IMG/VR virus record: IMGVR_UViG_3300044551_000092 | Coordinates: 64,001 to 128,000 of that record | Strand: one strand, 5' to 3' | Origin: a virus | Lineage: Duplodnaviria; Caudoviricetes | DNA length: 64,000 nucleotides | Shown here: one piece after another, positions 1 through 64,000 of the stretch | Position numbering within the stretch: position 1 is the first letter of the stretch | Layout of the letters: the number at the start of each line of letters is the position of its first letter | Translations under genes and position numbers: made by a program | Notes under the pieces: generated by a model | The model's input: only the letters and a program-made list of their open reading frames with translations | Told to the model about the DNA's origin: nothing | Databases searched by the model: none

Positions 1-27
1 TTTCATCGCTTTATATTCTGGATTTTT

Positions 28-51
28 ACCGGTTCGACTCCGGCATCCCTG
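28..51 (+). tRNA. 3' end (T-arm and acceptor strand) of a tRNA or tRNA-like RNA cut by the window edge
   Basis: ccgg-TTCGACT-ccgg T-arm followed by atccctg; the 5' part is not visible. Confidence 0.45.
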
Positions 52-98
52 CTTAGCATTAAAGTAAACACAATGAAATACAAGGAGAGGAATAGGCA

Positions 99-638
99 AT
101 GATAACTAGGCAACTGAGCAAAGGCACTGTAGCGGTAAACGGTAAAGGCTTCGGTCTCGGTAAAGGCAAACGCATAACTGCATATGGGAGTATGAGTAAG
201 AACCTCATGTACTATTTGTTTGATTTAGGACAGTTAATAATTGACAGTAAGGACAAATTGAAAGTGTTTAAGAATGAGATTGGCAATATCATGAGGAAAC
301 ATGAAGAAAATATGGATAAGGTAAACTTTGAAAATAGCAATGATGAAAAACTCGCTACTCTTCATGAATTGGGATTAGACCTTTTTCTGTTTAGATATAA
401 TAACGAGAAAGATATATATACTTATTTTAAAAATACTAAAGAAAGAAAAATATCGCATGAGACAGTGTTAGAAGATGTAGCAGAATTATTAAATTTCATG
501 TTTCATGGCGATGAAACCACAGTGTGCGGTTTTCTGCAACGCGCTTATAGAGTCGCTGATATTGAATATCAAGCGCATTATGGAAAAAGGAATAAAATTA
601 GTAATTATACGGCAACGGGTAAAATAGAACTCTCATAA
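99..638 (+). CDS. hypothetical protein (179 aa) inside the tRNA island
   Basis: Strong RBS aggagagg; no recognisable motif. Confidence 0.7.
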   Translation: MITRQLSKGTVAVNGKGFGLGKGKRITAYGSMSKNLMYYLFDLGQLIIDSKDKLKVFKNEIGNIMRKHEENMDKVNFENSNDEKLATLHELGLDLFLFRYNNEKDIYTYFKNTKERKISHETVLEDVAELLNFMFHGDETTVCGFLQRAYRVADIEYQAHYGKRNKISNYTATGKIELS

Positions 639-646
639 GAATGTTT

Positions 647-732
647 GCCGGTGTGATGGAATGGGTAGACATACTGGACTTAAAATCCAGGGGCAGGTTT
701 CTGCCGTGCGGGTTCGACTCCCGCCACCGGTA
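647..732 (+). tRNA. tRNA-Leu(UAA)
   Basis: Acceptor gccggtg/caccggt, anticodon arm ctgga-ctTAAaa-tccag, long variable arm, T-loop TTCGACT; no encoded CCA. Confidence 0.95.
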
Positions 733-830
733 TTAGCCTCCATTTTTTGGTTCACCTGCCGGGAGGTTTATGTCAAATGCAAATATATTTTTCGTGTCGC
801 TGTATCTTGTGGAGCAAAACTCCACATAAT

Positions 831-902
831 TGAGGACTAGCTTAATGGTAAAGCGGTCGGCTGTTAACCGAATGAGTGCAGGTTCGATCCCTGTGTCCTC
901 AG
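831..902 (+). tRNA. tRNA-Asn(GUU)
   Basis: Acceptor tgaggac/gtcctca, tcgg-ctGTTaa-ccga, T-loop TTCGATC. Confidence 0.93.
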
Positions 903-924
903 CTATTGAACTTTGAAAATTAAA

Positions 925-1428
925 AAGTCGTATCTAGTAAAAATGCGGTGGCTGAATAATCCTATGGCAAGGATAAGGCACTGTCTATCATGACTTGGTA
1001 AAGTGGGTACAAACCATGACGGTGTCTCACAACTGAGTTTGAGTCCTAGTAAGGGCAACGACAGATAGGTGCTGATCGCTGGGAAGCAAAAGGCAGGCCA
1101 GCTGCTCGTTAGTGAAGCCGACTGGGGCTATGATGGTCGTCCCGGAAAGAACCATCTAAAACTATGCGTGTAGTTGATGCATGAAAATGCTATAAGAGAT
1201 GCTGGCTGTAAAAGTAGCGCAAATCTACACATAATTATATTTTTCTAAATAACATTCTTCCATGCCGCGTGAAATTTGGTGGTAACCAATCCATCCACAG
1301 CTTGCCAAGTATTGGCGGAGAGGGCGGTCGCTCCCCTTTGAGAGCTAATATTTCTGTGTGGTTGAAAATTGCGCTCAGCGATTCAGTTGGAAGTGGAATC
1401 TTCCTCGTATTTTTAGTAGGTATGACTT
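925..1428 (+). ncRNA. ROOL-like large structured ncRNA (~500 nt)
   Basis: Long closing helix 925-947 with 1406-1428, plus ggctgaat with attcagtt. Motifs recalled from ROOL occur in order: AATCC..TGGCAAGGATAAG, TAGGTGCT, ACTGGGG..GGTCGT..AAGAACC, GAAATTTGGTG..AACCAAT, GGTCGCTCCC. Lies in a phage tRNA island. Confidence 0.78.
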
Positions 1429-1495
1429 GAACACGTCGGCTTTGAAAACCGATAAGCTCTTATGGGCTTCAAGGGTCCGAATCCTTTGCTCTCTG
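1429..1495 (+). pseudogene. 5'-truncated tRNA-Ser(UGA) remnant
   Basis: tcggc-ttTGAaa-accga anticodon arm (C:A mismatch), long variable arm, altered T-loop TCCGAAT, 3' acceptor gctctctg; no adjacent matching 5' acceptor or D-arm. Confidence 0.65.
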
Positions 1496-1500
1496 TATGG

Positions 1501-1573
1501 GGGACATTCGTATAACGGTTTATTACATCTGGTTGTCAGCCAGGGAAAGAGAGTTCAATTCTCTCATGTCCCG
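1501..1573 (+). tRNA. tRNA-Asp(GUC)
   Basis: Acceptor gggacat/atgtccc, tctgg-ttGTCag-ccagg, T-arm gagag-TTCAATT-ctctc. Confidence 0.92.
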
Positions 1574-1621
1574 TTTGTATCTACAAAGTGAGAATAAAAT
1601 TGCAAGAAAGAGGTATTTTTA

Positions 1622-1792
1622 ATGGGGAAATACATTGTCATTGTCACAAATAATTATCATCCGATCAATCTACTTCGCTATGATAATGAATCATTACAAG
1701 AAAAAGCTTATCAGCATTATAAAGAAAAAGGGTATGGCGTCATCAAAGCCGTGATTGAAAAGGCTCATGAATTAAATATTGTTACGGTATGA
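1622..1792 (+). CDS. small hypothetical protein (56 aa, MGKYIVIV...), below the ORF-track cut-off
   Basis: RBS aagaggt, ATG at 1622, TGA at 1790-1792; fills the gap between two tRNAs. Confidence 0.65.
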   Translation: MGKYIVIVTNNYHPINLLRYDNESLQEKAYQHYKEKGYGVIKAVIEKAHELNIVTV

Positions 1793-1802
1793 CTTTTTAA
1801 GA

Positions 1803-1873
1803 TTCCCCGTGGCCAAATGGTAAGGCAACGGTTTTTGGGACCGTGAGTGCTGGTTCGATCCCAACCGGGGAAA
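1803..1873 (+). tRNA. tRNA-Gln(UUG)
   Basis: Acceptor ttccccg/cggggaa, acggt-ttTTGgg-accgt, T-loop TTCGATC. Confidence 0.9.
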
Positions 1874-2021
1874 TAAGACAGTGGTGTAACCTGCAGATAC
1901 TGATTTATACGCGAATACTAGTTAAGTCGGTAGATCGGTTCTAGCAAGTGAGAAGGGTAGCTCCTTTCAATAAGCATAAGTGGCGGATGCCTGGGTTCAG
2001 GTGAAAGTCCTGACTGTCTTA
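1874..2021 (+). ncRNA. tRNA-like RNA with acceptor and T-arm but a ~100-nt structured insert in place of the D and anticodon arms
   Basis: taagacag/ctgtctta closing stem; tcagg-TGAAAGT-cctga T-like arm; internal hairpins tactgattta/taagtcggta and gaagg-gtagct-ccttt. Confidence 0.6.
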
Positions 2022-2025
2022 ATTT

Positions 2026-2098
2026 CAGGATAAAGTGTTACTTGGCTGCACGCCGCGCCTGGGACGCGGTAGTCAGAGTTCAAATCTCTGTGTCCTGA
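2026..2098 (+). tRNA. tRNA-Pro(UGG), atypical (C33, A8)
   Basis: Acceptor caggata/tgtcctg, ccgcg-ccTGGga-cgcgg, T-arm cagag-TTCAAAT-ctctg. Confidence 0.85.
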
Positions 2099-2102
2099 TT
2101 AT

Positions 2103-2175
2103 GCCGGTCTAGCTCAATGGGTAGAGCGCCTGTTTTGTAATCAGGGGGTTGGGGGTTCAAGTCCTCTGACCGGCT
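2103..2175 (+). tRNA. tRNA-Thr(UGU)
   Basis: Acceptor gccggtc/gaccggc, D-arm gctc/gagc, loop ttTGTaa, T-loop TTCAAGT. Confidence 0.93.
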
Positions 2176-2324
2176 TACTGTGATCACAGTATATCCTCTT
2201 ATCTCTGACTGTTTTTCTGGAATGATCCAGCAGCTGGAAGGATAGGTTAAAAGCTTTCTGAGGACAACATAGTCCGATTTGGGGAAATACCGAAGCTACA
2301 GGTGATTAGGTATTTTTCGGATAT

Positions 2325-2407
2325 GGGAGATTCGCATAATCTGGTATTGCAGCGGACTGTAAATCCGCCGCCTTTGGGCATTCGTGGTTCAAATCCATGA
2401 TCTCCCA
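2325..2407 (+). tRNA. tRNA-Tyr(GUA)
   Basis: Acceptor gggagat/atctccc, gcgga-ctGTAaa-tccgc, long variable arm, T-loop TTCAAAT. Confidence 0.94.
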
Positions 2408-2414
2408 CTTTTAT

Positions 2415-2477
2415 GGGAAGACAGAAACTTGATGTGCTATTCAGAGCATATTGCCGGTGTGACTCCGGTTCTTCCCG
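2415..2477 (+). ncRNA. 63-nt D-armless mini-tRNA-like RNA
   Basis: Perfect 7-bp acceptor gggaaga/tcttccc, stem atgtgct-attcag-agcatat, T-arm gccgg-TGTGACT-ccggt, no D stem. Confidence 0.6.
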
Positions 2478-2595
2478 CAGTATTTCCCTCCTTTCTATTT
2501 GTGATGACCTCCAATGCTTGATCACGCTCTGCTCTCTCCCGGCGGAACGTGGTTGATCAGGACAGCACGAGTAAAAATCGGGCACTTTTATAAGT

Positions 2596-2672
2596 GCTGC
2601 CCTGTCAGAACGCAACCATAGAGTTTTCCTTTCTCCCCCATTTTCTTTATGGTTGTTTTCTGACAGGGTAGC
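2596..2672 (+). ncRNA. 28-bp hairpin with a 21-nt pyrimidine-rich (anti-SD-like) loop, candidate sRNA
   Basis: 2596-2623 pairs with 2645-2672 (one mismatch, three G:U); loop ttttcctttctcccccatttt. Confidence 0.5.
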
Positions 2673-2692
2673 TATTTATGAATGTAAGCAGG

Positions 2693-2735
2693 AAAAACGA
2701 GTCTTGATGGCAACATGCATCTTGACTCGTTTTTT
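2693..2735 (+). terminator. intrinsic terminator closing the RNA island (possibly bidirectional)
   Basis: aaaaacgagtc...gactcgtttttt inverted repeat with a T-run. Confidence 0.75.
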
Positions 2736-2777
2736 AATCAGAATTTTAAAATATTTATTTAAAATCATCTTTCCTTC

Positions 2778-2804
2778 TGTATACAATATGATATAATGTA
2801 TACA
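2778..2804 (+). promoter_or_regulatory. sigmaA-type extended -10 promoter of the par operon flanked by two TGTATACA palindromes
   Basis: TG-a-TATAAT at 2789-2797; tgtataca at 2778-2785 and 2797-2804. Confidence 0.55.
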
Positions 2805-2857
2805 TAGTAAATAATCGTTACAAACTATGTCGAAATTTACAGGAGAGTGTCGAACAC

Positions 2858-4039
2858 ATGGTAGAAGGAGCCAAAACAAGAAATGTGACTACTGGTCGCA
2901 AAAAAGTCGGAACATTGCCTATTATTATCGGTCTTGATGTTGGATTTGGGAGTATGAAATACTTATCCAACTTAAAGCCAAAACCAGAAGTTATTCCAAG
3001 TGCAGTAGCCGAGGGAACAGTCAGCAGCAGTCGGCTGTTCAATTATAGTGAAATAGACACGGAACATTTAATTGTAACCACAAATGACGGGACGTATTTT
3101 GTCGGAGATTCAGCAATGTATATGCCGAATGGTGAATCAAAGCGAACAAGGATTCGAGATCGCGCAGCCGATCCGCTTAGCCGAGTCCTGTTTCAAACTG
3201 GCATTGGGCTAAGTGTGCCAGATAAAAGTGGAGAATATGACGTGTACGTTGTGACCGGTCTTCCAAATAACGACTATGAAAAAAAGATAAGAGAAAACCT
3301 TCAAGCCTTTTTAGAGAAATCATTCGAAATCAGCTTTAATTTAAGCAAGGATAATGCAATTACGAAGAAAATTAACGTCAAGGGTGTAGAAATTCTTCGT
3401 CAACCGGAAGGTACGGTAACTTATAATCAGTTCAATTTTGATCCACAGCATTTCTTAGTTGCTAGTGAAAAGGCACAGAACTATTTAGGGGTTATCGACT
3501 TTGGCCACTACACAACCGACTATGCTATGTTCCGTGATGGCGTGATCATAGAGGATAACACAGTAAATAACAGTACGGTTGGTGTAGTTCAAGTCTATGA
3601 TAAATTGCGCAGCAAATTGGAAGTATTTTTCGGTGATATGGGTGTTGAGTTTAAAGCGACTGACCGATCACTGGATGAAGTCATTCGAACCGGAAAAATC
3701 CGTTTTGCGGGTCAAGACCATGATGTCAGTGATCTTGTCCGGGAGGCCTCGGAAGAAGTGGCGGCCATCATTGGGAAGAACATTCTCGAATCATGGGGCA
3801 CTGAAGCCAACTATCTTGACGTGATTATTGCCGCTGGCGGTGGTGCTGAAGTCTTTGGTGAGATTATGAAGAAAATATTTGAAGAGAATAAACGTCAGGG
3901 CTTTGACGTGGTTCAGGCTCCGCAATTTACTAATGTCCTTGGTTTCTATATGTATGGAGTTATCTCAGCCGGAGATCGTGAAGATCAGAAAAAAGTCTAC
4001 GACACCTATGTCAAACCTGTATTTGAAATTGCGGCATAA
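2858..4039 (+). CDS. parM: ParM/StbA-family actin-like segregation ATPase
   Basis: Actin-fold motifs: IGLDVGFGSMK (phosphate 1), VTGLP, QPEG, VIDFGHYTTD (phosphate 2), AGGGA (adenosine), NVLG. Confidence 0.9.
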   Translation: MVEGAKTRNVTTGRKKVGTLPIIIGLDVGFGSMKYLSNLKPKPEVIPSAVAEGTVSSSRLFNYSEIDTEHLIVTTNDGTYFVGDSAMYMPNGESKRTRIRDRAADPLSRVLFQTGIGLSVPDKSGEYDVYVVTGLPNNDYEKKIRENLQAFLEKSFEISFNLSKDNAITKKINVKGVEILRQPEGTVTYNQFNFDPQHFLVASEKAQNYLGVIDFGHYTTDYAMFRDGVIIEDNTVNNSTVGVVQVYDKLRSKLEVFFGDMGVEFKATDRSLDEVIRTGKIRFAGQDHDVSDLVREASEEVAAIIGKNILESWGTEANYLDVIIAAGGGAEVFGEIMKKIFEENKRQGFDVVQAPQFTNVLGFYMYGVISAGDREDQKKVYDTYVKPVFEIAA

Positions 4040-4221
4040 TGAAAGACGATTTTCTGCTTCAAGCACGGCTGAGAAAAGATGATATTCTGCTTAAAAAGTA
4101 TTTTTCTAAAATAAAAAAAGGCGACTGGCCCTATGAGATACGACGACTTTTGGAAAAATCCATTAAAACAGAGCAAAAAGAAAAGCAATTATTAGAAAAA
4201 GCAAAAGAAAATCAAGAATAA
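4039..4221 (+). CDS. small basic DNA-binding adaptor, ParR-like (possible ribbon-helix-helix)
   Basis: Coupled to parM (TAATG overlap); LQARLR strand followed by two helices (EIRRLLEKSI). Confidence 0.6.
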   Translation: MKDDFLLQARLRKDDILLKKYFSKIKKGDWPYEIRRLLEKSIKTEQKEKQLLEKAKENQE

Positions 4222-4247
4222 GGCTCAATGTGGGGCCTTATTTTTTT
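4217..4247 (+). terminator. intrinsic terminator after the par operon
   Basis: aataaggctc...gggccttatt followed by a T-run. Confidence 0.75.
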
Positions 4248-4391
4248 ATGGCCTTATTTCTGCTGATGTTGTAATGACAGAATTGCTTGTAAAATTAAAG
4301 TAAGGAGAATACTGGCTACCTCACATAGGACCGCGCGATGGCTTGGAGTGTCAGCCGTATTCTTTTTTAATCAACAAATCCGGGTGATCGT

Positions 4392-5144
4392 ATGGCTAAG
4401 AAAGAAGAAAAAAATGAAATCACCAAAAAGGAAGAAACACCGATTCAAAATATATGGACGAATAATGAGGATGGACAGCAGGCCATTTCAATAGCAATGG
4501 CAATGCGGCATACAAAGATAGGCCTCTATGCGGCCGTCCCAATTATCTGTAAGGAGAATGACTGTCCCTATGCGGAAGGGTGTCCTTTAATGGCTCAGGG
4601 GCTGTCTTTGCGAGGGCAACGCTGTCCCATAGAAATTGCAACGATTGAAGACTTGTTTCAGCGTTATTGCACGGCTCATCAGGTCAACCCAGAAGATCCG
4701 AAAGACGCCGTCGATCTGTTAATGATTAAAGATCTCGTGGACACGGATATAGGGATCCTGCGTTGTGATGAAAAGTTTGCAATCGATGCAGATTACGTAA
4801 TCAACAATACGGTAGGTGTTTCTGAAGACGGCGTGCCACTGACGCGGCAAGAACTTCATCCATTAACGGAATATAGAGAAAAACTGGTTCGGCGGAAAAA
4901 TCACATTTTGACCAATCTAAATTCTACGCGCAAAGCGAAGAATGGATCTAAAGTAACCATTGAAGTCAGCCCTTCGGAAAAGGCTTCGCAGATGTTGAAT
5001 GTCATCGATGACATGAAAAAAATATCCGAAGATGAGAAACGCAAAGAGCTTGAATACAAAAAGAAATATCTGGATGAACCAGATTCAGATAAAGAATTTA
5101 TTGATGTGGACCCTATTGATCTTGGTCCTGAAAAGGAGGAATAA
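4392..5144 (+). CDS. Cys-cluster protein, candidate terminase small subunit
   Basis: First gene of the packaging operon; C-x4-C-x5-C-x11-C possible Zn site; helical, acidic tail. The function call is positional only. Confidence 0.35.
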   Translation: MAKKEEKNEITKKEETPIQNIWTNNEDGQQAISIAMAMRHTKIGLYAAVPIICKENDCPYAEGCPLMAQGLSLRGQRCPIEIATIEDLFQRYCTAHQVNPEDPKDAVDLLMIKDLVDTDIGILRCDEKFAIDADYVINNTVGVSEDGVPLTRQELHPLTEYREKLVRRKNHILTNLNSTRKAKNGSKVTIEVSPSEKASQMLNVIDDMKKISEDEKRKELEYKKKYLDEPDSDKEFIDVDPIDLGPEKEE

Positions 5145-5147
5145 AGT

Positions 5148-5498
5148 ATGGCTTTTATGATGTCTAATCTAGCTATTAATCCCATTCGAGCGATGAAAAG
5201 AACTGCATTGGATGTTGAACGTTCAATGAAAGGCCAGGCGCCGCTGACATATGCGTTTCGCAATGCAAAAGCACAGAATGCCTATCGGAGTACTATTCAA
5301 GGACTGACTGGTGATGAATTATCTAAAGCTCAGAAGGAGTTTGAGTTCGGTCCAGGTTCGTGGAATTATAAACGGATCGCCGGCACCGCCGCTGCAGCTT
5401 ATATGGCGGGTGACAGCTTGTATCGGGGAGCAAGCGGAGGCTCATGGTATCGGAACTCGACGGGTAACAGCGATATTATGGGGGTTCCTTTAATTTAA
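5148..5498 (+). CDS. small Gly/Ala-rich putative membrane or virion protein
   Basis: RBS aaggagg; hydrophobic IAGTAAAAYMAG segment. Confidence 0.65.
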   Translation: MAFMMSNLAINPIRAMKRTALDVERSMKGQAPLTYAFRNAKAQNAYRSTIQGLTGDELSKAQKEFEFGPGSWNYKRIAGTAAAAYMAGDSLYRGASGGSWYRNSTGNSDIMGVPLI

Positions 5499-5522
5499 TT
5501 TTTTTCTAAAGAAGGCGAAGTT

Positions 5523-5918
5523 ATGGCTCGATTTTCACGTTATCTAAAAGGATTTGCTCATGAGATGAGTCCAAAATCCGGATGGGTTCATAAAAGTAAT
5601 ATTCGAAACTTTGATAATCTATATACCGGTTATGAATTTGGCGGTAAAGCTAAAATAACAGCAGCGGTTGCAGGACTGGGTTTTGCTGGTTATCAGTATT
5701 TGAACTCAAATGGTTTTAATGGAGAACTTAATCGTATGACAGCTGAATCTGAAGATGTAAACGCAATGCCTGGGACTTTGGGTGATGCTCAAGGCTATCA
5801 GGCTTATCCTTATTTATCTAAAAATCAATTAGCAGAGCAGGGGTATGCTCCGAAGGGAGATCTTGTCTTTGCCTTGCATAAACTCAGGCACGGAGGTCAA
5901 TTGGTATGGCCACAATAA
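5523..5918 (+). CDS. small Gly/Ala-rich putative membrane or virion protein
   Basis: Hydrophobic ITAAVAGLGFAGYQYL segment. Confidence 0.65.
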   Translation: MARFSRYLKGFAHEMSPKSGWVHKSNIRNFDNLYTGYEFGGKAKITAAVAGLGFAGYQYLNSNGFNGELNRMTAESEDVNAMPGTLGDAQGYQAYPYLSKNQLAEQGYAPKGDLVFALHKLRHGGQLVWPQ

Positions 5919-6409
5919 ATGAAACACAAGGAGAAATTCCATCGCCAAAAACGGCAAAAGGAGTTGCACATAAAGCTAAGTTTCAATTTGGCGCAGGGTC
6001 AGCTGCTTTTTTTGCTTTGGATGCCTACAGTCGAATTAAAGATGGTGAAAGTGTACCACAAGCTCTGGGCTCGTCTTTGCTGACTAACCTTGTGTGGGGG
6101 TTAATACCAGGCGGGTTCGCCGTTAAAGCCGCAGTAATGGGTGGCATGGCGTTAGGAGAGCTTGGCCCGCTTGTCAGCCAAGGAATGACCAGTGCCCGAC
6201 AATCACTAGCCGCTAAAGGTGGAAACTTTCAATCGTCCACGTTTGTTCCTTCGCAAGCGCAATCCGACATGCTTCAGAATGGGTTACAGAATCTGAATAA
6301 TGCCAGAGCGTATATGACGCCTATGCCGGGCGGAAATAACGAATATAACGGCTATGCGCGCTCTCGAATGATGGCCGATCATGCGCGTAATGCACAAAGA
6401 GTCTACTAA
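5906..6409 (+). CDS. Gly/Ala-rich putative membrane protein
   Basis: RBS ggaggt; hydrophobic hairpin LLTNLVWGLIPGGFAVKAAVMGGMALG. Confidence 0.65.
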   Translation: MATINETQGEIPSPKTAKGVAHKAKFQFGAGSAAFFALDAYSRIKDGESVPQALGSSLLTNLVWGLIPGGFAVKAAVMGGMALGELGPLVSQGMTSARQSLAAKGGNFQSSTFVPSQAQSDMLQNGLQNLNNARAYMTPMPGGNNEYNGYARSRMMADHARNAQRVY

Positions 6410-6424
6410 AAGAAGGTGAAAGCG

Positions 6425-6973
6425 ATGGCTGATGTACAAGCAAATGATCCGATTAATCCCATCGTTGCCGGAGGCGTCATTGGTGGAATTGCAGGAATGG
6501 GAACTTCTGGATTAGCAGCTTATGGCACCTATGCGAATTTCAAAGGGATTCCGGATCGTGTGAAGCAAAGGATTGATGACTTAAATAGTCAGAAAGCTAA
6601 TCTTTATGAAAAAAGCGGAAAAAATTTTGATAATTATCAGCAAAATGTTAATCAAAGAGCAAATGATTTTATCCGGAATAATCATACGGCATATGGAGTG
6701 GATGATCGCACGCTTGACCAAAAAGCTCAGGATCTTGGCTATCAGTTAAGATCACGTCGAGCGGGTCACAAACTAAGAAAAATAGATAGAAAACTGGACA
6801 AATACAGTGCACCGAATTATGTAAGTAGGCTTCAAAATAGGCATCTCTGGACAAAGGCACATGGGTGGAGGGGAGCATTAGCGCTGGGGATTGGTGCTAC
6901 AATCGCTGGCGGTGTGCTTGGAATCGGTGTTGCTGATAATGCCAATCCGCAAAATGAAACGATTAATTATTAA
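6425..6973 (+). CDS. glycine-zipper membrane protein (paralogue of the next gene)
   Basis: RBS aaggtg, ATG at 6425; NDPINP motif, GGVIGGIAG and GWRGALALGIGA zippers around a coiled segment. Confidence 0.7.
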   Translation: MADVQANDPINPIVAGGVIGGIAGMGTSGLAAYGTYANFKGIPDRVKQRIDDLNSQKANLYEKSGKNFDNYQQNVNQRANDFIRNNHTAYGVDDRTLDQKAQDLGYQLRSRRAGHKLRKIDRKLDKYSAPNYVSRLQNRHLWTKAHGWRGALALGIGATIAGGVLGIGVADNANPQNETINY

Positions 6974-6983
6974 GGAGGAATCT

Positions 6984-7286
6984 ATGATGGCTTACTACGA
7001 TAGCAATGATCCAATTAATCCTGTTTTGAACTTGGGAACGGCGATTGGTGCTTCGGCGGGTGCTGGTCTAACTGCAGGTGCTCAATTTGGCGCCAGGCCG
7101 TTTATGCATACGAAAATGGGATCAAAATTTGCAGATACAAAATTAGCTAATCATTTACGACCAACGTACGGTCGCGCATTCGGCGGCGGATGGCGAGGTA
7201 AAGCACTAGCTTACGGTATTGGCGCACTGGGCGGGGCAGCTATTGGGGCTGGGACAGATGATCTTATCAACCATTTCAGCGGCTAA
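6984..7286 (+). CDS. glycine-zipper membrane protein (100 aa)
   Basis: RBS aaggagg, ATG at 6984; NDPINP, GTAIGASAGAG and GWRGKALAYGIGALGG. Confidence 0.7.
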   Translation: MMAYYDSNDPINPVLNLGTAIGASAGAGLTAGAQFGARPFMHTKMGSKFADTKLANHLRPTYGRAFGGGWRGKALAYGIGALGGAAIGAGTDDLINHFSG

Positions 7287-7302
7287 ATAGGAAGTGATTG
7301 GC

Positions 7303-9442
7303 ATGACCGTAATAAGTCCCGAAGAAATAGCAAGATTGGAAGCACAGATTCGTGCGGATCCCATTAAATGGGCCTACTGGAAGTTGAAAGATACGAAGGG
7401 AAACCCTTGGAAGGCTAGATGGTACCAGCGTCAGCTATTAACTGATATGGTATCTGGTGTGAAGCATTTAGCTGTCCGGATGGGACGCCGTGTGGGTAAA
7501 TCTGAAACGATGCTTGTTTATGCTGTCTGGTATACGTTCCACCATAAAAATTCCCGAATTCTCTTAGCCGCCCCCTATGAAAGTCAGATTCGGCTCCTGT
7601 TCATGCGGCTCAATGAATTTATTCGTGATTGCGATGAATTAAAAAACAGCGTTGATGTAAACACGAAAAATCCCTTTGTCCTATCTTGGAAAAACGGAGG
7701 AACGATCTTGGGGTTTACGGTAGGTGCTACAAAGGGACAAGCTGGTGCCGCTGTTCGTGGTCAACGGGCTGATTTTATTATGATCGATGAAGCGGACTAC
7801 ATTGACCGTGGTGGCATTGATGCGGTTACGGCGATTGCTCTGGAAGATCCGAACCGAATAGGGATCTGGGTTTCATCAACACCAACGGGTAGGCACGATT
7901 TCTTTTATGACATTTGTATGGATCCGAAAACGGGTTATCATGCCTATCATTATCCGGCCAAAGTCAATCCTGGGTATGATGAGAAGATGGAAGGCGAATT
8001 CCGGGCCACCATGACTTCTCAGGCATACATCCATGAGATCGAAGCTGAGTTCGGTGAAGAAACAGTCGGCGTCTTCAATAAGGCGGCCGTAGAACGCGCA
8101 CGTGATCAGATTTATTACACCTATCGCAATCTCAATGCCTGGGAACAGGAACAATATCGAAAACAGGGAATTGATCTAAGTAAAGTCATTTATCTGAAGC
8201 ATTATGATCGAAAACATCCAGCTCCTGATGCATTGCGTATTATCGGAGTTGACTGGGATAAACAAATAGCTTAATGCAATCTGTCCCTTTCAGGAGTAAT
8301 CCTGTCAAAAGAATTGGGTGAATTGCGGGGAGCCCCTTAGAGCCTGTCTTGCTACTGCGTAAGGATGAAACAAGCCTAAGCGTGAATGCTCATAAAAACA
8401 GACGGGATTGGGTAACCGGGAACTTATGTTCAAGTTCAATCCGCAGCCACTTTCCGAATAGGAAAAGGTTCAAAGGCCATCCTTCGGGCATACTGGTCGC
8501 CAATAGGAGTAGGGCCTGCTTTTGCAGGTGGGTGAGAGCCCCTTAAATCGAAGTGTCCAGCCCCTTATTCAGACATAAGGGAAATGATATGGTCTACGCC
8601 GACTGTTCAATCAGTGTTAAAGTATGGTGAAAGCCACGGTAGTAAGGAAATTTGCAAATGACACACAAATTGTTATTACTGAATACAATGCTGCCATTAG
8701 AAAATTTCAAGTCATTAATCGTGTTGAGATTCCGCGCGGCGAGTTTACTTTCGACCACGCCGTAAAAAAAATCATTGAACTCAACGATACTTATAATCCT
8801 CGTTTTCTATATATTGATGCCGGTTATGGTGAAGCTCAGATTGAAACGCTCAGAAAATATGGCAAAGATCACCCGGAAAGTGGATTAGATAAAAAGGTCA
8901 AACGTATTCAGTTTAGCCAAAAAATACCGGTTGTTGATCCGGCAACAAGAGAAATTGACAATAAAGATGCCAAGAACTTCATGATTAATCAAACCAGTAT
9001 CATTTTGGAGCGTAATCAATTAGTTTTATCACTCTTTGATGATATGATATGGAAACAAATGATGAACTATCAGGTCGTTCGTATTTCGCAAACAGGAAAG
9101 CCGATATATACATCAGTAAATGAACACTCACTCGATGCAATGATGCTGACGATCCTTGGCTTTACGATTGAATATCCAGAACTAACGAAGATCATTGATA
9201 AACCTGAAGTTGCTCGGACATCACATGCAGTAAATCAAACCCATATGAAACAGAAACTGATTAATAAGGTTTTTGGTCACGATCGACCAGTATTTGATGT
9301 GGCGGAACCGAAAAAGAAATTTGAAGAAAAGGATCCGTATTCTTGGCGCTGGCAGTCGGTGCCGCTTGGCTATCGGCCTCACAGGCGTGGGTGGGGAAGA
9401 CGAGGACATACGCCTGGTGGTTTCAGACGAACTAAGATATGA
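7303..9442 (+). CDS. terL: terminase large subunit, two exons (7303-8259 + 8648-9442; ~583 aa spliced)
   Basis: Walker A MGRRVGKS, Walker B IMIDEAD, SSTP coupling motif; nuclease GVDWD|KFA..., YIDAGYG, EHSLDA; exons join in frame. Confidence 0.92.
8260..8647 (+). mobile_element. group I self-splicing intron (388 nt, no homing endonuclease)
   Basis: Exon ends in U paired to the IGS (gggat/gtccc, U:G); terminal G at 8647; P aattgcgggga, Q aatccgcagc, P7 ggccat/atggtc; P10 tgcaa/ttgca. Confidence 0.9.
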
Positions 9443-9512
9443 GCGTCTGTGGGATGGCCTAAATAATGAGATGTCCCTTTAAAAAAGGTGGACGGCTGGT
9501 TCTCTATATCCG

Positions 9513-9534
9513 ACAGATACCTTCGGGTGTCTGT
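9513..9534 (+). terminator. cUUCGg hairpin after terL (terminator or processing site)
   Basis: acagatacc-TTCG-ggtgtctgt; weak T-tail. Confidence 0.45.
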
Positions 9535-9563
9535 GTTACATAATTTAAAAAGGTGAATCTAAA

Positions 9564-10784
9564 ATGCCAGAAGATCTGTTTGGAAAAAAAGGAATTGATA
9601 CTCCTTATGAACGTTCACTGATTGATGGTAAGCCGAAGCTCGAACGGACAAAGGATAAGGGACATAGGCCGCTGGATATGCAGACAAGAGTCAATATTGA
9701 TCGGTCTCGAGATTTTACTATTTCACAGGCGATCGGAGATTATCAGGAACTGATTTCTCGTATTGATGAATTACTGGCTATTATCGAAAAACGAAATCAA
9801 ACACAAGAATTTAGGGATTATCAGGTGCTACTAAAAGATAATTCAAAAAAGCAAGATCTATTTCTCTTCGAGAATCAGCATAGTGGGTATCAAGGCGGTA
9901 CAGAAGACTATGAAATCTATACGATTTTAACCATGATGAAAGCCTCTCTGATTATGCGGTCGGATTTTTTAACGAACTATTATGCGTCACAGATCTCAGA
10001 TAAAACAGAAATTGAAGATATTCAAAAAGATGAGCTCAAATCCATCAATCAGTGGGAGCTTACCGAAGATCAACTCATGAATTACGTTTCGCCCGATTAT
10101 GAAGATGCAGATGATGAATTAGATACTGACTACTCAGCCATTGAAGATCAGAGAAGAGACCTTTCTAATTTTCATATATCTTTAGCTGATACTGGTTATG
10201 TTCACCGAAATCGTTATAAATATTTTGATACATTAGTACTTGCGTTGGATCAACTGGTTAATCATCCAACAATGCTATTTACCGATGATATGAAAACCTT
10301 TATGTTGCAGTTGACTGATTTCAGTGACTTAACATCGGCGATGACTCATTTAATTCTAGCCTTTCGTGAGGTTCGTACTGACCATGAGAGCATAAAGCAG
10401 CAGTATTATATGAGTGACGATCAAAAAGAACAGCTGATTAATGAACAAGGTTATTTTTTTCAACAGATTAAAATTAAAATGAATCCATCTTTAAATGATG
10501 ATCTTATGAATCAAGACGACGAAACGAATCAGGTTTTTAATGATTTTGCTGAATTGATGGTTTCATCAATTCAAAAAACAGAAAAAAATTATACGAGTGT
10601 GCAGGCAGATCTCCTGCGTTTTTATGCACAGGAGAACGCTTTTTATGGCCAGCAGATCGGCGACTTGCAGAAAGAAGAGAAAATTCGAAGATTCTATCAT
10701 ATTTTAGAGGATATGTCCGGTACAAAAGATATATCAGAAGAATGGATAGATCAATATCTGAAAAACGAAGGTTATACGCTGTAA
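9564..10784 (+). CDS. hypothetical acidic helical protein between terL and portal (406 aa)
   Basis: RBS aaggtg; long ORF, no recognisable motif. Confidence 0.75.
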   Translation: MPEDLFGKKGIDTPYERSLIDGKPKLERTKDKGHRPLDMQTRVNIDRSRDFTISQAIGDYQELISRIDELLAIIEKRNQTQEFRDYQVLLKDNSKKQDLFLFENQHSGYQGGTEDYEIYTILTMMKASLIMRSDFLTNYYASQISDKTEIEDIQKDELKSINQWELTEDQLMNYVSPDYEDADDELDTDYSAIEDQRRDLSNFHISLADTGYVHRNRYKYFDTLVLALDQLVNHPTMLFTDDMKTFMLQLTDFSDLTSAMTHLILAFREVRTDHESIKQQYYMSDDQKEQLINEQGYFFQQIKIKMNPSLNDDLMNQDDETNQVFNDFAELMVSSIQKTEKNYTSVQADLLRFYAQENAFYGQQIGDLQKEEKIRRFYHILEDMSGTKDISEEWIDQYLKNEGYTL

Positions 10785-10880
10785 CCCTTCTCGTCATTTG
10801 TAAAACAACTATTGTATGATGTAGTTGGAAAATCTTTTTCCCTATTTCTGTTTATTTATCTAAAGGACGAGGTGTTATTC

Positions 10881-13064
10881 TTGGCGAAATTACTGTCTTT
10901 ACTTAAGAATATTCGTGTCAAGAATGCAACGACCTCAACAACACCTTCGACAAATACGGGATTGGGAAACGGGTTTACGCGCGATCCAAAGGCAACTGAA
11001 GTCAAGCATATCGGATATGCCGTAATAAATGGGTCTGGCGGAACTGGGCGAGATACTTTTGAAAGCTCGTCCGTTGATTTGTCGGTCCTAAAAAGTGCAG
11101 TAAAAAATGACAGCTACTTGCAACAAGCTCAGTTAAAATATAGTGAATTGCTTTTTAAATCTGGTTATATTTTTCAATCAAAAAATCAGCAGGCGTTGCA
11201 ATATCTAAAACTTCGTCTTGACATGATGGGTGTTGCAACGGGTATTCCAACTGATCAACTGATACGCGATATTGGTCAAGATTTTGTTGAGTATCATAAT
11301 GTCTTTGTTGTTAAGGCGCGGGCTAAGAACGGGCAAGGACTTCCTCCGGGTATGAATTTAACGGCAATGCTTCCGGCAAAATATCCGGTTGCCGGCTACT
11401 TCGTTCTTGATCCAACGACCATACAAATTAAGCGTGATGAATCAGGAAATATAAAAAAGTATCAGCAATTAACATCCGGCTCATCGCAAGGCAAAACTTT
11501 CAATCCGGAAGATATCATTCATTTCACATATAACGTCCCATCAGGTGAAGCCTTCGGCTATCCGTGGCTTGCATCTGTCATCGAAGATGTGCGGCTGCTC
11601 CGTAAAATCGAAGAAAATGCGGCGTTGCTTTTATACCGACATATCTTTCCTTTGCTTACATACACGATAGGAACCACAGAGCCTGGTCAGCAAGCGACGG
11701 ATGAAGAACTTGAAGAATTCCAGTCTACTGTTGAAGATATGCCGACAGATGGCGCCCTAGTCCTTCCTGAGAGACATAAGGTTGAGGCAGTTGATATAAA
11801 GCCGATAGACGGCCGGCCCTACTTGGATTACTTTGAAAATCGTGTATTCACCGGAACTGGACTGTCGCAGGTTGATTTTGGCAGAGGGAATACAGCTAAC
11901 CGAAGTACAGCTGATGCGATGACGGGGGCAAAGACCGATCGAATCAAGGGGTGGCAGGAATCCTTGATGGTTCAGATTGACCATTTTATGATTGAAGAGC
12001 TGCTGGTTGAAGGCGGCTTTGATCCACTGATCAATCCTGATTTTCGTGTAAACTTTATTTTTAATGAAATTGAGCTGGAAAAGAAGATTGCAAAAGAAAC
12101 ACATGAAGTCTTCAAATGGAATAATAATATTCAGAGTTTCGATGAAACGCGTAATAATATTGGCCTTGAACCGGAAGTTGATGAGAAGCGGCTTCACTTT
12201 AATATGGTGGGAACGACTGATACCAGTAATGAAGCTGATAACAAAAATCAACCGGAAAATCAATCAGGGCAGCGTGATGGTCCAAAATCTGCAACCGAAC
12301 AAGTGAGAACGATTCATCGATCTTATGCAGAAAGTAAAACGCCTGCGTTGAAAACGGTAAAATCCGTTCGTTCGACCTCAGTCAAAGAGCCGGCCTCAGT
12401 TGTTCAATCGACTATTCCAAATCATCGGCCACTTTTTGATGATTTAAACGCCATATACGAATCCATAAGGCAATCTACTCTTGATCGAGTTAAATTGAAT
12501 CGCGATCAATTCCCGATAAGTACACCCAAGCTAACCTATTTGCACTTTGGAAAAGATCAAATACAGGCTTTAACACAAAGCTATATTCTTCAGTCTTTTA
12601 ATCTAGGTGTTGAGAATTCTGATCAGCATTGCGGACCGATTCGAGTTAATTCTGCACTGGCTCAACAAACCCTTTATGATTACTCTCGGTCTTATCTTGA
12701 TGATGTCACTCAACGTGTTTCTCTGGTGATCAAAAATAGATTCAATCAATTATCTAATATTGAAGAAGCTTTAAACTGTGTTCAATCTGCGTTTGATGCA
12801 AATTCATATAAATTGAAATCATTTTCTAAAGATATGATGTCTCGATCTTATAATTATGGTTTTGCTTTAGGGCTACTTGCGCAGGGAATAGAGGATGCGG
12901 TGATTGATGCTGATCGGCATTGCATCAAATGCAAGGAGCACCAGGGGAAGTTGCATCTATCACAGTGGGATTCTCTTGACCAAATTGCGGTCTTTTATAA
13001 AATCCCCCCGTGGCATCCAAATTGCAGATGTGAATTGAGAGTATGTGCAGGAGGTGAAACATAA
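10881..13064 (+). CDS. portal protein fused to a C-terminal MuF/SPP1 gp7-like head domain
   Basis: TTG start after gaggtg; portal-like FNPEDIIHF..GEAFGYPWL; C-terminal CIKC and IPPWHPNCRC. Confidence 0.82.
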   Translation: MAKLLSLLKNIRVKNATTSTTPSTNTGLGNGFTRDPKATEVKHIGYAVINGSGGTGRDTFESSSVDLSVLKSAVKNDSYLQQAQLKYSELLFKSGYIFQSKNQQALQYLKLRLDMMGVATGIPTDQLIRDIGQDFVEYHNVFVVKARAKNGQGLPPGMNLTAMLPAKYPVAGYFVLDPTTIQIKRDESGNIKKYQQLTSGSSQGKTFNPEDIIHFTYNVPSGEAFGYPWLASVIEDVRLLRKIEENAALLLYRHIFPLLTYTIGTTEPGQQATDEELEEFQSTVEDMPTDGALVLPERHKVEAVDIKPIDGRPYLDYFENRVFTGTGLSQVDFGRGNTANRSTADAMTGAKTDRIKGWQESLMVQIDHFMIEELLVEGGFDPLINPDFRVNFIFNEIELEKKIAKETHEVFKWNNNIQSFDETRNNIGLEPEVDEKRLHFNMVGTTDTSNEADNKNQPENQSGQRDGPKSATEQVRTIHRSYAESKTPALKTVKSVRSTSVKEPASVVQSTIPNHRPLFDDLNAIYESIRQSTLDRVKLNRDQFPISTPKLTYLHFGKDQIQALTQSYILQSFNLGVENSDQHCGPIRVNSALAQQTLYDYSRSYLDDVTQRVSLVIKNRFNQLSNIEEALNCVQSAFDANSYKLKSFSKDMMSRSYNYGFALGLLAQGIEDAVIDADRHCIKCKEHQGKLHLSQWDSLDQIAVFYKIPPWHPNCRCELRVCAGGET

Positions 13065-14404
13065 TGTATACGAAACAGGACCACGATCATAAAAAGTTAG
13101 TTGACCATGAATTCCATGAATATGTGGGTAAAATTAAACCAATACCCGAGTCAACAAAAAAGATTTTTATGGAATCTGCGGACAATAATAAGCCTAAAAA
13201 GCTGTTAGTTAAGATGGAAGCCACGCATGTCGGCCTAAATAAAAACTTTAGATATTATACCGAACAAGGGCTGAAGGCGGGGTTGAAATCTTGGACGTTG
13301 CCATATAATAAGCCAGTTCTCACTAATCATGATGAATATAATGGTACGCCTATTGGACGTATCGTAGATGCCAAGTATGAAACTAAAACATTGTCTGGTA
13401 AACCAGGATTGGTTTTTACTTGCATGATTACGGATCAAGATGCAATCGAAAAAATTCTAGATGGCCGGTATCAAACCGTCTCGATAGGCTGTATGACTGA
13501 TAAAGTCACCTGCAGTATTTGTGGCGCGGACCGGACAAAAGAATGGTGCGAGCATTGGCCCGGGGAAACTTATGATGATCAAGTGTGCCATTTTATTATT
13601 GGCAAGACAGATGGAATCGAAGTTTCTTATGTTAATGTTCCTGCCGATGAAAATGCTGGAAATATTTCCGTGTCAGAAGAAAATGACGATGGTCAATCTA
13701 CGGCTTCTACTCAAGAAAAAAGCATTTCTCAGAAAGAATCCGATAAATCCCCTGTCTTAACTGATATGTATCTTCTCGCTGATTCTACTTATAAAGCATT
13801 GAAAAAACCAGAAGTCAATCTCTATCAGACTCTTCCAAATAACATAAAAAAAATGGTAGATAGTTTAGCTAAAGGGAGTGAAGCCAAAATGGGTGAACCA
13901 ACAGAAACAAAGGACGTATCGGCTGAATTAAAAACCGTTCAGGATGCTTTAGCTGTTTCTCAAAAAGAGAATACAAATCTAAAGAAAAAAGTCGCAGAAA
14001 TGCAGAAAACTATTACCGATATGGTTCTCGATAAAACGAAAGCTGAAACACAGATCAAAGAACTCAAAGACGATGTAGAAAAATTAACACAGGAAAAAGC
14101 CGGGCTGATTTCTGAAAATCATAAAACGCTTGCTGAGCAAGTCGTCGATTTAAAATATCAGCTTAAAAAGGCTGATGTCGTAGGCATCGACAAGAAAGAA
14201 GCTTTGGAAGAACACATTGGACGGACTAAAGAATCATTGGAAGATTCTTTAAAAGACCTTCAGACTGAATTGAAAAATAATCGGCCTGAACCGGGAAGCG
14301 TTCAGAATCCTGGAATACAAGAACCTGAAAATGGTGAAACAAAGAAATTCACTGTGGGACAGGCTGTAGATTTTATCAGCAATATGTTCGAGCATAAAAA
14401 ATAA
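13064..14404 (+). CDS. prohead protease with C-terminal coiled-coil scaffold
   Basis: PVLTNHD..PIGRI, YQTVSIG, CSICG..CEH, EVSYVNVPAD (HK97/U35-like protease); coiled-coil C-half. Confidence 0.85.
   Translation: MYTKQDHDHKKLVDHEFHEYVGKIKPIPESTKKIFMESADNNKPKKLLVKMEATHVGLNKNFRYYTEQGLKAGLKSWTLPYNKPVLTNHDEYNGTPIGRIVDAKYETKTLSGKPGLVFTCMITDQDAIEKILDGRYQTVSIGCMTDKVTCSICGADRTKEWCEHWPGETYDDQVCHFIIGKTDGIEVSYVNVPADENAGNISVSEENDDGQSTASTQEKSISQKESDKSPVLTDMYLLADSTYKALKKPEVNLYQTLPNNIKKMVDSLAKGSEAKMGEPTETKDVSAELKTVQDALAVSQKENTNLKKKVAEMQKTITDMVLDKTKAETQIKELKDDVEKLTQEKAGLISENHKTLAEQVVDLKYQLKKADVVGIDKKEALEEHIGRTKESLEDSLKDLQTELKNNRPEPGSVQNPGIQEPENGETKKFTVGQAVDFISNMFEHKK
13889..14404 (+). CDS. nested in-frame scaffolding protein (internal start, 171 aa)
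   Basis: RBS aaagggagtg 8 nt before an in-frame ATG exactly at the start of the coiled coil. Confidence 0.55.
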   Translation: MGEPTETKDVSAELKTVQDALAVSQKENTNLKKKVAEMQKTITDMVLDKTKAETQIKELKDDVEKLTQEKAGLISENHKTLAEQVVDLKYQLKKADVVGIDKKEALEEHIGRTKESLEDSLKDLQTELKNNRPEPGSVQNPGIQEPENGETKKFTVGQAVDFISNMFEHKK

Positions 14405-14425
14405 TTTTTGAAGGAGTTGAATGAA

Positions 14426-15706
14426 ATGCCAAGTTTTTCTGGATTTGAAAGACTAGAAGATACTAAAGATCGTAAGTATCGTTCGAATACAAAACTGCAA
14501 GTTAGTGTGCATGATTCCCCAGGCGAAAAGTTTATTCCGGATACTCGGTTAAAAAGACTGTTTCAATACCACTTCGGTGGTGACGGTTACGTCGTTATTC
14601 CAAAAGGGCGGGTTGTCGCTGTTTCGGCAGACAATGGTGGAATTTTTAAGAACGGTACTATTAAAGACATGACAAGCAATACTTATGTTCCGGTTCTTAC
14701 TCTGGCCAATGGCGGCGTGGACGTTCAAGAAATGGACAACGATAACCATCAATATACTCGTGCCGCAAATAAACCGATTGGTGTGGCTGCACAAAATATC
14801 TATGAATATATTGTCGATGGCTTTAACGGAATGCAGCCAACTATTGAAAATGAAATCTATATTGAATTGCCTTACATTCCCATGAAAGAAGAGGCAGAAG
14901 AAGTTGAGTGGGGTTGCTTCTACGACACGGACCCGGCTAAGCCGATTAAACAGGGCGACTATGTAATGTCCGATGAGAATGGTCGGCTGGTTAAGGCGGA
15001 TTTTGACGGCGTGAAGAAGCAACTGGAAGACGCTAAAGAAGCAGCTGCGAACGCAGCAGACATCGCCGCGCTAAAGACAGCAACTGCACAGATTGCCGAT
15101 GCTGAAGCTAAACTGGCTCTTCTTCACGAGCAGGTTGTCGGACAGGTATGGGCGGTTGAAACGAATCTTCCTCCGGATGGCTGGTTAAAATGGGTTCAAT
15201 GGAGCCAGCAAGACATCGCTCAAGATGATAATCCAAGCGGCTTTACGGCAAATGACATTGGCGGCGGCGATGGTTCAGATGGCAAGTTTCCTGGTTATCC
15301 GTACGTGCGTACCTATGCTAATACCGAAGCTCGCTCGGGGAAATATTATCCTCAAGGTATTCCCGGCCTGACGAACGGTTCGAACATTGAAGTTCCGTTC
15401 ACGGACAAAGTCATCGGTCAGGTTCAACCCAAACAAAGTGGTCGCTATGATTTTCAGATCAAACAAGTGCCGATTGTGGCGGGGTCTTTCTCACTAAAGA
15501 TTAACGGTGAAGAGGTTGCCTCTAACAATTATCAATTGAATGTGAAAACAGGCCTTTTGACTCTGCCAGATTACGATGCCTCCAGTCTAGAAGCTCCGGC
15601 TGATGTAACTGCGACGTTCAAAGCAACAGGTCAAATTCCCGGTGTCCCAACAAACTGGGATTTCAAGGGCTCTGTCGGTGCTATTCGTGTTCTTTTACAA
15701 AAATAA
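14426..15706 (+). CDS. head decoration or minor capsid protein
   Basis: RBS aaggag; lies between protease and MCP; VIPKGRVVA, KPIGVA and GDYVMSDENGRLV resemble cementing proteins. Confidence 0.6.
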   Translation: MPSFSGFERLEDTKDRKYRSNTKLQVSVHDSPGEKFIPDTRLKRLFQYHFGGDGYVVIPKGRVVAVSADNGGIFKNGTIKDMTSNTYVPVLTLANGGVDVQEMDNDNHQYTRAANKPIGVAAQNIYEYIVDGFNGMQPTIENEIYIELPYIPMKEEAEEVEWGCFYDTDPAKPIKQGDYVMSDENGRLVKADFDGVKKQLEDAKEAAANAADIAALKTATAQIADAEAKLALLHEQVVGQVWAVETNLPPDGWLKWVQWSQQDIAQDDNPSGFTANDIGGGDGSDGKFPGYPYVRTYANTEARSGKYYPQGIPGLTNGSNIEVPFTDKVIGQVQPKQSGRYDFQIKQVPIVAGSFSLKINGEEVASNNYQLNVKTGLLTLPDYDASSLEAPADVTATFKATGQIPGVPTNWDFKGSVGAIRVLLQK

Positions 15707-15733
15707 TTTTTTAAATGAGGAGGCTACTTAACC

Positions 15734-16822
15734 ATGAATCCAGAACTTTTAAATAGAGAATTAAGTCCTGAGACAAAAAAACTCGTGGAACGCTTAAAAC
15801 GACAGCTAGATGTAAATGAGCATTGGACTGACATTCCAAAAACCGAGCGTGTCACGTTAAAAGATGCATTAACTACTGCAGATGCAAATATTCTGATGCC
15901 ACAGGTCTTAACCGGGATGATGCGCGAAGCCGCAGAGCCGCTGTATATCGGTTCTAAGCTGATGCAGACAGTACGGCTAACAGATGGCCGCTCGGTCATT
16001 TTTCCTTCAATTGGGGCTATGAGAGCACATGAAATCGGTGAATCGCAGAGCTACGTTGAAGAGACCGTAGACTTCCAGCTGCATCGCAGCAAAGAAGTCA
16101 AAGTTGGAAAGTTCGGTATGATTGTTCGCGTGACGGAAGAAATGATTAACGATTCCCAGTGGGATGTCATTGGCATTCTTCTTCGCAAGGCCGGTGAAGC
16201 GATGGCGCGCCTTAAAGAGGAACGTATCTTCCTAGAATTCAGTCAGCATGGCCACAAGATTTTTGATAATGATCAACGCCAAAAATATCCTGAGCTTGGC
16301 ACAACTGGTTTGGATAAGGAAGGTCATGAGAATAACACGCTCTCAACTGAAGACATGATTGATATGTTTATCCAATTGATGGCCGAAGGGTACAATGCAA
16401 CCGATATTGTGATGCATCCTCTTGCATGGTCCGTCTTTTTCAAAAATGATATTCTTCAAAGTTTATCAGCTGCGGCACTCGGTGGATCACAGATCACTAA
16501 TCTGCAAATTCGTCCAGATACAGTTCAAGGGCGTATTCCATTCGCAATTAATCTGATGTTTACGCCGTTTGCACCATTCAACTATGAGACGCGCAAGTTC
16601 GATATGTACGTTGTTGACCGCAATAACGTCGGCGTGCTGCTTGAAAAGGACCCGCTTTCGACAGAGCAGTTCAAAGATCCAGAACGCGACATTCAGGCAA
16701 TTAAAGTTCGTGAACGTTATGGTGTTGGTGTGCTGAACGAAGGGAAAGCTGTTTCTGCCGCTTGCAATTTGGCATTCGACAAAACCTATCCGGACCCGAC
16801 ACGCGTTAAAGTTTTGGCTTAA
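15734..16822 (+). CDS. major capsid protein (HK97 fold)
   Basis: RBS gaggagg; EIGES.SY, KFGMIVRVTEEMINDSQWD, IVMHP, IKVRERYGVG. Confidence 0.9.
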   Translation: MNPELLNRELSPETKKLVERLKRQLDVNEHWTDIPKTERVTLKDALTTADANILMPQVLTGMMREAAEPLYIGSKLMQTVRLTDGRSVIFPSIGAMRAHEIGESQSYVEETVDFQLHRSKEVKVGKFGMIVRVTEEMINDSQWDVIGILLRKAGEAMARLKEERIFLEFSQHGHKIFDNDQRQKYPELGTTGLDKEGHENNTLSTEDMIDMFIQLMAEGYNATDIVMHPLAWSVFFKNDILQSLSAAALGGSQITNLQIRPDTVQGRIPFAINLMFTPFAPFNYETRKFDMYVVDRNNVGVLLEKDPLSTEQFKDPERDIQAIKVRERYGVGVLNEGKAVSAACNLAFDKTYPDPTRVKVLA

Positions 16823-16839
16823 AAATCTAATGATTGGCT

Positions 16840-16881
16840 ATGGCAGGTGGACTGTTTTTTGACAGCTTGCCTGCCATCTTT
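16840..16881 (+). terminator. terminator after the MCP gene
   Basis: atggcagg...cctgccat stem followed by cttt. Confidence 0.6.
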
Positions 16882-16901
16882 GATATAAGGAGGAATATCA
16901 T

Positions 16902-17582
16902 ATGGTACTTAAATTAACAATTGGCTTAGCAAAAGGAAAAGTTAGTTTTTTCGATCCGAAGACTAACGTTTATATAACACTTTCCGACCCAGTTCAAGAT
17001 CTCGAATTTTCGGATAATGCAGACCTGTCAGGTATTGCTCATGGATTATTTACTGAGCCGCCTGCATTAAAAATGTATACAGGTAAATTGCCTCAGCGGG
17101 CTATTGATGATTGGAAGGAAAAATTTAAAACCAAGGGAATCAAAATGGCAGAAAACCGAGCAGATCAAGTACAGGAGAACAGCCATGATACTTCAACAGT
17201 TCCGGATGCCCCTTCTGTTACGGCGACGGCAAAAGCTGAGGGATTTGATTTTTCGATTACTTTAGGAGCATCTGATGGCGGCAAGCCGATTAAGGGATTG
17301 AATGTATATGTAAAGAAAACCTCGGATCCAGATTGGGGAGAACCCAAACTTGTTATCAATGATCCGACGAAATTGACGGGATCAATTACTGGTTTAGAGA
17401 ACGGTACTCAATACACCGTTGTTGTTTTGGCTTTTAACGATGTTGGCGAAAGTATACGGAATGATGATTTGGCCGTTCATGTCACACCGGCTGAAGCCGG
17501 CACAGCTTCTGTAAATGTGGCTTCGACTTCACCATCAAAACAAACCACAAAGCGTCGTACTCGTACAACGACAGCTAAGTGA
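16902..17582 (+). CDS. fibronectin type III domain virion protein
   Basis: VPDAP..DGGKPI..ITGLENGTQYTVVVLAFNDVGES FN3 signature; basic C-terminal tail. Confidence 0.8.
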   Translation: MVLKLTIGLAKGKVSFFDPKTNVYITLSDPVQDLEFSDNADLSGIAHGLFTEPPALKMYTGKLPQRAIDDWKEKFKTKGIKMAENRADQVQENSHDTSTVPDAPSVTATAKAEGFDFSITLGASDGGKPIKGLNVYVKKTSDPDWGEPKLVINDPTKLTGSITGLENGTQYTVVVLAFNDVGESIRNDDLAVHVTPAEAGTASVNVASTSPSKQTTKRRTRTTTAK

Positions 17583-17595
17583 GTGGTGACCAGTT

Positions 17596-19641
17596 ATGGA
17601 ACCACGGTTTCAACAAAAGGTCATGCGGGCAAAAGAATCTCAACCGAGTAGGGAGGCTTCAGTCTATATGGGACAGACCTATGGTATCCATTTAACTTCC
17701 GGAGAATCTTTGCCTACTCAGCCAATAAGATGTTTTATTGAAGAGCGACTGCCGACAAAAGATCCAGAATATCACTCATTAAAACATCATGAATTTACTT
17801 TTCCCATTAACACGGATCAGATCAATTTACGACTTCGTCCAATCAATCGTTATGGTGAAGCTATGCCTGATATTGTTCAAAAGCGTATCCCTTTTGCTGG
17901 AAGTTGGGATTTTTCTAAAGATCGATTGCGGATCAAAGAATTTTTATCAGTTCCTTTAGGCGGAGTCACTGAATCTGAATGGCTAACGATTCATCCCGCA
18001 TCACAGGTCTCGGCAACACCAATGAACCAATTTCGATTGCGCGGTGTATCGAAAGACCATCAATTAAGTCAGTGGGTTTATTCTGAAATTCGGGGTTTAA
18101 AGAACGAACGGATTGTCTTTGAACTGCTCCATGATCTATTAGATACTTTAGTAAATGTTGATGACGAAGAGATTGACTATCTGTTGTCGCATGTTCTAAA
18201 GGATACCTTCCATGCCTTGATAAAGGATAATAAAGCCAAATTTGATTATGAATTTACAGATCAAAACAAAATGACTGCAATTATCAATGAGTTAAGTAGA
18301 GTAATGGCCAAAACAATCCGTTCCTCTTTTGATGAACAAATACTCAGTTCCACAGAAGAATTTACAGATCTAATACGGACATATCGCTTTAGTGATAAGA
18401 GCCAGAATAATTTTACTGATTTTTTAACACAAATTCTTGAACATTATTTGGATGAACATTATGAGGATATTGTTAAAAATACAGAAATTCAAGTAATTGC
18501 CCAAAATAGTGCAGAAATACAGGGATTTGTTCAAGGCCTGTATTCTTTTGAAGCCAAATCTGAACTTATAAAGACAATGTATCAGATTTATAGGCAGGAC
18601 CATTTTGTGGCGGCATTCGACGATGCTGTAAAATTAATTATAGGACCGGGGGCTTCTGAACTTTTTAAAGCTGCTCCTATCGAAGAAATCAGCAAATTCT
18701 TCCGAATGGTCGTGCAAGATCTCATTCTACCTTTGTCGATCCTCGAACATCCAAACGTCAGTGTACTGAATGAACTTAATGACGAAGAAAAATTAGAACT
18801 TGCGGACTCAATTGTGAAATATGACCTTATTAATGGCGATTTAATCAATCGTATGTTTCTTGTATATGATCGGTTTCCTTGGTTTAACATCAATGAAGAA
18901 AATTTTTACGTGTTGTACATAAAACAACTGATTGATGAGATTAAGGCCATCTATTCAGATAATATCAAATTATTATTATGTTACAACCCACATGAAACAT
19001 TAGCTTATCTTCTTCATATGCAGGAACATTTCTCATATAATATTGACCACATTTCTCATCATTTCGCTGAAGAGGAATCAGTATGTTGGTTAGAGGATTG
19101 GAAAACAGAAGAGGCCAAACAGTTACGCCACTTGAAAGAGTCTGTTAAAGGCATCATACAAGACTGGGCTTTGATTAAGAGTCAACCGAGCTGTTTCACC
19201 AAAGACAGTATATTACGGCTGATAAGAGAAAAATTTAGAAAACAAGATACCGTACAATTACAAGAAATATATGAAATCATCAATCAATCCATTTCAGAAG
19301 TTCTGAATTTGCTTGAAAATCCTAAACAATTAAAGGCAAATGACAATATCTATTCGTCCTTGATGGAGAAAGTACAGCAAATTTCAAATAATGAACTAAA
19401 CAAAGATGAAAAAGTTTTAACCGTCTTTCGAGAATTATTAGGACAACTTTATGAGTTGCATCTTGAGCTTAGAGCTCAGTTTCATTTTGTGGATACTACG
19501 CAACAAGACTTAATGGTTGGCTTGTCGGATGAATATCAGATTAAGGGCGATGAAGTTCATTATGCTCTTGGTGATATGAATAGTAAGTGGCCGATCGGAA
19601 AATTTGTATTAGGGTTAAACACACTTTCCGGAGAGAATTAA
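17596..19641 (+). CDS. hypothetical structural protein (681 aa)
   Basis: Long ORF within the structural operon; C-terminal WPIGKFVLGLNTL. Confidence 0.6.
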   Translation: MEPRFQQKVMRAKESQPSREASVYMGQTYGIHLTSGESLPTQPIRCFIEERLPTKDPEYHSLKHHEFTFPINTDQINLRLRPINRYGEAMPDIVQKRIPFAGSWDFSKDRLRIKEFLSVPLGGVTESEWLTIHPASQVSATPMNQFRLRGVSKDHQLSQWVYSEIRGLKNERIVFELLHDLLDTLVNVDDEEIDYLLSHVLKDTFHALIKDNKAKFDYEFTDQNKMTAIINELSRVMAKTIRSSFDEQILSSTEEFTDLIRTYRFSDKSQNNFTDFLTQILEHYLDEHYEDIVKNTEIQVIAQNSAEIQGFVQGLYSFEAKSELIKTMYQIYRQDHFVAAFDDAVKLIIGPGASELFKAAPIEEISKFFRMVVQDLILPLSILEHPNVSVLNELNDEEKLELADSIVKYDLINGDLINRMFLVYDRFPWFNINEENFYVLYIKQLIDEIKAIYSDNIKLLLCYNPHETLAYLLHMQEHFSYNIDHISHHFAEEESVCWLEDWKTEEAKQLRHLKESVKGIIQDWALIKSQPSCFTKDSILRLIREKFRKQDTVQLQEIYEIINQSISEVLNLLENPKQLKANDNIYSSLMEKVQQISNNELNKDEKVLTVFRELLGQLYELHLELRAQFHFVDTTQQDLMVGLSDEYQIKGDEVHYALGDMNSKWPIGKFVLGLNTLSGEN

Positions 19642-19666
19642 CTACTATAAAAAAGAGGTGCCATTC

Positions 19667-21748
19667 ATGTCAAATGTTTTTGAAACACTTATGGCGTTAC
19701 TTCCTGAAAGTCCGAAGAAAAGGATGATTAGGGCAAAATATAATAATCTTATGGCGGCTCGTCAGAAGGGGAATGGCTTGGCTGATCATTTTGAATTAAA
19801 GCCAAAGGGCCATATTAAAATTGAAGCCATCGACAACAATGGCCGGGTAACAGGAACATTAGCAGATCAAAGCAATCTGGTCGTCAATGGGGCTGAAGAA
19901 ATTATGATGAAGGCATTGGCTGGAGATCCGGCACATGTCCTCTATCAGAATCGATTTCTTAAACAGGATGAGTCTAGCGTTTACTTTATTCAAACCGATC
20001 ATCTTATTGATGTGGTGAATGGGGAAAATGTATTAGCCGTTCTGCCAAATGATATTTGGAGCGTAGTTGATGAAAATGAATTCACTACTGAATTTTCTTT
20101 TAGTCCAATAACTGTCTATTTGGTGGAAGTTGAGTCAACAAGGCCAGGACAAAAAGCCTTTAAAATCGTAAAAGATCCAACCGCAGAAACGGCGTCACTT
20201 ACAGCGGAATTGTATAGCGGGTATAGCCCATTATTTATCGGCATTGGTGATGGCAAGAATTATCACGTGCCATTCAATTCGGGTTTGCTAACGCTATCTC
20301 CCGGATTCGGTGGTGACTCAGAACGAAAGACCACCACGTTAAATGACAAGATCACATTTAAACAAAAAATCACGAATTTCCAGGTCGATTACAAGACTTC
20401 AAAACTCGGTGGCCAATTTACTATTTCAGTGAATGGAAAAGCAGTTAAAACCGTAGATACGTATGATAAAGATCTGGCTGACGGAGCTTACGGTGATGGA
20501 TCTGTTGTAATTGATTCATTAGACCCGCTCAACGAATCGGATGTCGAAATTAAATTTTCTGGTAAAAATGACGCCGTCGAAACTCCAGAATTGACGATTC
20601 ATGCGCTCTATTTTGATGCTTTTCAAAAAAACGACAATAAGCTTATTCATGAGCTAGAAGATTTCACAACAGTGTTTGATACGCCGGCCTATTACAATAC
20701 ATCAGCCGGTGCACCGTACTATGTTCAGCTTGATCATTTTCCGGTAGTCCCAAGCTCCGTGAAAGTCCAGTATAATTCAACAACATTTGAACCCGTCGAA
20801 GACCAAGAAGATTTAGCGGAAAATAAATATTTTGTTGATAATAAGTATGGAAAAATATATTTTACCTCAGCTTTAACAAATCTGTTGATTACTTATGAAA
20901 TTACAGGCCAACAGTATGCCACATTTAATCTAAAGGATCTTGAGGCGGGGACTATTAAACAAACAGTAGATTCAGAAACCCCCATTGGAGCGATTGACGG
21001 ACAAAATAAGAGCTTTAGCTTAGCTAATAAGGACATTATTCCTGAATCGGAAATCATCAAATTCAGCGATGCAGAATTGAAGCGGGGAGAAGATTATACG
21101 ATTAACAATGAAGATGGAACGATTGCTTTCAATACTGCTCCCGCCAAAGGTGGAACAATCACAGCCTCCTATCAATTTGGAATAAGTGCCAAAAAACTAA
21201 GCTTTGAAGACAAGCTGATAGATGACAGCATTATGATTAACGATGCAGATCGAGGACAATCTTATTCCAAAGTGGATGCTTCTTCTGATTTTAAGGCTGG
21301 AACCTTTATTCTTAATCCTGACGATGAGGATCATAAGTCCATTCTGCTTTTGCCATTAACCGACGTTGACCCTGAAAAGGCTGGATTAGAGATTTTCTTC
21401 AAAACCGATGATCTACCCGGTGTTCCAACCAATTATAAGCGTCAGCTTATCGTGAAGCCTAAGCGTGGAAAGGATGCCCCTTGGTTTGCTCTAGATAAAG
21501 GTGAAATCGAATTTGTTACTGAATTCCCTGAAAATCTGCCGGCAATGAACATGACGATTCGGGAAATGGGATTGTTCGATGGTCCTCGATCAGAAGACCA
21601 AGTCAGAGGATATAATAATTATCCAGTTAAAGCATTCTCTTTAGTACGTGTTGGCGATTCAATTAAAGAAATATCAACTGGTATTCGTATTACCTGGACG
21701 ATTACTCTGCTCAATGAAGATGGGCAACCTTTTCATGGCGGTTATTAA
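19667..21748 (+). CDS. tail-collar/fibre-like structural protein with inserted beta modules
   Basis: N-terminal KGHIKIE..NLVVNG and C-terminal IREMGLF..IKEISTGIRITWTI; paralogue of the next gene. Confidence 0.6.
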   Translation: MSNVFETLMALLPESPKKRMIRAKYNNLMAARQKGNGLADHFELKPKGHIKIEAIDNNGRVTGTLADQSNLVVNGAEEIMMKALAGDPAHVLYQNRFLKQDESSVYFIQTDHLIDVVNGENVLAVLPNDIWSVVDENEFTTEFSFSPITVYLVEVESTRPGQKAFKIVKDPTAETASLTAELYSGYSPLFIGIGDGKNYHVPFNSGLLTLSPGFGGDSERKTTTLNDKITFKQKITNFQVDYKTSKLGGQFTISVNGKAVKTVDTYDKDLADGAYGDGSVVIDSLDPLNESDVEIKFSGKNDAVETPELTIHALYFDAFQKNDNKLIHELEDFTTVFDTPAYYNTSAGAPYYVQLDHFPVVPSSVKVQYNSTTFEPVEDQEDLAENKYFVDNKYGKIYFTSALTNLLITYEITGQQYATFNLKDLEAGTIKQTVDSETPIGAIDGQNKSFSLANKDIIPESEIIKFSDAELKRGEDYTINNEDGTIAFNTAPAKGGTITASYQFGISAKKLSFEDKLIDDSIMINDADRGQSYSKVDASSDFKAGTFILNPDDEDHKSILLLPLTDVDPEKAGLEIFFKTDDLPGVPTNYKRQLIVKPKRGKDAPWFALDKGEIEFVTEFPENLPAMNMTIREMGLFDGPRSEDQVRGYNNYPVKAFSLVRVGDSIKEISTGIRITWTITLLNEDGQPFHGGY

Positions 21749-21778
21749 TAAAAAATCTAAAATATGAGGTGAACTCAC

Positions 21779-23506
21779 GTGCTTAATGACTTGGTAACTT
21801 CTTCTGTAATGAATCCAAAAGGTCATGTAAAAATAGAATTATACGATGAAAAACGTGGTGTGTTTTTTACGAAGGAAAAACACAATTTAATAGTCTTAGA
21901 CGCAAACAAAGTTATTGCTCAGATACTCGCCGACCCAAGTAAAATGAATCGTGCATCAAAAATTGATAAGGGCGACACAAGCGCCGAGGCTGATGAAAAT
22001 GGTGAGTTTGAATTTCCACTTTCTATTAGCCATGAAAAGGTCGGGACTTTTCAACAGTCTTTTGGTGCCGATAATACAAACACAGATGTAACTTTATCTA
22101 ATGGACATATTACGAAACTGATCAGCGCCAAGATTGGCGACAGCGAAGTAGACTTAAATACAGTCAGTATTAAAGACGCCGCGGCTGGTACGATCGCGTT
22201 TGCGACCGCGCCCCAAGGTGATCTAACGGTCAACTTTCAATATGTTAGTAATCCACTTAATTCAATAATTATAGGTACACTTGTAGTAAAAGTTGGTTCA
22301 GACGTGTATGGAATCGCTGAGGCACCAAGCGATGATAATAAAACTTGTGTCATTGATTATGCTCGCGGAATTATTGCTTTTCAAAGCAAAAAAGAAGACG
22401 TAACTGTTTCATATGACTATGAATCCAAATATACACTCGGTTATATCGGCGTAGCTGATAAGCCGACAGATCATCCCGACTTTAAACCGGTAACTTATTC
22501 CGATAAAGATAAACTATTGACCAGTCTGGAAAATGAATATCTTGATGGGCGCGTTCCAGTTCAATTTCCGGCTGAAATATCTGAAGGCAAGCCGGAAATT
22601 GAGACTCTGTTGACTCAGCCGATTGCCGAAGATGAAAGTAGTGCCGATATTAAAATTCTTGACGGAACTTTGGAATATACGCTGGATGATTCAAAAAAAC
22701 TCTTGAGTATTACTTCTGTTATTCGCAAATCTGATGAGCATGTTATGGATCCAGGAGATTATACTTTAAATGGAACGAAAATCGCCTTTATTGAAGGTAA
22801 GGTAAACACGGACGAAGAATTTACTGTCAATTTCAAATTTCAGAAAGATAACACGTATCTTAATTATCAATTGAACTCCGCCCCCGTTTTCTCACTTGAA
22901 CGAGTCATTCATACTAGTGCAGCGGATGGAAAACAAACTGTATTTGAAATAGAGAATCGTGGACTGACAATTGGTAAAGGTGATGTCTGGCTGTTAAACC
23001 CCGCGATTGGACTTATTCAGTTTAGTGAGGTTCCGAAGAACGGCGTCCCTGTTAATACACCTGGCACGCTGACAATTGAATATAAAATTAATGCAGGCAC
23101 GGTCGTTAATTTTACTGCTGATTTTCCAAAGGGTATTCCTGGTCCATCTTTAGAAGAAACAACAGACACGTTTACGATGAGTGACAGTGCAACTTTTACA
23201 TTGAATCATCCGGTTGCTGTAGACGCAGATCAAAAAGATTTAATTGAATCAGTTAAAGTCAATGGTGGCGATGCAGAATTTACACTGCATACCGATAAGA
23301 TTCAAATTGATGTGCCATCAGCTAAATCAGATGACACAATTGAAGTGACCTACAAATATACAGAAGAAAGCCACTCAATCTATCAGGTGGCCATGTTCGA
23401 CAGCCTTGACAGAGCGACCAGCAAAATGTTTAATATCAGCGGTATCGGACCGATCACTAAGGATAAAAACACCGGCATGCGTGTTACATGGTCGATCTCG
23501 TTCTAA
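21779..23506 (+). CDS. tail-collar/fibre-like structural protein, paralogue
   Basis: KGHVKIE..HNLIV..; C-terminal ITKDKNTGMRVTWSISF. Confidence 0.6.
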   Translation: MLNDLVTSSVMNPKGHVKIELYDEKRGVFFTKEKHNLIVLDANKVIAQILADPSKMNRASKIDKGDTSAEADENGEFEFPLSISHEKVGTFQQSFGADNTNTDVTLSNGHITKLISAKIGDSEVDLNTVSIKDAAAGTIAFATAPQGDLTVNFQYVSNPLNSIIIGTLVVKVGSDVYGIAEAPSDDNKTCVIDYARGIIAFQSKKEDVTVSYDYESKYTLGYIGVADKPTDHPDFKPVTYSDKDKLLTSLENEYLDGRVPVQFPAEISEGKPEIETLLTQPIAEDESSADIKILDGTLEYTLDDSKKLLSITSVIRKSDEHVMDPGDYTLNGTKIAFIEGKVNTDEEFTVNFKFQKDNTYLNYQLNSAPVFSLERVIHTSAADGKQTVFEIENRGLTIGKGDVWLLNPAIGLIQFSEVPKNGVPVNTPGTLTIEYKINAGTVVNFTADFPKGIPGPSLEETTDTFTMSDSATFTLNHPVAVDADQKDLIESVKVNGGDAEFTLHTDKIQIDVPSAKSDDTIEVTYKYTEESHSIYQVAMFDSLDRATSKMFNISGIGPITKDKNTGMRVTWSISF

Positions 23507-23537
23507 TCTGAAAAATAATAGGGGAGGAATAAACGAT

Positions 23538-24050
23538 ATGGGACTTGCCAATTATATGGACCGTATCGCCTTCCTAGATGGACAAGTGTTACACGATTAT
23601 CATTTGAATATTATGCAGAAAAATATGGCAGAAGCCATTAAGACAAGAATAGTTCAGGAGCGATACGACATGCTAATGCTCGTATCGCCCTATAACTATT
23701 ATTTTTCTGAATCATTTGTGAATGATGATCAACGAGATCCATCTAGTACAGCGATTCTCAATACACAATCTTTTTGTATTACCAGTGACTCTTGGATTAC
23801 CCGTTTTCTTCAATTACCGACAGCAACCTCAGAAATCTGTCTAATGTCAGATTATGAAGATAATGTCAAAGAAGAGGCGTTTGTTTCTTTCTATTATCGG
23901 ACTGCCGGCGATGCTCCGTGGATTAAAGTAATTATCGACCAGGAAATTACTTTGCCGACGCCATCCGATAAAATTCAAATCAAGATTGAATGCCAGTATA
24001 AAACAACTGTAAGCCCAATTGTATACGATTTTGCGCTGATGTCGAAATGA
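23538..24050 (+). CDS. hypothetical virion protein (170 aa)
   Basis: RBS ggaggaa before ATG 23538; FLDGQVLHDYHLNIMQ resembles a fibre-type N-terminus. Confidence 0.65.
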   Translation: MGLANYMDRIAFLDGQVLHDYHLNIMQKNMAEAIKTRIVQERYDMLMLVSPYNYYFSESFVNDDQRDPSSTAILNTQSFCITSDSWITRFLQLPTATSEICLMSDYEDNVKEEAFVSFYYRTAGDAPWIKVIIDQEITLPTPSDKIQIKIECQYKTTVSPIVYDFALMSK

Positions 24051-24065
24051 GAGGGGAAGAAAGAG

Positions 24066-24389
24066 ATGGCACACGTAAGACAAGTCGCTGATTTTCCATT
24101 ATTCCGGACAAAAATTGGTGTTATGCCCAATTTTACAGGATCGGAACATGTCGATCGTGAGACCCCGCGAGGCGATGTCAATGGTGAAAATAAAGAATTC
24201 AGTCTTCTTCATTTGCCGATTAACGGATCAGAACAGATCTTTAAAAATGGGATTTTCATGACTCGGGAGACAGACTATCAAATTGATTACAAAACAGGGG
24301 CTATTGTTTTTAATGACGATCAAGTGCCGCAACAAAACACTATAATTCGTGTTGCTTATGACTATATGCGGACAGGGGAGAGTGGATAA
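24066..24389 (+). CDS. stand-alone beta-module virion protein
   Basis: ETPRGDVNGENKEFSL..DYQIDYKTGAIVF matches modules in the 19667 protein. Confidence 0.65.
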   Translation: MAHVRQVADFPLFRTKIGVMPNFTGSEHVDRETPRGDVNGENKEFSLLHLPINGSEQIFKNGIFMTRETDYQIDYKTGAIVFNDDQVPQQNTIIRVAYDYMRTGESG

Positions 24390-25312
24390 TGGATTTTGTT
24401 TTTCGATCCTTGCCAAGAAATGGTTCAACTGTTCCTGTTGATGCTGAAATAGAAATTTATTTCTTGAATGATATTAATATCAAAGCTCTTGATACAAGTA
24501 AGATATTTCTTAGTAATTTAACAGATTCGGTTTACGTTCCTATCAATTATGAATATGATCACAGGATCTTGAAAATTAAGCCGACCGTTGAATTGAAAAG
24601 CAATCACCATTATCAAATTCAATTATTGGGTGGTCCAAAAGGAATTCAGGATATACTTGGCAATACAATGGATCTGACTTATATGTCTGAGTTCACTACT
24701 GAAAAAAATAAGCAGATTGCTGCTCCAGAACTATTAACGCCAAGTAATGATACAATTATCCACCAATTGCCATCGATCTCGTGGAAGCCTGTTGATCGTG
24801 CTGATTATTATTTAGTGGAACTGTCTACGTCTCGTGATTTTCATGTCATTGTGTGGCCGGAGACTACAGAATTTCTAAAAATTCATGAGACAAGCATCAT
24901 TCCAGATGTTGATTTGGCTCAAGGGAATTATTATCTAAGGGTAATTGCGGTTGATTCATCTGGTAAACAAAGTGATTATTCACAGATTATACAATTCTAC
25001 TATTCGCCAGTATCTGCTTCGCCAAACGATCCAACACTACCGGAAGGACCAGAGGACGATATGTCGGGCATAACTGTTCAAACAAAATTGACCGCACTTC
25101 AGCCAAAAACACAGCTTGAAGCCATACAGAATGCCTCAGATGACCCAATGATCCCAATAGATGCTTTTGATATAGATTCAAGTGTACCAAAGGATCAAAC
25201 GAATAATGTCCCCTTGACTCGATTAAATGCATTAATCATAAATTTTAATCAAAATATTTCGACTGAAAGTGTGACCGATCAGAGTTGCTATCTTGTTGCT
25301 GAGAAGAATTAA
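24389..25312 (+). CDS. Ig-like (SbsA/Big_5 and FN3-like) virion protein
   Basis: PRNGSTVPVDAEIEIYF..LKIKPTVELKSNHHYQI..GIQDILGN. Confidence 0.7.
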   Translation: MDFVFRSLPRNGSTVPVDAEIEIYFLNDINIKALDTSKIFLSNLTDSVYVPINYEYDHRILKIKPTVELKSNHHYQIQLLGGPKGIQDILGNTMDLTYMSEFTTEKNKQIAAPELLTPSNDTIIHQLPSISWKPVDRADYYLVELSTSRDFHVIVWPETTEFLKIHETSIIPDVDLAQGNYYLRVIAVDSSGKQSDYSQIIQFYYSPVSASPNDPTLPEGPEDDMSGITVQTKLTALQPKTQLEAIQNASDDPMIPIDAFDIDSSVPKDQTNNVPLTRLNALIINFNQNISTESVTDQSCYLVAEKN

Positions 25313-25332
25313 TGAGGAAGTGAAAAGTCGAA

Positions 25333-26445
25333 ATGAATCAAAATAACGAAATAACTAGAAATAGAAAGATTCATTTAGAATTTATCGCTTTTAATCGTAC
25401 GAATCATCCAATAGCCCTTGATCGGCCGCCAGAGGTAACGATTAAACGTAAGAATCCAAATGGTCTTCAACTAATAGATAATGTTAAACTAAATGTGATG
25501 AAAAATCTTTCTTATAGCACAGATTATAATACCAGAAAATTATCTGCTGGAAGTTATTTTCTAATCTATCAAGGATTTTATCATCAAAAAAAAATAAGTA
25601 AAACTGATTCTGTTTCTATAGTTGAACCAGCGGTCAAAGTGCTGGAAACGGAATCTGAAGATAATGCTGAAACATCTTCGACTGATTTAACTAAAGCCAT
25701 TCTACCTCCTGATTATCAAATTGAAACACAGAAGGTAATCAAAAATCAACAAATTACAATCACGCCAATCACTAAGCTTAATTATAATACCGATTATGTG
25801 ATTGTTCTCGGTTCGTCTATTCAATCTGAAAATGGTGATTCTTTAGAACAAACCAAAACGATTCAATTCAGTTCTGAGTTTTGTCCATTGTATGCCGAAC
25901 CAAATGAATTAAAAAACCCGCTAGGTGTTTTCTTCAATTTGTTTAAACAAAAGGCTTTATATATTGAACTAAGAAATGCCAGTCAAAAAGCACATCAATT
26001 AATTGGACGGACACCCGATCCGAATAATACATCGTTTCAGCTTCTTACGGAATTGGATACGCAATATTTCCCAACGACGAAATTTGTGATCTATGAAGCA
26101 GCTATTCATTTACTTAATCAATTGCTTTTTATTTTGATTTCTAAACAAGAAAATATATCATCCGATCCTGATACCGGAGAAATTATTGATACATCTGATC
26201 TGGCCAAATTTACACTTGGTGATTTGAGTGTTGAATCGCAATCAACATCGGATGGTAATGGAAATTCTAATAGCTCTAGTCAAATAAATTATGTCAATTT
26301 AATCAATACAATGTTGGCTGACGCAAATCGGAACCTTTTGTTTTGGCAAGATGCTTTGCTGAATCGAAATGCCAGAGGTTATAGTTCGCCACTTAGCGCA
26401 GTAACTAGATCAGGGACGACAGCACCAACAAGTAGGGATTTTTAA
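25333..26445 (+). CDS. Ig-like domain plus head-tail adaptor-like protein
   Basis: ITITPITKLNYNTDYVIVLG Ig module; FTLGDLSVE adaptor-like motif; position. Confidence 0.5.
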   Translation: MNQNNEITRNRKIHLEFIAFNRTNHPIALDRPPEVTIKRKNPNGLQLIDNVKLNVMKNLSYSTDYNTRKLSAGSYFLIYQGFYHQKKISKTDSVSIVEPAVKVLETESEDNAETSSTDLTKAILPPDYQIETQKVIKNQQITITPITKLNYNTDYVIVLGSSIQSENGDSLEQTKTIQFSSEFCPLYAEPNELKNPLGVFFNLFKQKALYIELRNASQKAHQLIGRTPDPNNTSFQLLTELDTQYFPTTKFVIYEAAIHLLNQLLFILISKQENISSDPDTGEIIDTSDLAKFTLGDLSVESQSTSDGNGNSNSSSQINYVNLINTMLADANRNLLFWQDALLNRNARGYSSPLSAVTRSGTTAPTSRDF

Positions 26446-26924
26446 TGGACATTCGAGCTGAAGTAAAAAAAATATTAGAAAACTACGGACATTATGTTCT
26501 CTATCTTCGTCGAGATCTTCGGTTAAAATGCGACTGTTATCAGGAAAACGCGGAAACTGCAGATCCAAACTGTCCATTATGCTTTGGAACGGGTTATAAA
26601 GTATCGATTGAGAAAATATTAGCACGGCGTCAATCAAGCTCTAATAATTCAACCGTGCCTAATAATTTACTTAATCAATCTGCCGGTAAATTCTACAATA
26701 ATCCAATGATCTATTATCTTCCCTATCAGGTTAATCCAAAAAACGGAGATCTGATTATAGAAGTGAAATGGATGAACCAAAAAGCTACTGGCATTAAAGA
26801 GAAACACTTTATTACAAATGTTCAAGATAAACGAGGCATAAATGGATCCGTGATGTTTTTTCAAGTTTATTGTCAGAATGAGCCTCGTGGAGTGAATGAC
26901 AATGCTCGTATCTCCAAAGATTAA
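26445..26924 (+). CDS. neck/head-closure protein
   Basis: C-x-C..C-xx-C-x-GTG Zn motif; position. Confidence 0.55.
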   Translation: MDIRAEVKKILENYGHYVLYLRRDLRLKCDCYQENAETADPNCPLCFGTGYKVSIEKILARRQSSSNNSTVPNNLLNQSAGKFYNNPMIYYLPYQVNPKNGDLIIEVKWMNQKATGIKEKHFITNVQDKRGINGSVMFFQVYCQNEPRGVNDNARISKD

Positions 26925-27954
26925 TTATCAAAGAAATTCACCGGTTACTCTGTATCGTGAAATACCTGAGGGGAAGAGTCTTATTGTTGCTGGAACCTCG
27001 GAAAAAGGTACACTATATAATCCAATCCGTATTCATAATGAGGATAATGTCATCGACAATTTTGGTTCTGGCCCATTGCTTGACCGGTATCATGAGTTAA
27101 TTTACTATTTTCAAAACATGGACGTTTATATGATGCGAATAGAAGCAAATAGTTATTCTCCGATTTACCGTGTGCTGTCCAGTTTTGATTGTGATTACCT
27201 TTATATAGATCAATTCAATTTCGGAAACAGCAAACAGAATCTTGTTGATTTCGTGGATTTTGCACTTGATCAAGAAGCACGAGGCCGATGGGTGCATCTA
27301 TTTTCAGAAATTATGCCAATAGAAACTGATGGAGATTTAGAGCAGGTCAAAGCCTGCATCGCTGGATTGACGCTTTACTATAATAATACACTTCATGAGT
27401 TTGGTCGTTTCTTTTCGGCAGTTTATGATCAATTTTCTAATGCGAAAGCAGGCATAGTTTATGCAGGTATCTTGCTATCTTTAGATAATGAGATTTCTCC
27501 GATTAATAAAACGATAGATCATGTTTATTTATCTAAAGAATTTACCAGAAAACAACTTTTCGATTTAGATCATTCTGGGATTGTTTGCTTTAGAAACAGC
27601 CTCAAAAGAGGCATTGTCTGTGCGGCAGCTCCGTGTGCTTGCAACACACCCGGCAGCGCTTATGGTCATATTACAAATTTTAGAATTATGCAATATCTCA
27701 TTAACATGGTCCAGAATTCATTCAATAAATATATCGGTAAACTCAATTTGCTAATGTATGAGAATGACATGAATAGCTTACTTGACCAGATTCTAGATCA
27801 AATGAAAAATGACGAAATGATTCGGGATTATGATTTCAGGATTGACCTTGATGAAGCATCCATGTATACCGTTGCTAACCTCAATATCTTAGCCGTTCCA
27901 ATTTTTACAACGAAAACGATTCGTGCCTCGGTGCAGCTAAGAATCTTTAAATAA
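26896..27954 (+). CDS. short tail-sheath-like protein
   Basis: AGTSEKGTLYNPIRI..FGSG N-terminus; SPINK, YIGKLN and AVPIFTTKTI C-terminus parallel the main sheath. Confidence 0.65.
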   Translation: MTMLVSPKINYQRNSPVTLYREIPEGKSLIVAGTSEKGTLYNPIRIHNEDNVIDNFGSGPLLDRYHELIYYFQNMDVYMMRIEANSYSPIYRVLSSFDCDYLYIDQFNFGNSKQNLVDFVDFALDQEARGRWVHLFSEIMPIETDGDLEQVKACIAGLTLYYNNTLHEFGRFFSAVYDQFSNAKAGIVYAGILLSLDNEISPINKTIDHVYLSKEFTRKQLFDLDHSGIVCFRNSLKRGIVCAAAPCACNTPGSAYGHITNFRIMQYLINMVQNSFNKYIGKLNLLMYENDMNSLLDQILDQMKNDEMIRDYDFRIDLDEASMYTVANLNILAVPIFTTKTIRASVQLRIFK

Positions 27955-27968
27955 AAGAGTGACTTTCG

Positions 27969-28544
27969 ATGAAAGACGAAACGCTGATGCATGGCTTCAG
28001 TTATTACGAATTTATCAGTGGGCTTCAACAGCTATGGCAGCAGGCTGGTCATTTAGCGAAAATTTTTCGAAAAGATTCTGCGGATAATCTTCTTGAAGAA
28101 AATCTACCATGTATAGTCTATCATTTGATAGATCGTGTCCCTTTTCAAGGCAAGGGGGTTCGACCTGAGCGTCGGCCTCAGCGTAGGGGATACATAAACC
28201 ATCCGGATAATCCAGACAAATTCGTTGAGGTCTTTGGTCAGATGTTCTCAATGACGGTTGAGTTTACGGTTTGTTCGCTGAATGCCAATGAGGCGGACGA
28301 TTTAGTCGGCGAATTTGAAGATTTCATGTATCTCTATAACATGCATTTTCAAAATCAGCGAATTATTCAACTTAATTTTCTAAAACAACTGGAAGATAAG
28401 ATAGATACTCGCAATAGCAAGCGCGTGCATATGCGTCCTCTTCAGTTTGTTATTACTTACGAAAGACGATCACATAGAATCCTTAATCCAATTCAAAATT
28501 TGGGCGTTAAAGCTCAGATCTCTCACGATGAGAAGGAGGAATAA
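27969..28544 (+). CDS. tail terminator/completion protein
   Basis: PCIVY, VEFTVCS..EADDLV.EFEDFM; directly upstream of the sheath. Confidence 0.5.
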   Translation: MKDETLMHGFSYYEFISGLQQLWQQAGHLAKIFRKDSADNLLEENLPCIVYHLIDRVPFQGKGVRPERRPQRRGYINHPDNPDKFVEVFGQMFSMTVEFTVCSLNANEADDLVGEFEDFMYLYNMHFQNQRIIQLNFLKQLEDKIDTRNSKRVHMRPLQFVITYERRSHRILNPIQNLGVKAQISHDEKEE

Positions 28545-28549
28545 TAAAT

Positions 28550-31393
28550 ATGGTAGATCAACTTGTTGATCGTTATGAAAATCTGCCAGGCGTTAAGGTA
28601 GGATATGACGATAATAACTTGTATTCCGGACAGAATGTAGCCGTTGCTTCAACACAGTCCGTATTGGTCCTTGGCAGCGCTGTAGACGGTCCTGTCGGCC
28701 AACCGATTAGTGTGATTGAGATTGGTGGACCACAAGCGGCCGAAAGACTCTTTGGCGGCATGATGACAACCAAAATGGTCGATACAGGTGTGCCAAGTCA
28801 AGTCACAGGTGAAACGATTAAAAAGGCCGTTAAAGTCCCAAATCGTGGCAATCTAATTCGGAAGATGTATGAACTGATTGATGCCGGCTGTGATGATATT
28901 CGTTTGCTTCGTCTGGATGGGAAAAAAGCAAAAACGGAGCTTCAGGCGGAGGATGTTTCGGCAGCACTTAATCAGCCTCTGGGCAATGCCGCCGGCAATA
29001 AAGCCTTCGACGGTGAGCTTACAATGGAAGCCGACAGTACTCTTGCGACTGACCCGATTGAAAGTGTCATTGAACTTGATAAGGATGACAAAACCGTCCA
29101 TGAATTAACTGCGGATGAAATAAAGGCTCTCATCAAAAAAATCAATGATGAAGAAACACCTGTGAAAATTAGCTTTAATGAAAATCGAGTACTGCCTGGA
29201 CATAAGATTGAAGTAAAATTCAAATACAATAAACGAAATTATAAAGAAGTCCAAAACACGGATGAGGATGGCGTACTGACCCAGGATCCATCCAATACGC
29301 ATTATTATTCTAGCAGTCACAACCTATGGTCTGATAACATTCAAGCAGGCCATACGGTCAATGTTTTTGTTGGCAGTAACGCGATTCCACAGTTTAATGC
29401 CAATGGCGAGTTTTTATGGCGCATTGGCAAGGAAGATCTGTCAATTTCTGATCCTCTTCATGATATTTATACAAAGACTGAATATCAACAAGGAGGCATT
29501 CGCTTCACGACTGCGTATGACAGAGAAGTTGATGCGGGCACTTATCCGGCTCTGAGTAAAGATGTTGCCGTTCGCGCTGATTACTTCTACTACACAGAAG
29601 TTGCAATGGAAGGCGACAATAAATACGATATCCCCGGCGATGATACACAATATCCTCTGGACTATATTCCGACCTCAAGTGACTTCTCCGTTTATTACGA
29701 ATCAGCTGGCAAGAAAATAACGCTGCAAGTCATTGATGCCGATCATGCTGATGGGCAATATTCGATTCTTTATCCGGAAGCTGGATCGACGGAAAAAGTG
29801 AAAGTGGTTGTTAAGTCAGGAACAGTTCCGGTTGGTGTTCGACTGTTTGCAAGCTATAAAACTGCAAGTGGAGAAGAAAAAACACCTGTTTTAATTGTTG
29901 AGGGCTTGTATCCTGGTGAAGCCTATGGCTCATTAAAAGATACTTACGATTTAGATTCCTACACTGGGGTGAGCATTCTCGTACAGAATGACACCTCGGC
30001 CAGTAATAATCTTGGCTATCAAAAAATCATTACTTTTTACAAGCCGGAATCAAAACAATTAGCTATGAACGATCTCGTTTTGGAATACAAGACGAAAGAT
30101 CTTCCTGGCGTTGAAACGCTCCGTGAGTTCTGTAATTACGTGAATAACGACCCAAACAACAACATTGTCCATCTAAATGTTCCGGTGGGCGATGGCGATT
30201 GCAAATTGCAAGGGCTATTTGAAACACCTAAAGCAGTTAAACTGGGTCAGAAACGCAATACAGTTACCAGCGAATATGAATTTTACATCGACATGGATAA
30301 GAGTATTGACGATCCGGAAAGATTCCCTTGGCTTGGAAGCAATGGCTTTTTCAATACAAATGACCTAGCCAGTATGAAACACCTTTATGAAATTTTAGGC
30401 GGCATTTATGAAAAGACCGTGGATGACTATAAATTAGTGACTCCTGGTGTCTATCAGAACTTGGAGAACTATGCTGTTGATCGCATTTTCCTTGCCGAAG
30501 CTTTTCACAATTCGTCGATCGGTGAAAAACAGTTTGATGACGCAACTGGCAAGACAGTTCTCGTTGCCTCTGAAAATAAACGATTTTCTACGCAGTTGGC
30601 TCAGCATTGCGCTATTGTAACCGCGAAAACTTGGGAATGCACGGGTGTTATCGCGGTCCGGCCAGTCGAAGATGCTTCACTGCTTGGCGTTCAGAGTTAT
30701 ATCGATGAACTTTGCGCCGGAGGACAAAATGCTCATTATCTTTACGACCAGGCAACCAATGAACCAATATTAAACGACGATCAGCAAAAGGTTGATATTG
30801 GCGGTTATCTTGATGTGATTTATGGACCTGAAGTGGGCATGGAGAACAAGGACATTGGTACCTACTATACTTCTGGCGATGCTGCGTATACAGGCTTGAT
30901 TTCGAAGCTTGTTCCGACGACAGCGCCGACCAACCAGAAAGTGGTCGTTCAGGGACTGCGTTACATTCTGTCTGAGGCACAACATAACCAGCTTGCCGGC
31001 GCACACTATGTTACCTTCGATCGATTAGTCGCTATGAATGGCTCTGTCAGTTACATTGTTAAAACCGGTGTAACAGCTGCTGGCAGTAAATCAGACTACC
31101 AAAGACGGTCTACGGTAAATATCGTTCATAACATTGTTCAAGGAATCCGAATCGTTGCGACTCCGTTTATCGGTCAGCCTAATGGCCTTGCGCAGCAACA
31201 CTCGTTGGCCACCGCAATTCAAAGTTTCCTTGATGCTAAGAAAGAGGCCGGATATCTTCAAGACTTTGAATTTGAAGTTTATTCTGGCACACAAGATAAG
31301 ATTCGCGGAAACTCATTTATATCACTGATGCTTGTTCCAGCCTTTGAAACACAGAAGATCAGGACGAATGTCGGCCTTAGAGCCAGTCTCTAA
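28550..31393 (+). CDS. contractile tail sheath protein (947 aa)
   Basis: LPGV, VLGSAVDGPVGQP, AERLFG; C-terminal FIGQPN..LVPAFETQKI. Confidence 0.88.
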   Translation: MVDQLVDRYENLPGVKVGYDDNNLYSGQNVAVASTQSVLVLGSAVDGPVGQPISVIEIGGPQAAERLFGGMMTTKMVDTGVPSQVTGETIKKAVKVPNRGNLIRKMYELIDAGCDDIRLLRLDGKKAKTELQAEDVSAALNQPLGNAAGNKAFDGELTMEADSTLATDPIESVIELDKDDKTVHELTADEIKALIKKINDEETPVKISFNENRVLPGHKIEVKFKYNKRNYKEVQNTDEDGVLTQDPSNTHYYSSSHNLWSDNIQAGHTVNVFVGSNAIPQFNANGEFLWRIGKEDLSISDPLHDIYTKTEYQQGGIRFTTAYDREVDAGTYPALSKDVAVRADYFYYTEVAMEGDNKYDIPGDDTQYPLDYIPTSSDFSVYYESAGKKITLQVIDADHADGQYSILYPEAGSTEKVKVVVKSGTVPVGVRLFASYKTASGEEKTPVLIVEGLYPGEAYGSLKDTYDLDSYTGVSILVQNDTSASNNLGYQKIITFYKPESKQLAMNDLVLEYKTKDLPGVETLREFCNYVNNDPNNNIVHLNVPVGDGDCKLQGLFETPKAVKLGQKRNTVTSEYEFYIDMDKSIDDPERFPWLGSNGFFNTNDLASMKHLYEILGGIYEKTVDDYKLVTPGVYQNLENYAVDRIFLAEAFHNSSIGEKQFDDATGKTVLVASENKRFSTQLAQHCAIVTAKTWECTGVIAVRPVEDASLLGVQSYIDELCAGGQNAHYLYDQATNEPILNDDQQKVDIGGYLDVIYGPEVGMENKDIGTYYTSGDAAYTGLISKLVPTTAPTNQKVVVQGLRYILSEAQHNQLAGAHYVTFDRLVAMNGSVSYIVKTGVTAAGSKSDYQRRSTVNIVHNIVQGIRIVATPFIGQPNGLAQQHSLATAIQSFLDAKKEAGYLQDFEFEVYSGTQDKIRGNSFISLMLVPAFETQKIRTNVGLRASL

Positions 31394-31432
31394 AGTTTAA
31401 AAATAGAAAATTAAATTGAGGTGAATACGTCT

Positions 31433-32191
31433 ATGGTTGCACTTAACAATCAGGAAATGGTTAAAACCTTTTCTACTTATAGCGGTGCTGATATCGTTGC
31501 TTCATTTAACGGACGTATTATAGGTGAACTGCAAGGTATCACCTATCGGGTTCAGCGCGAAGTGGCGCCGGTTTATACAATGGGGTATGCAGACCCCCGG
31601 TCTTTTTCCCGCGGCAAACGTGGAATCACAGGAAGTTTAGTCTTCGTTCAATTCTCGCGGGATGCTTTATTGGACGAGATGAAAAAAGATTATCAAAACC
31701 TGCCTAAGCCGATGCTCTATCAATCCTATATTGCAAATGCTAATGGTCAGGGTTCTGGGGGCGCAACAGGTCTGGAAGATCAAATTCTAAATGGCCTGAA
31801 AGCAACTCGAAGTTCTGTTCCTGGCTATGGTATTGAAACTTGGGACGAGCGAATGACAGAACTCGGTTATGGAAAAACAGACAATTTCGATTCGACTCGA
31901 TTAACTGATTTCTTCGTTCCCGAATATGTTGATCAGCTCATGCCATTTAATGTCACCATTACAATGGCCAATGAATACGGAGCAATGGCTGGCCAGGAAA
32001 TTTATGGGGTTCAGCTTCTGAATGAGGAAAGTGGCTATTCAGTTGATGATGTTGTTCTTTCCAAAGCTTACACTTTCGTGGCTCGTAAGGTTAAGCCTGT
32101 TACTGAAAAAGAAAATCGTCGTTCTGCTGGACGTGCGAGTGGCAATGCGGTTGTTGACAATAAATCAATTGGCGGCGGCTACATTATCTAA
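31433..32191 (+). CDS. tail tube protein
   Basis: Follows the sheath; YSGADI..GELQGITY..PVYTMG..RGKRGITGSL. Confidence 0.75.
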   Translation: MVALNNQEMVKTFSTYSGADIVASFNGRIIGELQGITYRVQREVAPVYTMGYADPRSFSRGKRGITGSLVFVQFSRDALLDEMKKDYQNLPKPMLYQSYIANANGQGSGGATGLEDQILNGLKATRSSVPGYGIETWDERMTELGYGKTDNFDSTRLTDFFVPEYVDQLMPFNVTITMANEYGAMAGQEIYGVQLLNEESGYSVDDVVLSKAYTFVARKVKPVTEKENRRSAGRASGNAVVDNKSIGGGYII

Positions 32192-32207
32192 ATGCTTTCT
32201 AATTCTC

Positions 32208-32242
32208 AAGGGAATGGTAGATCACCTGCCATTCCTTTTTTT
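32208..32242 (+). terminator. intrinsic terminator after the tube gene
   Basis: aagggaatggtag-atcac-ctgccattcctt followed by a T-run. Confidence 0.75.
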
Positions 32243-32258
32243 AAAGGAGATCTTGTTG

Positions 32259-32906
32259 ATGCCTCTACCAAAAGATAATCTTTTATTCGGCTTTTCCACC
32301 AGATTGACAGACGAACAGAAAGTTTTCGTTGATGCAATTTTTGATTACAAAATGGTCTTTTGTAATGCCAAGAGCGGGAGCGGAAAAACAACGTTATCGG
32401 TGGCATGTGCGAAAATTTTAGAAAAACCATTGCTTTATCTTTTCTCTCCCGTCGAGGAGGGCAGGTTAGGTTTTTTACCAGGTGATTTGGAAGAAAAGAC
32501 CGATGAGTATCTCCAACCATTAAAAGATGCACTTTTAGAAATTAACGAGCTGCCGGATAAAGCAATTATCTCTAAAAAAAGACCGGAGAATAACAAAAAC
32601 GCATGGATCAAAGCCATGCCGCACGTTTATGCAAGAGGCATCAACATTAAAGATTCTGTCGTTATCATTGATGAAGCGCAGAATTGGACGCGTGGTGAAC
32701 TGAAAAAGGTACTGACTCGAATTCATGATTCCTGCAATGTGATTGTAATTGGTCACAGCGGTCAATGTGATCTTGATAAGCCAACAAGAAGTGGATTTAT
32801 TCCCTATCTTAAACATTATGAATCAGAACCATACTGTGCGGTCTGTACGCTTAGTCATAATTTTAGAGGCAAAATCTCATCTCACGCAGATGAACTGACG
32901 TGGTAA
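32259..32906 (+). CDS. phoH: PhoH-family ATPase
   Basis: AKSGSGKT, LGFLPGDLEEK, YARG, IIDEAQN, LTRI, GHSGQCDL; RBS aaggag. Confidence 0.9.
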   Translation: MPLPKDNLLFGFSTRLTDEQKVFVDAIFDYKMVFCNAKSGSGKTTLSVACAKILEKPLLYLFSPVEEGRLGFLPGDLEEKTDEYLQPLKDALLEINELPDKAIISKKRPENNKNAWIKAMPHVYARGINIKDSVVIIDEAQNWTRGELKKVLTRIHDSCNVIVIGHSGQCDLDKPTRSGFIPYLKHYESEPYCAVCTLSHNFRGKISSHADELTW

Positions 32907-32921
32907 TAAGAAGGTGAAAGT

Positions 32922-33419
32922 ATGTTTCCGGACAATAAAGGGCTCAGACGCGTTAATACCACATATTCGGGGACAGATATGGTCTGTACATTAAATATGC
33001 CAAATGAAGGCCCGATTGTATTCGGCGAGCTTTCAAGTTTGTCTTATTCAATCTTTAGAGAAAAAGTTCCAATACGAGCCCTTGGTCATATCAGCATGAA
33101 AGGTTATACCCGTGGTGCACGAACGATTACCGGTGTTCTAAATTTTAATCTTTTTGATGAAAGTATTGTCTATCGATGTATGAAATCACTTAGGGATCAA
33201 GGCTATCGTATCATCATGGATGAAATGCCACTTTTTGACATTACGATTAGTTTGGCCAATGAATACGGCAGCCGATCGATGATGACGCTTTACGGCGTTT
33301 CCACTTATACCGAAGGAATGTCTATGTCGATTGATAATATTACCACGCATGATGTATTTGAATTTTATGCTTTGGATATAGATCCTATTTCCAAGATACG
33401 TCAAACAAAACGGAGATGA
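32922..33419 (+). CDS. tail tube-like protein 2
   Basis: YSGTDM..GELSSLSY..RGARTITG..FDITISLANEYG, paralogous to the 31433 protein. Confidence 0.7.
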   Translation: MFPDNKGLRRVNTTYSGTDMVCTLNMPNEGPIVFGELSSLSYSIFREKVPIRALGHISMKGYTRGARTITGVLNFNLFDESIVYRCMKSLRDQGYRIIMDEMPLFDITISLANEYGSRSMMTLYGVSTYTEGMSMSIDNITTHDVFEFYALDIDPISKIRQTKRR

Positions 33420-33426
33420 GTTTTAT

Positions 33427-34209
33427 ATGCGTCGTATGATGGGCAACCACAATAATGCATCGACTGGTTTTCATCCAAATCCGCAGTTTGATACGTATCG
33501 ACGCCAAGATACTCGCGTTGAATATCAGCTATTCTCAAACGATTATTTTTCAAATGCTGATGTACATCTTTATTTTGGGAATATTTTTGTCGATGACATC
33601 ATTTCGCTAAATTTTACGCTTGAAGAACAGGTCCGACCCATTTATGGCTATCACTCCTATACGTATGATGCGGTTGCTAGGGGAAATCGGATAATAAGGG
33701 GTGAGTTTTCGATTAATTTTACTTCTGTCGGTTACCTGCAAGAAATTATTGAGAATGCAGATGCCATCGAATTTGCCTTATCCGATAAAGCCAAAAAACT
33801 GCCTGATATAGATTTGAAACACACTGATTTAACGATTGAAGATATTCTAAAAATTTATGGCAAAGAATCGTTCAATGAAATTGCAGATGCTTATGAAAAA
33901 GAGATATGGGGCGATGATTCAAAGACGACGTATTTAACCCCGGGTGCCTCAACTTATTTTCAGAGAACAACGCCATTTGGTTTTGATATTAAAATAAATT
34001 ATGGGGCCGTCAGTCAAACACTTGGGGCTCAATATCAAGGATTCTATAATAAAGCCCCCGTTCATCCAAACATCACTGTAGACCGAATAAATGGTGTTCA
34101 ATTAACGGGACTGCAAAAAAATATGAGTACGAGTGACCAAGGCCGCCCTTTAACAGAAACTTATTCTTTTATTGCTCAAGATTTAAATGGCAAAAGTACA
34201 ATGTATTAA
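33427..34209 (+). CDS. tail tube-like protein 3
   Basis: FSNADV..PIYGY..RGNRIIRGEF..ETYSFIA. Confidence 0.62.
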   Translation: MRRMMGNHNNASTGFHPNPQFDTYRRQDTRVEYQLFSNDYFSNADVHLYFGNIFVDDIISLNFTLEEQVRPIYGYHSYTYDAVARGNRIIRGEFSINFTSVGYLQEIIENADAIEFALSDKAKKLPDIDLKHTDLTIEDILKIYGKESFNEIADAYEKEIWGDDSKTTYLTPGASTYFQRTTPFGFDIKINYGAVSQTLGAQYQGFYNKAPVHPNITVDRINGVQLTGLQKNMSTSDQGRPLTETYSFIAQDLNGKSTMY

Positions 34210-34255
34210 CGTATAATAATCTTTAGATAAACCTTTAGAAAAGAGGAAATTTAAA

Positions 34256-34684
34256 TTGAAAAAAGAAACCAAACCATTAGAAAATCATAATAAAAAAAGT
34301 AGTGAAGAAACAGAAAATAAACATCTCGGCTTATATACAGATGAAGAATGGACAACACCGGTTTTTGAAGGAGGTCCCACACGACAAGAAATCGAAGAAT
34401 GGAAGAAAAAATATATGGCTGTTTATTTCACACCATTTGAAAATGAAAAATTTATATGGCGTCCATTAAAACGGCCTGAATATCGACAACTGATAGAGCA
34501 AAAAGAAATGGGAATCATGGACCGAGAAGAAGCAATTATGCAAGCGGTCATTCTATTCCCGCGAGACTTTGATATTAAAGAATACATTGCTAAAGGCGGA
34601 CGTGCAGGCGTGCCTTCACTTATTGCTGACATGGTGATGGATAAGTCAGGATTCACCGCACAGTCTGCTCCGATTGAGTTGTGA
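34256..34684 (+). CDS. tail assembly chaperone
   Basis: IEEWKKKY..FIWRPLKRPEY..AGVPSLIADMVMDKSGF; lies before the tape-measure-like gene. Confidence 0.65.
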   Translation: MKKETKPLENHNKKSSEETENKHLGLYTDEEWTTPVFEGGPTRQEIEEWKKKYMAVYFTPFENEKFIWRPLKRPEYRQLIEQKEMGIMDREEAIMQAVILFPRDFDIKEYIAKGGRAGVPSLIADMVMDKSGFTAQSAPIEL

Positions 34685-34690
34685 TATGCT

Positions 34691-35503
34691 GTGAAAGGAC
34701 CGGCTAAACGAACGATCAATAGTTGGAAGAAGAAGTACGAACATATTTATAAAGTTATATTTGAAAACAAAAATAAGGATTACTCGCAACTGTTTATTTT
34801 CCGTGTTCCAGGTCGTGAAGAGTGGAAACAGATCACATTTATTTATCGTGAAAATCCAATGAAGCTTCAAGAAAAAATGTGTAGCGTCTGCACTTTGTAT
34901 CCTAAAAATTTTGATTTTGAAAATGGATTGGCTGGTTATGCCGAAGTCTTAAATAATATCATTCTTCGAATCGGTGGTTATCAGGAAGGGCAGGCGAAAG
35001 AGGCCCTTGATGCATTCCGTCAAGAACTTGAATTTCAAGATTATCAATCAGACTGCTTAATTCATGAAGCTTTTCCTGAATATTCGATTGAAGAAATTCA
35101 AAAATGGACCAATCTTAAATTGACTTACTATTTGTCTCGTGCTGAATTTATATTAAAACAGTTGCGCGGAGTTCAAATTATCATTGAGGGCTCAGAAGAA
35201 GCGAAACAGATTCAAGCACAGCAGCAACAGGGATCACAGCAAAAGACCTATCAACATAACTTTAAAATGAACGATGTAAACAGCCCGCTGCTTCATGCAA
35301 AAAAACCTCAAAAATCAAAGAAAAATCCTAAAGAACAGTCTCAAACGATACGTAATGAAGAAGACCTCTTGAAGAAACTTGCAGAAAATGAAGCGATACA
35401 CGGTCGCAAGATTGCTCCACCAAGTACTCATTTTGATGAACTAGATCGTCAGGAAGCAAATTATGATGTTATTCACGATCGTCTTAAAGGCGATTTTGAC
35501 TAG
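34691..35503 (+). CDS. tail assembly chaperone paralogue with a C-terminal extension
   Basis: INSWKKKY..FIFRVPGREEW..AGYAEVL..IGGY aligns with the preceding gene. Confidence 0.6.
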   Translation: MKGPAKRTINSWKKKYEHIYKVIFENKNKDYSQLFIFRVPGREEWKQITFIYRENPMKLQEKMCSVCTLYPKNFDFENGLAGYAEVLNNIILRIGGYQEGQAKEALDAFRQELEFQDYQSDCLIHEAFPEYSIEEIQKWTNLKLTYYLSRAEFILKQLRGVQIIIEGSEEAKQIQAQQQQGSQQKTYQHNFKMNDVNSPLLHAKKPQKSKKNPKEQSQTIRNEEDLLKKLAENEAIHGRKIAPPSTHFDELDRQEANYDVIHDRLKGDFD

Positions 35504-35518
35504 AAAGAGTGATAAGCA

Positions 35519-38500
35519 ATGGATGATCTGATGGAAATCGTGAAGCCTGAAAATTATCAGGATAATCAGCGGTCATCGAAATATTATTTATATAACGAAG
35601 ATGAACGTGCGGAAATGCCGGTCTATCAGAAAATCGCTCTTGGAGCTATCGCTGGCGCCGGTCTGCTTGCATTTGGTCATCGGACTGGTGCAGTACATAA
35701 AATTGCCCGCTTTTTAGATCGTGATATTCATATATCAGCCAAGGCATGGAGAAGCACGATTAATCAGGAAAGTGGTTTATCAAAAAATCTAAACTGGAAA
35801 CGGTTTGATCAAACACGCCAACACTTTCTCAATGAACGAAAAAGACTTCTTGCAGCTTACGACAAAGAGAAAAATCCATTGAATCGTCGAGAATTTGATA
35901 TTCAAAATTATTTAAATCAACGAGAGCGATTGATTGGGTCTGAAGTAAATGACGAATTTACTGGTGAGATGGCACATGTAATGAACGAAGACTATCGTCT
36001 CCGAGCCATCATGCAGGAGATTCGTCAAAATGAAAAAATCAGTTCAGCAATGGCTGATCGCATCCAGGTCGCTCTTGGCAAGGGCGGGGTTGACGATCTT
36101 CGATTACGCGACGATGAGCATATTCGTTTTTTGTTGAACAATCAAAAGATTAATGACCATAAGATTGTTGATTGGGTCAATGCTTCTCGTCATAAATATC
36201 AGAATATCGATTTTCTAAAGAACGAAGAGTTAAATCCAGGCGGTGCCAATTTTGTTCGACAGATGCAAGAAAAAATGCGTGATTTTACAGCACATCAACT
36301 TCAATATTACAATAAGAAAAATGGTTGGATTAAAAGCCGTATTATCGGACATAAACAAGCAACAGTCGGGGATATACTTGAACTTCACAGACGGGGCGTC
36401 GTAAATATTGACACGCATTTACGAGCACAGATTCACGATGCATTGAAATATAATAAAAAATTTAGAGATACTGTTTTTGATCGGAACTTGTATATTAAGA
36501 CGCGAGGCGGCAAGCCGGCCGGCCTCATGGATTACAATGCTTATCACCGGATTGGCCAGAAGACAATGGAGTGGTGGTCTCATACGCTCCCAGGTGGTTT
36601 GCTCCATCTTCGAGACTTTATTAACAGTCATGAAGCACGTGAACAAGCAGCTTTCCGAATTATGAAACGTGAATCCATTCAACCGATGCTCAACGCGCAA
36701 ATGGGTCTTGCCAATAAAAACCCCTTACATCAGCCTGTTGTTTTTGCGATGGGGCGGTTTGTCCGTCTTTTTGATGACGGGGCAGTAAATCATCACACGG
36801 CGCTCAATATCTTAAACAAGAAACGAGAAATGTATTTAACATCATCTCGATTTGGTACGCTTCCTAAAATTGTTCGGTCGGCAGCAGGGCTTGAAACAAA
36901 GGATAAACGGAGAAATCTTTTTACCGAAACCTTTGACCTATTTAATCAGGGTCGGGATGCGGATTCCGTTGAAATGCTTCGAATGTTTACGAAATATACC
37001 GACCCGACATGGGAAAGAAATGTTGTTCGACGAGTACTAAGCTATGGCATTAAAAACAATAAAGAATTCTATGATATTCGTAAATATTTTAATCGCTATA
37101 CTTCTGGCTATACTCCTCGGACGTTAAATCGGATGAAAAAAATAATGCCCCAATATATTCAGGATTATGTGGAGCAAAATCAACTTAATTTTGGCGACTC
37201 AGAGGACTTAAAGAAACTTTTTGGCTACATGGGGAAGCATGTTTCGCAAAAAGAAAACCCAGATTTTTACCGGTTTCATCAAGAATATCTGAGGAATCCA
37301 AATAATATTTTGTCCTATCACCGTTCGCTTGGCAATGATAATCCGATCATTGGTGGCAATCTCAAGATCCAAACTGGCGAAGATATTATTCGGCAACAGG
37401 TCAGCCGTGAAATAACCAGGCAGATCATTAACCGTAATGCAATCAAGCTCGGCGATAAGCGGGCTTCACAGGTTTTATTTCGCAAGAAATTGGAATCCAT
37501 GCGCTTAAACGATGAACTATTGAAAGGCGACTTGGACAAATCCATTCGCGCTTACAATCAATATCTGTTTGAGGAAGCGGGGGCTGAACATTTCCGCCAT
37601 CCACAATCAAGTTATAAAAAAATTAATGAGTTATTCACCGGTTCGGAGAACATTAGTCGCCAGTTTCAAAAAGACATGCATCAAATGTATCGACAGACAA
37701 ATCCAATTTGGGAAGAATACTCACCAATCAAAAAACCGAATCCGATCGGTGATGACTATTTGGCTGTCAATCGATCTTTTAAAACAAGTGATCTGTTAGG
37801 ACGTACAAAAGAATTTTTTACGGATATCGGCGATAAGGCCAAGCAGCTTGCGCTAACGACCGGCCGCCGAAACTTAGAAGATGTCACCACAATGTCCATC
37901 TTTGGTGGCTTTTATCCGGCATACCGATTACAGGAAGCGCTCGGGGCTGTCGGACTTGGCTTTTCAGATGAATCGCTCGGGTCACCGCTTTCTATCTGGT
38001 CTTCATTAATGCTTAAACGTATCCTTCCAATTTTTGGTGCGGTCGGCTTATATGGTTATGCCGATTATAAAATGCAACAGGATAGCGGGGCCGGCATTAC
38101 TGAACGATATGAGAACTATAAAGCAGATCGCCGAACCGAAGCAGCTCAAGCCCGTTATAAACTTGGACAGCAAGATAAATTAAAACACGAACTGCAACTG
38201 AAACCGGGTATCGATCAATTCAATGAGATGCCGAATGTTACATTGCCCATCATCGGAACCCGAGGCCCGGGAGACATTTTTAATACAATCGCTTCTCTGG
38301 TCTCCAGGACCCCTGTAACGGACTATCATAACGAAGATCGTATGAATGTCCAGGAGACAAAAGAAGACTTGACAAGCGGCGTTACACCCGTCAGAAAGGG
38401 CCGCTGGTGGGCCGCCGGATCACGAAGCGCTTATGTCGGCGATCGTATTCAGCAATTCAAACCGAATAGTTACCGATTAGCACATAGCGATTGGGAACAT

Positions 38501-41500
38501 TCCAACGTGACGGCTACGGGTGAAGAAAAATACAGCCATTCCTTTTTTCCGACAGCGGAAAACCCTCTTGGCTTTATCTCCTACTTAATCGGGACACGTG
38601 ATCCTTATTGGTATGAAAAGAAACACTATTTTGATCGGCCGTATCTCTTAACCGGTGATTTGTTTAATTCCAATACACCCTTTATCGGGGACATCGGCAA
38701 TATGACGATTGGTCAAGTCTTCAAACCAAGTCGTAAGATGCATGAAGACTATTGGGGGGATCCTGTACTAGTCCAAGAAGCAACTGATGAAGCAACGGAC
38801 CGTGATACAGAGAGGGGCGAGGGGTCGCTGGTGACTCGCGTTTCACCGTCCGGCCGCCGGGAAGAAGATGTTTTCAGTACACCTTCTGAATACGGCGCCC
38901 CGATGCAAGATTTTCCGCCGGCGGCTAAAGACAAAAAAGCGGCAAAAGATATTACCGACCGGGCCTATTATGTTGCGCAGATGAAGAATATTAGTACGGG
39001 TAAAGCTACGGGAGATGAGATCGTACGTGGCGTTGATTCCGGTCAAGTTGTCTTTATCCCGTCCCGTCAATCTGGGAATTATGCCTCTTATTCTCAGGCT
39101 TTTAAGGCGGCGGCAACAGCAGAGGCACAAAACCGAAAAATGAGGGAAAACCCACGTTCAAGAGAAATCAACAAGGATAAAATCATTTCAATGTATTATC
39201 CGGGACAAGAGCCAACCATGAAGCTCAAGCCTCGCGGTATCCATGATTTCGAATATCTTTATCAAAAAAGAGCGGATCATGATAAGCTGAGGCATCTTAA
39301 TGATCCTAATAATCTTAACTGGCGTCTGCAAAACTTGCAAAGTAATTGGTCAGAACCGGCCGGTATTTACAACTGGATTATCAATGATGAATTATTAAAA
39401 AACGATCCGTATCGCGATCAAAAAGTAATCGCAAAAGCTCATGACGCTTATGATTTCAACAGCCGTTTTTGGGATCAACAATATGGATCGCTCGGCGGAG
39501 AGCTTTCCGAAATAGGTCGTCGATTTATTCGTAAAGACAGCGGATTTATGGAGAAATATAACCCCATTCAAAATAGGATGCCTTCTTGGTTGCCCGGGTC
39601 GGATTATTTTCAAAATTTTCGAGAGGGAGACCCTTATACATTAATTCCGAATGGTGAATATCGTCTACCCGGGGAAGCGTATGAAAAACTTAATAAACTG
39701 CATCCAGACGAGACTGGACGATACGGAGCATTCGATAAATTTAAGATATTGGCTGATGTGGCTCCGTGGTCAAACGAGTATAACTTTTGGAAAGAGTACG
39801 TGAATGCTTTTACGACAGATAAAACATTAAGAAAACAATTTGCCGATATTAAACGGCAAGTATCTAAACGAAAAAAGAAATATGACTTTCAGCCCTATCA
39901 TTTTCGCAACACGGAACTGGAAAAACAACAAGTAACGGTTACGAAATTTCTTGACGACTATACTTTTCTCACCAAGGAGTTTGGCAATCAACCATTAAGA
40001 ATGGCTGGAATGGATGTCAGAGCAAAAGCTCCCGGAATTCTTCAGCAGTATTTCAAAACAGGCGATAAGATCACAATCGGTTTCAGTAAGGATCCAGTCT
40101 ATCAAAAAGCCAATGATACTTATGGGACGATGCATGTTGATGTCTTTGCGGGATTAAATAGTATTAACCAGCAAATTATCGCTCGCGGTCAAGCGAAAGA
40201 AAGTCCGAATGATTTCACACCGACGGGTGTCTGGGCTCGCTTCACACCTGAAGAAATTGCTCGCGGACACCGTTGGGAAAATGTCGCTCATTTTGAGTCA
40301 GCCTTAAATACAAAATTCCTTCACGTACGTTCCGCGGTAGAAGAATATGAGCGGGATCAGATTTATGGAAAAGACTGGTCTACATGGGAAAACTTTGGGA
40401 TCAGTGATTATTTAATACCAGCTGTCGAACGCATGATTGGAAATAGCAATCCATTAATGGCGACAATGAGCGGTGGACTAGTCGGTGGCTTTATTGGTCG
40501 TCTGTTTCTTGGCGGCGGCAAACGTACTAAAGCCGGATTAATTTTGGGGGCACTAACTGGTTTTGGTGCAAATATGTGGGGGAAATACTACGAGTATCGA
40601 ACCGGTAAGCGTTGGATCCCCAAACGTCGGCGGACTGAAAATGACATCAATGAATACTTTGATTTCTTAAAATACTTAAAATATCATGGACTTTATGAAG
40701 AAACCTCCCGTCGTGCGAAAAAGCAAGGTTATCATATTGACAAGATTTTGCAGAAGATCGATCAAAAGAAGCAAAGTACGAAAAAAGAACAACAAAAACT
40801 GATTGATGAAAAACGACGTCTATATATTCAGCAACCAAAGGATTTCGCTGAAAAAAGAAAAACAATTAACGCTAAGTTAAATAAGATCAGTGAAAATTGG
40901 AATATGGAACAATTACCGGATATTGTATCACAAACAATTTATTACAAAGATCAAATGGAAGCAACGTTATATGGGATGAACCCTAAAGGTGACTATTTGA
41001 ATTTAATGCGGGCACTTCCCTATAAAGATAAGTGGTTCTTTCAGGATTTTGCAAAAGCGGACTCAGAAGATCGAAAGAAAATCCTAAGTTTAATTCCCGA
41101 AAATGAGCGCCCCCTATATCTGAGTATTTGGGGGATGAAGCCTGATGAAAAGAAACCTGTTGCCTATTATCTCAAGAAATACAACATTCCTTCGGCAAAT
41201 TGGGCTGGATGGAGGCCAGATGTCAATCTGGAAGATGTTAAAGTCAAGGCAGTTAAAAATGCCGGACTTGATCTTAGTGATTTTAATTACTGGGATGATG
41301 ACTTGGCGGCTTCAAGATATGCGCCGGATATTAATTCACAAAATAACGTCTACAACCGTCCGGCGGCTTTTAAGGGTTATCATAACGTCGAACAGAATAT
41401 TCGAGAAATTATGGAGGGCTATAATCTGCGTAATGTACATGTAATCGCCAAACCCAGTCAAGGCGGGCTGACACAGGTAAATATTCAATATATGCAAGAT

Positions 41501-41554
41501 CGTAAAAAGGAAATTGAAAAAGAATTTAATTTAAATAGTCAAAATTACGTATAA
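35519..41554 (+). CDS. giant tape-measure/ejection-like protein (2011 aa) with a degenerate SNase-like domain
   Basis: Follows the chaperones; several Gly-rich hydrophobic segments; KFLDDYTF..LRMAGMD..DTYG..SINQQIIARG near 39930-40200. Confidence 0.55.
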   Translation: MDDLMEIVKPENYQDNQRSSKYYLYNEDERAEMPVYQKIALGAIAGAGLLAFGHRTGAVHKIARFLDRDIHISAKAWRSTINQESGLSKNLNWKRFDQTRQHFLNERKRLLAAYDKEKNPLNRREFDIQNYLNQRERLIGSEVNDEFTGEMAHVMNEDYRLRAIMQEIRQNEKISSAMADRIQVALGKGGVDDLRLRDDEHIRFLLNNQKINDHKIVDWVNASRHKYQNIDFLKNEELNPGGANFVRQMQEKMRDFTAHQLQYYNKKNGWIKSRIIGHKQATVGDILELHRRGVVNIDTHLRAQIHDALKYNKKFRDTVFDRNLYIKTRGGKPAGLMDYNAYHRIGQKTMEWWSHTLPGGLLHLRDFINSHEAREQAAFRIMKRESIQPMLNAQMGLANKNPLHQPVVFAMGRFVRLFDDGAVNHHTALNILNKKREMYLTSSRFGTLPKIVRSAAGLETKDKRRNLFTETFDLFNQGRDADSVEMLRMFTKYTDPTWERNVVRRVLSYGIKNNKEFYDIRKYFNRYTSGYTPRTLNRMKKIMPQYIQDYVEQNQLNFGDSEDLKKLFGYMGKHVSQKENPDFYRFHQEYLRNPNNILSYHRSLGNDNPIIGGNLKIQTGEDIIRQQVSREITRQIINRNAIKLGDKRASQVLFRKKLESMRLNDELLKGDLDKSIRAYNQYLFEEAGAEHFRHPQSSYKKINELFTGSENISRQFQKDMHQMYRQTNPIWEEYSPIKKPNPIGDDYLAVNRSFKTSDLLGRTKEFFTDIGDKAKQLALTTGRRNLEDVTTMSIFGGFYPAYRLQEALGAVGLGFSDESLGSPLSIWSSLMLKRILPIFGAVGLYGYADYKMQQDSGAGITERYENYKADRRTEAAQARYKLGQQDKLKHELQLKPGIDQFNEMPNVTLPIIGTRGPGDIFNTIASLVSRTPVTDYHNEDRMNVQETKEDLTSGVTPVRKGRWWAAGSRSAYVGDRIQQFKPNSYRLAHSDWEHSNVTATGEEKYSHSFFPTAENPLGFISYLIGTRDPYWYEKKHYFDRPYLLTGDLFNSNTPFIGDIGNMTIGQVFKPSRKMHEDYWGDPVLVQEATDEATDRDTERGEGSLVTRVSPSGRREEDVFSTPSEYGAPMQDFPPAAKDKKAAKDITDRAYYVAQMKNISTGKATGDEIVRGVDSGQVVFIPSRQSGNYASYSQAFKAAATAEAQNRKMRENPRSREINKDKIISMYYPGQEPTMKLKPRGIHDFEYLYQKRADHDKLRHLNDPNNLNWRLQNLQSNWSEPAGIYNWIINDELLKNDPYRDQKVIAKAHDAYDFNSRFWDQQYGSLGGELSEIGRRFIRKDSGFMEKYNPIQNRMPSWLPGSDYFQNFREGDPYTLIPNGEYRLPGEAYEKLNKLHPDETGRYGAFDKFKILADVAPWSNEYNFWKEYVNAFTTDKTLRKQFADIKRQVSKRKKKYDFQPYHFRNTELEKQQVTVTKFLDDYTFLTKEFGNQPLRMAGMDVRAKAPGILQQYFKTGDKITIGFSKDPVYQKANDTYGTMHVDVFAGLNSINQQIIARGQAKESPNDFTPTGVWARFTPEEIARGHRWENVAHFESALNTKFLHVRSAVEEYERDQIYGKDWSTWENFGISDYLIPAVERMIGNSNPLMATMSGGLVGGFIGRLFLGGGKRTKAGLILGALTGFGANMWGKYYEYRTGKRWIPKRRRTENDINEYFDFLKYLKYHGLYEETSRRAKKQGYHIDKILQKIDQKKQSTKKEQQKLIDEKRRLYIQQPKDFAEKRKTINAKLNKISENWNMEQLPDIVSQTIYYKDQMEATLYGMNPKGDYLNLMRALPYKDKWFFQDFAKADSEDRKKILSLIPENERPLYLSIWGMKPDEKKPVAYYLKKYNIPSANWAGWRPDVNLEDVKVKAVKNAGLDLSDFNYWDDDLAASRYAPDINSQNNVYNRPAAFKGYHNVEQNIREIMEGYNLRNVHVIAKPSQGGLTQVNIQYMQDRKKEIEKEFNLNSQNYV

Positions 41555-41569
41555 GGGGGCGCAGGATCA

Positions 41570-44500
41570 ATGGCTGAAGATAATCAATTCGAAATGAATC
41601 AATTGAGCCAAGAAATGGGTATTCCATTGGTGCGGCCCTCGGAGGGGCAATATCAGTGGGCGGCGTCCTTTCAACCTTTATATAAAACAAAAGCAACTAA
41701 CAATCAAGCTTATCAACAAAAGGTACAACGCATGGCACGTCTTATTTCCAATGAGAATGTGCAGAACTCGTTTAACGGGATGCCTATTTCGTTGAATGGA
41801 CACTATATCTATAAAAATCTTTCAACGCCCTACAACTACAATGCTCAGCAAAATATTAGAGATTTTCTAAAATTTAATCAGGCGGACAATTTTATGGCTT
41901 TTGATATAGAATCGATGGGCGATCCCGTAAATTTTGGTAAATTCGGTTTAACCGAAATCGCAGCGAATGAATTTACTCGGACAAATGGCGATATAAAATT
42001 GACACCGAATAGATTTTTCCGTCTGATTAATCCTGGTAAAGAAGTGCTCTATGATAGTGAAAGATTGATTCGCCAATTAGAAACAGATCCCTATGCGTTT
42101 CGTCGGATGAGCAATTATCAAAAAAGAAAACTAGTTGACTTGATGCGCTATTCGACTCTTCCTGAAAAAGGACAGGCGCCAGCGACATTTACTACAGAAA
42201 ACGATGTGGTTACCAACTTTAGACATAACTCCATTGCCTCAACATTTTTTGATAATGAGACTTTAAATGAAAATAAAGTAATTGCTGAAATGAATCGCGT
42301 GATTCCACATATGCGTTCTGGATTAAATATGCTTTCATCCAATCAGGCAATGAATTCTAAGAAAGCGTTGAGCCAATACAGTCAATTTGTCCGAAAGAAT
42401 CAAAATGTTTTTTTCCTTTCTCACAATGGAGCAAATTTTGATTTACCGGCCTTGCAAGCGGCCGCTCAAAAAGTCGGTGTAAGAATGGCACAACCCGCTA
42501 AACATCTTGATCTCTTGCAAACCATATCAACACTGTATCCAAATATTACGGATTTACATAGAGAACTTAATCCGAAATTTAACGGACGACTGCCAATGGG
42601 AGGTAGGAAGCTGCAGAGTCTGATTCAAACGCTTGGTTTGCAGGATACCGGTCTAGCCCATAGTGCAATGGACGATGAACAAGACATGGCAAGAGTGATG
42701 GCAAAGATTGGACCAGTCTTAAAAAATAAAATTGAAACCAGTAAAACGAAAATAAAAGAAGGATTTAATTATCATCCGACCGGTTTTTCATGGAATGACG
42801 AACCGTTGCGTGTGGGAGACCAACTTTTTGCGTCAGGTGGGGTAAAAGCATATTTGGATGGTGAATCTTCTTTTATGATGGAGGGGGACCGGCAGGGGCA
42901 TTACAAATTAAAGAATGATGGATTCAATACAACTTTTGTGAATGCCAAAACGTTTTATCAAGTGAAAGGCCTTCATGATTTATCTGATGAAAAGACAAGA
43001 CGTCTGGCACTGGAATTGTACGATAAAGAAAATGATCGAAAAGTTTTTATCAGTCGTGAGGGTGATCATGCATTCGACGAGATAGGTGCTTTTGTTCAAT
43101 CGCGTTTTTATAATTGGAGAGGCATCACACCGAATCAAAGACGGGAAATTGGACAAGCACATCTTCGTGATCAGGCTCGACGGCGTTATGAGAGCATGTT
43201 TAGCCTAGAGGGCGGTGGAACCGGTCTTACAAAAGGATTTGAAAGCGCAGAACGGCTATATGGAAATGCTGCGGTCTATGCCAAGCGTCTGGCCGGAAAG
43301 GAGAAAAATATCGAGCGCCGCGCCAGAGAACGGGCAAAAAAGAACGGAACAACCATAGCTGAAGAACGAAAAAAGCTGTTAACTCAGCGGATTACCCATG
43401 AAGAAATGTTACGGAGAATGGACTTTAACAGTCTACCGGTTAAGGATCCGACAACAGGCAAGCTGGCCACCGACGGCGCTGGTAATCTGATTAAAACGTT
43501 CAATCGCTCGGAACAGCAACAGTTCTTTAAAATGGCCCCCCGTCTTGTATCCGAGCTGCCGGTTTATGGTCCGGCAATTAATAAAATCAACCAGGTTTTT
43601 CAACCACAGATTGACCAGGCAGCAGGGGCTAAAGACTATAAGACTATTTTAAGACTTAAAAAGCAACGCGATGTTGCATGGAATCTCTATCATCAAAATG
43701 TCAAACAACAGCTAAAAAGTCAAGGACTGGATCACCTTGTCCCGACTGATCAAGTTGAACTGCCAGAATATGAGAATCGACGGATTCACTTTACTGATTA
43801 TGATAAGGGAATGAATACGCAGCGCTTACTGAATCTGGAAAGTGATCAATCCGCCCGGCAGTCGATTTACCGTTTTTTGAATCAAACCAAAAACACAGAA
43901 GAATCGGCAATACAGCACGCACGCAGGCAAAAAGAACGTCTCTATAAGATGGTCCGGTTTTTGGAAAGCGATAAGACGATCAAAGACGCTGGAGCCTACC
44001 GCTCAATTATTCAAAACACGGATTCAGTCAGTGACGCCGTCGATCAGTTTGTCTCTCGTCTGCGCAATAACGATGCGCTGCAAGAGACTACAAGGCAGCA
44101 GGTGTCACTAGCACGTAATGCTGCAGCGAGCCTTGTAAATCGTGATGCGCTTCGCATGAGGCTAAATAGCAGCATTCAGAAATCAAATCAGGTTTATGAT
44201 AATCTGTTTATTCCTCAACAGCCGGCCGGCACGCGGATTGCTTTCAATCGTGAAACAGAAGATCTATTTAAACGCCTTGATGAACGACATCCTGTAACTG
44301 GACTTGAACCGCATAACCGACAAGCAGTAGAAAGTTTGCTTGGCGATATTATGGAACGATATCCAAATATGCAAACGGCACTATCAATTGATCAGTCGAT
44401 CGGTAATGCCCGTATTTCGGTTTTTCGCCCTGAGGACAGTCGTAGTGTGACGGAACATCTAGCGGCTGGTACAAGCCATCCTAGAGCCTTAGAATTCGAG

Positions 44501-47500
44501 CTACCTTTGATAAATAGTCAAGGTACGCATGTAGTTGGTGGGAGGATTCTTAATGCACGGTCCTATCTTGATAAAACGTCTTCCGGCCAATTTCGCCTTT
44601 CCTCCTCATCAGAAATGATCGCCAATGCATATCGTCACAACTTGCCTAGTATCATGAAACGTTTACAGGACAACCAATTTGAAGAAGCCAATTATCGTTC
44701 GCGGCAAACACTAAATGACAGTATTAATGCTCTATCTGGTATCCAACGTACCGTTGACATAAATGAGAATGACAACGATGTTTTTCAGCATTCTCAGAAA
44801 GATATTACAAACCAGGCGCAAGTTGATGTACAGCGAGGAATGATTCGTGATTGGATTGATACTGGTAAACTAAATCCACGGGAGGACTTAGAATCCTCTG
44901 CATTCATCAACGGAAAGTTAAAACATAACTTGACCTTGAACGATGTGAAGTATAATCGGCAACAGGAATTGCTTCGAGAAATGGGCCGTTGGGCGAATGA
45001 AAATCGTGAACGCATCGGGGTGCCACTATATATCTCCGGCGTCAAAGACGTTCATGCAACCAGGGGAATTATGTCCCGCTTAGATGCTCGTGATTTTCAG
45101 CCATTCGGACATTTTGGGAATCAAGGCCGTCCTAATGCCATTCAGTTTACGAATGCTTTTCCCATCAATGAAGATGTACAAAAAAAACTGGATATGCAGA
45201 AATTCTATTATGCTTATGAAAGCAACGTAACGACGCCGACGGAAGATGCCATTAATGAGTTGTGGCGCAGTTTTCCAGAGAATGCGGGGAATTATAATAG
45301 CGTCAATTTGAAGTTTGGATTTATTGATAATCAGACGCTTTATAAACGGATGGAGGCGTTGCGTGAATCACATGCGGCTGATCTTCGAGAAATGGGAATA
45401 TTACAGGATGACGGTTCATGGAACCCGGCCACTTTTCCCCGAGTTTATGAGCAACAGGCGGCGATGGCCAACGAATTATTGGACAGTATGAGTTACACGG
45501 GGCATCAAATACTTAGCCATAATGAAGGATTTGAATTGGCAGAAGGACTAAGTGAAGGACAGATTGTAAAACCGGGCACCATTGTCGGCACAGAAATTCA
45601 GGAGGGGGTTCGAGTACCTGTTCGCTGGGAAAGGCCATATGAGGGGAGGCTGTCAATGCAAAATGGTCAGACTGCCGTCACTTATACTCGCCACCCCTAT
45701 AAATATATTCTCGAAGGAGAAAAGGTCACTCCATCGCCGGTTCCACAGAAACTGTTACAAATGATTACCGGAGACAAAGACATTGTCGGTCTTATTAATC
45801 CAAATATTCAAAAGCACCAGGATTTTAATTTGCTTTTATCCGGTCAATCACGGATCCTTGCGAATCATTTATCTGATCTTGAAAATCAAATTGATCAATC
45901 TCAAACTCAGCAGCAAGCAAAAAAATTATTGCAGCAAAAAAGGAATATCCTGCAAGCGATTAGGGAAAACAATATTCCACTGCAATGGGATGGCCAAGCA
46001 CGTCATTTCACAGACATATCAGCTTCAATGAGATCTGTAAATGGCGGTAAGTTAGAAATAAATAGCGATGCTTTGGATAAGGTTTTTGAGGCTGGTGGAA
46101 TAAGTCATGCTACAAAAGAAGGCATACAGTCGGGGATCTTAAAAACGATTATGTCTCACGTGGAAGACTATTCGAAAGCTGTTGATTATACGGGGCGACG
46201 GATCATCGGGCATGATGAGAACGGTCCGATTTATGGTAGTGAACGTGCGGGCTTTCGTGCCGGACATCGAGAGATGTGGTCGTTTAAACAGCAAGGGCTG
46301 AATCAAACTTATGATTTAGTGGCTCAAAACATGATTGATGAGGCAAAAGGCATGGATAGCTATGCCTTACACGCCCGTCCCAAACGTCGCTTAATATCCC
46401 GCTACGATGAGGCCCGCAATCTATTGAACACATTAAGTAATACGGTACATTCAACAGATTCCAGTATTTCGAAAACTGACGCACTTAGCATTGATAAATT
46501 TGAAAATTTACCGGTTGAGGAAAAAACACGCTTTGGTTATGCAGGAACCATTTTTGATCGTCAACGGATTCAGGAGTTCGGATTTTGGTTAAAGCTACCG
46601 ACAACCAAATTATCGAATGGACAAGAAATAAAACCGACAATAAATTTAAATGGTCCGGAAGCACCGCCTACTCCCGTCGATCGTATTTTTATGCCCTTTA
46701 CAAATCTTGAAGGAGCATCCGGCCAGATCCATCTGCGAAATTTACAACAACAGATGGCAGCAGTATATCGTCGAGCACAAGACGTAGAGAAGCAGACCAG
46801 CATTTCTGCCCGTCAAAAAGCGGGAGAAGGTCTGCAACGGTCCATCAATAATTATTTCGACAATATTATTTATCAGGCATCGGCTTCAAAAGGTTTAATT
46901 GGTGATACCTTAACAACTCGGTTGAGCAATACCTTCACGGGACGTACAAAAGTCATCGATCCTAGAATTTCTCGTCAGATGAATGGCGATTATGCGATGA
47001 TTTCTGAACAGCGAGCAAAAGACCTTGGAATTTATGACCGATTGAAAGCTGGACAAGCTGTTTATGGGATGCATACACGTTACCCGACATTTCATACTCA
47101 CGCATCGCAAATAGCAAAAATTAAAATGGACCCACATATCAACGATCAAAATATCCATCTAAATTCACTATTAGCCGATTTAACAGGAGCCGATAGCGAT
47201 GGAGATGTAGGCCATCTATGGGTTGCACGTGATGCAAAGGGGCATATCTATGATCATATTCAACATGAGTGGGCAAACCGCTATAAACAAGATCAAGAAT
47301 ACAGAGAACAACTTTGGCAACAACATCTTGCTGATTTTGAAAAAGAAAATCCACATGCATTAGATCAGCTTGCCGGAGATAAGATTGTTGCCAGCTCACC
47401 GAATAATGATGCTGAAGTCATGGCTCGCATCGGCAAACGTTATATCGGTGAAGCTTCCAATCTTGGGTTAGCCATGCGTGCCGCTTCTGAACAATATCTC

Positions 47501-48520
47501 AATAATCAACCGGGGGCTTTACAGGCCATTCGAAATTTTACTCAGGCTTTAGAACAGAAACCTATCTCATCAAAACACATGAAAGAAGCCCCCGAACGTT
47601 TAGTTCCAGCCGCAGAACTTATTTCTGCAGTTCGAAGTCAGGACTTTGATCGAGCACGGGCCATCGACGAAGTGTATTACGGTGGTGAATTTGCGGGAAA
47701 ACATTCCATGAATGAAGCCTTTGAAGCAATGAATCAGATTAACAACCGATTTAATCTAACAGATTCAGCTTTTAAAGTAGGGACCAGTCGAGGCATACGC
47801 CCCGAAAAAGGTTTGCGTCAAGCCTATAATGTTTTATCGGGTAATGGATCAGAAGGAAATTTACAAACAAACAGTCAATTGGAACTAACGCGTCATCTTT
47901 TAGAAAATCAACCGCGTGTTCGCATTTCTCCTAAAGAAGCAATGATGCGTGATCAGATGTATGATAATTCAAGTGGCCTAACAGACCGTGTGCGGCCAGA
48001 ATTGCGTAAAGGCCTAGGAGGGGCTGCGGCGGATACAATCGAAGATTTAACAGGTAACACTAAGGGTGTTTCACAACCTTTAGGTAAACAAACAGAAAAT
48101 CTATTCAATAAACTAAAAACAAGTCCGAAATTTAGAAAAGGCGCTTTTCTAAGTGCTCTTGCTCTTGGTGGGCTGGCAGGTTACAATATTCTTAGACATA
48201 ATCAACCGATTGATATGGAAGAAGCGGAGCAGGGAGATGGCCATTTTATGCCTGCTCCAGCCCCGGAAAGCCCCATTACTTCTAATTTTCAAGAACCTGA
48301 AACACAAAATGCAGATATTACTGTGTTCGCAACTGGACATAAAAATCAGCCACAAATGTTAAGCCAAATGGCGGCACAAGGGATCCAAGAATCATACATG
48401 AATCCTTCTCATACGAACTTTAACGTCCATGTTCAGGATAACTCTTCAAAATTAAGTCGTTTCTGGTATCGAGATCAGGTACAGAAAAATATAGATAATA
48501 AAGTTCAAGACAATGATTAA
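41570..48520 (+). CDS. putative single-chain two-barrel (beta+beta') virion RNA polymerase fused to a DEDDh exonuclease (2316 aa)
   Basis: FDIES, HNGANFD, HSAMDD; then FQPFGHFGNQGRPNA, EGEK..IVGLINP, GFRAGHREMW, FTGRTKVI, RYPTFH, GADSDGD. Confidence 0.78.
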   Translation: MAEDNQFEMNQLSQEMGIPLVRPSEGQYQWAASFQPLYKTKATNNQAYQQKVQRMARLISNENVQNSFNGMPISLNGHYIYKNLSTPYNYNAQQNIRDFLKFNQADNFMAFDIESMGDPVNFGKFGLTEIAANEFTRTNGDIKLTPNRFFRLINPGKEVLYDSERLIRQLETDPYAFRRMSNYQKRKLVDLMRYSTLPEKGQAPATFTTENDVVTNFRHNSIASTFFDNETLNENKVIAEMNRVIPHMRSGLNMLSSNQAMNSKKALSQYSQFVRKNQNVFFLSHNGANFDLPALQAAAQKVGVRMAQPAKHLDLLQTISTLYPNITDLHRELNPKFNGRLPMGGRKLQSLIQTLGLQDTGLAHSAMDDEQDMARVMAKIGPVLKNKIETSKTKIKEGFNYHPTGFSWNDEPLRVGDQLFASGGVKAYLDGESSFMMEGDRQGHYKLKNDGFNTTFVNAKTFYQVKGLHDLSDEKTRRLALELYDKENDRKVFISREGDHAFDEIGAFVQSRFYNWRGITPNQRREIGQAHLRDQARRRYESMFSLEGGGTGLTKGFESAERLYGNAAVYAKRLAGKEKNIERRARERAKKNGTTIAEERKKLLTQRITHEEMLRRMDFNSLPVKDPTTGKLATDGAGNLIKTFNRSEQQQFFKMAPRLVSELPVYGPAINKINQVFQPQIDQAAGAKDYKTILRLKKQRDVAWNLYHQNVKQQLKSQGLDHLVPTDQVELPEYENRRIHFTDYDKGMNTQRLLNLESDQSARQSIYRFLNQTKNTEESAIQHARRQKERLYKMVRFLESDKTIKDAGAYRSIIQNTDSVSDAVDQFVSRLRNNDALQETTRQQVSLARNAAASLVNRDALRMRLNSSIQKSNQVYDNLFIPQQPAGTRIAFNRETEDLFKRLDERHPVTGLEPHNRQAVESLLGDIMERYPNMQTALSIDQSIGNARISVFRPEDSRSVTEHLAAGTSHPRALEFELPLINSQGTHVVGGRILNARSYLDKTSSGQFRLSSSSEMIANAYRHNLPSIMKRLQDNQFEEANYRSRQTLNDSINALSGIQRTVDINENDNDVFQHSQKDITNQAQVDVQRGMIRDWIDTGKLNPREDLESSAFINGKLKHNLTLNDVKYNRQQELLREMGRWANENRERIGVPLYISGVKDVHATRGIMSRLDARDFQPFGHFGNQGRPNAIQFTNAFPINEDVQKKLDMQKFYYAYESNVTTPTEDAINELWRSFPENAGNYNSVNLKFGFIDNQTLYKRMEALRESHAADLREMGILQDDGSWNPATFPRVYEQQAAMANELLDSMSYTGHQILSHNEGFELAEGLSEGQIVKPGTIVGTEIQEGVRVPVRWERPYEGRLSMQNGQTAVTYTRHPYKYILEGEKVTPSPVPQKLLQMITGDKDIVGLINPNIQKHQDFNLLLSGQSRILANHLSDLENQIDQSQTQQQAKKLLQQKRNILQAIRENNIPLQWDGQARHFTDISASMRSVNGGKLEINSDALDKVFEAGGISHATKEGIQSGILKTIMSHVEDYSKAVDYTGRRIIGHDENGPIYGSERAGFRAGHREMWSFKQQGLNQTYDLVAQNMIDEAKGMDSYALHARPKRRLISRYDEARNLLNTLSNTVHSTDSSISKTDALSIDKFENLPVEEKTRFGYAGTIFDRQRIQEFGFWLKLPTTKLSNGQEIKPTINLNGPEAPPTPVDRIFMPFTNLEGASGQIHLRNLQQQMAAVYRRAQDVEKQTSISARQKAGEGLQRSINNYFDNIIYQASASKGLIGDTLTTRLSNTFTGRTKVIDPRISRQMNGDYAMISEQRAKDLGIYDRLKAGQAVYGMHTRYPTFHTHASQIAKIKMDPHINDQNIHLNSLLADLTGADSDGDVGHLWVARDAKGHIYDHIQHEWANRYKQDQEYREQLWQQHLADFEKENPHALDQLAGDKIVASSPNNDAEVMARIGKRYIGEASNLGLAMRAASEQYLNNQPGALQAIRNFTQALEQKPISSKHMKEAPERLVPAAELISAVRSQDFDRARAIDEVYYGGEFAGKHSMNEAFEAMNQINNRFNLTDSAFKVGTSRGIRPEKGLRQAYNVLSGNGSEGNLQTNSQLELTRHLLENQPRVRISPKEAMMRDQMYDNSSGLTDRVRPELRKGLGGAAADTIEDLTGNTKGVSQPLGKQTENLFNKLKTSPKFRKGAFLSALALGGLAGYNILRHNQPIDMEEAEQGDGHFMPAPAPESPITSNFQEPETQNADITVFATGHKNQPQMLSQMAAQGIQESYMNPSHTNFNVHVQDNSSKLSRFWYRDQVQKNIDNKVQDND

Positions 48521-48535
48521 AGGGTGTGCTTATTC

Positions 48536-51500
48536 ATGGCAGTTTCAGTGCCGACTCTGGATGATCGTGACTTCCTATATGGAGAACTGCCAGAGCATCA
48601 TCTCAGAATCGGAGATAGTCAATTTCTAATTCCTCCGACTTCAATCCAAGTTAATCAGACTATGAAGACTGAGAAGATTACGATGTTGCGTTCAAGGGGG
48701 AGCCTGCCGGTTCAATCCGGATATAGTGAGCAATTCATCACTATATCATTGTTTTTCCCTAACGAAGATGCAATTAACTATGAAATGCGTCCTCTCCTTG
48801 CGCAGATGAAAAAATGTCCTTTTCTACCAATAGAGAATACTTATTTAAACAATGTCTATAAGATTAATGCTATTGTAATTAATGATGTCACCGCACAAAC
48901 AAATCCTGGTTTTCCTGGAACGATGACCTTGCTTGTACAGATGTTTGCATTTGACCCGGCAACGTATATCTATGGAAGCAGTGATAAAGACTTTAATGAT
49001 ATGTTCAACTGGCCTTTGTTTCGCTGGTATTATGAACAAAACCTGATACCGCAAACTGACCAACGACATGCCACTTACTATGAGCCATTGACAGAACCAT
49101 TAAATGACAGTTTTTTCTTCAAAATAGCTTCTGAAGATGACCTGATTGCGATGCGGCAATGGCGATTAAAAAAAACAAAATTGATTCAAGACTGGGCTCA
49201 GCAAAATAAAAGCTGGAGTTTTAGTGATTTCTTTGGATTTCTAAAAGGAAAAGTTGGCCAGATTTTTGGGCATTCCTATAAATCAGAAGAAGAACAGTTC
49301 GATGATGATTTAGATAATCTTTATCACAATGCAATGTTTGATTACGATATAAGTTATGAGCCGTGGCCAACCGGTGATCTTATTTTAACGGATCTGGCAG
49401 TGTCTTTTGAAAATCATCTTTCAACAATGCAGCTTGAAATGGATGAAAATCCGACCTATCAATATTTGGGATCCGGAGACGTAACAATTATTGCAAGCTT
49501 TGAAGCCAGCGACGAAGAATCCTTAGCCAGTCTGCAGAATCTAATTGATCGCGGGAACTATTATCTACGGACCTATCGAGAAGAAATGTTGACCGGAGCG
49601 ATTGAATTTGACTGCCAGCTTGCTCGGTTATTCGGAATCAAAAATGTTGTTATCAGCAATATGGTTGTTGATACAGTGGAAAATCAACCCGGGGTTTATT
49701 CGGTCAAACTGACCATGTACGGCTATAACCGAATTGCTAAAAAAATGAATGAAGTCCGTGCAATGACTCTCGGCCTAGAATGGAGTAATGGCGGTACAAA
49801 TGCATTAAAGTATATCATTCCATTTGTGGGTCCGGTATTATTCGGCGCTGATCGCCCCTTCTTTAAAGTTTTCACCAACTATATGAAGGATGTTGGCGAT
49901 GATATAAAAGTGACAAAAGATGGCGTACAACTAGCCATCTACCAATCTGCTGTATTAGAAACTTTTAAAATGGCCGAAGTGTATCCGGATCTGGAGTTGC
50001 CAACCTATGATGAAGTTGAAGCAGCCGGTTTTTCAATTAAAAACTTGAATGACGGCATCTTTGTAGATCCGGATTTCTTTTTAGTCTATGATGACATCGA
50101 AGATTATGCCAGACAGGTAGACACCGTATTCAAGACGGGTGGAGATAAGTTTGGCCTTCGTTTGGAAGATATGACAGGAAACAATGCTTCTGTAGATGGG
50201 ACAAAAATAAAGCCGGCTAAAGACGATAAAAAGAAGAAAAGTACAGGGCTCAAATCATCGCCGCCCAAAGAAACAAAGTTGGATACCAAAAATAATTCAA
50301 CTGATCAGAATGAAAAACTTTTACGCCAGGCTGCCAAAAAATATGGCATTTCGGATAAATTTATTGTCGGCTTTGCAACTTCTTTCGATCCGAAGCTCAG
50401 GCAGTATTACGACAAGGGTGCCAATCCTGACTTTAATTATTTATACTCTTCTCAAGAGACCTCAACGATCACTCAAAAGCAGGATTTAAAATATACAATT
50501 GGTCAAGAGGGCGCTGATTATTATTATGGTGTAATGCGAGTACGTCCGACACTGGGCTATTCCGTCCTGCTTGAAAAACGCACGGATTATAATATCGATC
50601 AAGGCACGCGGGCGATGGCGGTCTCTATCGCACATTTAAGAGCCGGATATGATGATAAAAATGATTATCACTATGAGCATTTAGCGAATGCTTTTGATTT
50701 AGACTTATCCTCAAAAGAGGATGCTAGTTTGTGTGAATTCATGGGCGGTGTAATGATTTATTTAGGTTATGAACGAGAACTAGCAGAACTATTAAAGAAT
50801 AATCGTCAACTTAGTAGTCAGCTTTCGGGTATGTTAAAAGATATGGTTTCAACGATCAAGAAAACGGATGGCGGGACCTCTAAAACGGATCTAATTAAAT
50901 TACCTGTTAAAGATTATAAAAATATCTCCGATTATAAAGCTCCATCTACACTAGTAGCAGGAACTCAAATAAACGAAGATGATTTTGGAGATTTAGAATC
51001 CTCTACAATTAAGGCCAGCATGTGTCATGATACGATATTATATGATCATCGTGGGCGACTGGTTCGTGCATTCCCTTCCTTTTTTATCGCCTTTATTGAC
51101 GAGGGGCGGTATGTTGGAACGTCCAGGATGTCAGACCAGTTCTTTCAATATCGCGGGGTTACTTCGATTGAATATGATTATACGAGAAAAAGTGCTGCGA
51201 ATACCTTATTTTTAACGATGAGCAATGTCTACGGATCACTGTCAGATTCAGAAAAAGCGCAGGATTTAACTTATTCGAGTACGTGGGATGTTTTTCAATC
51301 ATTGATAAACCCGGCGTCTGCCGCCGACCAGCTTGAGCGAAGCCGGCACCGTGATCCAAATTACTATAAAACAATTATGTTGACGACCGGCACACGGGTT
51401 CATTTCAGGATGGGTTATGGTTCAAATATTCAAATGATGCCAACGATCATCAACGGGACGATTACATCAATTGAAAACAAAATGGAAACTCTTCACGTAG

Positions 51501-54500
51501 CGGTTCAAGGCGATGGCATTGAACTGACAAATAAGCTGAATGCCGTGTATGGCCCAGATGATAGCACGGAAACCTTTCTTCATTCTAAAAAAGAGCCCAC
51601 GGAAATTTTAGACGAGTTGTTGACTGATTCTCAGGGCTTCTGGCACGACTTGATCGCTGGTCTTTCCAACTCAGAATTTAATAATCATTCGTTGGGTATT
51701 ATGCACTTCGGTGCGCCGGGGCCGCCGGAAGGGTGGAATGATGTTGGTTTTCAGCCTTTTCTAGAAAGCATTAACCCTAAAAATTGGTTTGGTGCTTCTC
51801 GTAAAATTGGCGAAGTTAATATGAATGTCTATAATACCAATGGTCTAACTCATAAAGAGGAAGACACCTGGTGGAATAATATTCGCAACACGTTGGGTTT
51901 TGGAGACAGCGATGAGGATAATATCAATATCAATTTGTTTGATAAAACCTTTTGGGATATTGTGAATATCTGTGCGGCCATTGGTGATGATTTTATTGCA
52001 GCGGTTCATCCGTTTGATTTTCGCAGTACCATCTTTATGGGGAAGCCTTATTTCCCGCTTCACTACGGCTATCAGGTAGCGCTTGGACAAGTCGTTGGAA
52101 CAAAAGTGAAAGTCTTTCGTCAGCTGCATTCCTATGATAGTTATACAAATATCATTAATAATGCGGTCTTGGCGTCGGAAGAAAATATGTACAACGTGGC
52201 TGTGGGTACATATATGGATGAGGGAAAGACTCGGACAACTCAGCCCGTCTATGTTGACACAAATATTTGGCCGGAAAAGCAGCGGACCGTAAATATTGAT
52301 ACAACATTAAATGCCAAAGGGATGAAATTTGTAGATAAAATTCCCCTGATTGGCGGCCTACTCAATAAACCAGCTAAATGGTACTTCGATGAAGGAGTCG
52401 CTTTAAAGATTACGGCAGCTGGCTTGCGGGATTATGTCAAAGATATGTACCAAGGGTATTTAACAGTAATGGGCGATCCTTCTGTTAAGCCTTATGATCA
52501 ATGCTTCATGCAAGATGAATTTAATCTGATGTCCGGTACGTTTGATGTCAAAGAGATTATTCACTATTTTGATAAAGAGAATGGCTTTATCAGCATGATA
52601 AAACCAGACATCATCGCTTTCAATAACGATCGAAGAATCTACTCACTCGGGACAGAAGCCATGCATGTCCTATGTGCAGCCTCGACGACTTGGGTCTTGC
52701 GAAAGATTTTACGATCCAAGGGTTACAACACAACACTTCCAGTTATGAATGCCATCTGGTCCAGTACTCGGAAATCTTTAGTCTATGCAAAGCAAAAATT
52801 TGATACTAAAAAATTAAAATCAAAAATTCAAGAATTCTATGGCAATCACATCAAGGGAGCAACTGAACAAGCTGTTACGGATGACATGGAGAAAGCAGCG
52901 GCTGCTGAAAATGTGTCACGGAGCAAGCAGCAAATTTCTGCATCGACCATAAAAAAATGGGTAAAGAACGGTTCATTAAAAAGCGCCGCGAAAAATTTGA
53001 AAGATGTCAGTGCTGAAGAACTTCAAGCTATCCTCAAAGGAGGAAAGTCTGCACTATCCAATCTGAAGTTTACAAAAAATCTTGGCATAGAACGCAGCAA
53101 ACTTCTTCAGCTTAGTAAACGATCGGCCAGCGGCTTATTAAAGGGGGCAAAGTTTGCCGCTGGCGGGGCGGCAAGAGGCGGTAAGTACCTTGTTGGGGCA
53201 AGTTCATTACTTGCGGGACCGCCCGGTTGGGTTGGATTTGCTCTTGAATCAGCCCTAACTTTTGTTGGGACAGCAACAATTGGCGAATTTTTGCATCGTT
53301 TCTTAGCAAATCGACATTCTGTCGTTGTCGTCCCATTAATGAAGGATGGGGTGGCTTTCTGTGCCGGACTGAATGGCCATAAAGGAGCTATCCTCGGTGA
53401 CTCTCCCGATATGATTAGTTGGCTGTCCAATACTTTTATTGGTGATCTTTTCTTAGGATTCACTGGAGTTGATACGAGTGACTTAAACGCATCATCTCAG
53501 TCAGTTTCTATTCAAATGCAAGTCCCAGCCTCAACATATAACGATAAAACAGCAAAAAAGAAAAGTCAGCCGACACAACAAGAAGACGCCGAGACCTGGT
53601 TGAATCAAATTTACCGACGACCGATCATGTATGACCCTGAGATTCAAAAACTTTATGATGCCGACTATGCCGCAAAAGAAAAAGAATGGAAGGATCATCT
53701 AGATGAACTAGGTAAAGGACTGGAAAGTGCATTATATGCCGACTATAGTAAACTGTTCAACCAGGGGCAAGAGTTCATCAATGAACTTCAGAAAATGTTT
53801 AGTAATTTCTTGAATTCAGTCTTCGGCGATAATGATGATTCGGGCGGCGGATCAGTTGATGGGAAAGCTGTCCATATTTCCGCACAGGTTAAAAAATATC
53901 AATCAAAAATTGAAAAATATGCAAAGAAATACAAAGTAGACGGCTATGTGCAACTGCTAATGGCGATTATGATGCAGGAATCCGGCGGACGTGGCAATGA
54001 TCCAATGCAGTCCGGCCAATCCAGTCCAGACGCTTCGATCAAACGGGGCTGTGCCGTTTTTAAAGAATCTTTAGATCATGGTCATAAATATGGTATGAAA
54101 ACAGTTATACAAGGCTATAACATGGGGCCGGGCTTCTGTGATTATGTAGGTAAGCACGGTAAAAAATTCAAAAGCTCCTTAGCTTATTCTTTTTCAGCCT
54201 ATATGAAAAGCAAACATGGTTATCGGGTATTCGGTGATCCCGATTATGTTGCGCATGTCCTGCGTTATTATGAAGGGAGTCTTGAGCCTTCATCCGGCGG
54301 TTCGGGCGATGCGCCAAGTACTGTTGGATCAGCAGGAAAGAAAAAATATCATTTAAGTCAATCCAAAGCAAAGAAGACACTCATTAATTTGCACAGCCAA
54401 AAGGGAAAACACTTTGGCCTAACTCTTGTAGATAGTGGTAGTGGCTTAATTCGGAAAGGTTCTTATGAAGTCCTTAATAATATAGCAGAAAAATATAAGA

Positions 54501-54832
54501 AAGAAACCGGTCAAACATTGAACGTGACCAGTGCTTACCGTCCGGGTGATTCCAACTGGCATGGGACTGGTTATGCGGTGGATGTTGATACGCCAAACAC
54601 AATGGTGCGTCAACGAAACGGTAAACTTGGTTTCAAAATGAACAGTAAAGATCGAAAGAATGCCGAGAAATTAGTGAATATCGCTGCTCAATGTGGTATG
54701 GACGGATTTGTCTTTGGGGATTACTCCCTTCTTCAGGAAGTCAAAAGTAAACACAAGGGTCTTGTCACTCAGTACCGGCCGCAGGACCACTACAATCACT
54801 TTCATATGTCCTATCCAAAGAAGAAAAAATAA
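48536..54832 (+). CDS. giant baseplate hub/tail lysin with lysozyme-like and M15 peptidase domains
   Basis: RVHFRMGYGS hub-like region; MMQESGG..DPMQS..YNMGPG..GDPDYV (CwlT-like lysozyme); SAYR..WHGTGYAVD..HYNHFH (LAS/M15). Confidence 0.75.
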   Translation: MAVSVPTLDDRDFLYGELPEHHLRIGDSQFLIPPTSIQVNQTMKTEKITMLRSRGSLPVQSGYSEQFITISLFFPNEDAINYEMRPLLAQMKKCPFLPIENTYLNNVYKINAIVINDVTAQTNPGFPGTMTLLVQMFAFDPATYIYGSSDKDFNDMFNWPLFRWYYEQNLIPQTDQRHATYYEPLTEPLNDSFFFKIASEDDLIAMRQWRLKKTKLIQDWAQQNKSWSFSDFFGFLKGKVGQIFGHSYKSEEEQFDDDLDNLYHNAMFDYDISYEPWPTGDLILTDLAVSFENHLSTMQLEMDENPTYQYLGSGDVTIIASFEASDEESLASLQNLIDRGNYYLRTYREEMLTGAIEFDCQLARLFGIKNVVISNMVVDTVENQPGVYSVKLTMYGYNRIAKKMNEVRAMTLGLEWSNGGTNALKYIIPFVGPVLFGADRPFFKVFTNYMKDVGDDIKVTKDGVQLAIYQSAVLETFKMAEVYPDLELPTYDEVEAAGFSIKNLNDGIFVDPDFFLVYDDIEDYARQVDTVFKTGGDKFGLRLEDMTGNNASVDGTKIKPAKDDKKKKSTGLKSSPPKETKLDTKNNSTDQNEKLLRQAAKKYGISDKFIVGFATSFDPKLRQYYDKGANPDFNYLYSSQETSTITQKQDLKYTIGQEGADYYYGVMRVRPTLGYSVLLEKRTDYNIDQGTRAMAVSIAHLRAGYDDKNDYHYEHLANAFDLDLSSKEDASLCEFMGGVMIYLGYERELAELLKNNRQLSSQLSGMLKDMVSTIKKTDGGTSKTDLIKLPVKDYKNISDYKAPSTLVAGTQINEDDFGDLESSTIKASMCHDTILYDHRGRLVRAFPSFFIAFIDEGRYVGTSRMSDQFFQYRGVTSIEYDYTRKSAANTLFLTMSNVYGSLSDSEKAQDLTYSSTWDVFQSLINPASAADQLERSRHRDPNYYKTIMLTTGTRVHFRMGYGSNIQMMPTIINGTITSIENKMETLHVAVQGDGIELTNKLNAVYGPDDSTETFLHSKKEPTEILDELLTDSQGFWHDLIAGLSNSEFNNHSLGIMHFGAPGPPEGWNDVGFQPFLESINPKNWFGASRKIGEVNMNVYNTNGLTHKEEDTWWNNIRNTLGFGDSDEDNININLFDKTFWDIVNICAAIGDDFIAAVHPFDFRSTIFMGKPYFPLHYGYQVALGQVVGTKVKVFRQLHSYDSYTNIINNAVLASEENMYNVAVGTYMDEGKTRTTQPVYVDTNIWPEKQRTVNIDTTLNAKGMKFVDKIPLIGGLLNKPAKWYFDEGVALKITAAGLRDYVKDMYQGYLTVMGDPSVKPYDQCFMQDEFNLMSGTFDVKEIIHYFDKENGFISMIKPDIIAFNNDRRIYSLGTEAMHVLCAASTTWVLRKILRSKGYNTTLPVMNAIWSSTRKSLVYAKQKFDTKKLKSKIQEFYGNHIKGATEQAVTDDMEKAAAAENVSRSKQQISASTIKKWVKNGSLKSAAKNLKDVSAEELQAILKGGKSALSNLKFTKNLGIERSKLLQLSKRSASGLLKGAKFAAGGAARGGKYLVGASSLLAGPPGWVGFALESALTFVGTATIGEFLHRFLANRHSVVVVPLMKDGVAFCAGLNGHKGAILGDSPDMISWLSNTFIGDLFLGFTGVDTSDLNASSQSVSIQMQVPASTYNDKTAKKKSQPTQQEDAETWLNQIYRRPIMYDPEIQKLYDADYAAKEKEWKDHLDELGKGLESALYADYSKLFNQGQEFINELQKMFSNFLNSVFGDNDDSGGGSVDGKAVHISAQVKKYQSKIEKYAKKYKVDGYVQLLMAIMMQESGGRGNDPMQSGQSSPDASIKRGCAVFKESLDHGHKYGMKTVIQGYNMGPGFCDYVGKHGKKFKSSLAYSFSAYMKSKHGYRVFGDPDYVAHVLRYYEGSLEPSSGGSGDAPSTVGSAGKKKYHLSQSKAKKTLINLHSQKGKHFGLTLVDSGSGLIRKGSYEVLNNIAEKYKKETGQTLNVTSAYRPGDSNWHGTGYAVDVDTPNTMVRQRNGKLGFKMNSKDRKNAEKLVNIAAQCGMDGFVFGDYSLLQEVKSKHKGLVTQYRPQDHYNHFHMSYPKKKK

Positions 54833-54845
54833 GAGGTGAAAAGGA

Positions 54846-55265
54846 ATGTCGGTCTCGAGTAAAATTGCAAAAAAAGGTGCTTCTAAGGCGCGAGAACGTT
54901 ATCAGCCCGGTGTAATTGGCCATGTTCAAGCTTATCACCCAATTATAGACGATGTTATTAGGTGGCTGAAAAACGGAAATAAAGAAAAAGCCGCTGCAAC
55001 AGGCAATACGGCAGATGTGAAAGCGATTATCGGTAAGCGAACAGAAACTTATAAAAATGTTCCGGTCTGTGTCTACTCACAGGAAATTGTTCAAGGCGGA
55101 TTAGAAAAGAACACGAGAGTGTGGATAGAATTCATTAATGGAGATCTTCAACATCCCATTATTACTTCGGTATACTATCCGCCAACGGCTTTTGATTATA
55201 TCACCAACGCGTTTACGTTTGGTGTTGCTCGTTCTTTTTCAGGTCTGCACCTATTTGGAGGATAA
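54846..55265 (+). CDS. baseplate spike OB-fold protein (gp5/GpV N-terminal-like)
   Basis: RVWIEFINGDLQHPII motif; position. Confidence 0.6.
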   Translation: MSVSSKIAKKGASKARERYQPGVIGHVQAYHPIIDDVIRWLKNGNKEKAAATGNTADVKAIIGKRTETYKNVPVCVYSQEIVQGGLEKNTRVWIEFINGDLQHPIITSVYYPPTAFDYITNAFTFGVARSFSGLHLFGG

Positions 55266-55267
55266 TT

Positions 55268-55678
55268 ATGACTTGGAAAGACGACTTAAACGAATATAAT
55301 TTATCTGATGACAGTAACCTTGATGATGCCGCGCTCGCGGATCAAGCGCCCGGCAATAAAGATATTGGATTGATCAATCAAGCTAATGGTGCCGGATTTC
55401 TTATTCGTAAAGATCAGACAATGCAGGGGTTCAGTGATTACGGACTGGGTTTCTCTTTTGACCCGCGCACCAAAAGTTTATCTGTATATGCACAGACCAT
55501 TAATCTCTATACACAAAAGATCAATAAAAGCAGTACGCAAAACTTAACTTTTTTTCAAGGGGATTATAAAGACGTAATGGACATGGTTGAGCAAAAAGAG
55601 GCTTTGTCTCAACAAGATCAGGAATCTGACGATGAGAACCTTGAGGATGGAGAGGGCTTCTATGGGGAATTACAGTGA
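55268..55678 (+). CDS. hypothetical baseplate protein (possible spike beta-strand part)
   Basis: RBS ggagg; short repeated beta strands. Confidence 0.5.
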   Translation: MTWKDDLNEYNLSDDSNLDDAALADQAPGNKDIGLINQANGAGFLIRKDQTMQGFSDYGLGFSFDPRTKSLSVYAQTINLYTQKINKSSTQNLTFFQGDYKDVMDMVEQKEALSQQDQESDDENLEDGEGFYGELQ

Positions 55679-56273
55679 GAAAGATCTGTCATTCTATGGT
55701 CGCCGAAAAGTGGACTGTACGGTCGAACAAAAAGGAAATTATAATATCATCCGTTGGAAACCCGCTGATCATTTTTTAATCTATGGTTATGAAATCTATC
55801 GAAGCGCTATTCATACTGAAGAAGGAAATTTGCTTGTTCTCATTGATAATATTTATGGAGAATATGCCGATCCAATTCCGCCAAATGATCAGACACCGTA
55901 TTATTATACGGTCTACTATATTTCTTATGGCGATTTAGGAATCAAAAATGGTGATTTAGCATTGACAGATGGAAAAGCCTGTGCTGAACAGGATGCTTTA
56001 AATCGGATACGAACTCAGACAACAGACTGGCGCAGTCATCCAGAACTCGGGGCTGATCTTGAAGATTTAGAAGGCGAGCCCAATACAAGAGTAAATGGGC
56101 AAAAAGGAGTCGATCAGATTTTTAAGGCATTGACTCAAGATGGCCGTTTTTCACCAGAGGACGTAACGGTACGGGCTATCCCTGTTTCAATTGAAGAAAT
56201 TGATTTTTATACAATTATTGATACTCACGATGGAGATCCGATTGTTATCAAAACCCCATTAACCTTGCAATAA
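55662..56273 (+). CDS. baseplate wedge gp25/GpW-like protein with an N-terminal FN3-like part
   Basis: NGDLAL..RIRT..DWRSHPELGADLEDLEG..ALTQDGR. Confidence 0.7.
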   Translation: MGNYSEKDLSFYGRRKVDCTVEQKGNYNIIRWKPADHFLIYGYEIYRSAIHTEEGNLLVLIDNIYGEYADPIPPNDQTPYYYTVYYISYGDLGIKNGDLALTDGKACAEQDALNRIRTQTTDWRSHPELGADLEDLEGEPNTRVNGQKGVDQIFKALTQDGRFSPEDVTVRAIPVSIEEIDFYTIIDTHDGDPIVIKTPLTLQ

Positions 56274-56288
56274 AAGAGGTGAGGAACT

Positions 56289-57155
56289 ATGTTTGTTAGA
56301 CGATCAGCAATGGATATAATCGACACAGCAACGGATTATATTCTCTCTAATACATCCATTACGAATATGAATCCAGGCGGCATTGCCCGATCAATTACAG
56401 AAGCAATGGCTCCGGAATATGAATCGCTTTATGATTTTGCTCAGGACGTACTTGATCAAGGAATATTAAGTAAAGCGACATTGGATGCCACCACAAATAC
56501 GGATTACTTAGCTTTGATCGGAGGGCTTTTTAATTACCCTAGGCGGACAAAACAAGTTTTGAATGTTGATACAGGCATTACCGAAGAACAACCCATTGAT
56601 GATGATACCTATCGGTATGAAATATCTCAGCAAGTACAGGCGCAAGTCTCTTCAAATGAACAGGCCGTCAGACTTGCCGCGCTGACAGCTGACGGGGTGG
56701 CCGATATTATCATTCAAGAATACACGCATGGATCTGGGAGCTTTTCAATAATCGTTATGCCTGTTTTTGGCTTTGACGATCACGAAGTATTAAATGCAGT
56801 CATTGACAAAGTAAATGATAGCCGAGGGCTCGGGATCCGGGCGAACATTACTTTACCGGTTTATGTAGACGTTGATGTCTCACTACAACTTGTCTTCAAA
56901 GATTTACTTGCAGAAGATGAAAAGCAAAATACCATTTTTGATATTACCAGTAAAATAACAGACTATCTGGGTAACTATACAGTTGGTCAATCATTTGTCT
57001 ACAATGATTTTGTCGCAAAAGTCATGGAATCCTCAGATAATATACAAGATTTTATTGTTGTCTCTTTGAATTTCAATGATACACCTGTATTACTGATGAA
57101 TCAGACTATTAACGATGATGAACGGATTCGACCAAGAAATATCACTGTAGCATAA
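56289..57155 (+). CDS. baseplate J-like wedge protein
   Basis: ITNMNPGGIARSITEA, DDDTYRYEI, ALTADGVAD, GSGSFSI. Confidence 0.8.
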   Translation: MFVRRSAMDIIDTATDYILSNTSITNMNPGGIARSITEAMAPEYESLYDFAQDVLDQGILSKATLDATTNTDYLALIGGLFNYPRRTKQVLNVDTGITEEQPIDDDTYRYEISQQVQAQVSSNEQAVRLAALTADGVADIIIQEYTHGSGSFSIIVMPVFGFDDHEVLNAVIDKVNDSRGLGIRANITLPVYVDVDVSLQLVFKDLLAEDEKQNTIFDITSKITDYLGNYTVGQSFVYNDFVAKVMESSDNIQDFIVVSLNFNDTPVLLMNQTINDDERIRPRNITVA

Positions 57156-57168
57156 TTAAACTAGAGAG

Positions 57169-57759
57169 GTGAGTCTTGTGGGGACAAAAATTCAACTTTA
57201 TGATTTAGAAACACTCATTCAAAATTTGATTAATGACCTGAAAACTTTTCAGGGTAACCATGAAACCCTTCTTAAACGATTGCAAGATATATCTATTAAT
57301 GATTTAGATGATTCTATAAAAGAAATTTTACAAGACCTGTTGCAAGGCAAGGCAGATTCTAATCAATTAACCATTGCCCGCATAAATGAACTTGAAACAC
57401 AGATTAGCGATATTTTAGATAATCTCAGTCAAATTCAATCCTCTTTAGGTGACAATAACAATCAGAATATTCATTACGAATATGATGAAAATGATAATGT
57501 TGTTAAAGAAATTACAACAGGCGATAATGCCTATACGACTGAATATTTCTATTCTGGTGAAAATCAAGACATTCTTAATCACTCGATAAAGACGATTATT
57601 CTCAAAAATGGTGATACATTAACGGTTACAGAGCAATATCAATATGCTGGAGACAATATAACATCGATCGTGCGAATAGCTAAACTGACACCAAAAGAAC
57701 CAGAAACGCCAATAGTTGAGTCAGCATATTCAAAAGAAGTGGCTGTTGCAGTTGCCTAA
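57169..57759 (+). CDS. coiled-coil protein with YD-like beta repeats (fibre adaptor)
   Basis: Heptad N-half; YEYDENDNVVKE and YQYAGDNITS; start uncertain by a few codons. Confidence 0.55.
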   Translation: MSLVGTKIQLYDLETLIQNLINDLKTFQGNHETLLKRLQDISINDLDDSIKEILQDLLQGKADSNQLTIARINELETQISDILDNLSQIQSSLGDNNNQNIHYEYDENDNVVKEITTGDNAYTTEYFYSGENQDILNHSIKTIILKNGDTLTVTEQYQYAGDNITSIVRIAKLTPKEPETPIVESAYSKEVAVAVA

Positions 57760-57782
57760 ACTAGTAGGGATGGTGATTTATC

Positions 57783-59267
57783 TTGGATATTGTATCCTTG
57801 AATAAGGCCAATCAAGCCTTAAAAAGAATAAAACATCTTGACCAGGATATTATTGGTGCCGGCGCTGAAAGCCACTTTAAATCTGTCGATGCAAGGCTTG
57901 ACTGGATTGAAAATCAAGCGCTTGTTCAGTCCGCCGCTAACACATTAAACATCGATTTATCCAAGGGAACATTTAATAATACAGAATTAATTAATAATAA
58001 ACTACAATTAAAAAAAATCGGTGAAACACAAGCAGGTTATACAGAAAATGTCATACCCGCAAAATTATCTTTTGATGATCTGAGTAAATATCCATGGAAA
58101 ATAACAGGAACAGGTTTTCTAAAGTTTAGATCTCCGGACCGTATGTTTGATCATGGAGCTTCAGCTTTTGCAGGAGGGACTAATGGACCTGGTTCAGGTT
58201 ATATTTTATTTGATACTGGAGAAGGATATGAAACTCAAATCACAAAAATAAGATTGACATCTGCTGGATATGGATTTCCTCAGAACTGGAAAATTGATAC
58301 ATCTGATGAAAATAATTTTTCTGGGGAAGAAAAAACAGTTTATCAAAACACGGATGAAAGTTATAAGAATAAAGGACAAATATTAGAAGTCAATCTTTCT
58401 ACAGATCGACCATATCGTTATTATAAAATGACTTATAAAAGCACGTATGGTGATTATGCTCCTATAGGCCAGCCTGGTAATCACTTATCACTTTATGAAT
58501 TGGAAGCAATGGCGCCGAAAACGGTTACCATATATGCCTCACAGGGAAGTTACGAAACTGAAAAGATTGATTTTGGGATTGGCTATATTAAAACTGATTT
58601 AATCAATATTGTTCAGCAATTACCTTCTAGTGATGCTAAAGTAGAAACCTATATAGCCGATTCAGCGGATGGAGAAAACTTTAGTGATTATGTTTTGCTT
58701 GATCTTGAAAACCTGCCACAAAACAGGTACATCAAAATAAAGTTATCTTTGTCTGCACTAGCTCTTTCTGAAGATCCAACTTCTGCTACAGAAACGCCCA
58801 CTGTATCTTCTGTTACAATCGATATTATTGAGCAATCGCTAGAAGGTCGGCTAAAAAATTTGGAACTCTCTAATGCAATTAATCTAGCCAAACTAAATTT
58901 TAGAACCAGCGCTTATGCTTTAACTGATAAGTATCAGTTGGAAGAGATGGTTATTGATACATTTGAACAAAGCGGATCAGTAGATCCGGCAACCACCGCG
59001 TCATATGATGAGACAAACAAGCAGTATATTGGTGCGGGGGATATGCTGACTGTGACCGATACGCTTGCCTATCCTCCGACCGGTTTCCTGATTGTGGCGG
59101 ATAGTGATAAGGCAACCTTTCAATATTCACTAGATAATGGGGCAACGTGGGTGGACGCGCCAACCAATCAATTTATTAATATCACTACAACCAATACGCA
59201 ATTAAAAATAAAAGCAACGATTGAAGAAGGCGGGGCTCTTAGGGCTCTAGCTTACTCATGGATCTGA
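57783..59267 (+). CDS. tail fibre/receptor-binding protein 1 (discoidin-like domain)
   Basis: MDIVS N-terminus; FPQNWKI..PYRYYK..ELE F5/8C-like; C-terminal ALAYSWI. Confidence 0.65.
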   Translation: MDIVSLNKANQALKRIKHLDQDIIGAGAESHFKSVDARLDWIENQALVQSAANTLNIDLSKGTFNNTELINNKLQLKKIGETQAGYTENVIPAKLSFDDLSKYPWKITGTGFLKFRSPDRMFDHGASAFAGGTNGPGSGYILFDTGEGYETQITKIRLTSAGYGFPQNWKIDTSDENNFSGEEKTVYQNTDESYKNKGQILEVNLSTDRPYRYYKMTYKSTYGDYAPIGQPGNHLSLYELEAMAPKTVTIYASQGSYETEKIDFGIGYIKTDLINIVQQLPSSDAKVETYIADSADGENFSDYVLLDLENLPQNRYIKIKLSLSALALSEDPTSATETPTVSSVTIDIIEQSLEGRLKNLELSNAINLAKLNFRTSAYALTDKYQLEEMVIDTFEQSGSVDPATTASYDETNKQYIGAGDMLTVTDTLAYPPTGFLIVADSDKATFQYSLDNGATWVDAPTNQFINITTTNTQLKIKATIEEGGALRALAYSWI

Positions 59268-59278
59268 GGTGATAACGC

Positions 59279-60784
59279 ATGGATATAATCAGTTATCAAG
59301 CGGCTAAAAAGGCCAAAAAAGCCGCACAAAAACTGAATGATCGGATTGGTCTTGGCGCGGCAGCGAACGGTGATCCGGCAAATTACGTCGATGGGACGGC
59401 CAAAACCGTTAAAGAACGTCTGGAGAATTTAGATTCCAAGGCTCTTCCTGAATCTTTTAATAAACAAGTTTCTAAACTTGAAGAAAACACAATGATTAAT
59501 TTAAATAAGACCAATCTGAAGATGGAAGCTCTTTTATCTAAAGATCGGTTCAAGTTAGAAAATCTCGTGTTCGATAATTTTAAAGATGAAACTGGCATTG
59601 ATAAGGATCAATCCAATAATTATACGTTTGATCAATCAGCCGATAAAGTAAAGCAAACGAGTCCGACGATCCCTGCAGAAATTGTAACTATTGCTGAAGA
59701 AACAGAAGAGACACCTCAAAAAATTACCGTTTCCCAATCCAGTAAAGAACAAATAAATGAAGAAATGCATGTTGATTTGTCTAAGGGAAACCTTATTCAT
59801 GCTGAATTAGTTGATGGCACCGTACGGCTTGCTATTGAAGATGAAGAAAACCAGCACTATTTTGAATCCGGCAGCTATGAATCAACGGTAATTGACCTAA
59901 GCGAAAACTTCAAAAAGTTTACAAAATTGAATGCCGCAATTTTCTACCGTTCAATTTCCGGAACAAATACCATACCAGCAATGACCAGCAATATCGCGCC
60001 CGGCGGAGAAGCAGAAGCGAGTAGTATTTATAATTCGAATCATCAACCGTGGAAGGCGTTTAACCATACGACCAATGTAAATGATGTTAATGATGCATGG
60101 GTTCCCGCACCCAATGATACATCCCCTTGGATTAGCTATGATTTTGGAAATGCAAGAACTATTCGGGCTTATCTAATTACGATAAGGACGTACAGTACAG
60201 ATGGTAATCTTGGACCTACCAGTTGGATGTTTGAAGGATCCAACGATGGAGAAAATTGGACTACTATTGATTCTCATTTTAATCAACCTCAATGGACAAC
60301 CGGTGAAAAAAGAGGATGGATTTTATCTAATCCACAGTCGTTTAGATATTATCGTTTAAATATAACAGATACTGCAAGTCAAATCATTTCAATCGGCGAA
60401 CTTGAAATGCTTACTGATGTCTATACAAAAAAAGAAGAAATCTACACTGCCACATCAACGGACAATCAAACTTTTACCGATTATGAACCCTTAAACTCAG
60501 ATGACACAATTGCTTCTCCGGATGGTCGATATATTAAAGTCAAAATTGTCTTGCCGGCAGCGGCTGGGCTTAAAGAACAACCTGTTTATGATTTTTCAGC
60601 TAACGATGAATCTGTGAAATTTCAGGAAAACAACTACATTGATTTTACTAACTCACTTAAATTAAAGACGAATTATATAGAAAACATGATAATCGATGAT
60701 TCATACACAGAGGAAGGTACAATATTTAAAACAACAATAGATAAAACTAAATTTCAGTCCATAGACAAGATTGAGGTGTGGTAA
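59279..60784 (+). CDS. tail fibre/receptor-binding protein 2 (F5/8 type C domain)
   Basis: MDIISY N-terminus; IPAMTSN..WKAF..WISYDFG..PTSWMFEGSNDGENW..FRYYRLNI. Confidence 0.7.
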   Translation: MDIISYQAAKKAKKAAQKLNDRIGLGAAANGDPANYVDGTAKTVKERLENLDSKALPESFNKQVSKLEENTMINLNKTNLKMEALLSKDRFKLENLVFDNFKDETGIDKDQSNNYTFDQSADKVKQTSPTIPAEIVTIAEETEETPQKITVSQSSKEQINEEMHVDLSKGNLIHAELVDGTVRLAIEDEENQHYFESGSYESTVIDLSENFKKFTKLNAAIFYRSISGTNTIPAMTSNIAPGGEAEASSIYNSNHQPWKAFNHTTNVNDVNDAWVPAPNDTSPWISYDFGNARTIRAYLITIRTYSTDGNLGPTSWMFEGSNDGENWTTIDSHFNQPQWTTGEKRGWILSNPQSFRYYRLNITDTASQIISIGELEMLTDVYTKKEEIYTATSTDNQTFTDYEPLNSDDTIASPDGRYIKVKIVLPAAAGLKEQPVYDFSANDESVKFQENNYIDFTNSLKLKTNYIENMIIDDSYTEEGTIFKTTIDKTKFQSIDKIEVW

Positions 60785-63529
60785 ATGCAATATTATCTAA
60801 TAGTAACTTATGGGAGCGGAACACTATCGAGTGATAAATTGACAGCAACTACATCTGGAAATATGAAGGTTTCTCCAAATGAAGAAATTAAAGGAGATAA
60901 ATTTTACTATGAAATTAAGCTTAATATGAAATATTGTAATATTGAATCTCCAGCAGGTTTAATAAAAGAAGCTTTATATAATTCAACAGCACTTATTGGC
61001 GTTGAAGTCGATAATATAAATCATACACGAAGAATATTTATGGATGGTAATATATATAGAACACAGACTAATATTCCATCTAATAAGATGAACATTGAAA
61101 TATATGGTGGAGGTACAGTAACTTATAATTTTGGGAACCTGCCTTTTGAATATCAATCACCTAATCAATTTCCTGCTGCTATTTTCGCGCTTAGTAAATA
61201 TCTTTTTAGAGACATTGGAGATATAAAATCTTATAACAAAAAAATTAGTACAAAATCAATTGATTTTACGGGCAATAATTCTGGTGCGATGGTTAACTCC
61301 CCCAGCAGTGAATTAACAATCACTGGGGATGTTACACTACAAATTAAAACAAAAATTAGAGATTTATCTAATAATCCAATTTTAATAGCTTCTGGTAATG
61401 ATGGGGAAGCCAATGCAGCAAATGTTACATATCAAATTACTGTTAGTAAAAACGGAACAATTAATTATAAGCACGAATATAATAATGGACAAGATGAAGT
61501 TATAAGTACAGATAATTCTTATTTACCATTAAATGAATGGGTAGATATAGCCATTACAAGAAATACTGAGGATAAAATTATAACTTTTTATATTAATGGT
61601 GTTAAAAAAGAACAAAAAAGTTTTTCAAATTCACCAAACGGTGGCACTGATAATAAACTATCAATGGGTAGCTGGATTAATTCAATGTATTTTCTTAATG
61701 GTCAATTGGATGAAATAAAAATTTGGAATCGTATCTTGACTGATGAAGAAATTAAATTTTATTACAAACATTCTGTTGATCCAACATCAGATGGTCTAGT
61801 TGGTTATTGGCCCATTGAAGAATTAGATGGAACTATACTTAGTGATCTTAGCCCATATAAAAACAATGCAACAATAACAAATGGTTCTTTTTCAGATGAT
61901 ACAGACCTATTATTTGTTAGCTGGAAAACTATAGGCCCTGCACCAGCAACAAAAGCTATGTTTGATTCAGATGGTATGACGAACCTATCCAATATTGATA
62001 ATGAAGCCATTCAACAATTAGAGTCAGATCAGCCGGAACTCCTTTGCTGGACTGATGAAAATGTGCCACAATTAGAAAACACTATTCCTATCATGACTTC
62101 TGATACTTGCCCTAAAGGGACAGTTATTGATGGGGGGACATATAACGTCAGTGGTGAGACAAAAGTCAATCGTTGGGATGCTTTCAATGGTCAACCAAGT
62201 GGTTGGGGGTCTCCCTATAATACAAAAAGTGGCTGGATCGGGTTTCATTTCAGTACAGCAAAGGTGATTAGACAATACACAATACAGGCTGATGAAGTTT
62301 CATCTGTAAGTTTTGCACCAAAAGACTGGACTTTTGAAGGGTCAAATGATGGAGAAAACTGGACAATCCTTGATACGCAATCAAATGTAACTTCTTGGGA
62401 AAACCTAGAAAAGAAAACCTTTGAGATCAACAACACGAATACATTTTGTCAATACCGAATAAACATTACAGCAAATAATGGTGCTGATCACATTATTATC
62501 GGTGAAATTGAAATGTTTGGCTATGAACCCCGCCATGCAATATTGGCAGCTATTCCTAATCCCCAATTAGTCTTGCCGAAAGAAGACATAGAAATAAAGA
62601 ATTTTGAGAATATCAAAATAGATTCCATTTCACCTATTAATCTTTGCGTTGGTGGAGAACCCATAGCGAGTCGTTATGATACAAAGAATGGTAAACATAT
62701 TCCTGAAAGTGCTTTTGACAATGATGCATCTACGGCGTGGGATAGTGGTCAATATGGCAGCGCTGATGATTGGATTGGTTATGACTTTGGCGCGAGCCAC
62801 CCATTAGTTAGAAAAATAGTTCTTACACAAATGGATGCCGGCCATGCAGTAAGTGGGGTGACTGTACAAAGATCAACGGATAATATAAATTGGATTGATA
62901 TTATTACTGTTAGTTTAAGTCAAGACAGTTCTATACAAGAAATAAAACTCCCAAATACTGAATCAGCACAATATTGGAGAATTAAATCAACTTCAGGTCC
63001 ATCTCATGGTGGTTGGGGTTGGGAGATTTCAGAACTAAAAATGTTTGGTTGTTCAAATGAAGATATTAAAATAGTCCTTAGTGCTGATGAGGGAATGACA
63101 TGGATGGGCAAAACATCAGTAGATATTTCTGATTTGTCTTCTGTTAAATCGAACGGATGGTCCCCTGATGAATTACAAACCATTAGTCCTGATCAAATAT
63201 TAGATATAGTACCGAACAGAAAAGTTCGCTTTGCTTTCTATTTAGAACAAGAAAAATTAGAAAACATTACAGCACTAACATCTTTAAAAATCAATAATAG
63301 AGAATATATTTTCACTCCAACGTTGACGAATCTATCGATATTATTTCAGCTTTTAAAATCAAAACATCCAACTTATTTTGTTTCTCGCGATGACGGTGTG
63401 ACATGGAAAGAAATTGAACCCGACAAGCTTGTTGACTTCACTGATCAACCAGAGGGTAATAAACTTCGCATTAAAGCTCGATTGGAAGATGGACAAGAAA
63501 TCTACGCACTGACTTATTCTTGGATATAA
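60785..63529 (+). CDS. multi-lectin fibre protein (SPRY-like, LamG and two F5/8C domains)
   Basis: KFYYEI..TYNFG; NEWVDIAIT..FYING..GQLDEIKIWNRILT; PKDWTFEGSNDG; AFDND..WIGYDFG; C-terminal ALTYSWI. Confidence 0.72.
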   Translation: MQYYLIVTYGSGTLSSDKLTATTSGNMKVSPNEEIKGDKFYYEIKLNMKYCNIESPAGLIKEALYNSTALIGVEVDNINHTRRIFMDGNIYRTQTNIPSNKMNIEIYGGGTVTYNFGNLPFEYQSPNQFPAAIFALSKYLFRDIGDIKSYNKKISTKSIDFTGNNSGAMVNSPSSELTITGDVTLQIKTKIRDLSNNPILIASGNDGEANAANVTYQITVSKNGTINYKHEYNNGQDEVISTDNSYLPLNEWVDIAITRNTEDKIITFYINGVKKEQKSFSNSPNGGTDNKLSMGSWINSMYFLNGQLDEIKIWNRILTDEEIKFYYKHSVDPTSDGLVGYWPIEELDGTILSDLSPYKNNATITNGSFSDDTDLLFVSWKTIGPAPATKAMFDSDGMTNLSNIDNEAIQQLESDQPELLCWTDENVPQLENTIPIMTSDTCPKGTVIDGGTYNVSGETKVNRWDAFNGQPSGWGSPYNTKSGWIGFHFSTAKVIRQYTIQADEVSSVSFAPKDWTFEGSNDGENWTILDTQSNVTSWENLEKKTFEINNTNTFCQYRINITANNGADHIIIGEIEMFGYEPRHAILAAIPNPQLVLPKEDIEIKNFENIKIDSISPINLCVGGEPIASRYDTKNGKHIPESAFDNDASTAWDSGQYGSADDWIGYDFGASHPLVRKIVLTQMDAGHAVSGVTVQRSTDNINWIDIITVSLSQDSSIQEIKLPNTESAQYWRIKSTSGPSHGGWGWEISELKMFGCSNEDIKIVLSADEGMTWMGKTSVDISDLSSVKSNGWSPDELQTISPDQILDIVPNRKVRFAFYLEQEKLENITALTSLKINNREYIFTPTLTNLSILFQLLKSKHPTYFVSRDDGVTWKEIEPDKLVDFTDQPEGNKLRIKARLEDGQEIYALTYSWI

Positions 63530-63541
63530 GAGGTGACCTAT

Positions 63542-64000
63542 ATGGACCCAATCAGCTATGGTGTTGCAAATCAAGCACTAAAACAACTTAGTAACATTGA
63601 ACATGCTTTAGGTGAAGATGTTCAAGGGAATTATGAATCTATTAAAGCGCGAATTGATGCACTGGAAATTGCCATGCAGACTGTAGTTAAAGAAGCTGAT
63701 AAGCTCATCATCCAAGATGCCATTAATATTATGAAAGCTAATGCCAAATTCAATGTGGCCGTAAAAGCTAAACGTTATCAAATGCAGAACATGCTTTTTG
63801 ATGATCTTTTGGATGACAGTGGTCTCGACAAAGTCAAAAGTAAAAACTATGTACTTGATACAGAAGTCGGGACAATCACAGCTAGTGATGATTGTCTAGT
63901 TGAAACAGGAAAATTGGAGCTTCCCGCGACACCAGCTAAACTCATTTTGGTTGTTGATCAGACATCAATAAATACTTATTATGCTTCACGAGATGGTGGA
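63542..64000 (+). CDS. tail fibre paralogue 3 (runs off the window)
   Basis: RBS gaggtg, ATG at 63542; MDPISYGVANQALKQL..INIMKANAK..QMQNMLFDD matches the 57783 and 59279 proteins. Confidence 0.7.
   Translation, partial: MDPISYGVANQALKQLSNIEHALGEDVQGNYESIKARIDALEIAMQTVVKEADKLIIQDAINIMKANAKFNVAVKAKRYQMQNMLFDDLLDDSGLDKVKSKNYVLDTEVGTITASDDCLVETGKLELPATPAKLILVVDQTSINTYYASRDGG

Follow-up and report, generated by a model that had tools for sequence, protein, structure and literature searches.

What kind of element occupies a stretch of about 500 nt that lies among phage tRNA genes and contains no recognizable protein-coding gene? The stretch in question, at positions 925-1428, is located near the left end of the window, i.e., the 64,000 nt of DNA analysed here, which correspond to bases 64001-128000 of a 206,290-bp IMG/VR virus record of 100% completeness according to CheckV. 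An earlier note on this DNA had proposed a compact ROOL-like giant noncoding RNA.

A tightly folded, gene-free segment in a tRNA island

ARAGORN and Rfam placed seven tRNA genes on the + strand between 646 and 2408, out of eight in the whole genome, and the segment is bordered by two of them:

831-903, + strand: tRNA-Asn(GTT), 21 nt upstream of helix P1 (ARAGORN and Rfam tRNA)
1501-1573, + strand: tRNA-Asp(GTC), the right neighbour, 72 nt downstream of the RNA (ARAGORN and Rfam)

With tRNA-Asn on its left, tRNA-Asp on its right and five further tRNA genes in the same island, the setting is the one that the earlier note had described. That note had also claimed about 504 nt without a credible ORF and a long-range closing helix of about 23 bp with G:U pairs, and both claims hold. 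More specifically, the longest ORF overlapping 925-1428 in any frame measures 53 aa, and, as read from the sequence, positions 925-947 pair with 1406-1428 at 22 of 23 positions, including three G:U pairs and leaving a single G.G mismatch (937/1416). The minimum free energy (MFE) fold of the 504-nt segment has exactly this helix as its closing stem. Its fold energy (-163.2 kcal/mol versus -140.9 kcal/mol for shuffled sequences, z = -3.29) was lower than that of all 100 dinucleotide-preserving shuffles, and the GC content of the RNA is 44.9%, versus 39.2% for the genome.

The RNA belongs to the ROOL family

For the earlier match to ROOL, Infernal searches with the Rfam ROOL and GOLLD models had been proposed as a check. 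These searches returned a match to ROOL (RF03087) at 926-1424 on the + strand (110 bits, E 1.1e-21), which covers model positions 1-574 of 574 without truncation and exceeds the gathering score of 99.1 bits (curated, Rfam 15), the criterion of family membership. GOLLD (RF01998) gave no match in the window at its gathering threshold and none in 600-2700 at E<=1. Like ROOL, GOLLD is a large, ornate phage or prophage RNA that lies near tRNA genes and forms RNA-only cages, but the two differ in that GOLLD is unrelated in sequence and secondary structure and is larger (>800 nt, 14-mer). ROOL was the sole non-tRNA Rfam 15 match in the whole window at gathering thresholds, and a scan of the complete 206,290-bp phage record with the ROOL model detected this single copy. 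Judged by the score cut-off that defines the family, the RNA does not represent a new class; 925-1428 is a member of ROOL, and hence of a known RNA class, in a compact and divergent variant.

The architecture is consistent with this assignment. Three long-range helices, P1 (925-947/1406-1428), P7 (1074-1094/1361-1383) and P8 (1096-1107/1196-1207), enclose multi-stem junctions as in ROOL, and the conserved core motifs UAUAAG, AGUAGC, GUGAAA, GGUAAYCAAUCC (here GGUAACCAAUCC) and GGUCGCUCC occur at the aligned model positions. The elements are listed below, with helix names after Wang et al. in the form in which PMC12990946 gives them and the names of Kretsch et al. (PMC12286853) in brackets where used; G023 is a second compact ROOL, described further below. 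As MAFFT misaligns the 5' half of compact relative to canonical RNAs, all statements on P2-P5 are based on Infernal alignments and local folds.

925-947, + strand: P1 5' strand, pairing with 1406-1428 (MFE fold; Rfam model 7-22; compensatory changes relative to G023)
948-980, + strand: P2 region, with motif CUGAAUAA at 952-959, inner hairpin 959-963/970-974 and L2 loop AUGGCA at 964-969 (Infernal)
981-1068, + strand: P3 domain, with P3 981-986/1063-1068, remodelled P4/P5 987-1040 and P6 hairpin 1043-1056 (Infernal, local folds)
1069-1072, 1074-1094 and 1096-1107, + strand: GUGC junction, P7 5' strand and P8 5' strand, respectively (Infernal, high probability)
1108-1168, + strand: apical P9-P11 junction, with P9 1110-1113/1161-1164, hairpin A 1116-1129 (loop GACUGG) and hairpin B 1132-1156 (loop 1138-1150) (local fold)
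1174 onwards, + strand: UUGAU junction, followed by the P12 hairpin GCAU-GAAA-AUGC at 1179-1190, UAUAAG at 1191-1196 and the P8 3' strand at 1196-1207 (Infernal, high probability)
1208-1275, + strand: P13 linker hairpin, with AGUAGC at 1213-1218, an AU-rich variable loop at about 1221-1266, CCAUGCC at 1260-1266 and GUGAAA at 1269-1274 (Infernal)
1278-1295, + strand: P14 hairpin, with the near-invariant GGUAACCAAUCC at 1281-1292 (Infernal)
1296-1359, + strand: P15 arm, with a shortened outer stem and the exact L15 motif GGUCGCUCC at 1326-1334 (Infernal, motif search, MAFFT)
1360-1405, + strand: P7 3' strand at 1361-1383 and P16 hairpin GGAAG-UGGAAU-CUUCC at 1389-1404 (Infernal)
1406-1428, + strand: P1 3' strand, pairing with 925-947

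Where the RNA is shorter than other ROOLs

The window RNA was compared with 53 other ROOLs from IMG/VR, collected by two conserved-motif scans followed by Infernal on the whole records, a sample that is biased to RNAs keeping the search motifs, which the window RNA keeps too. No ROOL was present at 7 of the 20 loci of the first motif pattern and at 11 of the 50 loci of the second, which fits a rough expectation of about 13 chance matches per pattern. The 53 RNAs measure 546-648 nt (median 596, sd 22), with scores of 244-350 bits, versus 499 nt (z = -4.5) and 110 bits for the window RNA, which is both the shortest and the lowest-scoring of the 54, with less than half the score of the lowest of the others. 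Published values point the same way: the family mean is 581 nt (Weinberg et al. 2017, PMC5737381), and the solved constructs (PMC12286853, PMC12990946) comprise 526-550 nt for the Ligilactobacillus salivarius hexamer, 580 nt for the Enterococcus faecalis octamer and 598-659 nt for the env-120 octamer. The window RNA is thus shorter than any of these characterised ROOLs, lying about 5-10% below the shortest, that of L. salivarius, and the earlier view of it as a shorter natural variant is upheld.

Shortening was measured as distances between anchors common to all ROOLs. The P1 strand, P12, the P8 3' strand and the 3' end from L15 onwards keep their canonical length. In contrast, the interval that starts at the P2 motif and ends with the P9 5' strand is 163 nt (178-196 nt in canonical ROOLs), the apical P9-P11 region is 54 nt (88-101 nt), i.e., about 36 nt shorter, the P13 linker hairpin is 68 nt (71-117 nt), and the distance from P14 to L15 is 45 nt (45-81 nt). 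The missing 75-100 nt therefore come from the P2-P6 region, the apical P9-P11 junction, the disordered linker and P14/P15.

Within these regions, the canonical outer P2 stem is not recognizable in the Infernal alignment, which has low posterior probabilities for P4/P5 and high ones for P6; the P2 motif [GC]UGAA is found in all 34 distinct canonical ROOLs. Local folds of the 54-nt P4/P5 region gave only a small hairpin (1026-1037) with a CAAC loop in place of the GNRA loop. The apical domain is predicted by local folds to be still a three-way junction, composed of a 4-bp P9 and two short hairpins of 14 nt and 25 nt, and the Infernal alignment deletes the junction motifs ACAAUAGACG and AAUgCCAAUAA of the model; both AAUAG and NCCAAYAA are absent.

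Compared with canonical ROOLs as a whole (RF03087; env-120 and E. faecalis; PMC5737381, PMC12286853, PMC12990946), the window RNA shares P1, P3/P6, P7, P8, P12, the P13 linker, P14, the P15 core and P16, along with the core motifs, the AU-rich variable linker loop and the location among phage tRNA genes. It differs in its length and score, the solved octamers measuring 580-659 nt, in lacking GGAUAC and AAUAG, in the replacement of the P5 GNRA hairpin, in its shorter apex and outer P15, and in its P16 loop, which is GUGGAAUC rather than the canonical GCGAAGGC.

As a separate observation from the comparison set, one record (G269, locus L195) carries two full-length canonical ROOLs about 4.4 kb apart, of 595 and 647 nt and scoring 304 and 275 bits, respectively.

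The carrier phage and a second compact ROOL

The tRNA island is followed downstream by genes for a ParM-like partition protein, a large terminase, which is split, and a portal. The portal protein shares 34-40% identity with its counterparts in Bacillus phage 0305phi8-36, vB_BceM_WH1, Edson and Moorella phage MTATph1, and 45-54% with proteins on contigs of ~200-230 kb in Bacillus, Paenibacillus, Virgibacillus, Priestia and Alicyclobacillus assemblies; the carrier is a jumbo phage of the Bacillus phage 0305phi8-36-like clade. The same phage occurs in DNA runs from sludge bioreactors, soil and compost (several studies), and four partial sets consist of fragments identical to the window.

Relatives were reached through the portal: 23 portal homologues were aligned, 80 related IMG/VR loci were fetched, and 48 records were scanned with the ROOL model. 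Only two of these 48 records gave a ROOL match, namely the 78-kb fragment G023 and the record G045, which is rated complete, spans 215,870 bp and has terminal repeats. Both carry one identical 511-nt RNA (positions 1501-2011 of loci L118 and L119), which matches the full ROOL model with 86.5 bits (E 1e-16), i.e., under the gathering score of 99.1, so that the family reaches beyond its current annotation. The portal of these phages is ~46% identical to that of the window phage.

The two RNAs have the same compact architecture and the same place, directly downstream of tRNA-Asn(GTT), and three motifs specific to this compact subtype, GUGGCUGAAUAAU, AUAAGGCA and the P16 loop GUGGAAUC, are present in both. 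The G023/G045 RNA differs from the window RNA in that P5 is wholly lost, a partial J9/10 motif (AUAG) and UGG/CCA complementarity for L11-J11/9 are present, and the L15 loop reads UAGCUA rather than UCGCUC.

Further compact members were sought by several routes. Two scans of the JGI metagenome contigs with subtype patterns yielded none, a scan of IMG/VR viral contigs for a universal motif together with the compact P16 loop recovered G023 and G045 only, and searches of viral contigs by an exact 24-nt motif and by a single portal protein gave no close relatives. Two loci found with the subtype 5'-motif pattern (L120 and L123) were discarded as chance matches, consisting of AT-rich, coding-like sequence with no tRNA and no ROOL match. 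No ROOL was detected in 151 sampled Bacilli genomes plus Oceanobacillus and Alicyclobacillus genomes with related phage-like contigs, a search whose filter is lossy and which is not proof of absence. The closest portal relatives, L213 and L214 (51-53% identity, contigs of ~210 kb), have tRNA-Asn at the syntenic locus and no ROOL. Thus, ROOL is sporadic in the 0305phi8-36-like clade and, where found, is compact and follows tRNA-Asn.

In L213, a 516-nt gene-free gap after tRNA-Asn (1048-1563) was considered as a ROOL and rejected, as it has no ROOL motifs and no Rfam match. It is nevertheless far more stable than shuffled sequences (z = -5.9) and includes a hairpin that is long and perfectly paired, as well as a terminator-like stem.

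Contact elements kept and lost in sequence

In canonical ROOLs, L4 (L3a) and J9/10 (J6/7) are partners in an intramolecular tertiary contact (Kretsch et al., PMC12286853). The corresponding motifs, GGAUAC in L4 and AAUAG in J9/10, occur in 31 and 34 of the 34 distinct canonical ROOLs, respectively, and both are absent from the window RNA and from G023; they are conserved peripheral motifs that lie outside the Rfam membership criterion. The disappearance of both from both compact RNAs reads as a coherent joint loss of a contact, judged from the sequences. Likewise, the L5 loop, which is of GNRA type (Rfam consensus GUGA) and engages in a P2-L5 tetraloop/receptor contact, is CAAC in the window RNA and is deleted in G023.

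A further contact, the intermolecular in-plane bridge L11-J11/9', covaries in the canonical set (UGGCA/UGCCA, UGGUA/UACCA, UGGAA/UUCCA, UGGUG/CACCA and UGAC/GUCA), with complementarity higher for cognate than for non-cognate combinations (p = 3.6e-4). No L11-J11/9-type complementarity of at least 4 nt was found in the apical region of the window RNA.

Sequence elements of other contacts are retained. The L2-L13' complementarity, which likewise belongs to an in-plane bridge and also covaries in canonical ROOLs (cognate versus non-cognate, p = 0.0016), has a counterpart in the window RNA between AUGGCA (964-969) and CCAUGCC (1260-1266), as either AUGG/CCAU or GGCA/UGCC. Such 4-nt complementarity is found at equivalent places in both compact RNAs, which is modest evidence, as 14% of non-cognate pairs reach 4 nt. 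In addition, the window RNA keeps the L12 GAAA loop (1183-1186), another in-plane element, and the L15 (L18) loop that it keeps exactly is the one involved in contacts between planes.

A natural precedent for a shortened ROOL with an apical change is that of L. salivarius (PDB 9J6Y; PMC12990946, PMC12191101). According to PMC12990946, this RNA differs from the E. faecalis ROOL mainly by an ultrashort apical P10, to which its assembly into a hexamer rather than an octamer is attributed, the other interfaces being the same; apical trimming there alters stoichiometry, and cage formation is not abolished. Because the apical P10 sets the hexamer in that description, the most altered domain of the window RNA would be the one that tunes copy number. 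The L. salivarius ROOL is 27-51 nt longer than the window RNA, in which the whole P9-P11 junction and P4/P5 are remodelled, and it resides on a lactobacillus megaplasmid, whereas the window RNA is carried by a jumbo phage related to 0305phi8-36.

Evidence for selection on the compact fold

The shortness, low score and missing motifs of the window RNA could have a simple explanation, i.e., that deletions have struck a once-canonical gene and that the locus is a decaying relic from which no functional RNA is made. To weigh this, nine helices (P1 inner, P1 outer, P2 inner, P6, P8, P12, P14, P15 inner and P16) were compared between the window RNA and G023. In total, 60 of 65 helix positions are paired in both RNAs; of these, 30 are unchanged, whereas 26 differ on both sides and 4 on only one. 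The P1 closing helix is kept in the G023/G045 RNA with a different sequence, 8 of 22 aligned positions having changed on both sides with pairing kept, and these compensatory changes indicate that P1 is not a chance helix. Similarly, both compact RNAs pair at 10 of the 12 P8 positions, with double-sided changes at 5, 3 of 5 pairs are changed on both sides in the P2 inner stem and likewise in P14, P6 has compensatory changes, and P16, whose loop is identical in the two RNAs, has one compensatory change in its stem. Independently, RNAalifold applied to an unguided pairwise alignment identified 22 pairs changed on both sides. This covariation comes from two distinct sequences, with some helix registers picked by eye, and is therefore good evidence rather than statistical proof.

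Since 26 of 65 helix positions have changed on both sides and still pair, the comparison argues strongly that the compact fold is under selection rather than a neutrally decaying relic. Decay would account for the lowest score and shortest length among the 54 IMG/VR ROOLs, as well as for the loss of near-universal motifs and of one covarying bridge, and it would agree with the lack of a ROOL in most relatives of the clade, including the two closest, which keep tRNA-Asn, as expected of a gene that is dispensable and often lost. It is, however, hard to reconcile with intact long-range P1, P7 and P8 helices and most hairpins, with deletions confined to peripheral elements while the core motifs are exact, and with a similarly trimmed RNA whose helices covary in a phage of only ~46% portal identity. 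We therefore regard a relic as improbable.

Proposed processing and assembly

Taken together, we propose with high confidence, based on sequence and predicted structure, that 925-1428 specifies a compact, divergent ROOL noncoding RNA whose release would be linked to its flanking tRNAs and which would form a cage with an altered apex.

No promoter-like or terminator-like site above shuffled expectation was found inside the island, and a terminator-like call at 1389-1404 corresponds to the P16 hairpin together with the U-rich P1 strand that comes after it. In view of this lack of convincing signals within the island, we infer that the ROOL RNA and the flanking tRNAs are transcribed as one precursor. 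RNase P and the 3' tRNA-processing enzymes would then excise tRNA-Asn and tRNA-Asp, thereby releasing the ROOL RNA, whose ends would both be clamped and protected by the long P1 helix.

The same lack of a promoter and terminator of its own would also be expected if the segment were a long structured spacer within the tRNA precursor, broken down once the tRNAs have been processed and never existing as an independent RNA, and no RNA run containing the window sequence is listed in the sequencing-run records. Yet a mere spacer would hardly match a 574-position covariance model at E 1e-21 or retain pairing at 60 of 65 helix positions between distant phages, and the L. salivarius ROOL accumulates to rRNA-like levels (PMC12286853). 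A spacer of this kind is, in our judgement, highly improbable.

For the proposed released RNA, the monomer would adopt the flat, multi-junction ROOL fold and would self-assemble, protein-free, into a closed dihedral cage by way of the retained L2-L13', L12 and L15 contacts. Closed dihedral cages have been solved for the E. faecalis and env-120 octamers and for the L. salivarius hexamer (PMC12286853, PMC12990946). Because the apical region differs between hexamer- and octamer-forming ROOLs, the remodelled apex of the window RNA would probably give a ring size or pole closure unlike that of the octamer.

As the L4 and J9/10 partners and the L11-J11/9 pairing are lost, cage assembly could fail or take another form. 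The window RNA might keep the ROOL fold and, its apical bridges gone, act as a monomer, single ring or open half-shell. In favour of this, the L11-J11/9 bridge and the L4/J9-10 docking motifs are unrecognizable, the E. faecalis ROOL also populates monomer and tetramer states in vitro, and mutations in flexible helices block the octamer. However, the inter-plane L15 motif is exact, both the L2/L13 complementarity and the L12 GAAA loop persist, and the L. salivarius ROOL still closes a hexamer with its ultrashort apical helix. We consider a ROOL fold without a closed cage unlikely, though it deserves to be taken seriously.

Closely related is a tentative idea, possible but somewhat doubtful, that the compact subtype is a natural minimal ROOL, with a different copy number or open poles, that has shed the L4/J9-10 and L11-J11/9 contacts jointly while keeping the equatorial ones. 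If so, it would show which contacts suffice for a cage and what determines ring size. Very few natural RNAs are known to build protein-free cages, ROOL among them, and the window RNA offers a ready-made natural deletion experiment in which one docking contact and one ring contact are gone and others are kept. Its use for defining a minimal core, as the earlier note had suggested, may be reasonable, although known tertiary or quaternary contacts are among the elements that it has lost. It is otherwise an incremental addition to a known family and does not bear on ROOL function. The most likely direction for its role would be phage tRNA supply or the take-over of translation in infection, because ROOLs are in fixed association with phage tRNA genes.

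Other features of the island and its surroundings

Several further features were observed around the RNA. Two island gaps of ~150 nt, 1874-2024 (between the Gln and Pro tRNA genes) and 2176-2324 (between those for Thr and Tyr), gave neither an ARAGORN tRNA nor an Rfam match at E<=1, and may hold uncatalogued structured or tRNA-like RNAs. The noncoding tail of the island (2408-2850) has several long hairpins and, as read from the sequence, a strong stem followed by a T-run at ~2693-2743, where the tRNA/ROOL operon probably ends and beyond which the AT-rich promoter region of the ParM-like gene would lie. At the left end, GGTTCGACTCCGG at ~30-43 (within 25-55) resembles a tRNA T-arm, and no tRNA was called there in scans of either the window or the whole genome; 25-55, which precedes the ORF at 99-638, may represent a fragment of a tRNA or a tRNA-like element.

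The ParM-like gene (2858-4221) codes for an actin-type ATPase resembling ParM/Alp7A, which matches a PHROG partition protein (E 2e-51). Relatives have ParM/Alp7A-like genes as well (L213:1564-2971 and L214:1221-2596; Pfam ALP_N), and a small gene of 59-60 aa follows the ParM-like gene, a synteny kept in L213 and L214. One of the ~200-230 kb contigs that carry portal relatives in bacterial assemblies is labelled a plasmid. The ParM-like gene and these contigs suggest a phage-plasmid lifestyle.

Finally, between the large-terminase ORFs 7294-8274 and 8624-9442, positions 8250-8614 on the + strand match the group I intron model below threshold (34.1 bits versus a gathering score of 50; E 6e-7), and a clear group I intron (88.7 bits) lies at L213:6888-7143, beside the terminase ORFs of that relative. 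The terL gene of the window phage is thus probably interrupted by a divergent group I intron.

Follow-up and report, generated by a model that had tools for sequence, protein, structure and literature searches.

Does the giant gene at 41570..48520 (+ strand) of the 64-kb window, that is, of the whole stretch of DNA analysed, indeed join a 3'-5' exonuclease to an RNA polymerase, as a sequence-only reading had proposed, and what would a nuclease in such a setting act upon? The gene (P0001; 2316 aa from the ORF list and translation) is unbroken, is preceded by a ribosome-binding site (AAGGGGG) 7-8 nt 5' of its start, and sits in the tail-gene region of a 206-kb Bacillus-type jumbo phage. From profile comparisons and predicted structures, we find that it very probably belongs to a family of ~2,100-2,700-aa proteins of Bacillota phages, in which an intact DnaQ-type DEDDh exonuclease is constantly placed N-terminal to a single-chain beta+beta' RNA polymerase, and which fills the tape-measure slot of 0305phi8-36-like jumbo myoviruses.

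The exonuclease domain

The AF2 model of aa ~95-395 (41852..42754, +) is confident (pLDDT 85.5, pTM 0.84) and displays a DnaQ-like fold. Foldseek matches it to DEDDh nucleases such as RNase T, TREX and DnaQ (E 4e-5, probability 1.00), and its VIA superpositions with DnaQ-like nucleases extend over 164-193 residues at an rmsd of 2.4-4.4 A. The VIA-align Z scores are highest for ExoI (14.9), Pol III epsilon (14.3) and PolC (13.5), closely followed by the RNA-acting DEDDh enzymes 3'hExo (13.2), ERI2/ERI3 (13.0-13.1) and RNase T (12.5), with 3'hExo, TREX and RNase T together spanning 12.5-13.2. A profile of 53 exonuclease domains, taken from full-length homologues and showing 18-39% identity to the P0001 domain, recovered from the PDB the proofreading domain of PolB (1.6e-8), the PolC exonuclease (1.4e-7) and DnaQ (4.8e-6), along with TREX-like proteins (6e-6), ExoI (4e-4) and RNase T (3e-3 to 0.15), the last being the only RNase among the PDB matches listed. 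Defence-associated DEDDh enzymes (Cap18, Cas2-DEDDh) are present among both the structural and the sequence matches, and hhalign relates the domain to a stand-alone protein of the RNase_T family (P0070; PF00929) with a probability of 96.6% (E 5.7e-10). With P0001 alone as the query, Pfam, PHROGs and NCBIfam gave sub-threshold matches or none: RNase_T was not matched, RNase_H_2 reached 20.4-21.7 bits, below its cut-off of 22, and every Pfam cut-off was unmet. Among the 53 family members, RNase_T was matched by 18 (best 7.7e-9) and RNase_H_2 by 20.

The catalytic residues that the sequence-only reading had pointed out (D112/E114, D291 and H364/D369) are located as claimed, with all motifs inside 41880-42700 and the folded domain slightly larger. 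Exo I corresponds to AFDIES (aa 110-115, with D112 and E114; 41897..41914, +), Exo II to SHNGANFD (aa 284-291, with N286 and D291; 42419..42442, +), which aligns with Exo II of the Pfu DNA polymerase (PolB), and Exo III to AHSAMDD (aa 363-369, with H364 and D369; 42656..42676, +), which is of the 'h' rather than the 'y' type; the patterns DxE, Nx3[F/Y]D and Hx4D are all present. D112, E114, E129, D291 and D314 never vary across the 53 domains, and G117, N286, H364 and D369 are each retained by at least 90% of them. E129 belongs to a motif in strand beta2, LTEIAAN (41948..41968, +), which we take to be the 'xEIa' signature of epsilon/PolC-type exonucleases and which is the same in DnaQ-like DEDDh exonucleases, while D314 belongs to an HLDLL motif (42503..42517, +) outside the DEDDh catalytic set. 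The persistence of the catalytic residues at 18-39% identity, taken together with the confident DnaQ-like fold, indicates that the motifs are not due to chance; both the fold and the conservation thus bear out what had been read from the letters. Judged by its sequence and modelled structure, 41852-42754 encodes a DEDDh exonuclease with an intact conserved active site, for which a metal-dependent 3'-5' exonuclease activity is predicted.

The domain shares its fold, Exo I-III and a His as the fifth residue with ExoI, Pol III epsilon, PolC, TREX1/2 and RNase T. It differs from the DnaQ-like nucleases in a family-specific insert of ~75 residues (aa ~176-250; 42095..42319, +) between Exo I and Exo II, likewise pointed out by the earlier reading, which is absent from the stand-alone P0070 and appears as a gap in the hhalign comparison. 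The insert has conserved residues of its own, including MRYS (aa 192-195) and HN (aa 219-220), with L191 and Y194 kept in at least 90% of the 53 homologues, and is modelled by AF2 as helices and a beta-hairpin.

The polymerase core and the family

The same reading had taken the rest of the chain for a two-barrel RNA polymerase, and this assignment holds. A beta-like and a beta'-like half constitute a core at aa 1130-2060, modelled by AF2 with a pLDDT of about 91 (91.3). The beta-like half (aa 1130-1594; 44957..46351, +), delineated by VIA and conservation, bears K1378, K1385 and GHREMW, and superposes on residues 542-1299 of E. coli beta with a VIA Z of 16.6 over 376 aligned residues. Both lysines, the pair of basic residues expected of a beta-type barrel, fall within this aligned region: at least 90% of 59 sequences retain K1378, and at least 80% of the 65 giants compared retain K1385, which is invariant among the five closest homologues. 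The beta'-like half (aa 1595-2060; 46352..47749, +), delineated by profile and conservation, contains RYPTFH (R1837-H1842; 47078-47095, +), of the form RxPxxH, and ADSDGD (47189-47206, +), the metal-binding DxDxD (D1875, D1877, D1879), which is aligned to NADFDGD of beta'; R1837, P1839 and the three aspartates are invariant in 59 sequences. Profile A4 matches only beta' chains in the PDB (phiKZ gp55, 2e-6; B. subtilis beta', 5e-6). Foldseek recovered at least 500 matches to the core at E <= 0.001; among those listed, RNA polymerase subunits are found throughout, and the fold matches are to beta/Rpb2 and beta'/Rpb1 only. Neither PolD nor the gp96 chain of phage P23-45 was seen among the listed fold and profile matches, which does not in itself exclude families that are not listed. 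On these grounds of sequence and model, the C-terminal half of P0001 is a single-chain, cell-type two-barrel RNA polymerase, with template-dependent RNA synthesis as its predicted activity.

Between the two modules lies a middle region (aa 400-1129; 42767..44956, +) with conserved motifs, e.g., D534-ARRRY. Taken as aa 396-1135, it matched nothing in Pfam or NCBIfam and nothing meaningful in the Atlas or among PDB profiles. Past the core, near the C-terminus, is a Gly/Ala-rich hydrophobic segment (aa 2191-2208; 48140..48193, +), a possible membrane segment, whose hydropathy is below threshold in P0001 and at least 1.5 at the same place in homologues.

Searches with a single sequence were insufficient to find relatives: tblastn with the complete protein returned nothing from 50,697 phage records, nor did phmmer from the PDB, and the family was found with profiles. 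The exonuclease profile is matched by 79 representatives at 50% identity, nearly all of 2,100-2,730 aa and nearly all with the domain close to the N-terminus. That homologues would keep the fusion is confirmed by the presence of both modules in 68 of the 69 relatives longer than 2,000 aa. No polymerase core lacking the exonuclease was found among proteins of 490-1,967 aa, in a weak search that scored the 8,000 candidates with the most words in common with the query. The exonuclease of this family is never free-standing; it is an obligatory, constant N-terminal module fused to the RNA polymerase, and the fusion is the hallmark of the family.

The family is distributed across phages and prophages of roughly 200 kb whose hosts are Bacillus, Parageobacillus, Alicyclobacillus and uncultured bacteria. 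Its cultured members come from the Bacillus phages vB_BceM_WH1 (gp095) and vB_BauM_KLEB27-3 (gp034), which make the role of the exonuclease testable; both were reached only via the tail sheath and purpose-built HMMs. Their deposited labels, 'virion structural protein' for WH1 gp095 and 'structural protein' for KLEB27-3 gp034, are annotation alone, no paper having been found behind them, and neither module is annotated in either. More generally, family genes in deposited genomes go under the labels 'structural protein' or 'tape measure', and neither module receives a name from standard annotation (Pfam, NCBIfam, PHROGs).

The fusion gene is the middle one of three giants (its homologues ranging over 2127-2729 aa) in a tail module that runs from the sheath (28550-31393) through small genes and the three giants to baseplate-like and fibre genes. 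The upstream giant, the first of this cassette (35519..41554, +; 2011 aa), is kept in related loci and occupies the same position as gp145 of 0305phi8-36. The downstream giant (48524..54832, +; 2102 aa) has a Lysozyme_like domain (PF13702, E 1.7e-28) and is the positional equivalent of the baseplate hub gp147. By this synteny with gp145/gp146/gp147, all three of which are recorded as virion proteins by mass spectrometry, the fusion gene occupies the tape-measure position. The same arrangement recurs in eight related loci and in WH1 and KLEB27-3, and in the relatives compared the fusion gene is always flanked by two other giants in the tape-measure slot. This slot holds two giants, either of which is a candidate for the true tape measure.

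We rejected gp146 of 0305phi8-36 as a homologue of P0001: it has the same position but no detectable homology. Neither a polymerase nor a clear exonuclease is detectable in it, the only traces being a DIET motif at residue 1223 (E 0.013 in a set of 8 sequences) and, toward the C-terminus, a resemblance short of significance (hhalign E 0.35). In Moorella phage MTATph1, the giant in the tape-measure slot has a related exonuclease domain (6.5e-8 with a purpose-built HMM; hhalign 80%; 24.2 bits for Pfam RNase_T, whose cut-off is 24) and no detectable polymerase. A transposase follows this gene, which may be a decayed relic.

What the nuclease may act upon

Given its place in the tape-measure slot, the gene most likely encodes a protein that is carried in the virion and ejected ahead of or with the DNA, by analogy mirroring the tape-measure-fused polymerase of P23-45. 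We consider the best explanation of the whole, with a probability of roughly 0.45, to be an exonuclease-polymerase fusion delivered by the virion, whose nuclease would act on DNA 3' ends of the entering genome. As regards the substrate in itself, we tentatively favour the DNA 3' end or ends of the entering phage genome over the transcript. In lambda-type tape measures, the C-terminus lies at the tail tip and the N-terminus toward the head and the DNA end; if the same orientation applies here, the N-terminal nuclease of P0001 would face the head and the DNA end. D112, E114, D291 and D369 would coordinate a pair of divalent metal ions while H364 acted as the general base, and the domain would remove single nucleotides stepwise from a free 3'-OH end, the few injected copies handling the 3' end or ends of the entering genome in cis. 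Such trimming could bare single strands in terminal repeats, allowing the ends to anneal and the genome to circularise or concatemerise; it might also leave AddAB/RecBCD a poor point of entry, and ready the terminus for the attached polymerase. If an incoming DNA end is processed in this manner, it would represent a new first step of infection. We rejected a variant in which 3'-5' resection of the leading end makes a template for inward transcription, because the strand taken away would be the one that a polymerase moving inward has to read.

In support of a DNA substrate, the family profile favours DNA exonucleases, and the top fold scores are those of ExoI and epsilon. Moreover, the presence of the exonuclease without a detectable polymerase in the MTATph1 giant suggests that the nuclease by itself can be of use to a tail protein that is ejected, an argument that is weakened if that gene is a relic. 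Against a preference for DNA, the fold scores of RNA-acting DEDDh enzymes nearly tie with those of the DNA-acting ones. In addition, an exonuclease fused to a polymerase of the Pol A, B or C families proofreads the product of that polymerase, a precedent that argues for RNA as the substrate and against the DNA end.

Two further proposals involve the attached polymerase. The first, that exonuclease and polymerase work as one machine, as is not known for any two-barrel RNA polymerase, either in transcript editing and rescue or in a genome-end processing coupled to an end-dependent, promoter-independent first transcription, is possible but doubtful. The second, that the nuclease serves transcript proofreading or arrest rescue by trimming misincorporated or backtracked nucleotides from the nascent RNA 3' end, replacing Gre/TFIIS-type factors in the manner of the nsp14 ExoN, we regard as rather unlikely. 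It is in keeping with the obligatory nature of the fusion across the family, the equally strict conservation of both active sites and the near-equal scores of the RNA-acting folds, as well as with the editing role of the nuclease in the Pol A/B/C fusions; further, if a few injected molecules must finish the first transcripts, the rescue of stalled complexes would be valuable. However, two-barrel polymerases already cleave RNA in their own active centre, with the backtracked RNA buried in the secondary channel, and ~730 residues intervene between the exonuclease and the core. The lean of the profile matches toward DNA exonucleases and the Moorella phage giant with no detected polymerase also speak against it, as do the other virion polymerases (N4, crAss-like, P23-45), which are without an exonuclease (PMC10770324). 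Were transcript editing or rescue to prove true, this enzyme would be the first of the cell-type RNA polymerases to have a proofreading nuclease of its own, altering the view that such polymerases proofread only via their own active centre.

An independent injected effector, or 'polyvalent protein', attacking host or defence nucleic acids with no need for cooperation with the polymerase, appears unlikely. Fusions of this kind have precedents in the N4-like virion polymerases linked to peptidase, lysozyme, ADP-ribosyltransferase and predicted RNase domains (PMC5512222) and in the HD nuclease-like domain of AR9-type virion polymerases (PMC7598289), and the Moorella phage giant and the Cap18 and Cas2-DEDDh matches are consistent with an independent effector. 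Yet, the fixed order and position in 68 of the 69 giants are unlike typical polyvalent proteins, P0001 has no PADLOC match, and a handful of molecules per cell would achieve little by way of bulk degradation. The targets of such an effector could include ends or nicks in host DNA, or the small RNAs or DNAs that serve in immunity.

It is very improbable that the polymerase makes or extends DNA, with the exonuclease as a classical proofreader, as a bacterial-virus counterpart of archaeal PolD, whose own exonuclease is a separate subunit. PolD, an archaeal two-barrel DNA polymerase, does establish that DNA synthesis is within reach of the two-barrel fold (PMC7281927), the PDB sequences closest to the nuclease belong to DNA polymerase proofreading domains, and Pfam RNase_T detects no epsilon-type proofreader elsewhere in the phage genome. 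Nevertheless, the top matches of the core are all to RNA polymerase beta/beta', with PolD absent among those listed, the phage encodes its own Pol III alpha, and the gene is in the virion module rather than the replication module. A non-cutting structural or DNA-end-holding module is also highly unlikely: it has no direct support, beyond the thought that the ejected protein could keep DNA tethered through a pocket that binds 3' ends, and the conservation of five catalytic residues at 18-39% identity is unexpected for a purely structural role. Finally, an RNase T-like role in maturing the 3' ends of phage tRNAs or non-coding RNAs is scarcely credible and, given the few copies per virion, the least likely of the functional ideas raised earlier: RNase T is one of the folds matched and at least seven phage tRNAs are encoded in the window, but the sequence match to RNase T is weak, the domain belongs to a tail-module giant that is expressed late and present in few copies, and hosts have their own tRNA-trimming enzymes.

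Comparison with known systems

To our knowledge, injected RNA polymerases are known only in N4, crAss-like, phiKZ/AR9 and P23-45 phages, none of them with a known 3'-5' exonuclease. We found no paper that pairs an exonuclease with a two-barrel RNA polymerase, in line with the earlier statement that no two-barrel polymerase is known to carry such a domain, the HD domain of the AR9-type enzymes being a different nuclease-like domain (PMC7598289).

The closest known system is gp96 of the Thermus phage P23-45, a tape-measure-fused virion two-barrel RNA polymerase with a non-virion partner, gp64 (Chaban et al. 2024, PMC10770324). Like P0001, it is a single-chain two-barrel RNA polymerase in a tape-measure-slot giant, and a hydrophobic segment C-terminal to the polymerase is common to both. 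The pairing of virion and non-virion polymerases (PMC10770324) is also paralleled here by a second polymerase gene of the YonO/RdRP family (a PF05183/YonO-like ORF) elsewhere in the phage genome. In contrast, the polymerase of gp96 is N-terminal and without a nuclease (the word exonuclease is absent from PMC10770324), whereas P0001 has the order exonuclease, ~730-aa middle region, polymerase; P23-45 is a siphovirus and the P0001 phage a contractile-tailed jumbo phage. The P0001 core resembles cellular beta/beta', whereas gp96 belongs to the YonO/QDE-1/gp96 group, and the location in the tail slot has thus probably arisen independently.

The Bacillus jumbo phages AR9, PBS1 and vB_BpuM_BpSp have an HD domain on their virion RNA polymerase (PMC7598289). 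They too show a nuclease/phosphohydrolase-type domain placed N-terminally on part of a virion cell-type RNA polymerase in a Bacillus jumbo phage, but with an HD instead of a DEDDh fold, a multisubunit instead of a single-chain enzyme, and an unrelated lineage (the phiKZ/AR9 group). In coronaviruses, the nsp14 ExoN is a DEDDh exonuclease serving the nsp12 RNA polymerase; in contrast to P0001, that polymerase is a palm-type, RNA-templated enzyme and the nuclease a separate protein, and no sequence or structural match of this pair to P0001 was seen. A further comparison, by description only, is with the Corynebacterium glutamicum protein NCgl1702, a mobile-element beta::beta' fusion of 2,169 aa (Iyer et al. 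2003, cited in PMC2919709, PMC7824862), for which neither PMC2919709 nor PMC7824862 mentions a nuclease domain. As described there, it is very similar to P0001 in its size, in being a single chain with the beta-like part before the beta'-like part, in its mobile-element origin, and in being otherwise without recognisable relatives.

A DEDDh exonuclease joined to a two-barrel polymerase core

P0001, a 2316-residue protein, is encoded by a single uninterrupted frame on the plus strand (window 41570-48520), preceded by a Bacillus-type ribosome-binding site. The sequence-only reading had proposed that it begins with an intact DEDDh exonuclease carrying a long insert and continues into an RNA polymerase. 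The motifs lie exactly where it had placed them, AFDIES at residues 110-115, SHNGANFD at 284-291 and AHSAMDD at 363-369, and all five catalytic residues (D112/E114, D291, H364/D369) are present, as they are in four homologues of 2292-2683 aa with 25-36% identity. The insert between Exo I and Exo II spans ~75 residues (~176-250) when the domain is aligned by hhalign with a stand-alone PF00929 protein (96.6%, E 5.7e-10). Across the domains of 53 full-length relatives, D112, E114, E129, D291 and D314 are invariant, and at least 90% retain G117, L191, Y194, G251, N286, H364 and D369. Searched against 1.84 billion representative proteins, a domain profile recovered 79 matches at E <= 0.001 (47 at E <= 1e-10), nearly all of them 2,100-2,730 aa long and carrying the domain close to the N-terminus; the short matches look mostly like 5' fragments of giants.

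By sequence, P0001 alone falls under all curated family cut-offs; within the family, Pfam RNase_T matches 18 of the 53 members and RNase_H_2 matches 20. An AlphaFold2 model of residues 85-400 (pLDDT 85.5, pTM 0.84) finds RNase T, TREX1/2, CRN-4, a DnaQ domain and a PolC exonuclease as its top Foldseek matches in the PDB (E 4e-5, probability 1.00). VIA-align gives Z-scores of 14.9 against E. coli ExoI (186 residues, 3.1 A), 14.3 against Pol III epsilon (164 residues, 2.4 A), 13.5 against PolC and 12.5-13.2 against 3'hExo, DinG exonuclease, ERI2/3, Cap18, TREX and RNase T. Motifs, conservation, fold and family sequence matches therefore confirm the original observation: the domain belongs to the DEDDh (DnaQ-like) superfamily and carries an insert specific to its own family.

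The identification of the polymerase also held at the levels of profile and fold. In the PDB, a 59-sequence profile of residues 1130-2060 matches solely RNA polymerase beta' chains (phiKZ gp55, E 2e-6; B. subtilis beta', 5e-6; then Thermus, Pol V, ASFV and archaeal Rpo1N), the match falling at RYPTFH...ADSDGD, with ADSDGD aligned to NADFDGD. R1837, P1839, D1875, D1877, D1879 and K2002 are invariant in these 59 sequences, at least 90% of which retain K1378. The AlphaFold2 model of this core (pLDDT 91.3) has at least 500 Foldseek matches at E <= 0.001, all of those listed being Rpb2/beta or Rpb1/beta', and VIA-align places residues 1130-1594 on E. coli beta 542-1299 (Z 16.6). The chain thus runs, from N- to C-terminus, through the exonuclease, a ~730-residue region that matched nothing in Pfam, NCBIfam, Atlas or PDB-profile searches, a beta-like half and a beta'-like half, followed by a Gly/Ala-rich hydrophobic segment and a conserved tail.

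The tail-module setting and the wider family

The virus record (206,290 bp, rated complete by CheckV; the window is its bases 64001-128000) carries genes for the portal (window 10812-13064) and the tail sheath (window 28550-31393; PHROG 16991, E 1e-165) upstream of the fusion ORF, which is the middle member of a trio of giants of 2011, 2316 and 2102 aa. The third giant contains a Lysozyme_like domain (PF13702, E 1.7e-28; residues 1787-1920, window 53882-54283), consistent with a predicted wall-degrading baseplate hub like gp147 of Bacillus phage 0305phi8-36; a weak DUF6046 match was also seen in it. Among cultured phages, Moorella phage MTATph1 and 0305phi8-36 are the nearest by sheath protein. 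In the latter, the corresponding positions are occupied by gp145, gp146 ('hypothetical tape measure') and the baseplate hub gp147, each recorded by mass spectrometry as a virion protein; neither exonuclease nor polymerase is detectable in gp146. P0001 is best described as a two-barrel RNA polymerase of predicted virion type, encoded in the tail slot and carrying an obligatory exonuclease module of the DnaQ type.

Homologues keep the fusion: among the 69 proteins >2,000 aa gathered in this analysis, 68 match both the exonuclease and the polymerase HMMs built here, and a search of limited sensitivity found no shorter, nuclease-less forms of the polymerase core. Eight related loci (one from Alicyclobacillus shizuokensis, the others ~190-229-kb IMG/VR records, several from isolate genomes) share the order of a giant of ~1,950-1,995 aa, the fusion of 2,260-2,348 aa and a third giant. 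Members also occur as hypothetical proteins in Parageobacillus galactosidasius and Bacillus licheniformis, and in two deposited Bacillus jumbo phages to which tblastn gave no match. These are vB_BceM_WH1 gp095 (L017:29863-37410; 2515 aa, deposited as 'virion structural protein'; E 8e-105 against the polymerase HMM and 3e-12 against the exonuclease HMM; motifs FDIEN, NINTYD, THMALQD and DHDGD) and vB_BauM_KLEB27-3 gp034 (L018:30865-38169; 2434 aa, 'structural protein'; 1.7e-150 and 2.5e-21; YDTEI, NVHNFD, AHFGLSD and DYDGD). Pfam PF05183, the YonO-like polymerase, has no match in either genome, so the fusion is perhaps their sole recognizable phage RNA polymerase. The family can now be traced to cultured phages in which its function can be tested.

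The role of the exonuclease

From its family membership, the P0001 domain, with its intact two-metal DEDDh site, is predicted to remove nucleotides from a 3'-OH end. We favor, at a probability of about 0.4, a role in processing the 3' ends of the entering genome, which could serve to let terminal repeats anneal, to protect the DNA from AddAB/RecBCD or to prepare the terminus. We prefer a DNA end as the substrate because the deep family profile scores DNA exonucleases in the PDB (PolB 1.6e-8, PolC 1.4e-7, DnaQ 4.8e-6, TREX-like 6e-6, ExoI 4e-4) far ahead of RNase T (3e-3 to 0.15), because ExoI and epsilon score highest by fold, and because the N-terminus would face the DNA end if the protein lies tape-measure-like in the tail. 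A further reason is that the tape-measure-slot giant of MTATph1 (CDS0027, OR602862.1; L015:11513-15442; 1309 aa) has a related, unannotated DEDDh domain at residues ~850-1065 (Pfam RNase_T 24.2 bits, cut-off 24; hhalign 80%), with no polymerase found in it. A transposase directly follows CDS0027, and for this reason the gene may be interrupted.

The main rival, that the exonuclease edits or rescues the nascent transcript, is a lesser possibility: it draws on how strictly the fusion is kept and on parallels to DNA polymerases that proofread and to coronavirus ExoN, but cell-type polymerases cut RNA in their own active center and the two modules lie ~730 residues apart. That the nuclease is an independent anti-host or anti-defense effector we consider rather unlikely. 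We give very little credence to a DNA-making polymerase with the exonuclease as its proofreader, or to a non-catalytic role of the domain, and least of all to tRNA maturation.

A second polymerase and known systems

Outside the window, the virus record (G000:C1) encodes a 1158-aa YonO-like ORF on the minus strand (G000:C1:55527-56495; Pfam RdRP PF05183, E 9.8e-13, above cut-off); 0305phi8-36 orf99 is likewise a PF05183 ORF (1246 aa, E 1.1e-20). The phage thus has two predicted two-barrel polymerases, of which just one is encoded in the virion module. An equivalent arrangement was shown experimentally in Thermus phage P23-45; there, the tape-measure-fused gp96 transcribes the pre-early genes, including that of the non-virion polymerase gp64, and no exonuclease is mentioned (PMC10770324). 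The reviews and surveys consulted on two-barrel polymerases and on jumbo phages cover YonO-like enzymes, beta::beta' fusions of the NCgl1702 kind and phage enzymes of several subunits, and a DEDD nuclease fusion is absent from them (PMC2919709, PMC7824862, PMC7281927, PMC5512222). The sequence-only reading knew of no two-barrel polymerase with such an exonuclease, and our full-text literature searches likewise found no description of the combination. The nearest nuclease-type precedent, likewise without an assigned role, is the HD domain on the virion polymerase of AR9, PBS1 and BpSp (PMC7598289).

The genome further encodes a 1216-aa Pol III alpha on the plus strand (G000:C1:169050-169814; DNA_pol3_alpha, E 3.7e-83); Pol A and Pol B were not found in it, and for an epsilon-type proofreader there is no Pfam RNase_T match anywhere in the genome. 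The last ~34 residues of P0001 (window 48455-48520) and the C-terminus of 0305phi8-36 gp146 (L014:21115-21216) resemble each other faintly, at a non-significant hhalign E of 0.35; Hardies et al. (2007) reported that gp146 aligns with its prophage counterparts over no more than its final 60 residues, and the two C-termini may be a shared tail-tip anchor. Seven clustered plus-strand tRNA genes (Leu, Asn, Asp, Gln, Pro, Thr, Tyr; window 646-2408) sit where a leftward gene block turns into a rightward one. Beyond the window, the last bases of the record (G000:C1:205989-206290, the contig end) recur 7.7 kb into it (7711-8012) as a direct repeat of 302 bp, identical for 60 bp and then 98.8% identical over 242 bp; the left flanks are unrelated, and the copies could be attachment sites or mark a terminal-repeat boundary.
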